64,000 nucleotides of DNA from Haliotis cracherodii (taxonomy: Eukaryota). The translations under genes and the position numbers were made by a program. The stretch lies in contig NW_027266265.1 of NCBI RefSeq assembly GCF_022045235.1, positions 56,978,001 to 57,042,000 of the forward strand, given 5' to 3'. Under the pieces are notes generated by a model that was not told where the DNA came from, searched no databases, and saw only the letters and a program-made list of their open reading frames with translations. Below, one piece after another: positions 1-64,000 of the stretch. The stretch's first letter is position 1. Each line of letters starts with the position of its first letter.

Positions 1-1051
1 TATCAGTCGTAATAGGTTTACCATTTGCATCTTTTTCTCCATCTGGTTGTGAAACTATCAGGACGTAGCTCACCTCACCATCCTTGCCGACTTCAGAAGG
101 AACAATGGTGACAGTCTGGAATGAGTTACCAGCATTGAAGATGACTGAATTGTCCGTAGCACCTTCAGCTGCACCGATAACTTGAAGAGTCTCATCCATT
201 CCGTCCCCAGCCTGCACAGCTACAAGCTGCGGCTGAGAGCTGTCCGCGGAGTTCTGGAGGGCCACCAGCTGGGCATTATGCATCTCACTCTGACTAACTG
301 GAACTGCCTGAAGATGATTCACAGCATTGGAGGTATTAGCTGCAATTGAAGCCAAGACTGCAACTGGATCGGTTCCATCGATAACATCCGGTTGTTCAAT
401 GCCTTCAACGCTATGAGGAGTTAGTTCTTTAGGTACCTCGGTGAGTTCGGTACCCTGTGGGATCTCTTCACTGACAAACTGCATCTGGCCATCAGCCCCC
501 ATGGATACAATCCTTATGATGTTCCCTGATGATGAAGGATTCATCAAACTCTGAACCATGGAAGAACTGATCTCCTGTGTAGAAATTGAGCCATCCAACC
601 CACCAATAATTTGTGTTCCATCTCCTGTTAAATCTGCTATGTAAGTCTGGTACTGGGAATTGATGGCATCTGCTTCAGATTTTTCCACACCGACCAGAGC
701 AGATGCATCATCTGGCACCTGCTCAGCCCCTGTCAATGGGGCCGAGACTATCCCCTGAATAAGTTGAACTGCAGTTCCCTCTAGATTACCATCAATGATA
801 CCCTGCTCCTTGTAGAATCCACCAACAGCCTGTGCTTGAGAAGTTGTGGGGTCAGCTCCTGCAAGAGCAGCACCACCATCTTGTATGACCACTTGACCCT
901 TGTTAGGCACAGTGGATATTTGTATGGGGCGTATGTGTTGAGTCCCTGGAGTCTGTTCTCCCTCAATTTCCTTGTTAAAAGTCACCAGATAGTTTTGAAG
1001 GTCATTTAAGTTCTGGCCAGAGGCTGGAGTTACCCCAGCCACCTGGTCCAT
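1..1051 (-). CDS. CTCF: CTCF (CCCTC-binding factor), N-terminal coding exon; ORF continues beyond the window edge
   Basis: Open frame from ATG at 1051 to base 2 (350 codons): MDQVAGVTPASGQNLNDLQNYLVTFNKEIEGEQ...SYVLIVSQPDGEKDANGKPITTD. DLQNYLVTFNKEIEG matches the protostome CTCF N-terminal motif (Drosophila DLQTFLNNFHKEIEG, from memory). Acceptor ttttatttgcag lies upstream, with the exon starting at 1085. The zinc fingers are outside the window. Confidence 0.8.
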   Translation of the reverse strand, partial: MDQVAGVTPASGQNLNDLQNYLVTFNKEIEGEQTPGTQHIRPIQISTVPNKGQVVIQDGGAALAGADPTTSQAQAVGGFYKEQGIIDGNLEGTAVQLIQGIVSAPLTGAEQVPDDASALVGVEKSEADAINSQYQTYIADLTGDGTQIIGGLDGSISTQEISSSMVQSLMNPSSSGNIIRIVSMGADGQMQFVSEEIPQGTELTEVPKELTPHSVEGIEQPDVIDGTDPVAVLASIAANTSNAVNHLQAVPVSQSEMHNAQLVALQNSADSSQPQLVAVQAGDGMDETLQVIGAAEGATDNSVIFNAGNSFQTVTIVPSEVGKDGEVSYVLIVSQPDGEKDANGKPITTD

Positions 1052-2769
1052 GGCTCCACTGGCTTACCTGGCTCCACTAGCTTACCTGCAAATAAAAGAT
1101 ACAACTTAGAAATCTACTCAGAAAATTGATAAACAGTGAAATGACAATATCAACACAGTTGGTATTCACAAGTAGTAAATACAAATTTTAAATTCAGTCC
1201 TAACTGGGCCACCTGCTTTCTCACAGTCTTCATCTGCACAATCCAGATGGATTCGGTTATATCTAGAAGGAAGTGACAAAAAAAGAAAATACTTTTTGAG
1301 TGGCATAAGTTTTCTTTGACTGGTTCTTCAAAACCTATTCATATTAACATGTTTAGCCATGCACATACGGTGACAATCTGAAAAGGGCATTATTCTATCA
1401 TACTAATGAACTGTTATAGATTTGTTCCAGATAAAGTAAGTTTGGCATCTATTTCTTAACTTGGTTTTGACAAGTTCACTGGATCTTTCTGTACATGGCC
1501 AAATTGCCAGCACTAAAAAAAATAATTCAACTCACTGCAATGAAGTTGGCTGGTTCAGGTACGACTTGTAAATTGTGGTTTGTGTTTATCACCATTCACT
1601 ATTTATCTTGTACAAGTTCTTTTGACAAGTGTTACATTCAATGAAGTAATGAGTGTGATGGTTCTTTGACAACCCTACGTAGATCACAAAATGTAGACAA
1701 TTTCAGTACTCTGATAATGTGGATAAAGAGTTAAAATATCAAAATACTAATGGATACATGATCCAGAAGGAAACAGCAAAGGCAGTAGCTCAGCATGTGT
1801 TTGAATTAAATGTTAAACAGTTTCCTAGTTATGCTCCGGACCTGAATGCTAAAAGTATTTGAGTCATGGTCCAGTTTGTTGTCATGGAAACACCAAAAAT
1901 ACTTTTTGTAGAAACACCAAGCCATCAAAAGGCATCAGTACTGCATGTTTGATACATATGCAAAGTTTCATCATACAATTTTAAATGGTTTCCAAGTTAT
2001 GCTCTGGAAACAAAATGTGACAGGCGGACAGCCAGACAGCAGCCATTCCTATATCCCACTCCCACTTTCTGGCAGGGGATAATAAAAGGTTTGACTACAA
2101 AACACACCGAAAAGGGAAACATGGCAGAGGTTAAAGATGTGAAGTGAAATGGGGTGTAACTTCCTTTCAAGCTTATTGCACGCCTTTAGCATTCATGCAT
2201 GTGTGTGTGTGTGGCAGTTTGTAAATTAGTCCGGACAAATGTCAATTTTCTAGTGCTAGCCAATGGAGTTTAACATGAAGATCCCACTCAGGCACAGTAT
2301 ACAGGGTGACAAGAAGTAACATCTTTAAACGTCTTTTGGTATGACGCGGCAGGGGATTGAAACCCAATACCTTCCGCTATCCAGGCAGATACTCTACCTC
2401 TAGACCATGGCGGAGGTCCCAGAGGTTGAAAAGATTTACCACCTTTTCATAAAGCATCCTGGGAAATCATCCTTAATAGTGTATCTCCATTTTAATAAAA
2501 TAAATATTCTGTACAAAATCACCATGACAGCTTCAGTTGAAGACCAGTTCAAATGACACGACTCTAAACATGCTACCATTGGGCAGTGTGTCAAGGACTA
2601 TAGGACTAGTGACAATTTCTAACTCTGACAACTAGAATGTATGTATCATAATAAATAATATCAATGTTGTGATACTCAGAAAAACATCTTATAAGCCCAA
2701 TTCATTTATTACAGTCTTCTGATTTCATTAAATGTATCTGTCTCAGAGACTGGTTCAGGCTTATAACAG

Positions 2770-2926
2770 CTAGGGTTAGAAACTAACAGTTTTTGTCCAC
2801 TAGTCCTTATAACGATAACACAAAGCAAAACCTTTAAAAAGGGCAAATTTTTAATAGTCCTTCCGATACCTTTACCATTGGGCAGTTTGGCAAGGACTAT
2901 AGGACTAGAGCCAATTTCTGACGCTG
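2770..2926. mobile_element. MITE of about 156 bp (TIR cagcgttagaaa)
   Basis: Near-identical copies at 4581-4736 and 41712-41868, and a partial copy at 2570-2627. Confidence 0.75.
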
Positions 2927-3684
2927 GGCTATATATGATTACAGGTATAACATAACGGATAATCGAGGTTGAGAAATCATAAGATCTGCGAGTGAGTGAG
3001 CGTGTATGGCTAGGGCATCTACAAGATAAAAGATGTGACTTGCCCGTCTCTTTCATGTGCACTTGTCCATGTACAAAAGTTTAATCTATAATTCAAGCCA
3101 AATGTTTCTATAATCCTGTGTAATTGATTGTATAGATTCTATGACATATCCGATATTTTGAGAAGACATCAAAAGATAATCCCTATCTGAAATTCCCATA
3201 GATCTAGTAGATATTGAAAGTGTAGAATGGTTCAACTTACTCTACAACTACACATCAGTTAAAGGTTTTAATGGATTTTATTGGTTTTATTTTTTCATAG
3301 CTTGGGCTCAACATTTATTTCAGATAAAAAACATTAATGGGGACACTTATCATATCATCTTAACATTTACTTTATAATTAGAACCTTATGCCACATTTTT
3401 ATCATCCATATCCCTTTTGTTTTAACTTGACTGTCAGGATAGAGTGAGCTGCTGGTCTAAGTACGCGAACATATATTCAACATTTGATTCTCTGTATTTG
3501 ATGCTTGTTTACATTGTAAGTGGCTGGCGAGTGTCCTTGAGAATGGACTTTCGTTTCCCATAACATATTAAGAGAATGTTTCTCCTTTAATTGTAGATTG
3601 TATCACTGATGTGTGTTTCCCTGGCTTCTATCAAGAGTTTAGGGTAGTGAAGAAAGATTTGGCCGCTAGGAGGATACAAGGGTG

Positions 3685-4200
3685 ACACTCAGCGCCCCCA
3701 CCGCCATGCCAGCGCCCTCTGCGAAAACACCGACCCAGGAGCAGACAGCAGGTCGTGCGCGAATAATAATAGTTTCTTTTGTAACACCGTGGATTTAATT
3801 CCCACCACAATGATTTTATATTGTTCATAGATTGAATCTGTATCCTTTTGATAAGAACTTTGAGCTTTCGTCCGAACCTGGGAACTAAATATTGCCTTGA
3901 ATGTGTTCTTCGTCTTTTTCATTCAAAATGGCGGACACATTTACATCCGCAGTGAGAAAACGACACCGTTCCCATTCTAGTAAACTTATACGTTATTCGT
4001 GACTACATTTCAGATTTTTGTACATTTATTAGATGCAGTCTGATCACAAATTAACTAGATTTCGTTGTATTTGCGGGTAACCACGTCAGTATGGGCTTAC
4101 CTTTGGTAACAAAATTTGACACTGGAGGGCGTTGTATGCTTGTCGACATGAAGCAAAGTAGCTTCGCGCATGCGCATTTAACGCAGCATGGTCGGTGCGT
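3685..4200 (-). promoter_or_regulatory. Putative promoter/5' region of CTCF
   Basis: CpG-enriched patch with a YY1-like CAAAATGGCGG (3924-3934), CRE-like CCACGTCA (4081-4088), NRF1-like GCGCATGCGCA (4166-4176) and two CTCF-like motifs (3690-3725). Candidate minus-strand donor AGA|GTAAGT near 3240. Confidence 0.55.
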
Positions 4201-4950
4201 GTTTTTTGCCGCTGGCTCTCTAATGAAATGCATATTACTCACGAGGAAATACACTGCATGTTTTTGCTACAAACGAGGAAGTGCAGTTGGGTCGTTAATC
4301 CGATGGTAGCTGTTCAATAGCTTTGTTACGTCATCATCATGATTTACTTGTGAACTTTAATTGGTATGACTTAAATCGAATGCAATAAATTGTATGGGGC
4401 CAGAATCTGTTTTTATTTCATCGTATTGACCATTAATACACCATATCTTACTTAAATAGTACAACACCTACCTTCATGATATATCACATATCGCAAAAGA
4501 AGTTCTTGACGGTTTCTGGTACCATCAATTATTCATTGCGCAGAAAATTCGATGGATTTCAGCAGACCACATCTATTTTGCAGGGTTAGAAACTAACAGT
4601 TTTTGTCCACTAGTCCTTGTAATGATAACATAGAGCAAAACCCTTAAAATTTGACAATTTCTACAACTCCTTAGGATACCTTTACCATTGGGCAGTTTGG
4701 TGAGGACTACAGGACTAGTGCCAATTTCCAACGCTGTTAAGTGGTCTCTGGATTTCAGTGATAAGCTGATTTTGAAAACATTCCTTCAGTGAAAAAATGT
4801 TTCAATAATTCACCGAGCTATGTTGCAGAATATATGATGGAGTAGACAACGCACGCAACATCTACATCAATTGATCGATTGAAAATGTTGTCTGGGAATA
4901 ACGCCGCCTCAGCATTACTCGACCCATATCATGCTGTGTTTCGGGTGATG

Positions 4951-4981
<31 letters not shown>

Positions 4982-6045
4982 GGTGTGTGGTTTGAATGTA
5001 TGTTGTCAAGTTGTAATTGTACGCATGTGGGAAGTTTAACCTGGGTCTTCGGTGGCGCACATACATACAGATATGTCGTTTATAAACATGAGATTACCAT
5101 ATATATTTCCTGCATACATATGTGCTGTGGTTGGTTGGTTGTTTTTTTAACGCCGCACACAGCAATATTCCAGCTATATGACGGCGGTCTGTAAATAATC
5201 TAGACTGGACCGGACAATCCAGTGATTATGTGGTGTGGTAGTTTAACCCCATTGTGACATACAAACGTAGACATAACACTACCTACACAAAATTCAGAAA
5301 TAAGGAGACTGATGTTTTGAATGTAGCTGTCGACCCATGTAAAGACGGCGGCATGGTATCTCAGTGGTCTAGAAATATAAAATCGACATTTGTCCGGACT
5401 AGAGCAAACAGCCACACACACCAAGAACCGATCCATCATGTGTGTTTGTTTGATTGTATTGTTTAACGCCGCATACCGCAATATTCCAGCTATATGACAG
5501 CGGTCTGTGTAAATAATCGAGTCTGGACCAGACAATCCAGTGATTGATATCACGAGCATCCATCCACGAAATTGGGATCGATGACATGCATCAACCATGT
5601 CAGCGAGCCTGACCACCCGATCCCGTTAGTCGCCTCTTACGACAAGCATAGTGGACTCAAAGGAATTTACTCTAGGAATTGTCTGACATAGGGCCCTTTA
5701 TGTGAGAATTTCAAATATTCCAGAGGTACACACACACTTGCCAATAAAGCACAAGGCACAATGTTAAAATGCCCCATTGTATTTGAAAATGTGGGCCTCA
5801 TTTCAAATTTAGCTACTAAAGGCACAAGGCCCCAGCCCAGAATTATCCCGACACATATTGGAATCGGGTGGCCAATTCTATCGCCTTTAGCGGGTCATCG
5901 TATCCCTATCGCGTGGAGGACGTGTTGCTCGTCTCCCTTGGGATCTCTGGTTCTGTTAGTTATGATTCGATTATTAAAGGTCACGTGAAGAAGCTGTGAA
6001 ATGTAGCATTAAACAGAGCATCAGAAACACACATGAGAAACTCAT

Positions 6046-6225
6046 GGGGCGGTGGGATAGCCTGTTGGTTAAGGCGTTGGCTCTTCACGTCGAAGGCCCG
6101 GGGTTCGGTTCCCCACATGGGTACAATATGTGAAGCCCATTTTCCGGTGTCCCCCGCCGTGATATTGCTGGAATATTGCTAAAAGCGACGTAAAACCATA
6201 CTCATTCATTCATTCATTCATTCAC
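6046..6225 (+). mobile_element. SINE family A copy
   Basis: ggggcggtgggatagcctgttggttaaggcg...ggttcggttccccacatgggtacaa...gctggaatattgctaaaagc with a (TCAT)n tail. Confidence 0.85.
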
Positions 6226-9200
6226 TGAACGATGGGTTTGACCTGGCTGTGTGGATAGAAGCTGTCAAACACAGTGCGACTATCTTCAGACAGCTGTGAA
6301 GTATAACAGAAACAGTCAGTATTCTTGCTGATTGCGGCGTAAGACATCATCATCATCCGTATAAGACAGCGGTACTCGTGAAGAGTCGGTTTAGAATCGG
6401 TCTTCAGCAACCCATGCTTATCGTAAGAGGCGACTAACGGGATCGGTTGGTGAAGCTTGCTGACTTGGTTTATGCATGTCATCGTATCACAATTGCGCAG
6501 ATCGATGATCATGATGTTAATCACTGGGTTGTCTGGCCCGGACTCGATTATTTACAGACCGCTGTCATATAGCTGGAATATCGCTGCGTGCGGCGTTAAA
6601 CAACACAAAATTATGACGGAGGCCTGTAAATTATCGAGACTGGACCAAACAATCCAGTGACTGGTGTTGTGAGCAAATATACAAAGCGAGCCTGCCCACC
6701 CGATCTTTTCAGTCGCATCTTGCGACCAGCATATTGTTGCTGGGGACCTTTTTCAACCCTGAAACCCGCGTCGTATGAAGCATGCTTTGTTATCCGTTAG
6801 ACAAAGTGCTTGACAACTGACAATGTATTACAAGGCCGAGATCATTATGTGTCCATTTGAGTTTGTTGGTCAATCCTTGTGGAAAATGTATCACTTTTTC
6901 TTGAAAATAAATAAAAGATGAACCCTTACCGCCCTCCCCACTTTTGAGAAAATGTGAACCAGAAACATTCAATTTTGTTCATGCAGCCCAACAGACGTAC
7001 AGGAATCCGATGATCGTTGGTTCGAATTCCAGTTTCGTCCTGATTATGATTCTTGGTTTGTCCGCGCCAAACATGCGGGTGCTGATGAGTGCCACTAAAA
7101 TGGTAATCGTGTAAGACCTGCATCTCTTCAGGCTTTCCTCCTACATGAAGTTCACACACTGGGAAATAGCTGAAATGATGTTAAGATGTGAGTGTGTGCA
7201 TGTGTGTGAGCGTGCGTGTGCACAAGCGCAGTGGGGACACCAGGCAGGTGAAGTTGGCTGGTCACATGGAAGATCCGGGTTCGATTCTTAACATGCATAG
7301 TTCAATGTTGACATGAAACCTCTGGTTACTTTGCATCAACATGCATAAACCAAGGCAGCAAGCTGACCACTTACCACATAACAAGCATAGTCGTCTGTTA
7401 CAGCAAGCTTAGTTTGCTGAAAACCTATTCTCAACCCAGATCTTCAGGGGTCTGATACAGTCACATTTATTAACAAGCCTTCAGTGCCAATTTCAAGATT
7501 GACCGATCCCTGAAGATCCCGGGTCTTCAGCAACCCACGCTTGCCGTAAGAGGCGACTAATCTAATGGGATCAGATAATCAGTCTCCCTGACTTGATGCA
7601 AGTCATCCTGTCCCAATTGTGTGGATTGATGTTCATGATGTCAATCACTGGATTGTCTTGTCCAGATTATTTACAGACCCCCGTCATATAGCTGGAACAT
7701 TGCTGAGTGCAGCGTTAAACAACAAACAAATAAAGATTGACCTGCCTTGCTTGCATACATGTTTGCTATAATACAACAATGAACACCACCATGACAAGCC
7801 TTTACCACTAGAATATGTACACCACACAAAGAACACATAACTGACAATATTCAATTTTTGACACTTTTTATTAAGAATTTATCTTAACACATAAGGATAT
7901 TATTAACTCATTTGGGCCTGGTACAGCTGTGTCAGTGTTGTACAGTTTACACAACAGGTTCAGAATACTCTTCACATGTTGCAATCTGTCAAGGACTCTC
8001 ATGACAAATTTCTAAAATCACATATTTCATTAAGTAATCCAACATTCTATTATTATTTCAACAGAACACCTTAAAGTCATCATGTATCTGAGAATAATCT
8101 CTAAATCAGAATACTTTCCAATTTTACAGTCCCTGTACTTTGAAGTCAATCTAATGTCAAATATGTCCACTGTGGACGTCTACCCTCCCTACACTGGTCC
8201 GAGATTAAATCAAGAGAAATCAAGACAATTATGATGCAATACCAACTAATTCTCCAGAAATGTACTTGTTTCAGCAGTAGTTCCATCAGTGAGTCAGTGA
8301 CTTAGTGAGTGAGTGGTGTTTAAAGCTACAGTCAGCAATTTCTCAGCTATATGGTGGCCTATATTCAAGTCTGGACCAGACAAACCCTCAAATAATACTA
8401 CAAGCAACTTCCCACATTGTCAGGGGATGATGAGAGAGAGATGGGTTTAATCCACTTTTAGCAATATTCCAGCAATATCATGGCGGGGAGCACCAGAAAT
8501 AGGCTTCCCACATTGTACCCATGTGGGGAATCGAACCTGGGCCTACGGTGTGATGAGTGCATGCTTTAATCACAAGGCTACCCCACCCCACACACCAGGA
8601 CACACGAATAGATAGACCCAGGCAAATTCCTGGGACAGTGAACTCATACATTTATCATTTCTGAAACTTACACCAAACAGAGGTACATGTCCTGTATCCA
8701 AACGTAACTAAAATGAATAAAATGCAAAATTCAAATCTGTTATGAAAAACTTTCTCGCACAGAACAAAACACTTCCTTCCCCTTGACCTATTTGTCCTAG
8801 TGTTACATTCTCATCAAAGTTACCATGGAGCTCAACAAATCTGACAAATACAGAACATGTTTTTCTAACTGATTCAATGTCTAGTCCAAAACAATTTCAG
8901 TTTACACAGACTCCACTGTATATTTAACAAGACCTGACTCTGAAAGACATCTAGAAGTGGCTAAAAAACAAGGGATCATGGACAACATCTTGCCTTGTGG
9001 ATAGGCACACCGAGTTTCAAGGTGTGTAAGAACACGTACCACTTTATGGATAACAACTTCTGGTTATTGCATATATTGACATTTTGATGTTGATTCTTAG
9101 ACCAATATGAAGCTGGAGTAACAGGTAAGATTTTACATCAAAACGTTGCTTTATGCATTAAACCAGAAGTTGTTATCCATGAAGTTGTACGTTTTCTTAC

Positions 9201-10099
9201 TAACGCACCACCTTCTAGAATGCCAATTAAACAGTTATTTCAAGGTGTGGGTTTACTCAGTCACCTGTTGAAAGAGACATTACATAATCTCAATTAATTA
9301 TTTCTAATTCACCAGTCAGGGAGGCCACAACTGAATACATTTCTCACAAATATTGGCAAATATTGGTTCAGTTTGTCTCTGTCTTAGGATACTGTAAGAC
9401 TGAATGCACAGTGGGACCATACACCTAGCACATGATATGCTGTGAGTAGGAACACATTGTAAACAAGTCTACCTATCTCACATGACCGCACCAGAGTGAG
9501 CAGGAATATATTCCATTTCTTGCACTATTCCAGACCAATGACAGTAGTACCAGGCTAACCACTTCAGTCATGTGGGGAAAACCAGACTGTGGTCTGTCTG
9601 TTGTTTAGCACCACACTCAGGAATGTTCCCACTATATGACAGGGGCCTGTAAATAATCGAGTCTGGACCAGACAGCAAATAATGCAGTTCAACCATGCTT
9701 AAAAGTCCAGTTCTAACATCTAAATAATAACTACATCATTGCATAACAGTTCAGGACATTGAGTCTGCTGCAATAACCCTTATACCGAAGGAATTATCAG
9801 CCGTGCCATCAGCACGGACCTATATACAAGTCCGTGGTATCAGTGTCCATAGCTGTGTAGCATATACTACTCAAAGAAAGTTAGGGACCAGACCATTCTT
9901 TCATATTACTGTAGCATCCCGGGGGTTAATCTGCCATGCCATCAGAGATTAACTACAGTATTGGGACAGAATTTGGTGGTCCTTAACATTTTTTGAGTGG
10001 TACCTGATGCTTCAGCAGTTCTCACTCAACACATCCTCATCTCCCTTTCCAGCCCCTTGGTAAGACTTTACGACTACATTCAAGGTCACTGCCCAAGCC

Positions 10100-11070
10100 T
10101 TATCCTCTACTTGACATGCCTTATCTCATACTTATCCAATACCTGACAAGCCTTATCTCAAATTTGACAAGCCTTACTTCATATTTGACAAACCTTACGT
10201 CATACTTGACATGCCTTACCTCATACTTGACATGCCTTATCTCATACTTGACATGCCTTATCTCATACTTAACATGCCTTATCTCATACTTGACATGCCT
10301 TATCTCATACTTGACATGCCTTATCTCATACTTGACATGCCTTATCTCATACTTGACATGTCTTCTCATATTTGACAAACCTTATCTCATACTTGACATG
10401 CCTTATCTCATACTTGACAAACCTTACCTCATACTTGACATGCCTTACCTCATACTTGACATGCCTTATCTCATACTTGACATGCCTTATCTCATACTTG
10501 ACAAACCTTATCTCATACTTGACATGCTTTATCTCATACTTGACAAACCTTACCTCATACTTGACATGCCTTACCTCATACTTGACATGCCTTATCTCAT
10601 ACTTGACATGCCTTATCTCATACTTGACATGCCTTATCTCATACTTGACAAGCCTTAACTCATACTTGACATGCCTTACCTCATACTTGACATGCCTTAC
10701 CTCAAACTTGACAAGCCTTATCTCATACTTGACAAGCCTTATCTCATACTTGACATGCCTTATCTCATACTTGACAAGCCTTATCTCATACTTGACATGC
10801 TTTATCTCATACTTGACATGCCTTATCTCATACTTGACAAGCCTTATCTCATACTTGACATGCCTTATCTCATACTTGACATGCCTTATCTCATACTTCA
10901 CATGCCTTATCTCATACTTCACATGCCTTATCTCATACTTCACATGCCTTATCTCATACTTCACATGCCTTATCTCATACTTGACAAGCCTTATCTCATA
11001 CTTCACATGCCTTATCTCATACTTGACAAGCTTTATCTCATACTTGACATGTCTCATCCTATACTTAACA
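10100..11070. repeat. 21-bp minisatellite (ccttatctcatacttgacatg)n, about 45 copies
   Basis: Directly visible tandem array. Confidence 0.97.
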
Positions 11071-12113
11071 AGTGTTTTGACTTTTCTGGTGTGTAGCAAA
11101 TCTTTACCAACAGAATTTAAAGAACAGCATTCACAATATGACAATGTTGGGTGAAACTGATGAATTGAGACTAGTCACCAATTCAGCTGGAAGATAGCAT
11201 AAACACCCCACCCCACCACCCATCCACCCATCCCACCACCCACCTTGAAAACCAAATGTAGTAGGTTGTAGGCAGTACAACTGACTGAAAGAGGTTTCTG
11301 ATATTTTGGACCCCTCCCTCTAAACATGCTGGATCCACCCTGGGATGATTACAATGTTGTTGAAAACACACCAGCAAGAGTTTGGTGTAGACAGACCAAG
11401 GATTACAAGGATTTGTACCCACAACCATGAGATAAAACATTGCCAAGGGAAGCAACTCTGCACAGGGTGATGCAGAACCTTAGACCACTGGGCCACCTGT
11501 GTCCCTCAACATCTGATACACTGTGACTATCTTTCACGCTCATTTGGGAATGTTAACATTAATAATCTAGAAGAGGTTCCTTCAGGCAAATAATGACTCC
11601 ACATTCGAGCATTATCATCATCACCACTTGGAACTGTCTTTGCCCTACTGAAAATACAATGAAAAAACCTTTCAACCACATACAAGAAAATCTGAAAGCA
11701 AGTTATTTGTTGAGAAACATGAAACAATGGTTAATAATCATGTCGTAACTTGTTCTCAACAAGTCTTTCTTACCCAAACAATTGAAGAATGATTGATGGA
11801 ACAGTCATTACTTTTATGCAAATACTAAACATAATGTTCATTAAGACATACAAATGTACAGCATTGTAAAATCGTGAGTCTGACACGACACACAACGTAC
11901 CAGTTTTCTAACAAAACAATGCAGATGGTCACAGGACAGATAATTTCACAGACAAGGAAAGGACCATGACAAGAATTCCCAGAAACATTTCTAACCTTGA
12001 CATACTAACAGACATTTGCATCAGTATCATACAAGACTAGTTAGCACTTGGTAGGGACATGGAAATATCTCACTGTTACAGGACTCAAAGCACTCAGGCC
12101 ATAATACATTAAA

Positions 12114-12458
12114 TGTGACCCACCAGGACAAAAGGGACCCTATCGGTGCTAAGATACGATTATGCTGTGACGACAACTTACTTCAGTGAGGATCACCATG
12201 TGTATGGACTGTAAAAAAATATCTTATTTTTCTCTCGTTAGTTCGTAATGTAATAAAAACATTATTTCAAAATATTTCAGCAAACATGTCCACTTTCAAT
12301 TCATCAGACACGTCTAAGAACAGTAGTTATCACATAAACAGTTATTATTTGGAAAAGGAGTTCAAATGTTTGATGTCATGTACCGTAGTTTCAAAATATT
12401 ATGAAAAGTCAAAATTTGATTTTTTACCCATGAGTCCCTTATCTCCTGGTGGGTCAAA
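12114..12458. mobile_element. MITE (TIR tgacccaccagga)
   Basis: tgacccaccaggacaaaagggac / gtcccttatctcctggtgggtca. Confidence 0.6.
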
Positions 12459-15400
12459 AATATTACAGGTTCATCCAGACCTTGCCTCACAGTTTACTGT
12501 CCCCAAACACACGAAGAATATGGCTCTGTACCCTACTTCCTTTACTTAAATTGCACCACACACACAGTTCTACCAAACGTGTGAAACTTCATGTGAATCA
12601 CCTCCATTGACAGTCAATGTACACACATGACTTTAACAGAAGCTTCAAAAAGATGAAAAACCCGCATAACAAAATGGCACCTGCCTCACATTTTTTAAAC
12701 ATTTGGATAATTTCTAATAATTAGAATATTGGGGCTTCCAGTTCATGTCTGGTATAATATTTTACTTGGCAGTTGGAAAGTGTATCATTTCCATGGCTGT
12801 ATCAAATATTCACAAGGCATCAGGTAGTGACGAGTCACTTGAGACTTAACATACCTACAACAGGTGTACTAGTTCTGTGTGTATATATATATATATATCT
12901 AAGGAAGTTATATGGTATGAAAATTATTCATAAAATACTATTATCTGTGGATATGTACACAACTTCTCAAGCCACTGGCAGTTTAAGTGAACAGTTTTCC
13001 AAGCATTATCTGATTGGGTTTCACACACTGGTAGCTTGCTAAACTTATTTGATCAACATACACATTTGTTAACGACCTGTATGAACGCATCCCTTTGAAG
13101 ATGACTTTGCTTTCTAATTGAGTTCCTGTTGTCATGGAGACAGCATGTGGAGAGTGAGTGAGTGAGTTATTCAACACCTGTTTGATATGTAGATACAAAC
13201 TGTCACATGCCAGCTCAAGTTAGACTACGTAAATTCTGGTAACTATGGTAACCTGCAGTAACTGTGAGGTTCCTTTGTTTGAATGGGTATGTTCTTCATG
13301 TTTGTAGGAATGTTCAGCAGGAATGGGTTTCACTGCACCCAAGTGGGGATTTAACTCAGGTCCTTGGAGCATAACAAACACTGAACCCTTAGGCTACCCA
13401 CCCTGGACTAACACACAAAGACCTAGCCTTACGTTGCACAAAATTTTAACAAAACCAGACAATTAATAAAACTGTCCTTTCATTCTTAAGCGTAACTTTA
13501 AACTGTTCAGGAGCCACTGTAGCACATGACCATTGTGATTCCTGCAGCCCCAAGCAGGGTCATCACTCCCCCTGTGAGTGGGTGAGTGGGAGAGTCCAAC
13601 ACGACTTTTAGCAATATTCCAGCAATATCGTGGCAGTGGACACCAGAAATGGGCTTCACATATTGTACCCATTGGGGAATTGAACCAGGCCTTTGGCATG
13701 ACACCTTACCCACTAGGTTACCAACAAACACCCCCACCCCCACCCCCACCCATACCCCTGACCCATTATGGGGCAACCTCAGATAAAAAGAAGAAGCTTT
13801 AATTGGTCTCAAAAACAAATTAATACAGGAAATTGTGCGAAAGTTAATTTAATTCTGTTAATAGCATTTTTCAGTTCCCATTCACGAATGACAATCTGTT
13901 AAAAAAAGATTAATCTGAATTACCCCATGCTGTATGTAAAAACTCTGGTGAGAATTCGTCCTTACCCCAACGACTACCTGGAAACCTCTGACATCATGTG
14001 AACATGCTCCCATTCTTACAACTTGTGAGATGACAATTAACATATTTACATGGGACAATGACAAAATGTACACTACGATATGAAAAGAATTTAAAATTGC
14101 ACAAACTACATTTTTTGATTTGTAACAATGCTTAATATCATTATTTGGGTCATACAGCACTAGCTAGTCTGATTACTGTGACGAAATACTGGACATTGAA
14201 AATAACAAAACACTGCAGAGACAGAGTAAGTGAGAAAAGCATTGCCTCACTCTTAAACTGGCTTAACTCAGGCTTAAAATTGGTTCTAAAAAAATAACTC
14301 TATATATTTCATGTGGGCAAGCTGTTGGCCTTTTTTTCATCGCTTTGTGTGCGTCCAAAGTATGTTTGTTTGACATTTGCATTATAATCGCCTTCAGGCA
14401 GAAAATATTCTTTTCTCTTTGGGGGAGTGTTGTTTCCAGGCATATTCCTGTCTTATATGCCTTCCATATAAGTCTTACAAGAAAATCACAACCATACCCC
14501 CACCATGAAAAATAGGTTTTCTTGTCACTAATTTTACATTGTAGAAAATTTGGGAGAAAAATACTGTTACTGGTGAAGATGTCTTTCAGAGCATCACACT
14601 GCATGTATTAAGATAATCTGCACAGATCTCACTGGTCGATCTTTTGAAATGTAACTTACCCAAAATATAATACTTGTGTAACTATGGTAACATGCCCTTA
14701 AGTGCTATGTGCAGTAAGTAGGAAAGTTTTTATGACTGTTGAAATGGGAGTGAAATGATGGTCATCCAGCACACAAGTACCGATCTTGCCTACTATTGAG
14801 CAAAGTGATAAACACACCCCCCTCCTCCCCATCCTACCTGGGTGTGATGAAGTTGTGAATGTTAATCATAATACATCACTTAATCACATGCATGTGTGAC
14901 AGTATCCTATGTTTCGACTGCAGCTTAACTCCCCCATGACAAGCTGCCATTACAATTCTTGAATACACAGCCGTAAACATACAGCCTGCCTCCATCCTCT
15001 AATTTTAGCACTAAGTTGTTGCTTGTTTGGTGTTTAACGCCGCACTCAGCAATATTCCAGCTATATGATGGGGGTCTGTAAATTACTGAGTCTGGACCAG
15101 ACAACCCAGTGACTGACGTCATGAGCATCGATCCACGCATTTGGGATCGATGACAGTTGCGTGGATCGATGTTCATGATGTCAATCACTGGATTGTCTGG
15201 TTCCTCAGTAGGTATACAAACTAAAGAAAGAGTGTTCTATACAAGGATGACGTATAAATCCAGTTCTACAAACATGACTTGAAGTACAGGCCAGTCAATA
15301 CAATATGCATTTATTACATTCAAGATCAGAAATCAGGCTAAAATCGCAAGATTTTACAATCTAGTGACATGACAAGCACAAGATAAAATCATATTTTGGC

Positions 15401-15566
15401 AAAAATTTCTACGGTGAAATGAGCCCACTGGTGAGGGTCAATGTATATACAGTGTTGCTTCAGTGCTGTCATCAATACTCCATGGGGTTGTATAGACTAT
15501 ATTCACCAACATTTGCGAATATGTACACCACTACTCCAGGGAGTTGTTGCACACATCTGTTTTCAG

Positions 15567-16404
15567 TATGGGTGAAATGATATATGGTGCACCGTGAATT
15601 TTCATGTGACGATACGATACATTTTTTCTGTATTGATAAAATATGATACACTTCCTAAAATAAATTACCACTACTCGTTTAATTACCACATCCTTATTGT
15701 CAGTCAAATATCGCAAAATGTGTTGTAATTAGTGTTTCAAGTTCACTACTAAAAATACCCACTACGAACATGTGAAATATTTATAGTAAGAAGTTTAAAG
15801 GCAATTAGATGTAAATATGTGTATTCTTATCGTATCGCAACCTATGTATCATGATATGAATAGATCGTGACCTATGTATCATGATATGAATAGATCGTGA
15901 CCTATGTATCATGATATGAATAGATCATGATGTATGTATCATGATATGAATAGATCGTGACCTATGTATCATGATATGAATAGATCGTGACCTATGTATC
16001 ATGATATGAATAGATGGTGACCTATGTATCATGATATGAATAGATCGTGACCTATGTATCATGATATGAATAGATCGTGACCTATGTATCATGATATGAA
16101 TAGATGGTGACCTATGTATCATGATATGAATAGATCGTGACCTATGTATCATGATATGAATAGATCGTGACCTATGTATCATGATACGAATAGATCGTGA
16201 CCTATGTATCATGATATGAATAGATCATGACCTATGTATCATGATATGAATAGATCGTGACCTATGTATCATGATATGAATAGATCGTGACCTATGTATC
16301 ATGATATGAATAGATCGTGACCTATGTATCATGATATGAATAGATCGTGACCTATGTATCATGATATGAATAGATCGTGACCTTGCTGTATCGTTTCACC
16401 CCTA
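15567..16404. mobile_element. hAT-like MITE carrying an internal 30-bp minisatellite
   Basis: TIR tatgggtgaaatgata / tatcgtttcaccccta; about 18 copies of gacctatgtatcatgatatgaatagatcgt at 15840-16383. Confidence 0.7.
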
Positions 16405-17141
16405 AGTTTTAGTAAGCTAACGAACTGAGGTCCTTGCTAGCTCATGATGCTAGTTAGGCCCTACTTTGTGCATGAACATTGTTAGACTAAAATCTAGTCT
16501 CTGAAATGAACATTTTAATAGAAAAAAAACAGCAGCTAAATTAGAGTTAAAAAATATAATAAAAAGGAGCCCAGAGACTTTCTTCATTTTCTGATATTGC
16601 TGTAATCTAGACTTGCCAAACATTATAGACTTGCATAGGCTGTTTTGGATCTATTTGTTTCAGAATGAGTATGACAGACTAGAAGATTGTGTGAACACTA
16701 CCACTGCCTGACAATGATGCCAGTGTAGAGCGGAGAGTCACAACACGCTGTAATCTGAGCACTCACTGGTGTCCCTCTTGGGACAGAGTTGTGCTACATT
16801 GTTGGGGGCAAACTAGCAAGTACACCAATAAGCAGTCCTCTGTATTCATGGGTGATGGAGGGGGATAGTGTATACAAGACTGAAGTATTGAAGCTTGTGT
16901 GCTTTTGGAGATGAAACATGTTTCTCATGTCAACTGGGATTTGTAATAGTGCCATACATTCAAAAGAAGATCTAGAGCCAGTGTTCCGAGATGAACGCAC
17001 AACGGAATGGAACCAAACAGGTATGACCACTTGCCACAGTGCCATCTGTTGCTGATGGGGGATGACACCAGTGACAAGCTTGAAGAACATGGCATGACAT
17101 CTGAAATTTACACCAAATGATGAATGAACTAGAGAACAGGA

Positions 17142-17228
17142 TCATTTCTTTGTTGTCCCAGTCTTGTTTTGAAGCGTGCTGTCGTCACCGTTTTCCTCAC
17201 TCTTGCCTGATTCTTCCTTGTCATCGTC
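17142..17228 (-). CDS. RRM/zinc-finger gene, last coding exon (acidic tail and stop)
   Basis: ttgtttcag|GACGATGAC...; DDDKEESGKSEENGDDSTLQNKTGTTKK*. The six exons sum to 990 nt (329 aa + stop). Confidence 0.8.
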   Translation of the reverse strand, partial: DDDKEESGKSEENGDDSTLQNKTGTTKK

Positions 17229-19177
17229 CTGAAACAATAAACAACATGTCACATGAGATTCAGGTGTCGTGGAGTGAGTGGGAGAGTGAGTGAGTGTGGG
17301 TTCACATCTTTTAGCAATAATCCATCCATATTACAAGAGTGAGAGAGTGAGTTGGGTTTAACGCCGCTTTTAACAGTATTACAGTTATATCACGGCATGT
17401 CAGCTTAATGTGGGAGGAAAGCCCGAAGTGATGCAGGTCTCAGAGGTTTAACACTTCGGTGAAACCCACGAGCACGGGTTTGGTGCTGACAAACCCAGAA
17501 ACATAATCGGGGCGAACCGGGATTCGAAACCACAATCATAGGTTTCTGGCATGACCAAGGGACGCAACTCTGCACAGCGAATCGCGGCGCCTTAGACGAC
17601 TGGACACCCGTGCCCCCAATATTACAAGAGGGATAACCAGAAATGTTTGTTTGTTTGTTGTTTAACATCGCACTCAACAATATTCCACTTATATAAAAAT
17701 TAAACTCTGGACCATGATGAGCATCGATCTACGCTATTTCGATACGAGGACATGCATCAACCAAGTCAGCAAGCCTGACCCCCCGATCCTGTTAGTCACA
17801 TCTTACGACAAGCAGAGTCGACTTTATGACAACCAGGGCACCAGAAATGGAGTTCACACATTGTACCCATGTGGGGAATCAAACCTAGGCTTTGGGATTG
17901 GTGAGTGAAAGATTCAACTATCAGGATACCCCACCACAGTGTCTTGTGTGCACCCACTCAGCAATATTCCAGCTTCATGACGGCAGGCGGTGAAGGATCA
18001 AGCCTGAACCAGACAATCAAATCCACTGATGGATATTGTGAGCACTGATCAATGTTATCTGGATATGATGACAGACAAATGACGAAGTCGTCAAGTCCGA
18101 CCACCCAATCCATCAAGCTGCCTCTTATAACCGACAACAATGATCATTTCAAGTATTTGGGGGTTTTCTTCTTGAACCACTTAAATTAGTGAATGCTAAT
18201 GCACATGCCAGCAACCTGACACTTTCCGGACCAGGCAAACCAGTGGTCAACAGCATGAGCAACCATCTCATCATTCAGCCGTGAGGACAAATGAAGATCC
18301 TGGTCAGACATTATGACTAGCAGTGTAACGATAGAGCAAAATAGTATTGTATTGTGATATGAGGCTTGAAACACAAATTGATTTACGACCCTACCATCCA
18401 TACTCTCAATACGAGTAATATTGGTGTAAAAGATGTGAACAGTAACAGAAACTGTTCAACTACCAGCCTCCGCAGAATCTCTAGTGTTTCATGGTTTTAT
18501 ACATTTCTACCCTACAATATCCCATCTTTGAAATTTAATAACAAATGATTAGGGTAGTGATTCACCTGCAAAATGAAAGAGTATCAACTCGTCAAATAAA
18601 AGAACTGTATGGGGATACGAACCGTATTGCACCCATAGTAGTGGGATATGTATCTTATCTCGACCCCACCATATCGTTACACCTCCCATTGTGACCATAC
18701 AATCCTCATCAGTCATCTACAGCAACCTTGGTCTAAACAGGCTCAAAATTTTGAAAGCGCCATCATCACAAATGAGTGGTTATACACACTCTGTACTTAA
18801 ACCTCATTAAGTGGGCAGTTGTTCAAAGTTAGATGTTGGATACAATTTTGATTCCTGAAGTAAGTTGATGGGGTGGTAAACGTCTGCAACGTTTCCATCC
18901 GACAAAATCAACAACTGTACGCTCAAGGTCACTTTCCTCATGGTCATACATAAAACAAGATACATTTTAAAGAAATGCAAATTAAAAGAAATATCGTGAC
19001 AGTCCACAAAACTTGCTTCACAACTTGTGGAAGGATCACAAGCAGGACTTCAGCATGTTCACAATTAAGTTCTTGCAGATGTGGGGGTTATGTCTGAAAA
19101 TCTAAGGAATTCAGCATTTCCTGTCCAACATCAAACTCTTAAGCTGTCCTAAGGAAGCAACAAAGATGACAGCTCAC

Positions 19178-19284
19178 CGTCTTGAAGATCTTGACAGCAT
19201 GTTCAGCCTGGGAGTGTTGTACCAGGGACCACGCACTGTTAAACTGGGCGTCACAGGATGCACACAACAGCTGCGACGGCTCAT
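19178..19284 (-). CDS. RRM/zinc-finger gene, coding exon 5 (C2H2 finger, BCL11 ZF1-like)
   Basis: ccattccag| ... ACG|gtgagc; DEPSQLLCASCDAQFNSAWSLVQHSQAEHAVKIFKT. Confidence 0.88.
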
Positions 19285-20089
19285 CTGGAATGGACACTAA
19301 CATCAATCTTCTTCTTCATATAATAACAGACCATTTACCTTAGTGGGCACCTATTTTCTCCAACAATATGAAATGGTTAAGTTTCTAAAATGTTCTAAAT
19401 ATCTAAATCATCTTGAAATTTAAGTTTAAACAAAAGTACAAACAATATTTCGGTCGAAGGCATTTTTAATTTAATGTTAAATATGAACAAGGCTGATCCA
19501 TTTCAAGTCTAAACTTGATTTCTCTGCCTCTTTATCATCACTCTTACCCAAGGTAATCTTAACAAGAAAACAGCTTTTTCACTATAAGAATTTTATTTAG
19601 TGAACATATACTATTACAAAAGTCTTATGAAGCCTTAAGAAGAGATAGGCACTAGGGTCCCTTCATGTCATCAGAAAAAATGACTAAACGTGAAATTAAT
19701 ACACACAAAAGGCCTCTTCTCTAGAAATAATCATTAATAGCTCCAATTCTTGAATTCAGTCTTGATAAGTATCTCGTAGAAAGGCTAACTTCAGTAGTTT
19801 CTGAGAAAACTTGTCCCCATAGCAGACACTATGCACCTTGTACAGCAACATGGATTAAGGGACATTACTCAAAATCCAAAAACGTAACAAGGGAAGTAAC
19901 TCTGGGAAAAAAATAACTTAAGACACCAGTTTTAGAACTCATTTGAGATCATGACCAGTAATCTCAGGGTGTAAAATTTCATTTCTCTGACTTTCATAGT
20001 TTTGGAGACCAACAAACTCCGTTCCTATATCCCCCATGCCACAACATGGCAGGGGATTATTGGAAATTTAAGTACAAATTGAATATTCA

Positions 20090-22810
20090 TATACTTATCC
20101 TATCTCACACTTTGCATATCTTCCTTCTTATTCATTCCTATCTGGAAACGTGCAACAACCAGTCACCTCTCTTTCTTAGAGCAATCAGACTAGAAGAACT
20201 GAGATGGGATTTAACGAAACAGCATGAGATCGGGAATACATGCCGAACATGTTTTCACATGTCAATGTTCGTGTAGCTGAAAACACATAAACGACTTACA
20301 TCCCGGACCGGCATTGATTCTTCAAAGAGGATGCTAAGCTATTTCCCACAGACAATTGGGTGTGATTGTTTGGTAACTCTTTTAACGCTCCATCAAGGTT
20401 AAACCTTGATGGAGCGTTAAAAGAGTTACCAACTGGTTATCAAACGCATTCGTGTGCATGACATAAAGGAGAATGACAATATCCAGAGAGGACCTTCAAA
20501 CGAAAACTCCGCATCACAAATACTCAAGGCAGAGGTGAGCGGAATACAGGTTTGTGACGCTTCTATTTGGTAACCATGGTAACAGCCGGGCCTTACGGTG
20601 ACATCATTGTTGAAGATTAAACAGTCTCTACAGACCAGTTAATCCCCCCAGCAAAGAGACTAGGTCTGGGAAACCCAAACAATAAAAATTTGCTCTCAAC
20701 ATCAAGGTTAACGATTAAAGATAATTATGTATAAACAATTGTAAAACAAAGCAAGAATCATGTGTACATTACATTTCTATCTGTGTTAGCTGGGCTGTGA
20801 CAGTTGTTGCGACAAAATCAAAGGGCCCAACTTGTTGAAACCTGGTACATCTGTGACTGAGATAACGCGAAAATAGTGAGAGGCAAAAACTGTGTCCGAC
20901 TTCCAGAAGCACCTTGCCATGGTAGCAGAGAGGGTGCAGTTACTGTGTAAGGCCATGGTGGAAGCAACCGTTCGAGTCTCGTATGGGTTGGATGTGCGGG
21001 CGGAGGCAGCTCAGCAAAAGTATATGCTCGAAGGATGATGCAGCTAAGCCGAAAGAGAGCATAGTACGCGAAATCTCCGAGATGAATGTTGTTTATAGCG
21101 GAATGAAGAGTCTCTTTTGAGATCTTTTACGATGATGTGAAGTGCTCAAATTGGACAGAGGGAGAGATCTTCCTGATCAGAGTCCAGAGACGAACACCGA
21201 TCCCTGGAGGGAGAGTGATGCGGTTTGGCACTGTATTGGAATCAGTCATCAGTGGGATGACAAAGCAGGGAGCGAGCGTGGTCTGCAGCAGATCTGCAAA
21301 CCCAGGTGGGTACAGGTATACATATCACTGGTGGTACACTGTGTAGGTGTCATGGCGTGGATACTCCCACTGGCTGTAAATTCAATGTTGGTGATGGTAA
21401 TCTATGATAGGGAAGCGATCTCTGTAATAGGAGTGAGTGAGTGAGTATGGTTTTATGCCGCTTTTAGCAATATTCCAGCAATATCACGGCGGGGGCACCA
21501 GAAATGAGCTTCACACATTGGACCCATGTCGGGAATCGAACCCGGGTCTTCGGCGTGACGAGCGAACGCTTTAACCACTAGGCTACCCGACCGCCCCCTC
21601 TGTAATAGGAAGACCATCCCAAGGGGAAACAAGCTGAAGTTCGATCACCCGAAATCAAGGTGGACCTCGATTCATGAGAGGATTCCTAAGATGCCTGTCT
21701 GGGTCTGGGGAGCTCTGAACGTAGGAGCAGTGTGTATGATCGTAGTCCGAGAAGCGTTTAGATTAAGAGTGGGAGCGCCAATCTTGATCCTTAGACACTG
21801 ATTTCGATCCTGTGTGGCTTCCTTCTGACGATCGGGAATGTCCTGAAAAGCAGCCTTGGAAGGAGCATTGTCTTTCCTCCCACGATTGTGCAAACTTGAC
21901 TGATCTAAAAGCGGGATCTTGAGCGGAGGAGCAGGTCCAACCGACTAGGCGAGAGCGTTGTTAGGAGCAGTCGCCGAAATTGAAGAAGGGTTGACCTTAG
22001 GAATGGAGAAATGACAGAGGAGTGGTTGTGAGATCGGGTAGGGTAACATCATCTGTTGAAATCTGTCGGAGACAGTGGTGTCTATAACCACAGAATCTTC
22101 CAAGAAATGACATTTCCCGCATCTAGAGTCCAAAGTACACTGGTCACGACAATCACAGCACATCTTGTGAGCATCTGACGTTGAATATGTGGGTCGACAT
22201 TTAGTGAGTGAGTGAGTGAGGTGGGTTTAACGCTGCTTTTAACATTATTCCAGTTATATCACGGTGTGTCAGCTTCATGTGGGAGGAAAGCCTGAAGTGA
22301 TGCAGGTCTAAGACGTTTACCACTTCGGTGAAACCCTTGAGCATGGGTATTGTGCTAACAAACCTAGAAACATAATTGGGGCTAACCGGGATTCGAACCC
22401 ACAATCATTGGTTTCTGGTGTGCCCAAGGGACGCAACTCTGCACAGCGAATCGAGGCGCCTTAGACGACTGAGCCACCCGTGCCCCAGCGTCGACATTTA
22501 GCACCAGACGGACAAAGTTTGCCCTTCTTCCCCATAAAAATACATATTATCCAAGCAATACATCCACACGGGTTGCTGATGAGAAAGAGAATGAGTTGGT
22601 AGAATGACGCGCACGGTCAAAGTGTGGGATGTTACCGTGCACGAGAGCACATAATTGACCCAGTTGTTGGTCGATACCATAGGTGCTGGGGTGTGTTTGG
22701 CTAAATGACTCTGTTTAAGAAGCTGGAAACATGGTTCAAGCACATTTCCATGTAGGATCGAAGAAGGAAGAAGATATGCAAAGTGTGAGGTAGGATAAGT
22801 TTAAAATTTA
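20090..22810 (-). mobile_element. Decayed DIRS-like retrotransposon in an intron of the RRM/ZnF gene
   Basis: Inverted termini of about 55 bp (acttatcctatctcacactttgcatatcttc at 20093; gaagatatgcaaagtgtgaggtaggataagt ending 22800). Removing the SINE at 22203-22489 restores a Cys-rich Gag-like start MGKKGKLCPSGAKCRPTYSTSDAHKMCCDCRDQCTLDSRCGKC. Downstream frames are degenerate. Confidence 0.6.
21433..21597 (-). mobile_element. tRNA-derived SINE family A (representative copy)
   Basis: A/B boxes (TAGCCTAGTGG, GGTTCGATTCC), (CTCA)n tail and 13-bp TSD ctctgtaatagga. Other copies near 6046-6225 (+), 8430-8590, 13580-13720, 23242-23407, 35495-35657, 43600-43772 and 46643-46797 (TSD acttttctaagaa). 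Confidence 0.9.
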
Positions 22811-22924
22811 AATGTAAACAATTCTGTGGCATTATTAACTTCTTATCAATGTCAAATTTGTATACAGCATTGACATAAAATATTCATCGATACATCATAT
22901 CGTGATAAAGGATGAAGTCCCAAC

Positions 22925-23062
22925 CTGACACGGGGGGCGGAGGGTTTTTCTGGCACTGGCAGCTGAAACGTAATCGACAGGGAATCTTCTTGTGCTGTGC
23001 CAAACTGTGTAGACTGTTAAACTGGAGCTTGCACCGACCACAGATCAGAACGTCCACGGAGG
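22925..23062 (-). CDS. RRM/zinc-finger gene, coding exon 4 (CCHC finger, BCL11 ZF0-like)
   Basis: ttttgtgcag| ... G|gttggg; SVDVLICGRCKLQFNSLHSLAQHKKIPCRLRFSCQCQKNPPPPVS. Confidence 0.85.
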
Positions 23063-23554
23063 CTGCACAAAAATGATAATCAGTCAGAGATCTATTCGAA
23101 CACAGATATTCACAGGTCAATGATAATGAGGGATATTCATACAAGCATATTCGCAGGGACTACAGGCATTCAGAAGCAAACGTTTACCACTACAAGACTG
23201 TCTAAAGCTGTCTATGCCAAAAAAAACTGTTGAATAGGCAAGTGAGTGATTGAGTATGGTTTTACGCCGCTTTTAGCAATATTCCAGCAATATCACGGCA
23301 GGGGACACCAGAAATGGGCTTCACACATTGTACCCCTGTCGGGAATTGAACCCGGGTCTTCGGCGTGAAGAGCAAACGCTTCAACCACTAGGCTACCCGA
23401 CCGCCCCGAATCAGCAAGTAAAGGTTGAACTTGGCTCTAAGCATACTCTTTAGTATACATGTATTTTAGTGCCATTATGTTATGTACATAGCCCTTAGAT
23501 GGGGTAGTCCACACTTGATGAGGGTTCACCTGTCCTATGTTGAGGTTGTTGGGG

Positions 23555-23945
23555 CTTCAAGCAGAGAGGCATCGTATTTTCAAGCAGAGAGGTATCGTGT
23601 TTGGGTAACATATAAGATTAACATAAGATCGGCTAAAGTGCTTGGTATGTCGTCAGGTCTTCAAGCAGAGAGGTATCTTATGTGAGGAATAGATCAGATT
23701 TACATAAGATTGGCCATAGTGCTTGGTATGTCGTCAGGTCTTCAAGCAGAGAGGTATCGTGTTTGGGTAACATATAAGATTTACATAAGATCGGCTAAAG
23801 TGCTTGGTATGTCGTCAGATCTTCAAGCAGAGAGGTATCTTATGTGAGTAATAGATCAGATTTACATAAGATTGGCTATAGCGCTTGATATGTCATCAGA
23901 TCTTCAAGCAGAGCGGTATCATGTTTTGGTAACAGATCAGATTTA
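23555..23945. repeat. Tandem repeat of about 81 bp with alternating variants
   Basis: ttcaagcagagaggtatc recurs near 23579, 23660, 23741, 23822 and 23903. Confidence 0.9.
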
Positions 23946-23982
23946 AAAGGTCAGCTACAGTGCTTGGAATGTTGCTCCCCAC

Positions 23983-24161
23983 CTGTGTTGATGGAGGAGA
24001 TTTTCGACTTGGTGGCGCTACTGGAGGTGGAGGTGGAGGGGGTGGGCTTCTTGGTCGGGGGTTCTGATGTGTCGCCAGATAGTGTCACCAGGGTGCGCTT
24101 CATGCTGGAGTTAACTGACGGAGTTGTGGGCGTTGTTGGCTTTGAATTCAAACTTGAACGC
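23983..24161 (-). CDS. RRM/zinc-finger gene, coding exon 3 (S/T/P/K-rich linker)
   Basis: cattccag| ... AG|gtgggg; open frame RSSLNSKPTTPTTPSVNSSMKRTLVTL...SKISSINT; phases 2 and 1 fit the neighbours. Confidence 0.8.
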
Positions 24162-25021
24162 CTGGAATGATGAGATGATATTGCAGATTAGAGACACTTA
24201 TTTGAAACATTCTACATACAAACAAAGAGGCAGCCAGTCTAATTACTGAGTACCAACTCCAGACCTCAAGGTTATTTTTTCACTGATCACCTTCGATGTG
24301 AAATGTCTTTCACATCCAATTTTTGGAGTGACATAAACACGGTCAACATTCTTGTACACAGAATATTCCCAGGGGCCAAAATTTGACCACAGATCCACAG
24401 GAATCATCACAAAAAAATCCGAAAATTGAAATTATTAGAAGAAATCCCAGTTCAGGTCATACTAAAATTAACTAATATTTTAGCTTTGCAAAGAGAAACA
24501 CTTATAACAGGACCAAAGCAGTTACGGGGTAGAATAGGTCTTCAGCAACCTATGCTTGCCATAAAAGGCGCCTATGCTTGTCGATTAATGGAATCGGGTG
24601 GTCAGGCATTGGTTGATGCATGTCATCATAACCCAATTGTGTAGATCACTGCACATGATGTAAATCACTGGAATGTCTGGTCCATACTTTATTGTTTACA
24701 AACAGCCATCACATAACGGGAATATAGTGTGTGGCGTTAAACAAAAACAATTTCTTAAATCTAAGGTTAACATGACATTAGTTATCAGCCTGATCAGGGT
24801 TACAAATTGATTATATTTTCACAAGTCTGCAAAAATGATCTGCAACAGAATTGGTAAAAGTGGTAGTCCACAAAGACATGTGACTTGTCCTTCCTGGACT
24901 TACTTGTCTCTGACCATGCCGACAAGTAGGGTATGTTAACACTGAACCCATGTCATTCTTGTTCCATAAAATTGCACAAACTATCACCTTGCTAACATTC
25001 CCTGGAGTGGTTGAAACTTAC

Positions 25022-25082
25022 CTTTCATTGGGTGGTGTTTTCTTGATTCCACGGCCCTTCGGCTCAGAGGCTATATTTGTTG
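25022..25082 (-). CDS. RRM/zinc-finger gene, coding exon 2 (end of RRM)
   Basis: ctttcag| ... |gtaagt; encodes (A)TNIASEPKGRGIKKTPPNE(R), comparable to hnRNP C DINLAAEPK; frame-compatible with both neighbours. Confidence 0.88.
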
Positions 25083-25571
25083 CTGAAAGAAGAACCAGTA
25101 TCTTAATACTGTTATTGTCACTTAAACGCACACCGATTCACTTGGTACAGATTACTTCTTAGGGGAGTTAATAATGGGTTATGCATGTTAGGAATCCAGA
25201 CACGTCAAGTCAGTCAATAAATTTCGTAGAGTAATCTAACAACAGCTTCAGGTGCACAGTCAGATAACAGCATGTCCACAACTCAGTTATACATGTTACT
25301 TATTAATGGATCAAGATACGACATATTGGACATGGACAAATCTTCATGGGTTGCATACACTACGTTCCCTACATTGTCTGTACACACAAACACACACACA
25401 CAGTCAGTCAGCTTATGAAATTAGGTCATGTATAACTCATGAATGTCAAATGAGCCCTATTAAGAGAAAGAACCTTATGTGAAACCTACCACTGCTTTAC
25501 AGTGAAGCAATGTGTAGAGCAGATACCACACAGATGAGACCCTTGTTGCACACAATGTCAAATAAAAAACC

Positions 25572-26073
25572 AGAGCTCCAGATAACCTTTTGGTGTTGTG
25601 GGTATTTTACCCATGCATTTTAAAATCATTGGGTATCAGTAATTCTATCTGGGTATTCAAATTTCTGTTACCCACTAGTTTTTACACATGTGGGTATTTA
25701 AGTTAAATATTTAAAAACACTTCATCTAGTCCCTGCAAACAATTGTCATGTGGGTTCGAGAGCTTTATAGGACTGAAAAATACTGCGATACTTCCACAAG
25801 AAAGTGTGATGGCAAATGATCATGATGTAACTGTCATCGTGGATTTTGGTAAGGCATGTCCGTATATATTTTCAAAATAAGTTTGATTTGTTAATTGAAT
25901 ACGCAGGGTTACTTCACAATATTTTGATGATACGCACAAGTTTTATTTTTGTAGCGTATCTGTAATGTTCGTTGCGTATTTGATACGCTTGAATTTTATT
26001 TCACTGCATATTTCTGCATTTCTGATGCGTATTTTATGCAGATACACCATGTACACAGCTAATCTGGAGCTCC
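25572..26073. mobile_element. MITE (TIR gagctccagat)
   Basis: cagagctccagataa ... taatctggagctccg. Confidence 0.55.
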
Positions 26074-26204
26074 GTGTACTCAATGAGTACTCATTCGTGT
26101 GAGCACTTGTTGGTTTGTCTATCACATGAAACAGGTCGTCGCTGGATTAGTTTGTTAATTATAGTAACAAGACAGTAAACTGGCCATATGTATTCATGGG
26201 TCAT

Positions 26205-26890
26205 GGTTTGGTTTGTTTGCTGTTTAATGCCGCACTTAGCAATATTCCAGCTATATGACGGCGGTCTGTGAATAATGGAGTCTGAACCAGACAATGAAGT
26301 GATTAATATCATGAGCATCGATCCAAGCAATTGGGATCGATGACATGCATCAACCAAGTCAGCGAGCCTGATCACCTGATCCCGTTAGTCGCCTATTACG
26401 ACAAACATAAATGCCTTACGGCAAGCATTGGTTGCTGAACACCTATTCTACCCCGGATCTTCACGGGTCTCATGGGTGATGGAGTAGCGTAGGGTATACA
26501 AAGCTGTAAAGTATCAATGATCTGGTTATAAAGTATTGTGATGAAGCTTCCATGAACCGCAGGGTAGTCTCTCTCACATACGATACCCAGTGTAGAAACT
26601 AAATTATTTATGTCTGTAGTATTTCTTTTGTTTGTTTGTTGTTTAACCTGCACTCAGCACTATTCCAGCTAATTGACAGCAGTCTGCAAATTATCAAGCA
26701 TGAACCAGACAATCCAATGAATAATATCATGAGCATCGATCCACGCAATTGGGATACAATGACATGCATGAGCCAAGTTAGCGAGCCTGACCACCCGATC
26801 CCGTTAGTTGCCTCTTACAACAAGCATAGTTACCTTTTACGGCAAGCTTGGGTTGCTGAAGACCTATTCTACCCCGGATCTTCACAGGTA
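26205..26890 (-). mobile_element. Two copies of SINE-like repeat family B (about 260 bp)
   Basis: Consensus gaagatccggggtagaataggtcttcagcaacc...gtaagaggcgactaacgggatc...gctggaatattgctgagtgcggcgttaaa(CAAA)n. Also near 5130-5650, 6375-6610, 7510-7735, 15020-15200, 24525-24750, 33295-33460, 51790-51890 and 61810-62030. Confidence 0.8.
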
Positions 26891-27503
26891 GTGTATGTAG
26901 TAGGGCTGGGACATTACACCAACTGTGCAATCTGATACACATCAGATACCATGCTCAATATCTGCTACATATCACAATAATTGCATGTGCTCTTATCTGT
27001 GATATGTAAGCCATCATTTTCATAGACAGGATGGCCAAATACCTGACGATTTACAGTTGGCAGTGTCAAGTATGATGCAATGGATGAAAATATATACGTT
27101 TTCACTACAAATTTTACTACTAATGTTTGTGGTAACAGTTAAAAAAGTAAATGTTTAACTCTAAGCAAAAATCAAAATATGTTACTTAATGTACGACTGT
27201 GATCAATACTTGTATTGAGAAATAAAAAACCATGACACACTTATGCAGTGTATCGTACCACTAGTCTGTAGACATTATGACAAACCCACACATGGAAATT
27301 AGCACTAGCCAGGAGCAGTTTTGTAATGTTAAACATGTTAAAGGTATCCTAAGGGATAGTAGAATTTCAAACACTGTGGTAAGTATTGCCATGTTATCAC
27401 TATTTGTGCTAGAAGATGTTCTTATTTAATTTCCATCAATGAAAACATACTGGAATAACATTCAAAAGTAAACTAGAGTTAGTTTGTAAAGCTGGATACT
27501 CAC

Positions 27504-27921
27504 CAATAACCTGCCCAGCATAATTCTTCCCATCTTCAGCCCCTGCCGCTATTCTTGCTTCCATTTCTCGCCCATACTGTACAAATGCATAACCCTTGTG
27601 CATGGATATTCCTGTGACTAATCCAAACTTCATAAAGATTTGCTCTACATCTTCTTTATTCAGAGCAAAAGTGTTCAAATTTCCAACAAATACTCGAGAC
27701 TTGGCAGATGCTGGATCATTTGTATTACTGCTGACAGGCCCGGGTCCTGGAGGGCCTGGAGGTCGAGGCGGTCCCTGTGGGCCTGGTGGGCCCGGTCTCG
27801 GTGGTCCACGCGGACCAGGTGGACCCATGGGTCGAGGTGGTCCTTGGGGACCAGGCCCTGGGGGCCTCATCCTGGGTGGTCCCATCCCCGGAGGTCGCAT
27901 GCCTGGTGGTCTCATCATCAT
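27504..27921 (-). CDS. RRM/zinc-finger gene, coding exon 1: P/G/R/M-rich N-terminus and hnRNP C/RALY-type RRM
   Basis: NTNDPASAKSRVFVGNLNT...ISMHKGYAFVQY...AAGAEDGKNYAGQVI parallels hnRNP C (TDPRSMNSRVFIGNLNT...SVHKGFAFVQY...AVAGEDGRMIAGQVL). Acceptor tttttcag (exon starts 27948); donor G|gtgagt, phase 1. Confidence 0.92.
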
Positions 27922-28959
27922 GTAGTTTCAGTAACTTTAAGCTATTTTCTGAAAAACAAATCAGGATATATTCAAGCATTAAACATGAAGATTTTTTTCC
28001 ACTTGAACATGTTGAATACAAAGATCCCTTGAACAATTAACTCACTCAAAAGTTAAGGTTCTACCAAGAAGAAAAACTATTAATAATTTCAAGGAATGTG
28101 AATCTCAAGACAAATTAATTATTAACCATGTCATCTGGCTTCTGTTCATGTAATTCAGTGTGTGAGACCTTACTTTGCTTAAAAAAAATCATCAGTGCTG
28201 TACAAATTAAGGAATAAATAAGCCTTACGTGTAAACGTGTCAACATTTGCTTTTTAACTAAGAACATCATACAACCAAATTCTTGCTATATTCAAAATTG
28301 GTACATTCCACTTGCATCAATACAATACACAATAACTGCACTATTATCCTTTACAATCAAAATCAGGTAAGAATAATTGAAACAATTAACTATCCCATGC
28401 ACTATATTGCCAACATATTCAGTTATCAAGGCCCTATCATGTATCTGCTCCTTGTATCCAATTTTACATATATGTCATCATCCAGTGTGACATCACTGTC
28501 ACATCATAGATCGTGACTGTTTACCAGCCTACTTAATGACATCGATCTACAGGCATTTTCTTAGTATGAATCAATAACTAAAGGCCAGCTTGCAAAAAGA
28601 AACAGTCTGATTCTCACATGAACATAATTTCTTCAAATACATTAAAGTCAAGTGTTTCACTAAAACTTCGTGTTCAATGGTATGATTAGGACAATAAACA
28701 CAACCATTAGAACACCAGTTCCAAAGGCAATCAAGATTCAGATGTCTTCACAAACATTGAAACAATTGGTGTCGCCATCAACAGCGAACGAACTTCACTG
28801 TAAGCCAAAATACGACTTGGAATGATTGCAGTCGACGGATTTGTCTTCACTAACAAGTACCTTTGAAAACCTCACAATGAATTACGTTAGTTCCACAAAA
28901 GATAATCACGTAACAAATAATGTCTGCTAATCTAATAGGTGTGCTTTCCACATGTTTGT

Positions 28960-29110
28960 AAAAAGTACACTTACTTGGCGCTTGTAGATGGCGCTGTACT
29001 TCCGCCTGGCAAGTACAAAAATATGAATTCTTATCTGAATTGAAAATAATCAATCATTATTGTTATTTGTTTATGTATCCAACACTGTTATGCTATTACG
29101 GTAAGATAAC
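28960..29110. promoter_or_regulatory. Putative compact bidirectional promoter (RRM/ZnF gene and Mpv17-like gene)
   Basis: Divergent genes. Minus-strand donor CAA|GTAAGT at 28974, plus-strand donor ACG|GTAAGA at 29101. Between them lie a CTCF-like TGTAGATGGCGCTG and an ETS-like ACTTCCG. Confidence 0.5.
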
Positions 29111-29480
29111 ACTATTAATAGTAAGTAGAATAAAGAATATTCTTAATTCTTTACCAAGCTTTACTGCAATTTTATATTTTCGTTGTTCGTTTTAGGTTAA
29201 CAAATAATATTTTGTTAGGTATGGTGGTCATGCTTTCGTAAAACCGGTGCCCTTGAGCTGGAAGGGCCAGTGTGTTGACAAGATGAGTGGATGCAAGGAG
29301 AGAAGCGGGTGAGGTTTTGTGAGAAGAGGATATGATCATATGACTGACGCATTGATTAAGACTGCATCAGTTTGTTAATTAACCCGGACGTCTCTACCAG
29401 CCTTTGAAATAAGCCTACAAATCAACGAGTAAAACTAAATATCCAATGATGGCAGCCTTCACTGACTAGTAGCATTTGAG

Positions 29481-29620
29481 CACAGGGACTCGATGATAGC
29501 GTGCAAAGCATATTATATTCGTATAGAAGAAATCACACCCCTCTATAGGCTGCATATGTATCAAGGGGGGTGATTTTTTTTCTGAAATTATGCTACACAC
29601 GCTGTCATCGAGTTCCTGTG
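29481..29620. mobile_element. 140-bp palindromic MITE
   Basis: cacagggactcgatgatagcgtg / cacgctgtcatcgagttcctgtg, flanked by catttgag / aatttgag. Confidence 0.7.
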
Positions 29621-29865
29621 AATTTGAGGGCTATTATTCTGAACCAGTTCTCAATGCTTAATTTCCTCGCCACGAGTTGGAACTGAAGAAGGTTGATAGA
29701 GGGTGTAGTGGACTTTACCGGGCCACATTTTCTGATTTCAATTAACACTGCATGGATAATCAAACCCAAACTAAACTGAAACTTACATTATCGTATAATT
29801 GATTATGTGAACTTTTCTTTTCAGAGCTTCTTTGATGTCTTAACTCCAAGGCAGTTATTCCAAGC

Positions 29866-30627
29866 ATGAACAAGTTAGGACATGGCATTCTTCAGCTGGC
29901 ATGGAAACCGGTGTTAAAATCCATTCGCATTGGAGGCAAGAAACTATTTTCAAAGAAATACCTCCTGTACACTAACACTGCTCTGACGGTAGGACTCTCC
30001 CTCACTGGGGATGTCATCCAGCAGAACTTCCAGATCTGCAAACACAAGAACAGAACATGGGACAAGACTAGAACATTTCATGTGTCCTGCACGGGGTTCC
30101 TTGTAGGTCCGTTCTGCCACTTCTGGTACATGTTCCTTGACCGATGGCTGCCAGGGAGGACACTTCGGATTGTGTTTAAGAAAATTCTAGTGGATCAGTT
30201 GGTTTGTTCACCTCTATTTATAGGAATGTTTCTCATGAGTTTAAATTATATGGAAAATGACTCTTGGGACAAGGTCAAGCAGGACTTGGTTGAAAAAGGC
30301 AAAACATTATATCTAGCTGATTGGATTGTATGGCCCCCAGCCCAGTTGATCAACTTTCTATTTCTACCTACAAGATACCGTGTTTTGTATGACAATACTA
30401 TTGCATTTGGATTTGACTGTTACTTTTCATATGTGCGTTATGATAAAGTCTATCCACAAGATGACCACACGCAAGAAGCAGAGAGTGAAGACACTCATGT
30501 GATGACCACAGTGGACAAGGAGGATTCAGACTCTTGGCAGTTGCATGTGAATAGTGAACAATTAATAACCTGTGATAAAAGCAAGTCTGTTTCAGGAGAT
30601 TTATGTGAACAACACATATTTTCATAA
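29866..30627 (+). CDS. MPV17L2: Mpv17/PMP22 family protein (Mpv17-like protein 2-like), single coding exon
   Basis: 253-aa ORF with LLYTNT...GDVIQQ...WDKTRT...GPFCHFWYMFLDRWLPG...KKILVDQLVCSP...DWIVWPPAQLINFLFLPTRYRVLYDN; acceptor ttttctttttcag ends at 29824. Confidence 0.9.
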   Translation: MNKLGHGILQLAWKPVLKSIRIGGKKLFSKKYLLYTNTALTVGLSLTGDVIQQNFQICKHKNRTWDKTRTFHVSCTGFLVGPFCHFWYMFLDRWLPGRTLRIVFKKILVDQLVCSPLFIGMFLMSLNYMENDSWDKVKQDLVEKGKTLYLADWIVWPPAQLINFLFLPTRYRVLYDNTIAFGFDCYFSYVRYDKVYPQDDHTQEAESEDTHVMTTVDKEDSDSWQLHVNSEQLITCDKSKSVSGDLCEQHIFS

Positions 30628-30799
30628 GCATAGTGCTTGTGTTATTTCGTGTTCAGGGGGTGTATTTTTGTACCAATTTAGCATTGAACTGGTGTTACAC
30701 ATAGTATGGCGAGGAATTTTTTTTTCTTGAAATACTTACTGATGTCAAATAATTACTGTTCACTCGACACAGCCTGTTAGATTGTTTGTCTTACTCAAC

Positions 30800-31305
30800 T
30801 AAAGTACTCACGGAAATGAAAAAAACCCTGTTGATCTTAAATAGATGCAGTTCATCTACAAAATATGTATATATTCAAACAACTAAATTAGTACTAATTG
30901 GGCCGTGACACAAATACAGCGTATCAAATGTTTTTATGCCTTTTTACACGTATAAGTGTGTAAAAATGTGAATAAAACAGACTATTGTGAAACAGGGCAT
31001 AACCAGGTGTAAGTAGATCAAGGTGACCTATGACACCTTGAAGACAGGTGAGAACAGGTGCATAATGCCTATAGTCTGTTTCTGCTATGTCAATTTGGAC
31101 TTAGTTTTATTTTTGAATGTTGAAAGTGCCGACAAATTACCTCCTGTAAAGTACATTTTGTATTGTTCACTGAGATAAAACTAGCAAATCCAGACTAGTA
31201 CTTTTCGAGTTGTTTTGTTATTTCGTATTTACAGCTACGTAACACTTTGTGTCGATTTTTAAATTAAGAAAAACAGTTGTTTTTTTCATTTCCGTGAGTA
31301 CTTTA
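30800..31305. mobile_element. Tc1/mariner-like non-autonomous element
   Basis: TIR TA-aagtactcacggaaatgaaaaaaac / gttttttt(t)catttccgtgagtactt-TA. Confidence 0.78.
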
Positions 31306-32949
31306 TCAGCCTCGTTTTACTTATGTCAGCAACATTGTGACTATTACCATCATCATGATCTTATACAACATGTATATATAGCGATGTTATATTAAAGACT
31401 TTCGGGAAAGTTAATGATAAAAAATATTCACAAAATTTGATGGTACTAAAACCCTGCTCTGACAGGTTTTAGATATTAAACGTAAATGGTTTTGTTCCTG
31501 ATGGAATAATATTTTGGTGATATTAGTGGTTGTAGTGATGTTAGTGTTGTTTTGACTTATCAGAGAACAATTAAGAAAAACCATGTTATTATTGATTAGT
31601 ACTCGTGTTGTGTTTTTGATACAAATTAAGTCTTTTTTATCACAGTTATGAGAACTACAGTCTGAAGTGCCTTAAGATGTTTTTTTCATATCTTTGTTGA
31701 AATGTCTTCACAGATGCAATAATGTTTATAATGTGGTGAAGGACGTCGGCACTTTTTTCTGTTTTTATTATTTATCATTAACCTATTTGTTGCACAAAGA
31801 AATTATATGTTACAAAGCTCATTAAAGAGTTTATATGAAGTTGTTGTATATTTTCATGGAGTGATTGGCTCCCATACAAATCGGCGAACTGGAGCTCTGT
31901 TCAGTGGTATTCTTGATGCCCCAGTGCTGTATGCTGAATGCCATGAAAAGTTTATCAGGTATGCAGATGCCATTATTTCAGTTTTGAAATGAATGAAATA
32001 AAAATCAATGAATTATTTTGTGTGTTTTTTATGTTTTTTTCTTAATTGTTACTTTTTTAGTTTTTTCTTTTGACTGGTGGCGGGGGGATTGTCACAAAAA
32101 ATATGGGGGGCATCGGCAAAATTACAATACAGTCTTGAGACCAATTCTCTTTCATTCCCCTTCAAGTGACCATCCCTTAAATTGGTTGCCAAGACAAATT
32201 AAGTGGAATGCCAGATGTCTAGAGGGTGGGGATACCATCATTGACATTCATTGACATTGAGTCCTGATGAGGTGGATCAGTTTCTGAAATATCTTTTACT
32301 CCCAGCAATCCATGTAGGCTGGCAACTTATTTATGTAACTAGTGCCAATAAAAAGCTGCAGGTCAGAGTAGATCATCCTTTTTCTAAGATTGACTTTACT
32401 CTGTACCTTTAAGGCTTACAAGTCTAAAACCACACAGGTGACTCTTGCTCTCAGGTGTCAGTGAGGCAGTATCGGTGCAGCAATTCAATTTTCTGAAAGA
32501 CAGTCTGTCCAGAGTTTGATTTAACTGCTGGCCCATTGGCCCATGGTCAGTTAAAATTACAAAGGGCTTGCTGAAACGTAAAGTAGATGGACCGTCTGGC
32601 TAGTCAAGTATTCACCCCTTCTCTGCGTATATTTAATTTTATTAAATGGATCATCTCAGTAGAATGACAACTGGCCGCCATATTGTAATGCTGTGTACAA
32701 AATAAATTCCCGTGAACAAATCAATAGACAGTTTAGTGTTTTAATTGAAATACCCAGTTACCAAAAATACCATTTGTTGAATTTGAAATATGACAAATTA
32801 CCTGGAATTTAGAGTAATTACAATTTACAACTGAGCGACTGCGGTCTGTACAATCTTCTAGCTAATTCGTGGCGGTTTATAATACCTGATTGTATATGGA
32901 CCAGGTTAATTAAGCATTCGACAGACCTGAACACTTTTAACGTGTTACA

Positions 32950-33180
32950 TCATGCCTCACCTGTTTCATATTTAGATCTATGCATAAAGATTCAGGGTGA
33001 CATACTTTCCAACTGTCAACTTTCCCTTTATCGGGAGTAGAATTCCAGCAGCTACTGCCTTTGGTGTCATATTTCTCAATGTTTGGTACAATCAAGATGA
33101 TCTTAGAACAAAGATCGTCATATGACCATAATTGTTAATTGATCAGGACTACAACGTCCGATGCCTTAAGTCATGTTAAA
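32950..33180 (+). mobile_element. Penelope-like retroelement RT remnant
   Basis: Translates FPTVNFPFIGSRIPAATAFGV, resembling the PLE motif IVNFPFLxSNIPxxxAYGV; frameshifted. Confidence 0.6.
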
Positions 33181-35879
33181 CTGAAGTACAAAAGAAAGTA
33201 CACACCCTGACTGCTTTTATTAACCCAAAACAACAAAACATTTTCAGCTCATATCATATGTGTATTAATACCCGACGTTTGAGGGCTGTTCGTGACCCTT
33301 GAAGATCCGGGATAGAAGAGGTCAACCCATGCTTGTCATAATAGGCAACTATGCTTATCATACGAGGCGACTAACGGGATCGGGTGGTCAGGCTTACTGA
33401 CTTCGTTGATGCATGTCATATAGCTGGAATATTGCTGAGTGCGGCATTAAACAAAGAAACGAACGTGTTTGTGCTGTTCCTATTGATCTTAAGCAATTCC
33501 ACGCGACTGGTTGTTGCCTTTGTTATTGTTTTTTCCCCTGTGTGTACCCAGATGATCGAGGAAAAATCTGGACAAGTTCGCAACCTGTGTTGCGTCATTC
33601 CTAAGCGCATTTGTCGCTTTTATTGATTGTGTAAGTGCGTATGGTCACATTGATCAGCAAACTGAAATAGTTTAGTCTTGAAAATAAAACCGACATGTAA
33701 GTATCTTTGCATACGTAATGGTGACAAAGTTTTGATGAGTCACTTGCTTGGTATTGTGCTATTTTCAGTGACACTATTTTGCCTTGCAACACAAAGAAAA
33801 TATTTCCCCTGAGCATTGCTTATTTTATTGTGTGTATATTTTATAGTCAAAATGTCTTAACGTTTTCACTTAGGCAATTTATTAAACACCTAAATATTCA
33901 GTTATTTCACAAATTGACTGAAAAGTGTCTATTTATGTTATAATGAAAACATTTTGATGATTAATGTCATGACGGAAAGCGATAGGATTAAAAGAAAAGG
34001 AAATTCAAAGTACATTTCTGTAGATTGGGCTTCTAATCCTAGCATAATTAGTCTATTGTGATGTTTTAAGGTCTTTTGAACCTCTTAATAATTTTTAGTC
34101 AAGCTGTTAAATAAATTCACTCAATTTGTAAATTACTGAAATATCTAAACATTTTATGAATTGCCTGAGTGAATCCCATTTTACACATTAATGACTGTAA
34201 CATATACACCTCTACAAGCAAAAAGGCTTGTGAAAACAACGTCTGTATCACATCGAACTTCCCAACAAAAACGTAGAGGAACAAGAATGATTCTATTCAA
34301 TGCAACAGCAAATGAATGAAAACAAAATGCAAATATCATAATAACATAATTACAACCTACCAAAGTTTGTACAAACATACATTGTATGTATAAATTTAGG
34401 CAGTTACCTTGTTTGAGGAATGTATCCGTGAATATTCACATAATATAAGGTACAAATAAACTTATTTGATGTCACACGTCTCTGTAACAATGAAATATCT
34501 TAAAATATATATAGCATTTCGGGATATTATAACCCGTGTTTGTTTCTCAACTGATGACTCAGTTTGTTTCAGGTGTTTCGCATAGGTGTCAAGTCTCAAA
34601 GGTCGGCTGAGAAAGCCCACATGACAACTATTTTCATAATGTCCACGGTTCTTTAAAAAAACATAGAGTTAGATAACAATGAACAATCAATCATTCTTTA
34701 TAAGTTCATCCTTTGAACAAAGTATGTTGTTTTTACATTGGCACTTCATGTCCAGATATGGGTCTGCTTTAGTAAACTTACTTTTGACAGATCCACTGTG
34801 CAAGATAACAGTGATTAATCAATCAAAATATTTTCTGTTGATCTTTTGATGGCGAGGAATGATCAGTTGATTCACGAAAAGATTAAATGAACTGATCACT
34901 CTTGCTGGGCTGCCACGTGCATATCACATAACAATCATTTCACTCAACTTCAAACCTGGATTCAGACTAAATAATTACTCCAGACACAAGAAATGCCAAT
35001 TGGGAATCTTAGTCAGGTAATTTGAGTGGTGCTTCCACTAATTATACTTGTAATAAATTCATTAACTGAGCTTCAAGTGACAACAAATACACAAGTGTAG
35101 GGTTATACCAGGAAACATGGATGACAACAAGAGATGGCAATCTTATTATCCGTGCAATCCGAAATCTGAAAAGGCTTTAGTTGCAGAGATACTTTTTTTT
35201 TTATTATGAAACCATAACCATCAGGGGTATTTCCAAATAAGGACATCCGATGAGCTTCCACCGTTCTCTTGGTCTGTTTCTTTAGGCTGAAGAAATTAAT
35301 TAACATGTACCCTTTGTCGAAATCTTCAAAGATCACGAGTAACCAATCAGTTTTCAAAAATGCATAAAACAGATATTGCCTCAAAGTTTATTTAGGTGTC
35401 CTTACAGACGGTAGCCCAGTCTCTTGTCAAGCTCAGTTGCTTTAGCGAACAAATCGACTCACGGCAGCTAGTGAGTCCTAGCGGGCAGTGTTAGAGTGAG
35501 TGAGTATGGTTTTACGCCGCTTTTAGCAATATTCCAGCAATATCACGGCAGGGGACACCAGAAATGGGCTTCACACATTGTACCCATGTCGGGAATCGAA
35601 CCTGGATCTTCGGCGTGATGAGCCAACACTTTAACCACTAGGCTACCCGACCGCCCCAGCAGTGTCAGACAGCCGAGAAGAAGCCAGAGATTGGTGCCCC
35701 TTCATATGCTGGTGGACTGTTTTCACGAGACATGTTAATGAAATACATGCAACTGCATCTCAGGTCATCGGTTCTTAATTACTTTATTTTCACTGAACAC
35801 CTTAACAACGAACATGATTAAAAGGCCTTGTGTAACATATTGAACATATATCATGTAAGTTCAAGCTCTGATAGGCTGA

Positions 35880-36221
35880 GGTGAGGTGAAATGGGGTTTA
35901 ACATCGCTTCCAAGAATATTGTACTTATATAGCGACGTGCATATACATGTGTGTGTGTGTGTGTGTGTGGCTGCTTGTACTAATCCGGACTGATGCCGAT
36001 TTATAGTGCTAGCCTACCATGCTGCAGTTTAACATGAATACCCCACCCGGACACAGTATACTGACTCCAAGCCGACCAGTCCTTGTTTTAGCCCCTTAAT
36101 GCTGAGTGAACAGACAGGGTAACAACAAGTACCATCTTTTGATATGACGCGGCTGGGGATAGAACCCCGGACCTTCCACTCTCTGGGTAGATTCTCTACC
36201 ACTTGACCACAGAGGTGGTCC
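35880..36221 (-). mobile_element. tRNA-derived SINE family D (Meta/MESC-like core)
   Basis: tRNA-like head and core ctcagcattaagggg...ggactggtcggcttggagtcagtatactgtgtccgggtgggg. A second copy lies near 2150-2420. Confidence 0.65.
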
Positions 36222-36269
36222 TGATAGGTTCTAGGGCATATGAACCTGCAACTTTCATCTCTGAACAAA

Positions 36270-37260
36270 ACAAGCGCTTCTGTGTCACAGAACTGTATTC
36301 TTCAGTCTTGATCATTAGAATCATGTAGCTCGAGCCCTTTGCTTCACATTGTATTGTACACTTTCCCCCTCAGTTGATCCAGCTCACTCTTAAGTGACTG
36401 ATTATGAGTTTTTAATAATTATATATTTGTGCACAAGTTCTAGTTTCGTCATGTGTTTATGCGTCTTATGAGACAGTTTATCAGGTTGTGGCTGACAAGG
36501 TTTAGGAGATAAACATTCCCGGGACAGATTTTTCCTGAGGGTAGACTGATATCTACCACAATGACCACATCTCCCTTTCCCTAACACCAACAGGGCACAA
36601 CTTGTTGACCTAACGGTCGAGCTCAACTGGATGCTGTTGGTGTTTACTCCAAAGTCCCCCTCTCTGTACGCGGACATGCCAGAAGCAGCTGCCTGACTCA
36701 ACCCAACACCTATTGGCACCAGGTGACTGAATTTGTCCTCATAATTACCAAGGCAAACTTGGAAAGAGGACAACTTTGATAAAAGTTACTTAACATCAGT
36801 TACAGTTGACAAGAACTTGGGCAAGCCAATCCAGAAATCATGATCCTGTTGGATTTTCTGTCTGTGGACCGAGATGGATTCCAGTAGTGACGGCGTGATT
36901 GTCACTGACAGTTTCAAAGCCAACTCAGAACCGTCATAGAACTGAACCAGAGTAATCACATCATCTATGGTCTGAATAACTGTGAAGTCTCCAAGTTGCT
37001 CATACTCCTCAAACAAAGTCCTTTTCAAAGATAAATATTGTTTGTATCTTCTGTGATGAAGAATGCTACTGACAACATCATCAAGATTGTTTTCATGGTT
37101 GTACTGGTGCATCTCTCCCGCAAGGACATAAAACTCATCAGCAGAATTGTCAGAATCTGTTGATTTCTCAGGACTGTGAGATTCTCTTAGTTCTTCAGGG
37201 TACTCAACTGGGTTGATGTAAAACTCTGCCCACGGCTCAGCCCACTGCAGTTGTCGAACA
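36270..37260 (-). pseudogene. Decaying transposon-associated coding region (Cys motif plus coiled coil, resembling N-terminal regions of some P/THAP9-like elements)
   Basis: Acceptor tgtgtttcag| at 37260. The ORF stops at TAA (36786), but the same frame continues as LLSKLSSFQVCLGN...TVRSTSCALL...RCGHCGRYQSTLRK, then a frameshift and further stops. Family assignment is from memory and uncertain. Confidence 0.55.
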
Positions 37261-37412
37261 CTGAAACACAAATTACAAAATACAGACATCATCATATGTC
37301 CCTAAACTAATGTGAGAGTACGCATGTTGATTATTAATTGCTCCCTTACCATACAGTTCCTGTTCGATTAATACACAATTCTAGTTAAGACAGTAATACT
37401 CAAAGTACCTAC

Positions 37413-37579
37413 GTGTTGTCATCAAACACAACTGGTTGAGATACTGTGTAAGTGTGGTCTTCATGATGTGTGGTGGGCGTAGCTGGGTCCTCTAGGGATG
37501 ATTGCGGATCTAGGGTTTGTGACTTTTTGCCAGCACGCTCAGGTCGCCTTCCAATCAATCCTTTTTTGTATCGTGGCAT
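37413..37579 (-). CDS. Putative exon of a transposon-derived gene (MPRYKKGLIGRR...HEDHTY...)
   Basis: ttttatccag|ATG ... AC|gtaggt; open, and in frame with the 37260 exon. Confidence 0.55.
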
Positions 37580-38552
37580 CTGGATAAAACACAAAACAAA
37601 TGTTACTAAATTAATATACTTTAAATAAGAATGTCCAGTTTCAAGCAAATGTTTGAATGTATACATATTGCAAACTTTGTGTGGAAAGTGTGCTTCCATC
37701 AGGACAATGAAATATTGACTTAATCATGTTAATAACACATATAATCTACAACATGTACATGATAGGGTGAAAATAAGTTAAACATAATCTATCTTCGCTA
37801 AAATTATTTTCCATTTCTATATTTTATCATGATTGTCAAATTCATACTTGCCAACTCTTGATCACCCCAAACAGGCAGATTATTTTGCCAGTCCAAGCAA
37901 ATAATATCTTATGTAAGTAGGGGTTTTCATTTTCTGGCTAGTATTTGACGGGATGTCTTACTGGTAAGTAGTAGATAAAGTAATGTGTTTTCAAAAGAAA
38001 AGAATGTTATATAAATATATTGAATCCAAACATAAAGGGCAAGATAAATGGAGTAAAGACACAAAATCTGTTTGAAATTGCTTATTTAGTCCCTAAAATT
38101 GATAAAACTGATTGCATATGTGGAATACATAATCCCCAGGCCAGCAAACAAATACACTGGATGTAAAATGGGAAACTGGTAGATTAGGCACGTCTGCATA
38201 TGTTTGTCCCATCATTCTATGTTTGTCCCATCATTCTATGTTTGTCCCATCATTCTATGTTTGTCCCAACAGCTACAATACCATACAACAATACTAAGAA
38301 AGAAAGTCCTTACTGATAAAAGTATGTTGCCATTTAGCAGTGTAGTGATTATGCTTAATACTCAGGAATCTGAACCTGAACATACTTCGACATTTGACCT
38401 TCATGATGACCCGATTAAAAAAGGCGGGTACCATGTGTGCAATATGAGTCGAAAGGATCTTTGCAACAAACTAATAGCCAAGACAGTTTGCAGCAGCTGA
38501 CAAAACAGTACAAATACTATAAGTAGCCCCTTTATCAGGTAGCTAAACATAC

Positions 38553-39287
38553 CTTTCCTTGGGATTGGGGATGATAGGCCCTCGAATGGATGAGTCGCAC
38601 GCCAAGTCTGACACAGAGGGTCTTCACCATGCCTTTAAATTCACCCCCTTGATCTGTTTGGATGATTTTAGGGGTGCCCCACTGATTGTCTAAATAAATT
38701 TCAGTCAACGGTTTTGCTACTGTTTCTGAAGACTTATCTGTTATTGGGACAAGACACAGAAATCTGGAAAAGTTATCCAAAATAGAAAGCACATACTTGT
38801 ATGTTTTCCCGTCTTTTTCTTCTGCTACTGCAGACAGGTCCACAATGTCAATCTGGTGTCTCTCCATGGGAGCAATAGAATACACTGGTTTCAATGGTGC
38901 TTTATTTGAAAATTGTGGCCGGAGCTTTTTCATAGTTTTACTTTCCTTTAGCCAGTCAAGGATTTGTGATCTTCTTATGCCATGAAAGTACTTTGAAATG
39001 AGATTATATAACCGTTTTGAGCCAGCACCTTTTGTTTCCTTGCTGAAACTTCTTATGATGTGTTTAATTTCACTCTTTTTGGCAACTATTTTGCTTTTCA
39101 AAACAATCCTCTTTTCCTGCTTCCCAGATGCAGGGTTTTGCATCATCTTGAACTCCAGTTTATACAGGCTGATCTTTTTGTATGCTACTATCTGTAGCTG
39201 AGTTCTTTCTTTAACTGGTACATTTGTTCCACTGAGAAGTAGTTCAATGGCTTCATACAAAGTCTGTCCTAAGGCTGCTGGAGGCAT
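38553..39287 (-). CDS. rve-type DDE integrase/transposase exon (KRBA2/SCAND3/Ginger2-like); catalytic Glu not in this exon
   Basis: 245 intact codons with PMERHQIDIVD, YVLSILDNFSRF, GTPKIIQTDQGGEF and SRAYHPQSQGK, followed by AAG|gtatgt. Acceptor tatttttag lies 8 nt before the ATG. Confidence 0.8.
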
Positions 39288-39765
39288 GATGATTTCTAAA
39301 AATATAAAATGTAAACAAGAATTTTTATAGTCTTAGGATACCAGGATAAGTTAATGTAAGGAAATAGGTACATGTATATTACTGTAAAACATGCAAAGAA
39401 AACTGAAACAGGAATGTTAGAAAACTATAACAGTAACTTCACAAATATAGAACAAAATTAGTTTTGCCAATTCCTTTCAGAGTTTTCAGCTAAGGGCCAA
39501 GTCAACTCAGGGCTTTCTGAACACCTGATGGCTGGAACTCCCATTTTGCTTGACTGATAGTTTGACTAGCAAAGAATGTTTTGGCATATCTTTCTTTCTA
39601 TTGTTCATAAAAGAGATGAGTTGCACAGTTGGGTGGCTCATTACTGAGGATTATAATCACTGAGCATGGCGGTATCTGTGATGTAACTGCATATGGTAAG
39701 ATGATTGACTGACAGTAATCCAACAGGAAAGTAAGGCATTCTGTTGGTTACTGTTACATAAATAC

Positions 39766-39920
39766 TAGGGCTGGGACGGGTAACTCGGGTACCTATGCTA
39801 AAAAATATCCCAATCGGACATTTTGAGACATCTCCAGAGACCTAGAGTGGGTACCCGGGTAGGGTAGGGTAAGAGGGGCGCGGGTACCCGGGTAGTAAAT
39901 TTGGACTCGTCCCAGTCCTA
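39766..39920. mobile_element. hAT-like MITE
   Basis: TIR tagggctgggacg / cgtcccagtccta; 8-bp TSD ataaatac / ataaacac. A longer relative lies at 40407-40832. Confidence 0.78.
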
Positions 39921-41379
39921 ATAAACACAACATTAAAACTCCACCCTGCTCTTTAAGAGGGCCTCCTTCAAAAGCCCTGACTTGACTACACCTTAAATAC
40001 TGTTACTTCAGTTTACTTCATACTCAAGTAACAGTATTAAGGCCAAGTGAGTGGCTGAAAATTGGGTAACTAATGCATGATTAAGAAGTTCAAAACTAGA
40101 AGTGACTACCTAAATCATGATATTTTCATTTAGAAGATGGAAGTCATATTGGAGATTCTTAGGTTTTGATAAGGAACATCTTACATCATGGCAGGCAACC
40201 ATTGTTTATCACGCATCTTAACCCAAACATATTGGCCGACTTCCCAAATTGAATCTTATTTATTGGTGTTTCAAGACATTGTACAAATCATAAATAAGAT
40301 TCATTTTTTTTACTTTTCACACTACAGCATGGACAAAATACCACTCAATGCAATCATGCTCTTGGCATCTTTATATTGCCTTTAGTACTGAAGTATGTGT
40401 ACTAGCTAGGGCTGGGATTGGTGGTTCCTGAGTAGGACCCCGGTACCCACAGGAGTACACGGACCCGTGGTTTGTCATGTGATATATTGTATAATGACAA
40501 AAGGTATCTAGAACTCTATGAACACACTACAAGTCACAAATGTTCGCATTTCTTTCTGACTATGCACCCAATCCTTCTGAATTTTCATATCTTTGAATAA
40601 AGATATAACTTGAGTCAACTTCAGTGTATGCATGGCCAGATTGTTTTATACATGTATCTAAATACGTTTTGCCAGTGTTATGGTAAAAGAAATGCCCAAT
40701 TGAACATTTTGTACCTATCTCTTGTGACCTACAGTGGGTACCCGGGTAGGGTCAGGTAAAAGGGGGGTGGGTAGGGTCGGGTAAAAGGGGGGTGAGTACT
40801 CGGGTAGCAAATTCGGACTCGTCCCAGCCCTAACATGTATCACAACATTTAGCGTGTCTGCAATGTAGAAATGTGATAGGCTAGTAGATCATAGAACTGC
40901 AAGTTACTGTTTCATTTTGATCTGTTGATTGCCGTATTTACCAGATTTCGATGAGGGTTATATTTTCATTGTTTCAATGAGGAGCAACGGGGCAGTGCAT
41001 GGCGCCGTTTCCATTCATTGATAAAGTTTTAACATATTTAGGGTAAATGATGGCCCGACCTTTTACAAATTCAAGAAAAGTAACAAGGCCCACCGTTGAC
41101 CAAGTATTGACTGTAAACACTCCCGTGTGAGCCTTCCAATCTCCCGAATCTCGCGCGATAGAGTTTGTTATCCAAGCTCGAAACAGCGCTACGCTTATAA
41201 GCTCTTCCAGCAAACTCCCTTCGCATGAACAAAGTTGATGAAGAACGGACGTTAATATTGGCGGCGGTGGTGTGGAGCTTACACTCCAAGCACCTGCATC
41301 GTCGCTGTACGGAGTCAATTCCAACTTTTTGTAACTATTGTCCGGAAGTTACTGACAATGTAAACAAACAGTCTGGAGA

Positions 41380-41533
41380 ATGACACTCAGTATCTTACAA
41401 CTGCCACCTGAATTAATTGCTCATGTACTGAGATTTCTGTCATCGTCAGATCTCGCCACGGTTGCTCTTGTCAGTAAACAGTGTAGAGATTTGGTTAGTT
41501 TAGAGTCTTTATGGCAACATCGATGCGGGCAAG
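41380..41533 (+). CDS. FBXO31: F-box only protein 31, exon 1 (F-box)
   Basis: SILQLPPELIAHVLRFL...VALVSKQCRDLV...LWQHRC; donor G|gtgagt; ETS-like CCGGAAGT at 41342. Confidence 0.9.
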
Positions 41534-43520
41534 GTGAGTTGTCTCTCATTTCCAAGTTAGCAATAGCGCTGATAGCAGCTAGGTTGCATAACCCACACTC
41601 TATCACTGAACTAGACTAACATCTAGTCTCTGCATCGACAGTATTTTACAGAAAAAACGTTTTTAAATTATGTTAATACAATATAATGAAAAGCCAAAAG
41701 GAGACCGGAGAGCAGCGATAGAAACTAACTGTTTTTGTCCACTAGTCCTTATAATGATAACATATAGCAAAACCTTTAATAATGACACATTTCTACTAGT
41801 CCTTATGATACCTTACCTATTGGGCAGTTTGGCAAGGACTATAGGACTAGTGCAAATTTCTAATGCTGGAGAGTCTCTTCATTTTCAGAACTGAAAGTGC
41901 AGTAATCTAGACTTGACAACTATTATAGACTTGCAAGATTGCAAGGTCTGTATTGAATATATTTGTTTGACGATCTGTATGACAGACTATCACTGAAACA
42001 GCAGCTGTGCTACCATGACATTAGACATTCTCCAACGCTTTAAATTGTTTGTGTTCTGACATATCCACGTATATCATTACTGCACGTATGGATATGGACT
42101 GATTGATGCTCACACTGTTGACAATTGCAATTTTGAGTCAGCAACAGTCAAGGCAAGATTCAGCTTGAAACAGGGTCTTGTCCTGACTGTCAGTCCCCCA
42201 AATGGCTAACGGCTAGATAATGGTATAATGGGCTCAAGTTTCAAATTTGTATGGGTCCTTATGTTCTCCAGTAAATATACATGTTGATTTACTTTTCACA
42301 ATAAGTTGCAGTCTTTTTGATGAGGGTCTGAAGAGTTTCGTCAAAGTCTTAAGCTTATAAAGTCTGTGGGTCCTGATGGCAGCCTGGCAATTTGTTTTTT
42401 TTTATATCAAACACTGACTGGTAGGTGGTATATAAGCAGTGAGCAAGGGAATTGGAGATAGAAGTTAACAAAATGTTCTCAACTTATTAAACTCACTAAT
42501 TGTAAGGTTTTAACATTTTAAGTAGTAGTATTCTCAGATCTGTTATAGGAACCATTTTATATGTCTTCATTGGATTTTGAAAAAGTAATTGAGGCATAGT
42601 AATCTGGAGCGGCAGTCGATCTTACATGTTAGCCCGCCATTTGGAATTCTGTTGCTATGCTGAGCTCTGCACATCAACATACATCTTTCTTGGTGCAGAC
42701 AATAATGACATTGATGAAAAAACGTGGCATTTCACAATTATTGAATTTTCAAAGTATTTATATCAAATTAAACATATTCTAAACAACGTGTGGTAACCTT
42801 ACCAATATTTCTCACTGTTTATATCCTGTAAATATGCAGGACATTGATATGTATCTATATATATGTGTATATATGTTTGATTATTGTGCTATTTGATTAT
42901 TTAATTACATAATCTTGATGTTTTGAGAATCTTCGGATTTATCTGGAGGAAATAAAGACATTCATTCATTCAAAGACATTCATTCATTCATTAATGCCTA
43001 TATATGGTGTGTTATTAGGGTTAGGGTCAAGGTTATAACTCCCCATGAAAAACACTCTCTTTTAGACAGTTTTAAACATTATTTGCAGTGGCAGACGTAT
43101 TGTAAATTTGCTCTGAGTTGATGCTTTTGTCATGCTAGTTAAGTGTGAAAGGGAAGCCTATGGCAATGCAGGCCCTGTTTACCACTCATAAACCCACAGC
43201 ACTGAGGGTGCTGACAAACCAAGGCTCAAAACCAAGGCTCATAATGGGGTCACATTTTGGTTTCCAGCCAATGACGTGAGGCTCCTGGCAGATTAAAGTT
43301 ACATAACTCATTATACAGTGTCTATACTGAACTGTTTATTGGAATTTTCTCATAACTTCCATACATATACCAGTACAGAAGTGGGTGTTACACTACATAC
43401 AAGCGAGTAATTGTTTGAAATGTCGGATGATAAAATTCCTGTTCTTAGTGAAACTGGCTGTGTTAAACAGAAGTGTACGCATGACAGAATACAAAGACAA
43501 ACCCTTGGCTTCTTCTTCAG

Positions 43521-43580
43521 ATTACAATTTTGATGAAGTGGAAGGATGGGACCTCACATACAAACAGTTTTATACAAAGG
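43521..43580 (+). CDS. FBXO31: FBXO31 exon 2
   Basis: tcttcttcag| DYNFDEVEGWDLTYKQFYTK |gtaagt, phase 1/1. Confidence 0.85.
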
Positions 43581-44411
43581 GTAAGTTGGATAAGAGTTAT
43601 GAGTGAGTGAGTGAGTGAGTAGGGTCTTACGCCGCCTTTAGCAATATTCCAGCAATGTCACGACAGGGGACACCAGAAATGGGCTTCACACATTGTACCC
43701 ATGTTGGCAATTGAACCCGGGTCTTCGGCGTGACAAGCAAACGCTTTAACCACTAGGCTACCAGACCACCCGATATGAGTGATGAACATTTTTTGAAAAT
43801 TAAAGAGGGACAATATGTGAGGTAGATATTTCAAGGCCTTGATGCTGTAATAAGTGTCATGTGTTCAACAAGGATTTTGTCACTGTGTAAGTTCTGTAAT
43901 CATTAACTGTTAGGTTGACTTCATAAACTTTGAGATGTCAAAGTAAGTGGTATTTGAATGTCTTTAGTCACGTTAATGAAACTTGCCTGGACAAACAATT
44001 TGCCTTAGCCCAGGAGTCTTTTTAGTGGAGATGAGGTTGTGTGAATGGTTCACTCAAAGATCATCTCGGTAGAATGACACAACTGGCAGCCATTCTGTAA
44101 TTTTGTGTACAACAGCACAACTTTATTTGCTCATAACATCGAAATGAGGCAAATGGAAGCCAAGATTTAAGGGGCCGGACATGACGTTTTCGGGGTGAGG
44201 AGTTCTAAAATTTTCAAAGCCCCCCTGTGGCCTCGAAGGTTTAGTTCTGGGCCAGCTAGTTCGGAGAAGGGCCAGTGACCTTTGAAAGGAGCAGGCCCTG
44301 CTGCCACCATGCAAATTTGTTGTTGAATCTGCCCCTGAAATAAAGCAAATACTTGTCAACTAAAATGTTTTGGCATGTATTGTAACCCTGGTAACTGTCT
44401 TTATTTTTCAG

Positions 44412-44488
44412 TGCTGCATAAGTTTGGTAACTGCATTGGAAAGTGGCAGCCAGAAGTAGGTCATTATGGAGGACTGATTGATATTAAG
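44412..44488 (+). CDS. FBXO31: FBXO31 exon 3
   Basis: ttttttcag-type acceptor; VLHKFGNCIGKWQPEVGHYGGLIDIK (FBXO31 LGLWQPDIGPYGGLL); donor |gtaggg. Confidence 0.88.
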
Positions 44489-44700
44489 GTAGGGTTGAAT
44501 ATAGGTAGGTAGAGTTGACACTTTGACATTAAGGTAGGGTTGAGTAAAGGTAGGTAGAGTTGATACTTTGACATTAAGGTAGTGTTGATTAAAGGTAGGT
44601 AGAGTTGACACTTTGACATTAAGGTAGGGTTGATTAAAGGTAGGTAGAGTTGACACTTTAACATTAAGGTAGGGTTGATTAATGTTTAGTTAGGTTGACT
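44478..44700. repeat. Tandem repeat of about 45 bp that includes the FBXO31 exon 3 donor
   Basis: (gacattaaggtagggttgattaaaggtaggtagagttgacacttt) x 4-5. Confidence 0.9.
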
Positions 44701-45182
44701 GATTTTATACTAAAGGGTTGCGTGACTTATAACATGTTGGTGAGTTTGGATGTTGTTTAATAACATTGTAATTGTATATTTAGCCTCATTCAGTCATGAC
44801 AACAAATATATTTGTTTATTTTTCCAAGAAAATCTGAAAATCAATAAATTGACGACCACAAAATGATGTGAGGTGGCAGTGTGATAGTGAGATGGTTGGG
44901 GATAAAGATCTAATAATCCATGTATTATGGCTGACTGTGAGACGATTATGTTTTGCTAGTCTGCCTCCCAGATCCTAGAGAATAAATCATAAAATTAATC
45001 CAACTCTTGTCTAGAATGATTTGGCAAGTCTAGATTGCCTCAGCTCTAGGCCTGAAATTAAGCATTGTTCTGGGCTCCATTTGGATTTTATTATCGATTT
45101 TATAGATATATATATTTGAATATTAAGATCAGTTTATTTCTGGAACTAAATGTTCGTCTAATGTTAGGAGGACAATTAGAGA

Positions 45183-45514
45183 TACCGTATTCGACGTAAT
45201 AAGCACCCTGCTCTAATAAGCACCAACAGTGATATTTGCTAATATATTGGCAAGTGAACAATCCCAATTAGCATCCCTTTCTGATTGATCAATGTACACA
45301 AGACTTAATTATTCGTGTCTACGCACTCGTGTGTTATATGCACCCTTAATTATGGGCAATTAAATTCTGGAAAAATATATCTGTCGTATATAAAGAGTTC
45401 AGACCGTCAGCATAAACCACGAAATCTATCTTTCCACCAAAATAATATTCTAATAAGAGCCCCCTATTTCTAATTTTGAGAGCGCCCTGGGCACTTATTA
45501 CATCAAATACGGTA
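45183..45514. mobile_element. Tc1/mariner(pogo)-like MITE
   Basis: TIR taccgtattcgacgtaataagcaccc / gggcacttattacatcaaatacggta. Confidence 0.72.
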
Positions 45515-45649
45515 TATTATATTCATGTTGGAATCCATAACATACACATAAAAAATGTTCCAGTAAGCCATGCCATATCCTGCAGTGAACTATTTCAAGA
45601 TAGTGACGTTCCCCAGGAAGTTACCCTACAGTTGACTTTCTCCTTCCAG

Positions 45650-45823
45650 TTTGACAGGGGATGTATCAAAGGCAGAGAATGTCTCCCACCTGTAGACCCT
45701 CATGTCGACCAGCCACTGAGGATACGGCCCCTGTTCTCCATAAGCATGTCCCTGGACCGGTCCACGCTGGAGGTGTTCTGTCTCAAGGGGTTTAATGGCC
45801 CCCACAAGGGCCAACTGCTTTGG
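45650..45823 (+). CDS. FBXO31: FBXO31 exon 4
   Basis: tccttccag| FDRGCIKGRECLPPVDPHVDQPLRIRPLFSI...CLKGFNGPHKGQLLW |gtaaga. Confidence 0.9.
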
Positions 45824-46364
45824 GTAAGAGGGAAAAATCTACTCGGAAGCCCTGTTACTCTAGGCACTATGGGGAATTGTCAGAGTAATGTCCCTTGGTG
45901 GAAGTGAACTTGTACTAAGCAGTTGTTGTCCATAAATCAGGGTGTTCAGACTAACAGGGTTTCACTATAGTTTCTTGTCAGGAAAAGACTGTTGATAGGT
46001 TTTTACCGAAATCTGTGTAAAGACTAGTGAGACTACCTAGTCGAGGGAAGTAATGATTCACTCTGGTTCATTGTGAATCTCTGTGATTTACTGTGGTTCA
46101 TTGTGGTTCACTGTGATTCATTGTGGTTCAGTGTGATTCTCTGTGGTTCACTATGATTCACTATTGTATTATTATCGACCTTGCCAAGTTGTACAACTAG
46201 CAAACAATCTAAACCCAAAAATGCAAAATGGCTGCCCATTGTCCCCACTTTTGAACATGATAGCCAGCTAGTACCTTACTCTAACCCCCGCCCCCCACCC
46301 CCACCCCCATCCCCATCCCGCTAAATTGTCGTAGATACAGTACATGTGTATTACTCTGTTGTAG

Positions 46365-46439
46365 CGAGAAGATGGGAGCCTGCTGTTGTTTCAATGTTCT
46401 GAAAACAACAACCACCAACACCCTGAGGGGAAGCAGAAG
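46365..46439 (+). CDS. FBXO31: FBXO31 exon 5
   Basis: ctgttgtag| REDGSLLLFQCSENNNHQHPEGKQK |gtactg, phase 0/0. Confidence 0.78.
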
Positions 46440-47341
46440 GTACTGAGTTCCATTCTGTAACAAACTCTGATAGTTAGTTCATCTGACTGAAAGTCTAATC
46501 AGCTTATGTGATGGTTGGTGTCCTGGGTTGTCATCCAACCCACTTAGTCACCAAGATGGTAATTAGGCATTCGGAATGTGGGGTTCGAATCCTGGATGGG
46601 ACTCAATCTAAAAAAGTACTTGAATCTGTACTTTTCTAAGAATGAGTGAGTGAGTATGGTTTTACGCCGCTTTTAGCAATATTCCAGCAATATCACGGCG
46701 GGGGACACCAGAAATGGGCTTCACACATTGTACCCATGTGGGGAATCGAAACCTTGGTCTGCGAACGCTTTAACCACTAAGCTACCTGACTGCCCCACTT
46801 TTCTAAGAAAGTGTTATCCCAAATGTAACATTTGTTACATGTGACCACTGTCTAAAAGGCATTGTGTATTCACTCTGTATTCCTGTCAAAATACACAAAT
46901 AAAAGACACAAGAAAATAGAATTCTATATTTGGAACTGGTAATCTATTCTTATCTAACCTGGAATCTTTACGGGTCTCATTTAGAGCTAGAATATTCGTG
47001 TAGCACTAGGATGATTCTGGGTAGCCAGGATTCTGGATGGACAAAAAGGATGTGTCACTCCTGATCACAGCCAGAAGCTGTCCAGATCAGTGCACGAGGC
47101 AATGCCAGAAAGTATTTTGCACATAGGGGCAACCATTTTGTATTGTGTACAACCAGGGATTTAAACAAAAATAATTTTAAAATCTGTCAAAAATGCTAGA
47201 AATAATTAATTTGTCCTCAGAATTTTACTCAAAAACATAAAAGTCTATAATTTCAGAACATGCTCAGACTATGTATGCTGTACTATATACTGTTGTTGGT
47301 CAAAATATGATTGTCTGGCTCCCCTCATCTTTCGGAGGCAA

Positions 47342-47860
47342 GGGAGTTAACTGACTTTAAAAGTCCATTTTCCACCCTTGCCGAACTAGGCTGGAATTTC
47401 AAGGCTCAATGGTAGCGCCACCACTGGCTATTATGAGTTATGTCCCTTCTATGTCCCCCATATTGACCAATCAGATTCCCCCACTCATAGCACTTGCAAC
47501 TACTTCAAACAAAATGGTGGTGCCCTGTCAAGACGGCCTGATCGATAATCAAGATCTTTGATTGTAGTAAAACAGGTCTTGTTTCGCAAAGTTCATCAAA
47601 TCAATTGAGTACCTCAATAACAAACATAAAAAGATTTGGAAAATATCTGTTGATGCCCAGTTGACAGTTCACTTGCTCTGCAAATCTTGCAATCGACTGA
47701 AATCTGCAGGGCAGTCACCATGTTGTTTATGAACTAGATGTTGATTTCATTTTTATTGGACTACGCATAGACTCATTCGTCCAGCCAAAATATAGCGCCA
47801 TAATTTCAGCCTCGTTCGGCAAGGGTGGAATCTGGACTTTTATGGACAGTTCACTCCCTT
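47342..47860. mobile_element. MITE of about 520 bp with long TIRs
   Basis: gggagttaactg...aaaagtccattttccacccttgccgaac / gttcggcaagggtggaatctggactttt...cagttcactccc. A diverged, truncated copy lies near 53436-53870. Confidence 0.75.
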
Positions 47861-47920
47861 GCCTTGGGAAGGTGGTTCCCACACTGAATGTTAAATGGCC
47901 GCTGCTTCATGTGTGTGCAG

Positions 47921-48027
47921 GAGTTTGAGGAGTGGTTGACGGAGGAGACAGGTCGTCCTCCAAGTGAGTTCTTCGTCCATGGCCAGGAGTTGCTGCTCAT
48001 GAAGTTCCTCGTCACCACACAGCTGGG
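47921..48027 (+). CDS. FBXO31: FBXO31 exon 6
   Basis: tgtgcag| EFEEWLTEETG...ELLLMKFLVTTQL(G) |gtgagt, phase 0/2. Confidence 0.88.
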
Positions 48028-48425
48028 GTGAGTCAAGATGGAGTGTCAGTGTTGCCCTGCGTTATGATCATAGGGAGTCTTATCTCAAGACGCTGTTTTC
48101 ATTTTTTAAACTGTGGTCTTGATTTACTGAAATATTTCACTCCAACTGCAATTTGGGTGTGTAAGCACCTCTGAAACTGCCTAACTGAGGGTGCTGAACT
48201 TCGGCATCTGTTACTATTGGTGAAATATATTGTAGAAATCATAAGAATTTCATGCTTTTGTTAAAAATAATTAGAAAGTGCAATTTAATTTAAGAAGTTG
48301 AACATTTTATTCTCCCTGGAAAACCCCTTGGGATTGGGATTGGAACTTGTGACTATGTGAATAAAGCGAGTGCATTATCACGAACTTAGTCAGCGCTCAT
48401 ATTCACATGTTGGCTACAAGACTGC

Positions 48426-49803
48426 TGATGCGGCATTAAGCAGTAATCACTCACTCACTCATGATCTGGATAAACGTTTATTGCTTCCCTTCCCCAGATG
48501 CTCCTACCCCATAATGCAGCATTAAGCAGTAATCACTCACTCACTCACTCACTCACTCATGACCTGGTTAAACGTTTATTGCTTCCCTTCCCCAGATGCT
48601 TCTACCCCATGATGCGGCATTAAGCAGTAATCACTCACTCACTCATGACCTTGTTAAACATTTATTGCTTCCCTTCCACAGATGCTCCTACCCCATGATG
48701 CGGCATTAAGCAGTAATCACTCACTCACTCACTCATGACCTTGTTAAACGTTTATTGCTTCCCTTCCCCAGATGCTCCTACCCCATGATGCGGCATTAAG
48801 CAGTAATCACTCACTCACTCACTCACTCACTCACTCATGACCTTGTTAAACGTTTATTGCTTCCCTTCCACAGATGCTCCTACCCCATGATGTGGCATTA
48901 AGCAGTAATCACTCACTCACTCACTCACTCACTCACTCACTCACTCACTCACTCACTCACTCACTCACTCACTCACTCACGACCTTGTTAAACATTTATT
49001 GCTTCCCTTCCACAGATGCTCCTACCCCATGATGCGGCATTAAGCAGTAATCACTCACTCACTCACTCATGACCTGGTTAAACGTTTATTGCTTCCCTTC
49101 CCCAGATGCTCCTACCCCATGATGCGGCATTAAGCAGTAATCACTCACTCACTCACTCACTCACTCACTCACTCATGACCTTGTTAAACGTTTATTGCTT
49201 CCCTTCCACAGATGCTCCTACCCCATGATGCAGCATTAAGCAGTAATCACTCACTCACTCATGATCTGGTTAAATGTTTATTGCTTCCCTTCCACAGATG
49301 CTCCTACCCCATGATGCGGCATTAAGCAGTAATCACTCACTCACTCACTCACTCACTCACTCACTCACTCACTCACTCACTCACTCACTCACTCACTCAC
49401 TCACTCACTCACTCACTCACTCACTCACGACCTTGTTAAACATTTATTGCTTCCCTTCCACAGATGCTCCTACCCCATGATGTGGCATTAAGCAGTAATC
49501 ACTCACTCACTCACTCACTCACGACCTTGATAAACGTTTATTGCTTCCCTTCCACAGATGCTCCTACCCCATGATGCGGCATTAAGCAGTAATCACTCAC
49601 TCACTCACTCACTCACTCACTCACTCACTCACTCACTCACTCACTCACTCACTCACTCACGACCTTGTTAAACATTTATTGCTTCCCTTCCACAGATGCT
49701 CCTACCCCATGATGCAGCATTAAGCAGTTATCACTCACTCACTCATGATCTGGTTAAACGTTTATTGCTTCCCTTCCACAGATGCTCGTACCCCATGATG
49801 CGG
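48426..49803. repeat. Tandem array of 13 units, each a constant segment of about 70 bp plus a variable (TCAC)n, containing the FBXO31 exon 7 acceptor
   Basis: Unit gatgcggcattaagcagtaa(tcac)n-tcatgaccttgttaaacgtttattgcttcccttccacag-atgctcctaccccat. Confidence 0.95.
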
Positions 49804-49941
49804 ATCATGGAGCAGCCAGTGAAGCCAGGGGCTCCGATACAGCCGGGCCTGTTCAAGGGCAACTACGGTGGTCATGGCAACGAGATTATACAGCTGTCCT
49901 ACAGTGATACAGAGAAGAAGGCGGAAGGAAGGAAGATAACG
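49782..49941 (+). CDS. FBXO31: FBXO31 exon 7
   Basis: cccttccacag| CSYPMMRIMEQPVKPGAPIQPGLFKGNYGGHGNEIIQLSY...GRKIT |gtgagc. Confidence 0.9.
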
Positions 49942-50846
49942 GTGAGCGTCGGGATCAGTCATCAATTATTCTGCCTTGACATTTAAATCCTGAACTCTAA
50001 TTTTATCCCCCGGTATTATCAAATCTACATGATTTTGACTCCAAAGGAAGTAGTTGTGTGAAATGTCTCTCTTTCACAAATAAATGTGCTACTTAAATAT
50101 TCTTTAGAAATGCCTTTTTGGGGATCCTTGAATATTATAAACAACATTGGCAAACATTTTAGACAGCCATCACAAAAAACTGTCACCTTATGAAACTTCT
50201 CAAATGATCAATTCTGCTATGGTTGTTTACAACCAAGGGAGGTAACTCTAAGTCACATCGGGTGCAGAGATGCCATCATATATTTTACGAGAGCCTCACC
50301 TAAGAGTGAGTGGGTTATAATTTAAAGTCACATCAGCAGTATTTCATAGTGACTATCAAAGGATGTACATAATAAGTACATTTCGACAAAAAAAGGTCAA
50401 CAAAGGACAGAAAAACTAGCATGTAACCATAAAAATATGTCACTATTCACTAGCTAGTCTATTCTGTTGGATAAACACGCTACTCCAACCTCCCTTGTCA
50501 ACTACAACACATGCATCAATAGTTTAATAATCACTGACTGACAATGAGTTACCATTCTATCATGCTGCTTCCTACTTCCTAATATGACACCTGCAAAAGT
50601 GGCTTTGATCTTTGGTAATCTAAACAGGGTGTCGCAAAACTTTCCAGATCCAGTTAAGGTCATTGTTAGGGACTTGCAGTAAATTTATGGCGCAAATTTA
50701 CAGTAGTTGCAAAACATTGAAGTCTATGTCTTTTCCTCATCAAGGCTCGGAACATACAAAATTATTTCACTGATGAGACCGATAATTCCTAGCAGGTTGT
50801 TCTCTAATGTTTGTCATCTTCAACGATTCTTTGCTTTTCTCATCAG

Positions 50847-51070
50847 GGCGACCCAAATGTGCCGGCCAACAAGATGAGTTTGCAAATAGATCTGGATCAC
50901 CCAATGATCCTCACCATGGATCAGCAGAGAACTGTAGAGCTGATGGAGGAGATCGACATCCCCGAACTGCCTCCTGATGTCAACCTGCAGCAACTGCCCC
51001 CACAACCCTTCCACGTTCCCGACGACTGCTACGAGAGATTCAGACACCCCCCAACTGTGTGTAGAGCAAG
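50847..51070 (+). CDS. FBXO31: FBXO31 exon 8
   Basis: ctcatcag| GDPNVPANKMSLQIDL...QPFHVPDDCYER...CRA(R) |gtaagg. Confidence 0.9.
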
Positions 51071-51508
51071 GTAAGGACAGGTGCTACATGACTGGCTGTG
51101 GATCTTTGGAGCTCACCTTGCATTAGACATTTAAGAATACACCTTTAATGAAAAGGTTGTATAGAAAGGTGGTTCAATGAACATGTATACATGCTATATT
51201 GAACTTCATGTGTAATGCCTTGATGACTCTAAACAAGAATTAAATTTGTATGTAATTTGATGCTGCTCTCATCTGATGTGCTGAAATCTAAAGTGTTTGT
51301 ATAGTAAATGTTCCGGAGAGATGTCTTAATATGTTTGAAGTTTCAAGAAAACGGTTGACATGGACCTGGTTGTATTTTTGCATTTTTTACATATTTTGCA
51401 AATAATGCAAACATACTTCTAGTTATCCCAAGTTGGGACAAGTTTTGTTTTCAATCATGATATGGAATTAATATCTATGCATCCTGAATATGAAAATTTG
51501 GTTTTCAG

Positions 51509-51668
51509 ATTTCATGGGAAAGGTCAGATTGCTGGGCACGGCTTCACGAGCCCCTCCATGTCGTCAGGGCACTTCATAATATTTGATGACCATAATTTTG
51601 GATTTTTGTGGTTGGAGTTAAAGTCCTTTAGTATGTACTCCCGAGTGTTAGAGTTCCCCTGTCTATGA
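51509..51668 (+). CDS. FBXO31: FBXO31 exon 9 (last coding exon)
   Basis: [15 protein letters not shown]...[23 protein letters not shown]...*. Nine exons sum to 1191 nt (396 aa + stop). Candidate poly(A) signal AATAAA at 54178. Confidence 0.92.
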
Positions 51669-54276
51669 TAGCAGCAACACAGCAGATCACTGGCGCCATG
51701 GGTACCGGTATCTCCAGGGATCGTCATTATAGACAAGTATATCTCTTTGGCGTATAAAATTCTTCGTGTCCCAGTTTCATAGATCGATACTTGTGTTGTC
51801 AAACACTCGATTGTCTGGTCCAGACTATTATTTACAGACCGCTGTCATACAGTTGGAATATTGCTGATTGTGGTGTTAAATAACAAAGAGAGAAAAAACT
51901 AGTGACATTGTTCCCAACAAGGCATTATTGCAGTGTGTTCACACAGATGTGACAACCCCATACGGAGTGCACTTAAAAATAAGTGGGATAATTGGCTTTG
52001 AAAAATAGTAACTTTTTCATTGGCATTCTAAAAGTTGGTGATTTAGTAAGAAAATGTACAACTTCATGGATAACAACTTCTAGTTTATTGCATATAGCGA
52101 CGTTTTGATGTAGAATCTTACATCATCACTCCAGCTTGATGACGGTGTAAGAAATTGCTATATTCAATAAACAGAAATGGTATTCCATAAATTTGTAAAC
52201 TGCAAAATAGTAATTTAAGAATTAATTGCAAAAAGAAAAATATAATGATCCTTTTCCCCCGAAGTGATTATCAATTGTGATGATACCTGCAGAAACAATG
52301 TAGCTAATCTAAATTACTGGAGATATTTTTTTAACAAAATTTGTCAAATATTTTACTTAATCGTGTAGCAATTATGTGGAAAATGGTTTGAAATACTGTG
52401 ATGAATCTACTGTCACAAGGAGCACAGATTTGAATATTTGTCCTATATGGTTGAATATTGCATAATGTACTTATATTTTTGCAACCAATTACCAAGTATA
52501 ACTATCATATACACCATTTGTATTTAGAAATATCAACTCAACTTTTGATGGGCGAGGGAGTATCTGGGTAGGGTCTGATTGCTTGGATATGTTGTTGTAC
52601 AAATAGTATTCGATATTGCCATGGAACTGAAGGATGTGACACTTCATCTCAAGTTGATATAACATAAATAGACGGTTCAAAAAAAGTCTGAAAGGCATTT
52701 AAAAGTGATACACATAAGGAAGAGAATTTATCGATGCCAACTTCTTTATTATGAGGAACACAGCGTCTCGGAAAAGATGCTTACTCCTTCACCTGATGAA
52801 GTATATACTCTGAAACATTGTGTTCCTCATAATAAAGAAGTTGACATCCATAAATTCTCTTCCTTATGGTTCAAACAGTTAACTGCGGTCATCGTGTAAC
52901 GCCCCAGCATGCACTATCTCAGTGTTCCTGTGACATCGTGTAACGTCCCAGCATGCACTATCTCAGTGTTCCTGTGACATCGTGTAACGTCCCAGCATGC
53001 AGTGTTCCTGTGACATGTTCAGTAGCATACAGCCACCAGTAATCAAAAGACAACGTACACTTTACAAGTATGTGTGTGAGTGTTTATGAAGCTGTGAGTC
53101 CTGCATCGTCTGCAGCTGGAATATACAGAGGTACTGTAGCTCACCTGGACATTGTCCAAACATTCAATACTTGGAGAGTTAAGATATAGCACTTATATAC
53201 CCCGTAGTGCCGAGACTTACAGTTGTATAAGGGAAAAGGGTGTCCAGTTTAATAATTGTTTGAAAATGTTGTTGTCATAACACAATTGGATTTATACCAA
53301 TATTCTGTCATTAAAATCAGATCTGTAACAAGATACTCGTGAAAGAGATTTTATACCAATGGACTGTCATTATGATCAGATATGTGACAAGGTTGTGAAA
53401 ACTGATTGTGTCGTGGATCATCTTCCCGAGGCAGGGGAGTTAGCTGACTGTAAAAGTCCATTTTCCATCCTTGCTGAACAAGACTGGAATTTCTGGGCTT
53501 GATCGTAGAACCACCTGCGTCTATTACGAGTTATGTCCTTCGATGTCCCTTCTATTGACCAATCAGAATCCACCTCTCATATCACTTACATTTGCTTCAA
53601 ACATAAAGGCGGCGCCCAGTAAAGACGATCTGATCGATAATCAAGATCTGTATTGTAATAAAACGGGCCTTACTTTGCGAAGTGCATCAAACCACGTGAG
53701 CACCTTGGTCAAAACATCTGGGAAATTTCTGTTGACAGTATGTTGATTGTTCACGTGTTTTTCAACTTCTGCAATTGACCGAAATCTGCACGGCAGTTGA
53801 CCGAAATCGGCACGGCAGTTGATGAACCGGATGTGGATTTTGTTACACAATTTTGATTGGACTATTGGAAGATGGTTGTGATTGTGGTAGATAGCGATCA
53901 TGTGATGTTATTGTTTTCTTGTGAACGAATATATACTGAATGAAATTAATAAGGGGACAGATACAGAAATTTTTTGTATGCCATGAAATCTTGAGGACTG
54001 GCAGATACAAGCATTCCACTGTCTTATTCAGTGGATATGAGGTGCCACTATTACCAAGACAATCAACATTGTTCCCTCATTGTTTTCCATCAGTATATGT
54101 TGATTTCCGCGCTCCAGATCCTGTGATGTGTACTGTTGAGATGGCACTGCCCCACCAGCATGTGATAGCCATACACAAATAAAGCTATTTATACATTGGA
54201 GAGACTTTATTTGTTTTATACAGCAGTTTTGAAAAGTGTGAAAGAGATGTGTATAGCTTTTGTAAGATCAGGTATA

Positions 54277-55791
54277 ACTGTACCACTAAGTCCAGGACTG
54301 AACCACTAACTCCCGGACTGAACCACTAACTCCCGGACTGAACCACTAACTCCAGGACTGAACCACTAACTCCAGGACTGAACCACTAACTCCAGGACTG
54401 AACCACTAACTCTAGGACTGAACCACTAACTCTAGAACTGAACCACTAACTCTAGGACTGAACCACTAACTCTAGGACTGAACCACTAACTCCCGGACTG
54501 AACCACTAACTCCAGGACTGAACCACTAACTCCAGGACTGAACCACTAACTCCAGGACTGAACCACTAACTCTAGGACTGAACCACTAACTCTAGAACTG
54601 AACCACTAACTCTAGGACTGAACCACTAACTCTAGGACTGAACCACTAACTCTAGGACTGAACCACTAACTCCAGGAAAATGAACCACTAACTCTAGGAC
54701 TGAACCACTAACTCCAGGACTGAACCACTAACTCTAGGACTGAACCACTAACTCTAGGACTGAACCACTAACTCTAGGACTGAACCACTAACTCTAGGAC
54801 GGAACCACTAACTCCAGGACTGAACCACTAACTCCAGGACTGAACCACTAACTCCAGAACTGAACCACTAACTCTAGAACTGAACCACTATTTCTAGGAC
54901 TGAACCACTAACTCTAGGACTGAACCACTAACTCCAGAACTGAACCACTAACTCCAGGACTGTACCACTAACTCTAGGACTGAACCACTAACTCTAGGAC
55001 TGAACCACTAACTCTAGGACTGAACCACTAACTCCAGGACTGAACCACTAACTCAAGGACTGAACCACTAACTCCAGGACTGAACCACTAACTCTAGGAC
55101 TGAACCACTAACTCTAGAACTGAACCACTAACTCTAGGACTGAACCACTAACTCTAGGACTGAACCACTAACTCTAGGACTGAACCACTAACTCCAGGAA
55201 AATGAACCACTAACTCTAGGACTGAACCACTAACTCCAGGACTGAACCACTAACTCTAGGACTGAACCACTAACTCTAGGACTGAACCACTAACTCTAGG
55301 ACTGAACCACTAACTCTAGGACTGAACCACTAACTCCAGGACTGAACCACTAACTCTAGGACTGAACCACTAACTCTAGAACTGAACCACTAACTCTAGG
55401 ACTGAACCACTAACTCCAGGACTGAACCACTAACTCCAGAACTGAACCACTAACTCTAGAACTGAACCACTATTTCTAGGACTGAACCACTAACTCTAGG
55501 ACTGAACCACTAACTCCAGAACTGAACCACTAACTCCAGGACTGTACCACTAACTCTAGTACTGAACCACTAACTCTAGGACTGAACCACTAACTCCAGG
55601 ACTGAACCACTAACTCAAGGACTGAACCACTAACTCCAGGACTGAACCACTAACTCAAGGACTGAACCACTAACTCCAGGACTGAACCACTAACTCTAGG
55701 ACTGAACCACTACTTCTAGGACTGAACCACTAACTCCAGGACTGAACCACTAACTCTAGGACTGAACCACTAACTCCAGGACTGAACCACT
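54277..55791. repeat. 20-bp minisatellite (ggactgaaccactaactcya)n, about 75 copies
   Basis: Directly visible; abuts a 34-bp array. Confidence 0.97.
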
Positions 55792-55958
55792 TTATATCTA
55801 TAAGGACCACGAATATTGGTCCACCTTATATCTATAAGGACCACGAATATTGGTCCACTTTATATCTATAAGGACCACGAATATTGGTCCACGTTATATC
55901 TATAAGGACCACGAATATTAGTCCACTTTATATCTATAAGGACCATGAATATTGGACC
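55787..55958. repeat. 34-bp tandem repeat, about 5 copies
   Basis: ccactttatatctataaggaccacgaatattggt. Confidence 0.93.
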
Positions 55959-56510
55959 TTCCATTTTTTAACATATCTTTAGACATGTTCCATCTGTATT
56001 TATTTCCCCCCCACACACACACACATTCTCCCGCCGTCTGTCCAGCCCTCGTTATATTGTATTGTCATTATCTGTGAATGGAGGTGATTCACATGAGTGA
56101 GTTAGTGACTGAGTGAATGAGTTGGCTTTAACGCCGCTTTTAACAGTATTACAGTTATATCATGGCGTGTCAGCTTAATGTGGGAGGAAAGTGATGCAGG
56201 TCTCAGACATTTACCACTTTGGTGAAACCCACGAGCACGGGTATGGTGCTGACATACCTTGAAACATAATTGGGGCGAATGGGGATTTGAACCCACAATC
56301 GTAGGTTTCTGGCGTGCCCAAGGGATGCAACTCTGCACAGCCAATCGCGGCGCCCTAGACGACTGGGCCAGCGATGTGCATGCACGTGTGAATGTGTGTG
56401 TGAATGTGTATGTATGTGTCGGTCTGTCTGTGTCTGTTTAGTGCCAGCCCCCTGAGATGAGATGTAACAGTGTAACATGGAGACTCCAGTCAGACACAGA
56501 ATACCGACTC

Positions 56511-58290
56511 TGAGCTCACCAGCTGAACAGTCCTTGACCAATAAGTTGATTCAAACCATCAAGATGCCCGCATTTGCATCCTCCTGGCATCCTCCTGGCA
56601 CCCTCCTGGCATCCCCCTGTCATCCTCCTGGCACCCTCCTGGCATCCTTCTGGCATCCCCCCTGGCATCCTCCTGGCAACCTCCTGGCTTCCCCCTGGCA
56701 TCCTTCTGGCATCCTCCTGGCACCCTCCTGGCATCCCCCTGGCACCCTTCTGGAATCCCCCTGGCATCCCCCTGTCATCCCCCTGGCAACCTCCTGGCAT
56801 CCTTCTGGCATCCCGCTGGCATCCCCCTGGCACCCTTCTGGCATCCCCCTGGCAACCTTCTGGCATCCCCCTGTCATCCTCCTGGCATCCCCCTGGCATC
56901 CTTCTGGCATCCCCCTGGCAACCTTCTGGCATCCTCCTGGCATCCTCCTGGCATCCCCCTGGCACCCTTCTGGCTTCCCCCTGGCATCCTCCTGGCATCC
57001 CCCTGGCACCCTTCTGGCATCCCCCTGGCAACCTTCTGGCATCCTCCTGGCATCCTCCTGGCATCCCCCTGGCATCCTCCTGACCATATATGAGCTCACC
57101 AGCTGACCAGTCCTTGACCAATAAGTTGATTCAAACCATCAAGATCCCCCCATTGGCATCCTCCTGGCATCCTCCTGGCACCCTCCTGGCGTCCTCCTGG
57201 CATTCCCCTGGCATCCTCCTGGCACCCTCCTGGCATCCTCCTGGCATCCCCCTGGCATCCTCCTGGCATCCCCCCTGTCATCCCCCTGGCATCCTCCTGG
57301 CACCCTCCTGGCTTCCCCCTGGCATCCTCCTGGCATCCCCCTGGCACCCTTCTGGCATCCCCCTGGCATCCCCCTGGCACCCTTCTGGCATCCCCCTGGC
57401 ATCCCCCTGGCACCCTTCTGGCATCCTCCTGGCATCCCCCTGGCACCCTCCTGGCGTCCTCCTGGCATTCCCCTGGCATCCTCCTGGCATCCTACTGGCA
57501 CCCATCTGTCATCCCGCTGGCATCCTCCTGGCATCCCCCTGGCACCCTTCTGTCATCCCCCTGTCATCCTCCTGGCGTCCTCCTGGCAATCCCCTGGCAT
57601 CCTCCTGGCATTCCCCTGGCATCCTCCTGGCATCCCCCCTGTCATCCCCCTGGCATCCTCCTGGCACCCTCCTGGCTTCCCCCTGGCATCCTCCTGGCAT
57701 CCCCCTGGCACCCTTCTGGCATCCCCCTGGCACCCCCCCTGGCACCCTTCTGGCATCCTCCTGGCATCCCCCTGGCACCCTCCTGGCATTCCCCTGGCAT
57801 CCTCCTGGCATCCTACTGGCACCCTTCTGTCATCCCGCTGGCATCCTCCTGGCATCCCCCTGGCACCCTTCTGTCATCCCCCTGTCATCCTCCTGGCACC
57901 CTCCTGGCGTCCTCCTGGCATCCCCCTGGCACCCTACTGGCATTCCCCTAGCATCCTCCTGGCACCCTCCTGGCGTCCTCCTGGCATCCTCCTGGCATTC
58001 CCCTGGCATCCTCCTGGCATCCCCCTGGCACCCTTCTGTCACCCCCCTGTCATCCTCCTGGCACCCTCCTGGCATCCTCCTGGCATCCCCCTGGCACCCT
58101 TCTGGCATCCCCCTGGCATCCTCCTGGCATCCCCCTGGCACCCTTCTGGCATCCTCCTTGCATCCCCCTGGCATCCTCCTGGCATCCCGCTGGCATCCCC
58201 CTGGCATCCTCTTGGCATCCTCCAGGCATCCTCCTGGCATCCCCCTGGCATCCTCTTGGCATCCTTCTGGCATCCTCCTGGCACCCTCCA
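56511..58290. repeat. Two blocks of GC-rich 11-bp satellite (ctggcatccyc)n, each preceded by the same leader of about 55 bp
   Basis: Leader tgagctcaccagctga(a/c)cagtccttgaccaataagttgattcaaaccatcaagat at 56511 and 57091. Confidence 0.95.
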
Positions 58291-59830
58291 TATATTCACC
58301 ACATAACCAATGTCTTTTTATGGAATGGATTTATTATATTTTTGCATAAAATAATTGCAGTTTTAACAATCAAATTAATCGAAAAATATTTTCAACATAT
58401 CCTAATCAACATAGCTTGTTGCTGTACACCTACGTATGACATTACTGTAGCACAGTGGCAAACCACACACAAAGATTTGATAATCACACACAGACATAGC
58501 AGGGGTAAAAATATTACAGGCAAGTCTAAGTTCTCCAGTCCCAGGTTTCGGCAAGAACAACAACAATAACGAGTGTCAAGCCATCGCGATGATGTCACAC
58601 TATTGTTGTTGCAGTTTATTCTGTTAACTAGTCATTCTGAACGTGTATCTTGTGCAAGAAAAGCTGAAGCAACTGGCGTCATTATGCAAAATTAGAAAGT
58701 AATTATATATTATCATATATATATCTACCAAAACATGGTTTAATTCGAAGAAATCACTCAAATCTGTTGATTCAGGAAGTAGAATCAACATGTCCCTGAC
58801 TTCTCATTCACATTTTGATCAGAATGGCCAGTGACTTCCTGGCTCCGAATGAACTGCACAACAATAGCATGATGTCATCCTAATGGTTTACGCTTCATAT
58901 CGCTCCACGAAGTGGGGGAATATCAGCATGGACAGTGGTACCACTGACTGTTTCATCAACATACTCATTGTTTGATAATCGATAACATACTAATTCAGAA
59001 ATAGGATTTCTGTGGATTTAGAACATTTGAAAGAAAACAATTAACGTGTGAAAAACCTGACAAAAAGAAGTTTTCAAATGAAATATGTTTTGACGGACAT
59101 TCAGTGCATTTTGCTATATTTTAGTGTAAACTATACATGATTCTGTTAAATTATTGTTTCTACCACAGTGACTTAGTCACTGAAGATGTCTTTAATCATC
59201 TGACAAGAATAAAAAGATTTGTGAGAGTAACAAAAACATGATCATAGTGAGTTCAATGATTCCCCTTTACACGTACATTACCACCGCTAGGCCCTACCAG
59301 ACACTAGTGCTTCACTATAGGGCACACGCAGCATGGAGTCAGCACCAACTTAGATACATGTTGTACCCGGCCAAACCCATCCAGCTATGGTATATTTCAG
59401 TACACGGGTCCGACCCACATCGGCAACCCCCCTGCATGACAGCAATCTAGTTCCTCAACAGACCAGACCAACTGAATTTCTTATGTTACCAATATCTTAG
59501 TTAAAATGCCAAGTAGACAAATATGTAAAAGAAAATGTGGTCTGGATTAATAATGTGTTTCATTTTAACAAAATCTTGACATGAAGGTCTAAAATGGCGT
59601 TTTATCAATTTAACAGTGTTTGTTTCTTCAAACGTACAATGTGTTTGTCCCTTTCGTTGCATACAGGGTAGAACTCGCTTGTAAAACCAGGAACTAAATG
59701 TGTCTGGCCTCAAGACAAGATAGAGAGGTATACACTCACTCACACACTGAAGATAGAACAGGTGACCACCAGGTGTCTCTGTATTACCAGAGGACAGATG
59801 GCCGTTATTTGCTTGGCTGAATAACTGTGA

Positions 59831-60160
59831 ACATGACACGGTCTAGATGTGGATACCAGACACTGTCTAGACATGACATGGTCTAGATGTGGATACCCGG
59901 ACACTGTCTAGACATGACATGGTCTAGATGTGGATACCGGACACTGTCTAGACATGACATGGTCTAGATGTGGATACCGGACACTGTCTAGACATGACAT
60001 GGTCTAGATGTGGATACTGGACACTGTCTAGACATGACATGGTCTAGATGTGGATACCAGACACTGTCTAGACATTACATGGTCGATGTGGATACCAGAC
60101 ACTGTCTAGACATGACATGGTCTAGATGTGGATACCAGACACTGTCTAGACATGACATGC
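59831..60160. repeat. 40-bp tandem repeat, about 8 copies
   Basis: acatgacatggtctagatgtggataccagacactgtctag. Confidence 0.95.
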
Positions 60161-60350
60161 AACAGTTATTATAATGCCATTATTAAGTAATTATTCAGCC
60201 TACATGCCTCACTACCACTCGTATCCTTGTCTCAAGTACATACAGACGTAGAAACACTCTCATGCAACCCCTTCTTAATTAACCTTGTTGACGGACATGA
60301 TGAAATCCACCACATACATAGACCTACTAAACAGGCTTCGTTTGAATCAG

Positions 60351-60640
60351 GGGGCCTTGGCGGCCCAGTCGTCTAAGGCGTGATTCACTGTGCAGAGTTG
60401 CATCACGTGGGCACGCCAGAAACCTATGATTGTGGGTTCGAATCTCGGTTTTCCCTGATTATATTTCTAGTTTTGTCAGCACCATACCCATGGTCGTGGG
60501 TTTCACCAAAGTGGTAAACGTCTGAGACCTGCATCACTTCGGGCTTTCCTCCCACATTAAGCTGACATGCCGTAATATAACTGGAATACTGTTAAAAGCG
60601 GCGTCAAACCCAACTCACTCACTCACTCACTCACTCACTC
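60351..60640 (+). mobile_element. tRNA-derived SINE family C (long A-B box spacer, V-domain-like core)
   Basis: TGGCGGCCCAGTCGTCTAAGG...GGTTCGAATCTC head, gtgggtttcacc...ggctttcctcccaca core, (CTCA)n tail. Copies at 17340-17616, 22203-22489 (TSD gtcgacattta) and 56095-56370, all minus strand. Confidence 0.8.
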
Positions 60641-63327
60641 ATGTGAATCACCTCCATTCACAGTTAATGATAATACGATATAACGAGGGCTGGAGAGACG
60701 TTGGGAGAAGTGTGTGTGGGGGGGGGGGAATAAATACAGATGGAACATGTCTAAATATATGTTAAAAAATGGAAGGGAAGTACAAACTAATAACCATCAA
60801 ATCAATATGTACCGGTATATCCACTGAGACCCCCTCATGAGTATTGTGTCATATCTATGATGTCTTTTAACTCCTACTAAAAGTGTGCGCTAACTAGTAT
60901 CCATCATGTGCAATAGCTGGTATTAACAGATATATAATATCAAAATAAAACAACTGTCATAAAATCCCTTTGCAGAAACAACATAAAATATTCTGTCTAT
61001 AATATATATAGACAAACTTCACTTTCACTACATTGAATAGTGTTCTAATTCTGCATGAAGCAACAATCAATATGACAGCAGAGACACCTGGAGCAATCTT
61101 CACAGACTACCCACATGGACAATCAGACACATCCGTGAGAGAACACACCCCATTGCCGCTTGTTATCCACTTGTTATCCGCTTGTTATCCACTTGTTATC
61201 CATTTGTTAGGCCATTAGGTTTTACTTTTGGCATCACGGATCTACTCATCTTATTTTCAGAAAAAAATGAAATTCTATCACAAAAAATTACACATTTATT
61301 CCGCTGACAAAAATCACGAAATCGATCACTAATATTCCAGGCCTAACAAACCTTGAGCTCTGTCCTTTGTCCTTGACACACAGACTGTCAAACTTACTCC
61401 ATCAGTCTTCGAAGAACAGTTGAGTGAGTGAGTGAGTGAGTTGGTTATTACACCACTCTTAGCATTATTCCAGCAATAGCACATCAGGGGGAAGACTAAA
61501 GACGATGGACCATAGGGAACTGCTCTTTCATCAGTAGCACCATCATCAATCCAAATGGCAAATATCTATCGGTGTTTGTCTCTGGCCAGGTCTAAACTCT
61601 ACTTCCCAACTTAGGACTTCAGCAGGAAACAGTCTGTGATCTAACAAATAATAATGTAACGCCTTACACGGAATTACTGGAAGCCCATTAACACATCTAC
61701 TCGGTAACCGTGGAAATATTTATACAACTCTCTGGACATTTCCGGCCCCTCCACACAGGGAGGGACCTTCATTATGCAGACCTCGCTGCCACATTGATCA
61801 CTTCACCCATGAAAATCCGATTTAGAACAGATCTTCAGCAACCCATGCTTCCATAAGAGGCGACTAACCGGATCGGAAGGTCGGGCCCACTGATTTGGTT
61901 GATGCATGTTATCATGATGCTCATGATGTCAATCAATGGATTGTTTGGTCCAGTCTTCATCATTTACAGACCGTTGTCATATAGCTGGAATATTTCTGAA
62001 TGGGCATTAAACAAAAAACAAACAAACAAAAAACATTGATCACATAGGTACCTACGTGCACGTCCTGAGCTACATGAGGTATAACATCCCCGGAGGAACT
62101 GCATCACATCTATGCATAAATAATGAAATACTTGCATTGCATTTTGAACAACTATAAACATACCAAAGATCATCAGGTGCCTGATAGTAGCACCTAGCTA
62201 CTGACTACTTATCATCCTGTATCACACCGGTAACAGCTGAGTGTGGGAGCGTGATACTGTCTACCTCTGTCCTGGACATTTTAACCACATCAACTAGACA
62301 GGTACACAGAGTATTCAGTTATCCAGACATATTACAATACAATTACAATAACAGGTGTCTGGATTAATGAGGTCCAATGTGTGATAAATCTGATAACATC
62401 CTAGATTAGAGTCATCACTGAATGGTCTGTAATGAGACATGCCTAATCTCATATTATTGTTACCATGGTTTCAAGCATATTTTTACCAAACATATTTTTT
62501 GCAGGAATGAGTCCTGGGAAATGCAACTTGGGTCCCTGAATCCCAGGTGAACATGTTCCTCACACATAAGGTCCTACTTTTCCTATTTTTCAATTTCTGT
62601 GTTGATCATCGTACTATAATTGCATTAAATTAAAACAGTGTTTTTCAAAGAATAGTGTTTAACAATAGTATCTTCAATACATGATATGTCTCTCGACAGT
62701 TGGATCGCAATATGACACGCTCCACCACCTACCAGATATGACTACTAAGCATGTGTATAAAGGAGCTCTATCCTCGAAATAACAGACCACATACCAAACC
62801 AGTTTTATTCAGTTCCAGTTTGTAGCAAAACTGAAGCCTTGGGAACTGGTTCAGAATTATAGCCCTCAAATGCTACCAGACTATGATCACTACCATCAGT
62901 GGATTTTCACTTGTTTCAGCCCAATGTAGTAGTCTATCCAATGTAGTATATCATGAATTTCAAAGGAAGCACGCCTGTGTTTCCTGGGTGCTAAAGGTAG
63001 CACAACTAGGTAAACAAGTCACTTAATACAGTTCTACATTCAGGAACAGTATGAATCAAGGTACAGGTCTTTGTGACCCCAACTTGTATGGACGTTAGTT
63101 GCATATATAGCTGTACTCGCCATACATGGGTCATACATGGGTCCTAGCAATGACTTCTCAGGCAGTCCCTGACTCAATCTGGAAGTATGTTTAACGTTTT
63201 AAGCAAATACATTTTTACTTATCTTGTAATCGTATGATGAGAGAGACTATAAGCAGTATGTGTAATATCACTGAGATTGGTCACGATGTAGTTTTTCACA
63301 ATGTAGGTGACCTCAGCTTGGCCTCAA

Positions 63328-63638
63328 CTAGCTTGGTGTGTCCTCTGTAGACTGATCTTGGTCGGTGACATTGTTGGAAGGTTCGGACTGCTTATCTGAT
63401 TTTTCTGCGCCACTTTCTTCTCCATCCCCTGCTGCATCCGTCTTCTCTGTTGGAAGGATGTCTGCATCGTCTGAGTCTATATTCACACCGCCAGTTTCCA
63501 CTACTTCGTCCCCCTCGGCAGGCTCATGAGCCATCTTGTCGATATCATCCTCCAAGATGTCTTCATCATCCTGTATGTTGTACTCTGCCGTGTAATCGTC
63601 TTCAAAGAATGCCCCCTCAGACGCATCACCTAGGTCAT
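63328..63638 (-). CDS. Last coding exon (very acidic C-terminus) of an unidentified gene entering from the right
   Basis: tgttttacag|AT GAC CTA..., open for about 103 codons: DDLGDASEGAFFEDDYTAEYNIQDDEDILEDDIDK...STEDTPS*. Confidence 0.72.
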
Positions 63639-64000
63639 CTGTAAAACATTATCACAATTAGACTTTTCCTCAATGAATGCGCCCTCAGAAGCATCATCTA
63701 GGTCATCTGTAAAACATTATCACAATCAGACTTTTCCTCAATGAATGCTCCCTCAGACACATCACCTAGGTCATCTGTAAAACATTATCACAATCAGACT
63801 TTTCCTCAATGAATGCTCCCTCAGACGCATCACCTAGGTCATCTATATAACTATTTTCTGACTCAGAAATTTCTCAACATGCTCAATGAATGCTCCCTCA
63901 GACGCATCACCTAGGTCATCTGTAAAACATTATCACAATCAGACTTTTCCTCAATGAATGCTCCCTCAGATGCATCAGCTAGGTCATCTGTAAAACATTA
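63607..64000. repeat. 68-bp tandem repeat containing the acceptor and first bases of the 63638 exon
   Basis: gaatgctccctcagacgcatcacctaggtcatctgtaaaacattatcacaatcagacttttcctcaat, about 6 copies, continuing to the window edge. Confidence 0.93.

Follow-up and report, generated by a model that had tools for sequence, protein, structure and literature searches.

The 64-kb window analysed here, the whole stretch of Haliotis cracherodii DNA under study, contains one real, already annotated gene, which on sequence comparison is the abalone's sole orthologue of hnRNP C/RALY, a family of nuclear proteins that bind pre-mRNA, and an ordinary, single-copy member of an invertebrate hnRNP C-like group. Its product combines an hnRNP C-type RRM with a CCHC and a C2H2 zinc finger, and we judge it very likely both that this identity is correct and that the combination is an old bilaterian layout that was lost in vertebrates.

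The gene occupies 27921..17142 on the minus strand, where six exons encode a single protein of 329 amino acids (990 nt in total, comprising 329 codons and the TGA stop at 17144-17142). All introns follow the GT...AG rule with pyrimidine-rich acceptors, and the exon phases are compatible (0,1,2,1,1,0). Exon 1 (27504..27921) provides the start ATG, a low-complexity, P/G/R/M-rich N-terminus (aa 1-62) and the greater part of the RRM (aa 63-139), and is followed by a GT donor at 27503. The C-terminal extension of the RRM, NIASEPK (xNxAxEPK in the family), lies together with a short basic stretch in exon 2 (25022..25082), while exon 3 (23983..24161) encodes a disordered S/T/P-rich linker (AF2 pLDDT <50) that includes the basic patch PPTKK and a KRTLVTL motif common to mollusc and brachiopod homologues. 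Exon 4 (22925..23062; phase 1-1) carries the CCHC finger C227-x2-C230-x12-H243-x4-C248, preceded by an invariant D-x-L-I-C-G and followed by L-R-F-x-C-x-C. Exon 5 (19178..19284) adds the C2H2 finger C273-x2-C276-x12-H289-x4-H294 of BCL11-ZF1 type, with a DEPS lead-in and the residues W284 and L286, and exon 6 (17142..17228) an acidic/serine-rich tail, such that the protein ends 35 residues past the C2H2 finger. Using the RRM alone as a query we recovered an identical 329-aa public protein (XP_046327397.1, XP_046327479.1, XP_046327558.1 and XP_071092454.1), named "protein VASP homolog" in Haliotis rufescens and "uncharacterized protein" in H. cracherodii. This public record also supplied the sole full-length sequence for our searches. 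Homologues from oyster and Tribolium produce collinear tblastn matches to exons 1, 4 and 5, and a starfish homologue matches exons 1 and 5. Other public records of the gene differ: in the H. rubra model the finger exons are translated in the wrong frame, indicating that annotation at this gene is not uniformly reliable, and a 146-aa protein that is 99% identical over the RRM continues past the first donor into intron sequence.

The assignment to hnRNP C/RALY comes from the RRM. In a phmmer search of the PDB, the best matches were hnRNP C1/C2 (1wf2, E 1.6e-22), 2mxy (2.2e-22) and RALY (1wf1, 6.5e-22), with the next family, PUF60, at E 4e-7. The RRM exon scores 38.9 bits against RRM_1 in Pfam, the AF2 model of the domain has a pLDDT of 92-97, and a six-frame search of the whole genome (E<=0.001) retrieved one hnRNP C-type RRM gene, namely the exon in the window. 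Vertebrate hnRNP C1/C2, RALY and RALYL have an RRM of the same type, with about 55% identity to human hnRNP C (1wf2) over 76 residues by our count from the printed alignment, and 57-59% identity over 75 residues of the RRM in tblastn searches with vertebrate representatives. These proteins likewise continue with an xNxAxEPK extension, of which P147 and K148 are nearly invariant in a 60-sequence family alignment headed by the abalone protein, and then a basic/S-T-rich region. The abalone protein differs from them in its long P/G/R/M-rich N-terminal tract and in what follows the linker: the vertebrate proteins have a basic region and a leucine-zipper tetramerisation helix, whereas the abalone protein has the CCHC and C2H2 fingers at that position. 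A zipper-like helix is present in the vertebrate representatives, which found nothing significant in the 64-kb window beyond the RRM exon, and AF2 places helices of the abalone protein in the RRM and the fingers only, with no leucine-zipper helix among them. A first-pass annotation of this DNA had proposed a six-exon GT-AG gene for a 329-aa protein, an hnRNP C/RALY-type RRM and the absence of a leucine-zipper coiled coil, all of which are confirmed by the exon coordinates and phases, the identical public protein, the structural matches and the AF2 model.

The same annotation had called the gene chimeric and weighed a lineage-specific exon shuffle against an ancestral architecture lost in vertebrates. 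The survey of homologues supports the latter. Both fingers accompany the RRM in 145 of the 274 proteins fetched, most of them named hnRNP C or Raly-like, from molluscs (gastropods, bivalves, cephalopods and a chiton), a brachiopod (Lingula), flatworms (Echinococcus/Mesocestoides), chelicerates (spiders and ticks), crustaceans (a copepod and shrimps) and many insects. Relatives with this layout include Tribolium castaneum hnRNP C, Lingula anatina XP_013382175.1, Penaeus vannamei hnRNP C-like 3 and Echinococcus hnRNP C; between these and other invertebrate hnRNP C/Raly-like proteins and the abalone protein the zinc ligands and flanking motifs are the same, and only the length and composition of the linker and the N-terminal tract differ. 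In echinoderms, of which five classes are represented, the RRM is accompanied by a DEPS-led C2H2 finger but by no CCHC finger. The 60-sequence alignment shows no variation at the eight zinc ligands or at D223, L225, I226 and G228. Many full-length open reading frames (~310-330 aa) reside on Logan/JGI contigs of only 1.2-2.3 kb, which leave no room for five introns and are thus consistent with assembled transcripts. An exon shuffle specific to abalone or to molluscs is rejected on this distribution, since arthropods, flatworms, a brachiopod and, for the C2H2 finger, echinoderms share the layout. Cnidarians, hemichordates, cephalochordates and tunicates lie outside the sample, and the timing of finger gain and loss is therefore only bracketed. 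A protein search with the fingers alone (residues 219-302) yielded 21 candidates, all of them mollusc RRM proteins, and is uninformative on distant relatives of the fingers. The fly orthologue of hnRNP C as used in PMC5570092 is Drosophila CG42458, in the literature on which we found no mention of zinc fingers; the fingers are present in the dipterans Phlebotomus and Contarinia. The layout had also been considered undescribed, which holds for the literature we searched, where no account of an hnRNP C/RALY protein with zinc fingers was found, but not for public databases, which contain the exact protein and its relatives, mostly under hnRNP C/Raly-like names.

Turning to the origin of the fingers, sequence similarity identifies the second finger as specifically BCL11-ZF1-like, above all other C2H2 fingers. 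Within the 1.18-Gb genome, the exon 5 finger and abalone BCL11 ZF1 are reciprocal best non-self matches, with E values of 8.2e-7 (next 0.08) and 5.9e-7 (next 0.37) and 51% identity. Local HMM scores for the finger are 49.4 and 43.9 bits compared to 24.2 for the next match, and the C2H2 segment of the 60-sequence family profile finds BCL11 (40.7 bits) and a BCL11-like paralogue (39.8 bits) and no others at E<=10. The two fingers share the (D)EPS lead-in, an SAW-x-L-x-QH core, the H-x4-H spacing and an I-Y/F tail; W284 is found in 59 of the 60 family sequences, L286 is invariant, and the AF2 model of the finger has a pLDDT of 88-95. The order of the fingers is that of BCL11A and BCL11B, with the CCHC finger first and an isolated C2H2 finger after it. 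The intron comparison with BCL11 is divided: in both genes a phase-1 intron precedes each finger exon, but the exact positions differ by one codon at ZF1, where the window gene splits the Asp codon and BCL11 the next Glu codon (a 3-nt offset), and by two at the CCHC finger. The abalone protein is not itself a member of the BCL11 family, as it has neither the NuRD-binding N-terminus nor the DNA-binding ZF2-3 and ZF4-6 arrays, and the true abalone BCL11 gene, with ZF2-3, is located on another contig (C45). The genome further contains a second, BCL11-like gene that has this pair of fingers too.

The CCHC finger does not share this close relationship. It had been read, along with the ZF1-like finger, as BCL11-like; the reciprocal matches and the family profile bear out that description for the C2H2 finger, while for the CCHC finger the comparison with BCL11 ZF0 fails on several grounds. 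The spacer from the second Cys to the His has 12 residues in abalone and in every family member that the regular expression picks up, against 14 in abalone and human BCL11 ZF0. The 14-residue spacer defines ZF0, and tetramerisation of ZF0 is tied to it and to a five-residue hydrophobic stretch (PMC12006351), which reads I-L-I-F-I in human ZF0 and L-H-S-L-A at the equivalent helix start in abalone (family consensus L-H-S-L-A/L). Against PF25491 (CCHC_BCL-11A) the finger reaches 12.6 bits with a cut-off of 27, and matches at E<=1 come from 12 of the 60 family sequences, the best at 0.015; the finger is missing both from the genome-wide PF25491 matches (E<=10) and from a genome search with BCL11 ZF0. 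A PDB search with it (E<=10) gave no match to the solved BCL11A ZF0 chains 9bv0/9b4p, which abalone BCL11 ZF0 hits at E 1.6e-8. We therefore reject its identification as ZF0 on spacer, hydrophobic stretch, PF25491 score and structural match. Throughout the 60-sequence alignment the ligands C227, C230, H243 and C248 are unchanged, and the predicted fold is beta-beta-alpha (pLDDT 85-93), a fold too generic to tell families apart. Its best Pfam match is CCHC_ZFPM2 (16.5-19.3 bits, below the cut-off of 27), and the C-x2-C-x12-H-x4-C geometry is that of FOG/ZFPM-type and other protein-binding CCHC fingers. It departs from these in its sub-threshold score (19.3 versus 27 bits), in lacking a multi-finger FOG context and in the conserved L-R-F-x-C-x-C extension, which is specific to the hnRNP C-like family. 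With the family CCHC profile, other CCHC fingers of this genome outscore BCL11 ZF0, several unassigned ones resembling the exon 4 finger more than ZF0 does. Exon-wise Pfam and PDB searches of both fingers gave sub-threshold generic zinc-finger matches only.

We favour, with reasonable confidence, the explanation that the protein is the invertebrate form of hnRNP C, in which zinc fingers take the place of the zipper and presumably serve as protein-contact or assembly modules. The abalone protein represents the form kept by most invertebrates, consisting of the RRM, a disordered basic/S-T-rich linker, the CCHC finger and the C2H2 finger. By analogy with vertebrate hnRNP C, the RRM presumably binds U-rich pre-mRNA. 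The two isolated fingers would make protein contacts, through self-association or partner binding, rather than read DNA, because they are single, separated by a linker and related to N-terminal fingers of BCL11 that are reported to multimerise, and because a near-invariant Trp and Leu occupy the helix face that normally reads bases. They could thereby supply the assembly function given by the zipper in vertebrates, where the fingers were later lost. The finger module and the N-terminal finger pair of BCL11 probably go back to a common, ancient exon-borne source that dates from the bilaterian ancestor or earlier.

A role in self-association specifically is a tentative proposal, somewhat short of an even chance, that draws on the analogy with BCL11A, whose ZF0 tetramerises and whose ZF1 has been modelled as a dimer interface (PMC12006351). 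The missing 14-residue spacer and five-residue hydrophobic stretch of the CCHC finger speak against it, as does the ZF1-like helix, where family-wide a polar residue sits at the centre of the stretch equivalent to the ZF0 hydrophobic run. A two-copy complex prediction for residues 219-302 with zinc scored 0.25 relative to a mark of 0.32 and argues neither for nor against self-association.

Isolated C2H2 fingers can also bind RNA, and the fingers might instead be auxiliary elements that widen or sharpen the RRM footprint on pre-mRNA. The remainder of the protein is an RNA binder, the fingers come after a basic linker, and among the weak Pfam matches of the C2H2 finger is zf-C2H2_jaz (E 0.096; E<=1 in 10 of 60 members), a finger type that binds double-stranded RNA. 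None of these matches comes near its threshold, however, conservation in the helix is strongest at Trp and Leu instead of at basic or polar residues, and the closest relative, BCL11 ZF1, has been discussed as a protein-protein interface (PMC12006351); we consider an RNA-binding role unlikely. Alternatively, the fingers could serve as docking sites for BCL11-family members or other chromatin proteins with CCHC fingers, and in this way link an RNA binder to transcription complexes. BCL11A-BCL11B hetero-multimerisation through the N-terminal fingers, cited in PMC12006351, is in keeping with such docking, as are the position of the C2H2 finger as the closest genomic relative of BCL11 ZF1 and the presence in the same genome of BCL11 and the BCL11-like gene with its finger pair, but identity to ZF1 is just 51%, the CCHC finger is not ZF0-like and echinoderm members lack it, which makes this very unlikely.

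That the model fuses two genes, or reflects rare read-through from a gene whose usual product has the RRM only, with the finger exons on a separate transcript, could be suspected from the 146-aa protein and the out-of-frame H. rubra model mentioned above. Yet the 145 proteins, drawn from several phyla and in many cases from short contigs without introns, repeat this collinear layout, the finger exons lack a start codon context of their own and continue the phases of the upstream exons, and no other coding or zipper-like exon candidates were found in the 64-kb window. We consider a merger extremely improbable and reject it on the cross-phylum collinearity.

To our knowledge, hnRNP C has been studied almost solely in vertebrates, and the zipper-driven tetramer of the vertebrate protein is central to models of RNA measuring and packaging. 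Zinc fingers instead of a zipper in the sampled protostome phyla, and in part in echinoderms, prompt one to ask how assembly on RNA proceeds in invertebrates, and suggest that the zipper is derived, a trait of vertebrates or at the least of chordates. A bolder and quite unlikely version of the preferred assembly reading is that the CCHC and ZF1-type pair is an ancient assembly module common to BCL11 repressors and ancestral hnRNP C, through which invertebrate hnRNP C would oligomerise on RNA and might form joint assemblies with proteins of the BCL11 family; the leucine zipper of vertebrates would then have replaced it later. If true, BCL11 ZF1, whose role is unsettled, could be interpreted from an RNA-binding protein, and flies, beetles and molluscs would offer a genetic handle. 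ZF1 belongs to a clinically important protein (fetal haemoglobin silencing, neurodevelopmental disease), and work on its function continues; its nearest relative is one of the two hnRNP C-like fingers. Within the abalone genome the finding is an ordinary one, a correctly annotated single-copy gene for which the product names "VASP homolog" and "uncharacterized protein" are misleading.

Each of the six minus-strand exons of the hnRNP C-like gene (27921-27504, 25082-25022, 24161-23983, 23062-22925, 19284-19178 and 17228-17142) was translated separately. All six have AG...GT borders with acceptors rich in pyrimidines, and the incoming phases (0, 1, 2, 1, 1 and 0) are compatible, giving a coding sum of 990 nt closed by TGA. 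The first-pass annotation had proposed six GT-AG exons encoding a 329-aa protein, and this model holds: a protein search with the 77-residue RRM piece alone retrieved a public 329-aa abalone protein (P0001) identical to it at every residue. Public annotation already contains the exact model, recorded in Haliotis rufescens as "protein VASP homolog" (XP_046327397.1, XP_046327479.1 and XP_046327558.1) and in H. cracherodii as "uncharacterized protein" (XP_071092454.1). The VASP name is due to the P/G/R/M-rich N-terminus of the protein, which we take to resemble arginine-methylation PGM motifs. The public orthologue model from Haliotis rubra (P0151) uses the same exons and reads both finger exons in another frame, producing a 336-aa product devoid of fingers, probably through an annotation or assembly frameshift.

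Comparison with other species argues that the RRM exons and the finger exons form one gene. A C-x2-C-x12-H-x4-C finger and a C2H2 finger were both present in 145 of the 274 proteins fetched, the majority of the 145 having been retrieved by searches started from the RRM. This two-finger family includes molluscs (gastropods, bivalves, cephalopods and a chiton), the brachiopod Lingula, the flatworms Echinococcus and Mesocestoides, and arthropods ranging over spiders, ticks, a copepod, shrimps and many insect orders; the usual public names are hnRNP C, hnRNP C-like and Raly-like. Many full-length family ORFs of 310-330 aa are located on contigs of 1.2-2.3 kb, which are too short for five introns and therefore look like assembled transcripts. 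Furthermore, oyster and beetle proteins match exons 1, 4 and 5 of the window collinearly in tblastn. In an alignment of 60 family sequences, all eight zinc ligands are invariant, as are D223, L225, I226, G228 and L286, and W284 is found in 59 members.

The exon 1 RRM matches human hnRNP C1/C2 (1wf2; E 1.6e-22) and RALY (1wf1; E 6.5e-22), the next family being PUF60 with a match fifteen orders of magnitude weaker. When the whole 1.18-Gb abalone genome was searched in six frames with the RRM, this locus was the sole match, and we conclude that it is the single hnRNP C-type gene of abalone. An AlphaFold2 model built on the 60-sequence alignment contains a folded RRM (pLDDT 92-97) and two beta-beta-alpha fingers (pLDDT 85-95), with disorder outside these three elements and no long helix. 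A zipper-like helix follows the RRM in the vertebrate hnRNP C/RALY representatives, and tblastn of these representatives against the 64-kb window gave nothing significant beyond exon 1. Both results bear out the initial impression that the leucine zipper is absent.

The C2H2 finger encoded by exon 5 is clearly BCL11-like in sequence, as had been claimed. Its top non-self match in the genome is ZF1, the N-terminal C2H2 finger of BCL11 (51% identity, E 8e-7; next 0.08), and BCL11 ZF1 in turn returns exon 5 as its own top non-self match (E 6e-7; next 0.37). The C2H2 segment of the family profile scored 40.7 bits against BCL11 and 39.8 bits against a BCL11-like gene, with nothing else at E<=10, and local HMM scores were 49.4 and 43.9 bits, with the next finger at 24.2. 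A phase-1 intron directly precedes the finger in both the hnRNP C-like gene and BCL11, the two positions being offset by one codon. The true BCL11 gene of abalone lies on contig C45; its ZF0, the N-terminal CCHC finger, scores 61 bits on PF25491 (the Pfam CCHC_BCL-11A family) and matches the solved human BCL11A ZF0 at E 1.6e-8, and its ZF1 stands at the start of a large exon that runs on into the ZF2-3 pair. The second BCL11-like gene (loci L009 and L003; G000:C2:48401533-48407158 in the abalone genome) is 8.6 Mb from the hnRNP C-like gene on the same chromosome. Its ZF0 exon scores 46.8 bits on PF25491 and has a 14-residue spacer; 5 kb past it, a ZF1-like finger opens a 427-aa exon with a further C2H2 finger at its end.

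The accompanying claim of a BCL11-like ZF0 in exon 4 did not survive closer analysis. Besides its CCHC ligands, ZF0 is defined by a spacer of 14 residues and a run of five hydrophobic residues (PMC12006351), whereas in the abalone CCHC finger the spacer is 12 residues long and L-H-S-L-A stands in place of the hydrophobic run. On PF25491 it reaches 12.6 bits against a cut-off of 27, and only 12 of the 60 family members attain E<=1. The finger is missing from the genome-wide matches of both PF25491 and BCL11 ZF0, and has no match at E<=10 to solved ZF0 chains. The family CCHC profile gave 31.8 and 28.6 bits for two other unassigned abalone CCHC fingers, 23.5 bits for the BCL11-like ZF0 and 20.3 bits for BCL11 ZF0. 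What exon 4 and BCL11 ZF0 have in common is a D-L-L-x-C-G-x-C hairpin and an H-K-K/R-x-x-C end. On these comparisons the exon 4 finger is best called a generic CCHC finger of the protein-binding type; the same order in BCL11 and hnRNP C-like proteins would nevertheless allow a common origin of the CCHC and ZF1-type finger pair.

Three unassigned abalone CCHC fingers other than that of exon 4, in large or unannotated ORFs, have the x12 spacing and H-K-x3-C end of the exon 4 finger: L014 (G000:C2:25281598-25281666) and L020 (G000:C1:44279488-44279577), each with a sub-threshold match to the Pfam BCL-11A or ZFPM2 CCHC families, and L019 (G000:C2:11101402-11101533), without any Pfam match. They suggest a broader, uncurated class of CCHC fingers. 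A conserved L-R-F-x-C-x-C motif (22925-22966, minus strand; residues 248-258) follows the exon 4 finger. Its C-x-C pair, five residues past the finger, occurs in 52 of the 60 family members and has no obvious partner ligand; the ten sequences without the full CCHC-x(n)-C-x-C-C2H2 pattern include heterobranch snails, Echinococcus and a copepod.

Vertebrate hnRNP C binds U-rich pre-mRNA. Given the strong RRM match and this established family knowledge, the abalone RRM would almost certainly do the same. Among the roles considered, protein contact seems the most likely for the two fingers: they would provide self-association or partner binding where vertebrates use the zipper, since they are single and isolated, occupy the position of the vertebrate zipper and have Trp and Leu, in place of base-reading polar residues, as their top-conserved helix residues. 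Auxiliary RNA binding by the fingers seems unlikely to us. The contact role also draws on BCL11A, where ZF0 tetramerises and ZF1 is a dimer interface in a model (PMC12006351); that the fingers instead dock heterotypically onto BCL11-type proteins we regard as improbable.

In echinoderms (crinoids, brittle stars, starfish and a sea cucumber), the hnRNP C-like proteins contain the RRM, which is doubled in crinoids, and just one C2H2 finger, in which the (G)DEP lead-in, Trp and I-Y tail are again found; none has the CCHC finger, which was either gained in protostomes or lost in echinoderms. Because echinoderms share the RRM and ZF1-type finger, this layout is older than the protostome-deuterostome split, in a comparison of protostomes, echinoderms and vertebrates. 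Vertebrates lack it. Between the two origins initially offered, the spread of the layout across many protostomes and, in part, echinoderms refutes a lineage-specific exon shuffle and supports an ancestral architecture lost in vertebrates.

The abalone gene and its relatives are already in public databases as predicted proteins, for which precomputed Pfam annotation lists the RRM alone. In the literature on the hnRNP C/RALY family and zinc fingers we found no paper describing the fingers, in agreement with the first-pass annotation, which knew of no description of the architecture. Work on Drosophila CG42458, which serves as the hnRNP C orthologue in fly studies, treats it as an hnRNP or neuronal marker and leaves zinc fingers unmentioned; the fingers are present in other dipterans. 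The link of the family's C2H2 finger to BCL11 ZF1 is solid and apparently unreported. We consider the abalone gene itself ordinary and correctly annotated; the zinc-finger form of the hnRNP C family to which it belongs has received little description.

Within and around the introns, short minus-strand ORFs (e.g., 13463-13699, 17796-17957, 21453-21632 and 22201-22404) have the patterns ..CE.HFWCP.. and ..I(A/T)GI(L/M)LK(A/V).. in common, which indicates copies of one interspersed repeat. Downstream of the 3' end lie two long tandem arrays with several open frames (10116-11154, coinciding with a strong GC skew of -0.35, and 15925-16362); a 24-nt-unit array reads MPYLILD.. / HVKYEIR.. and a 30-nt-unit array MIHRSRSIHI. 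Positions 54001-58000 reach a GC content of 0.605 against a background of 0.36-0.45, with a GC skew of about -0.33 and a strong AT skew. A single-exon ORF of the Mpv17/PMP22 family (29866-30627, plus strand; 253 aa, Pfam 73.5 bits) and the hnRNP C-like gene are arranged head-to-head, with about 1.9 kb between the ORF and the start codon of the gene; this suggests a shared bidirectional promoter region.
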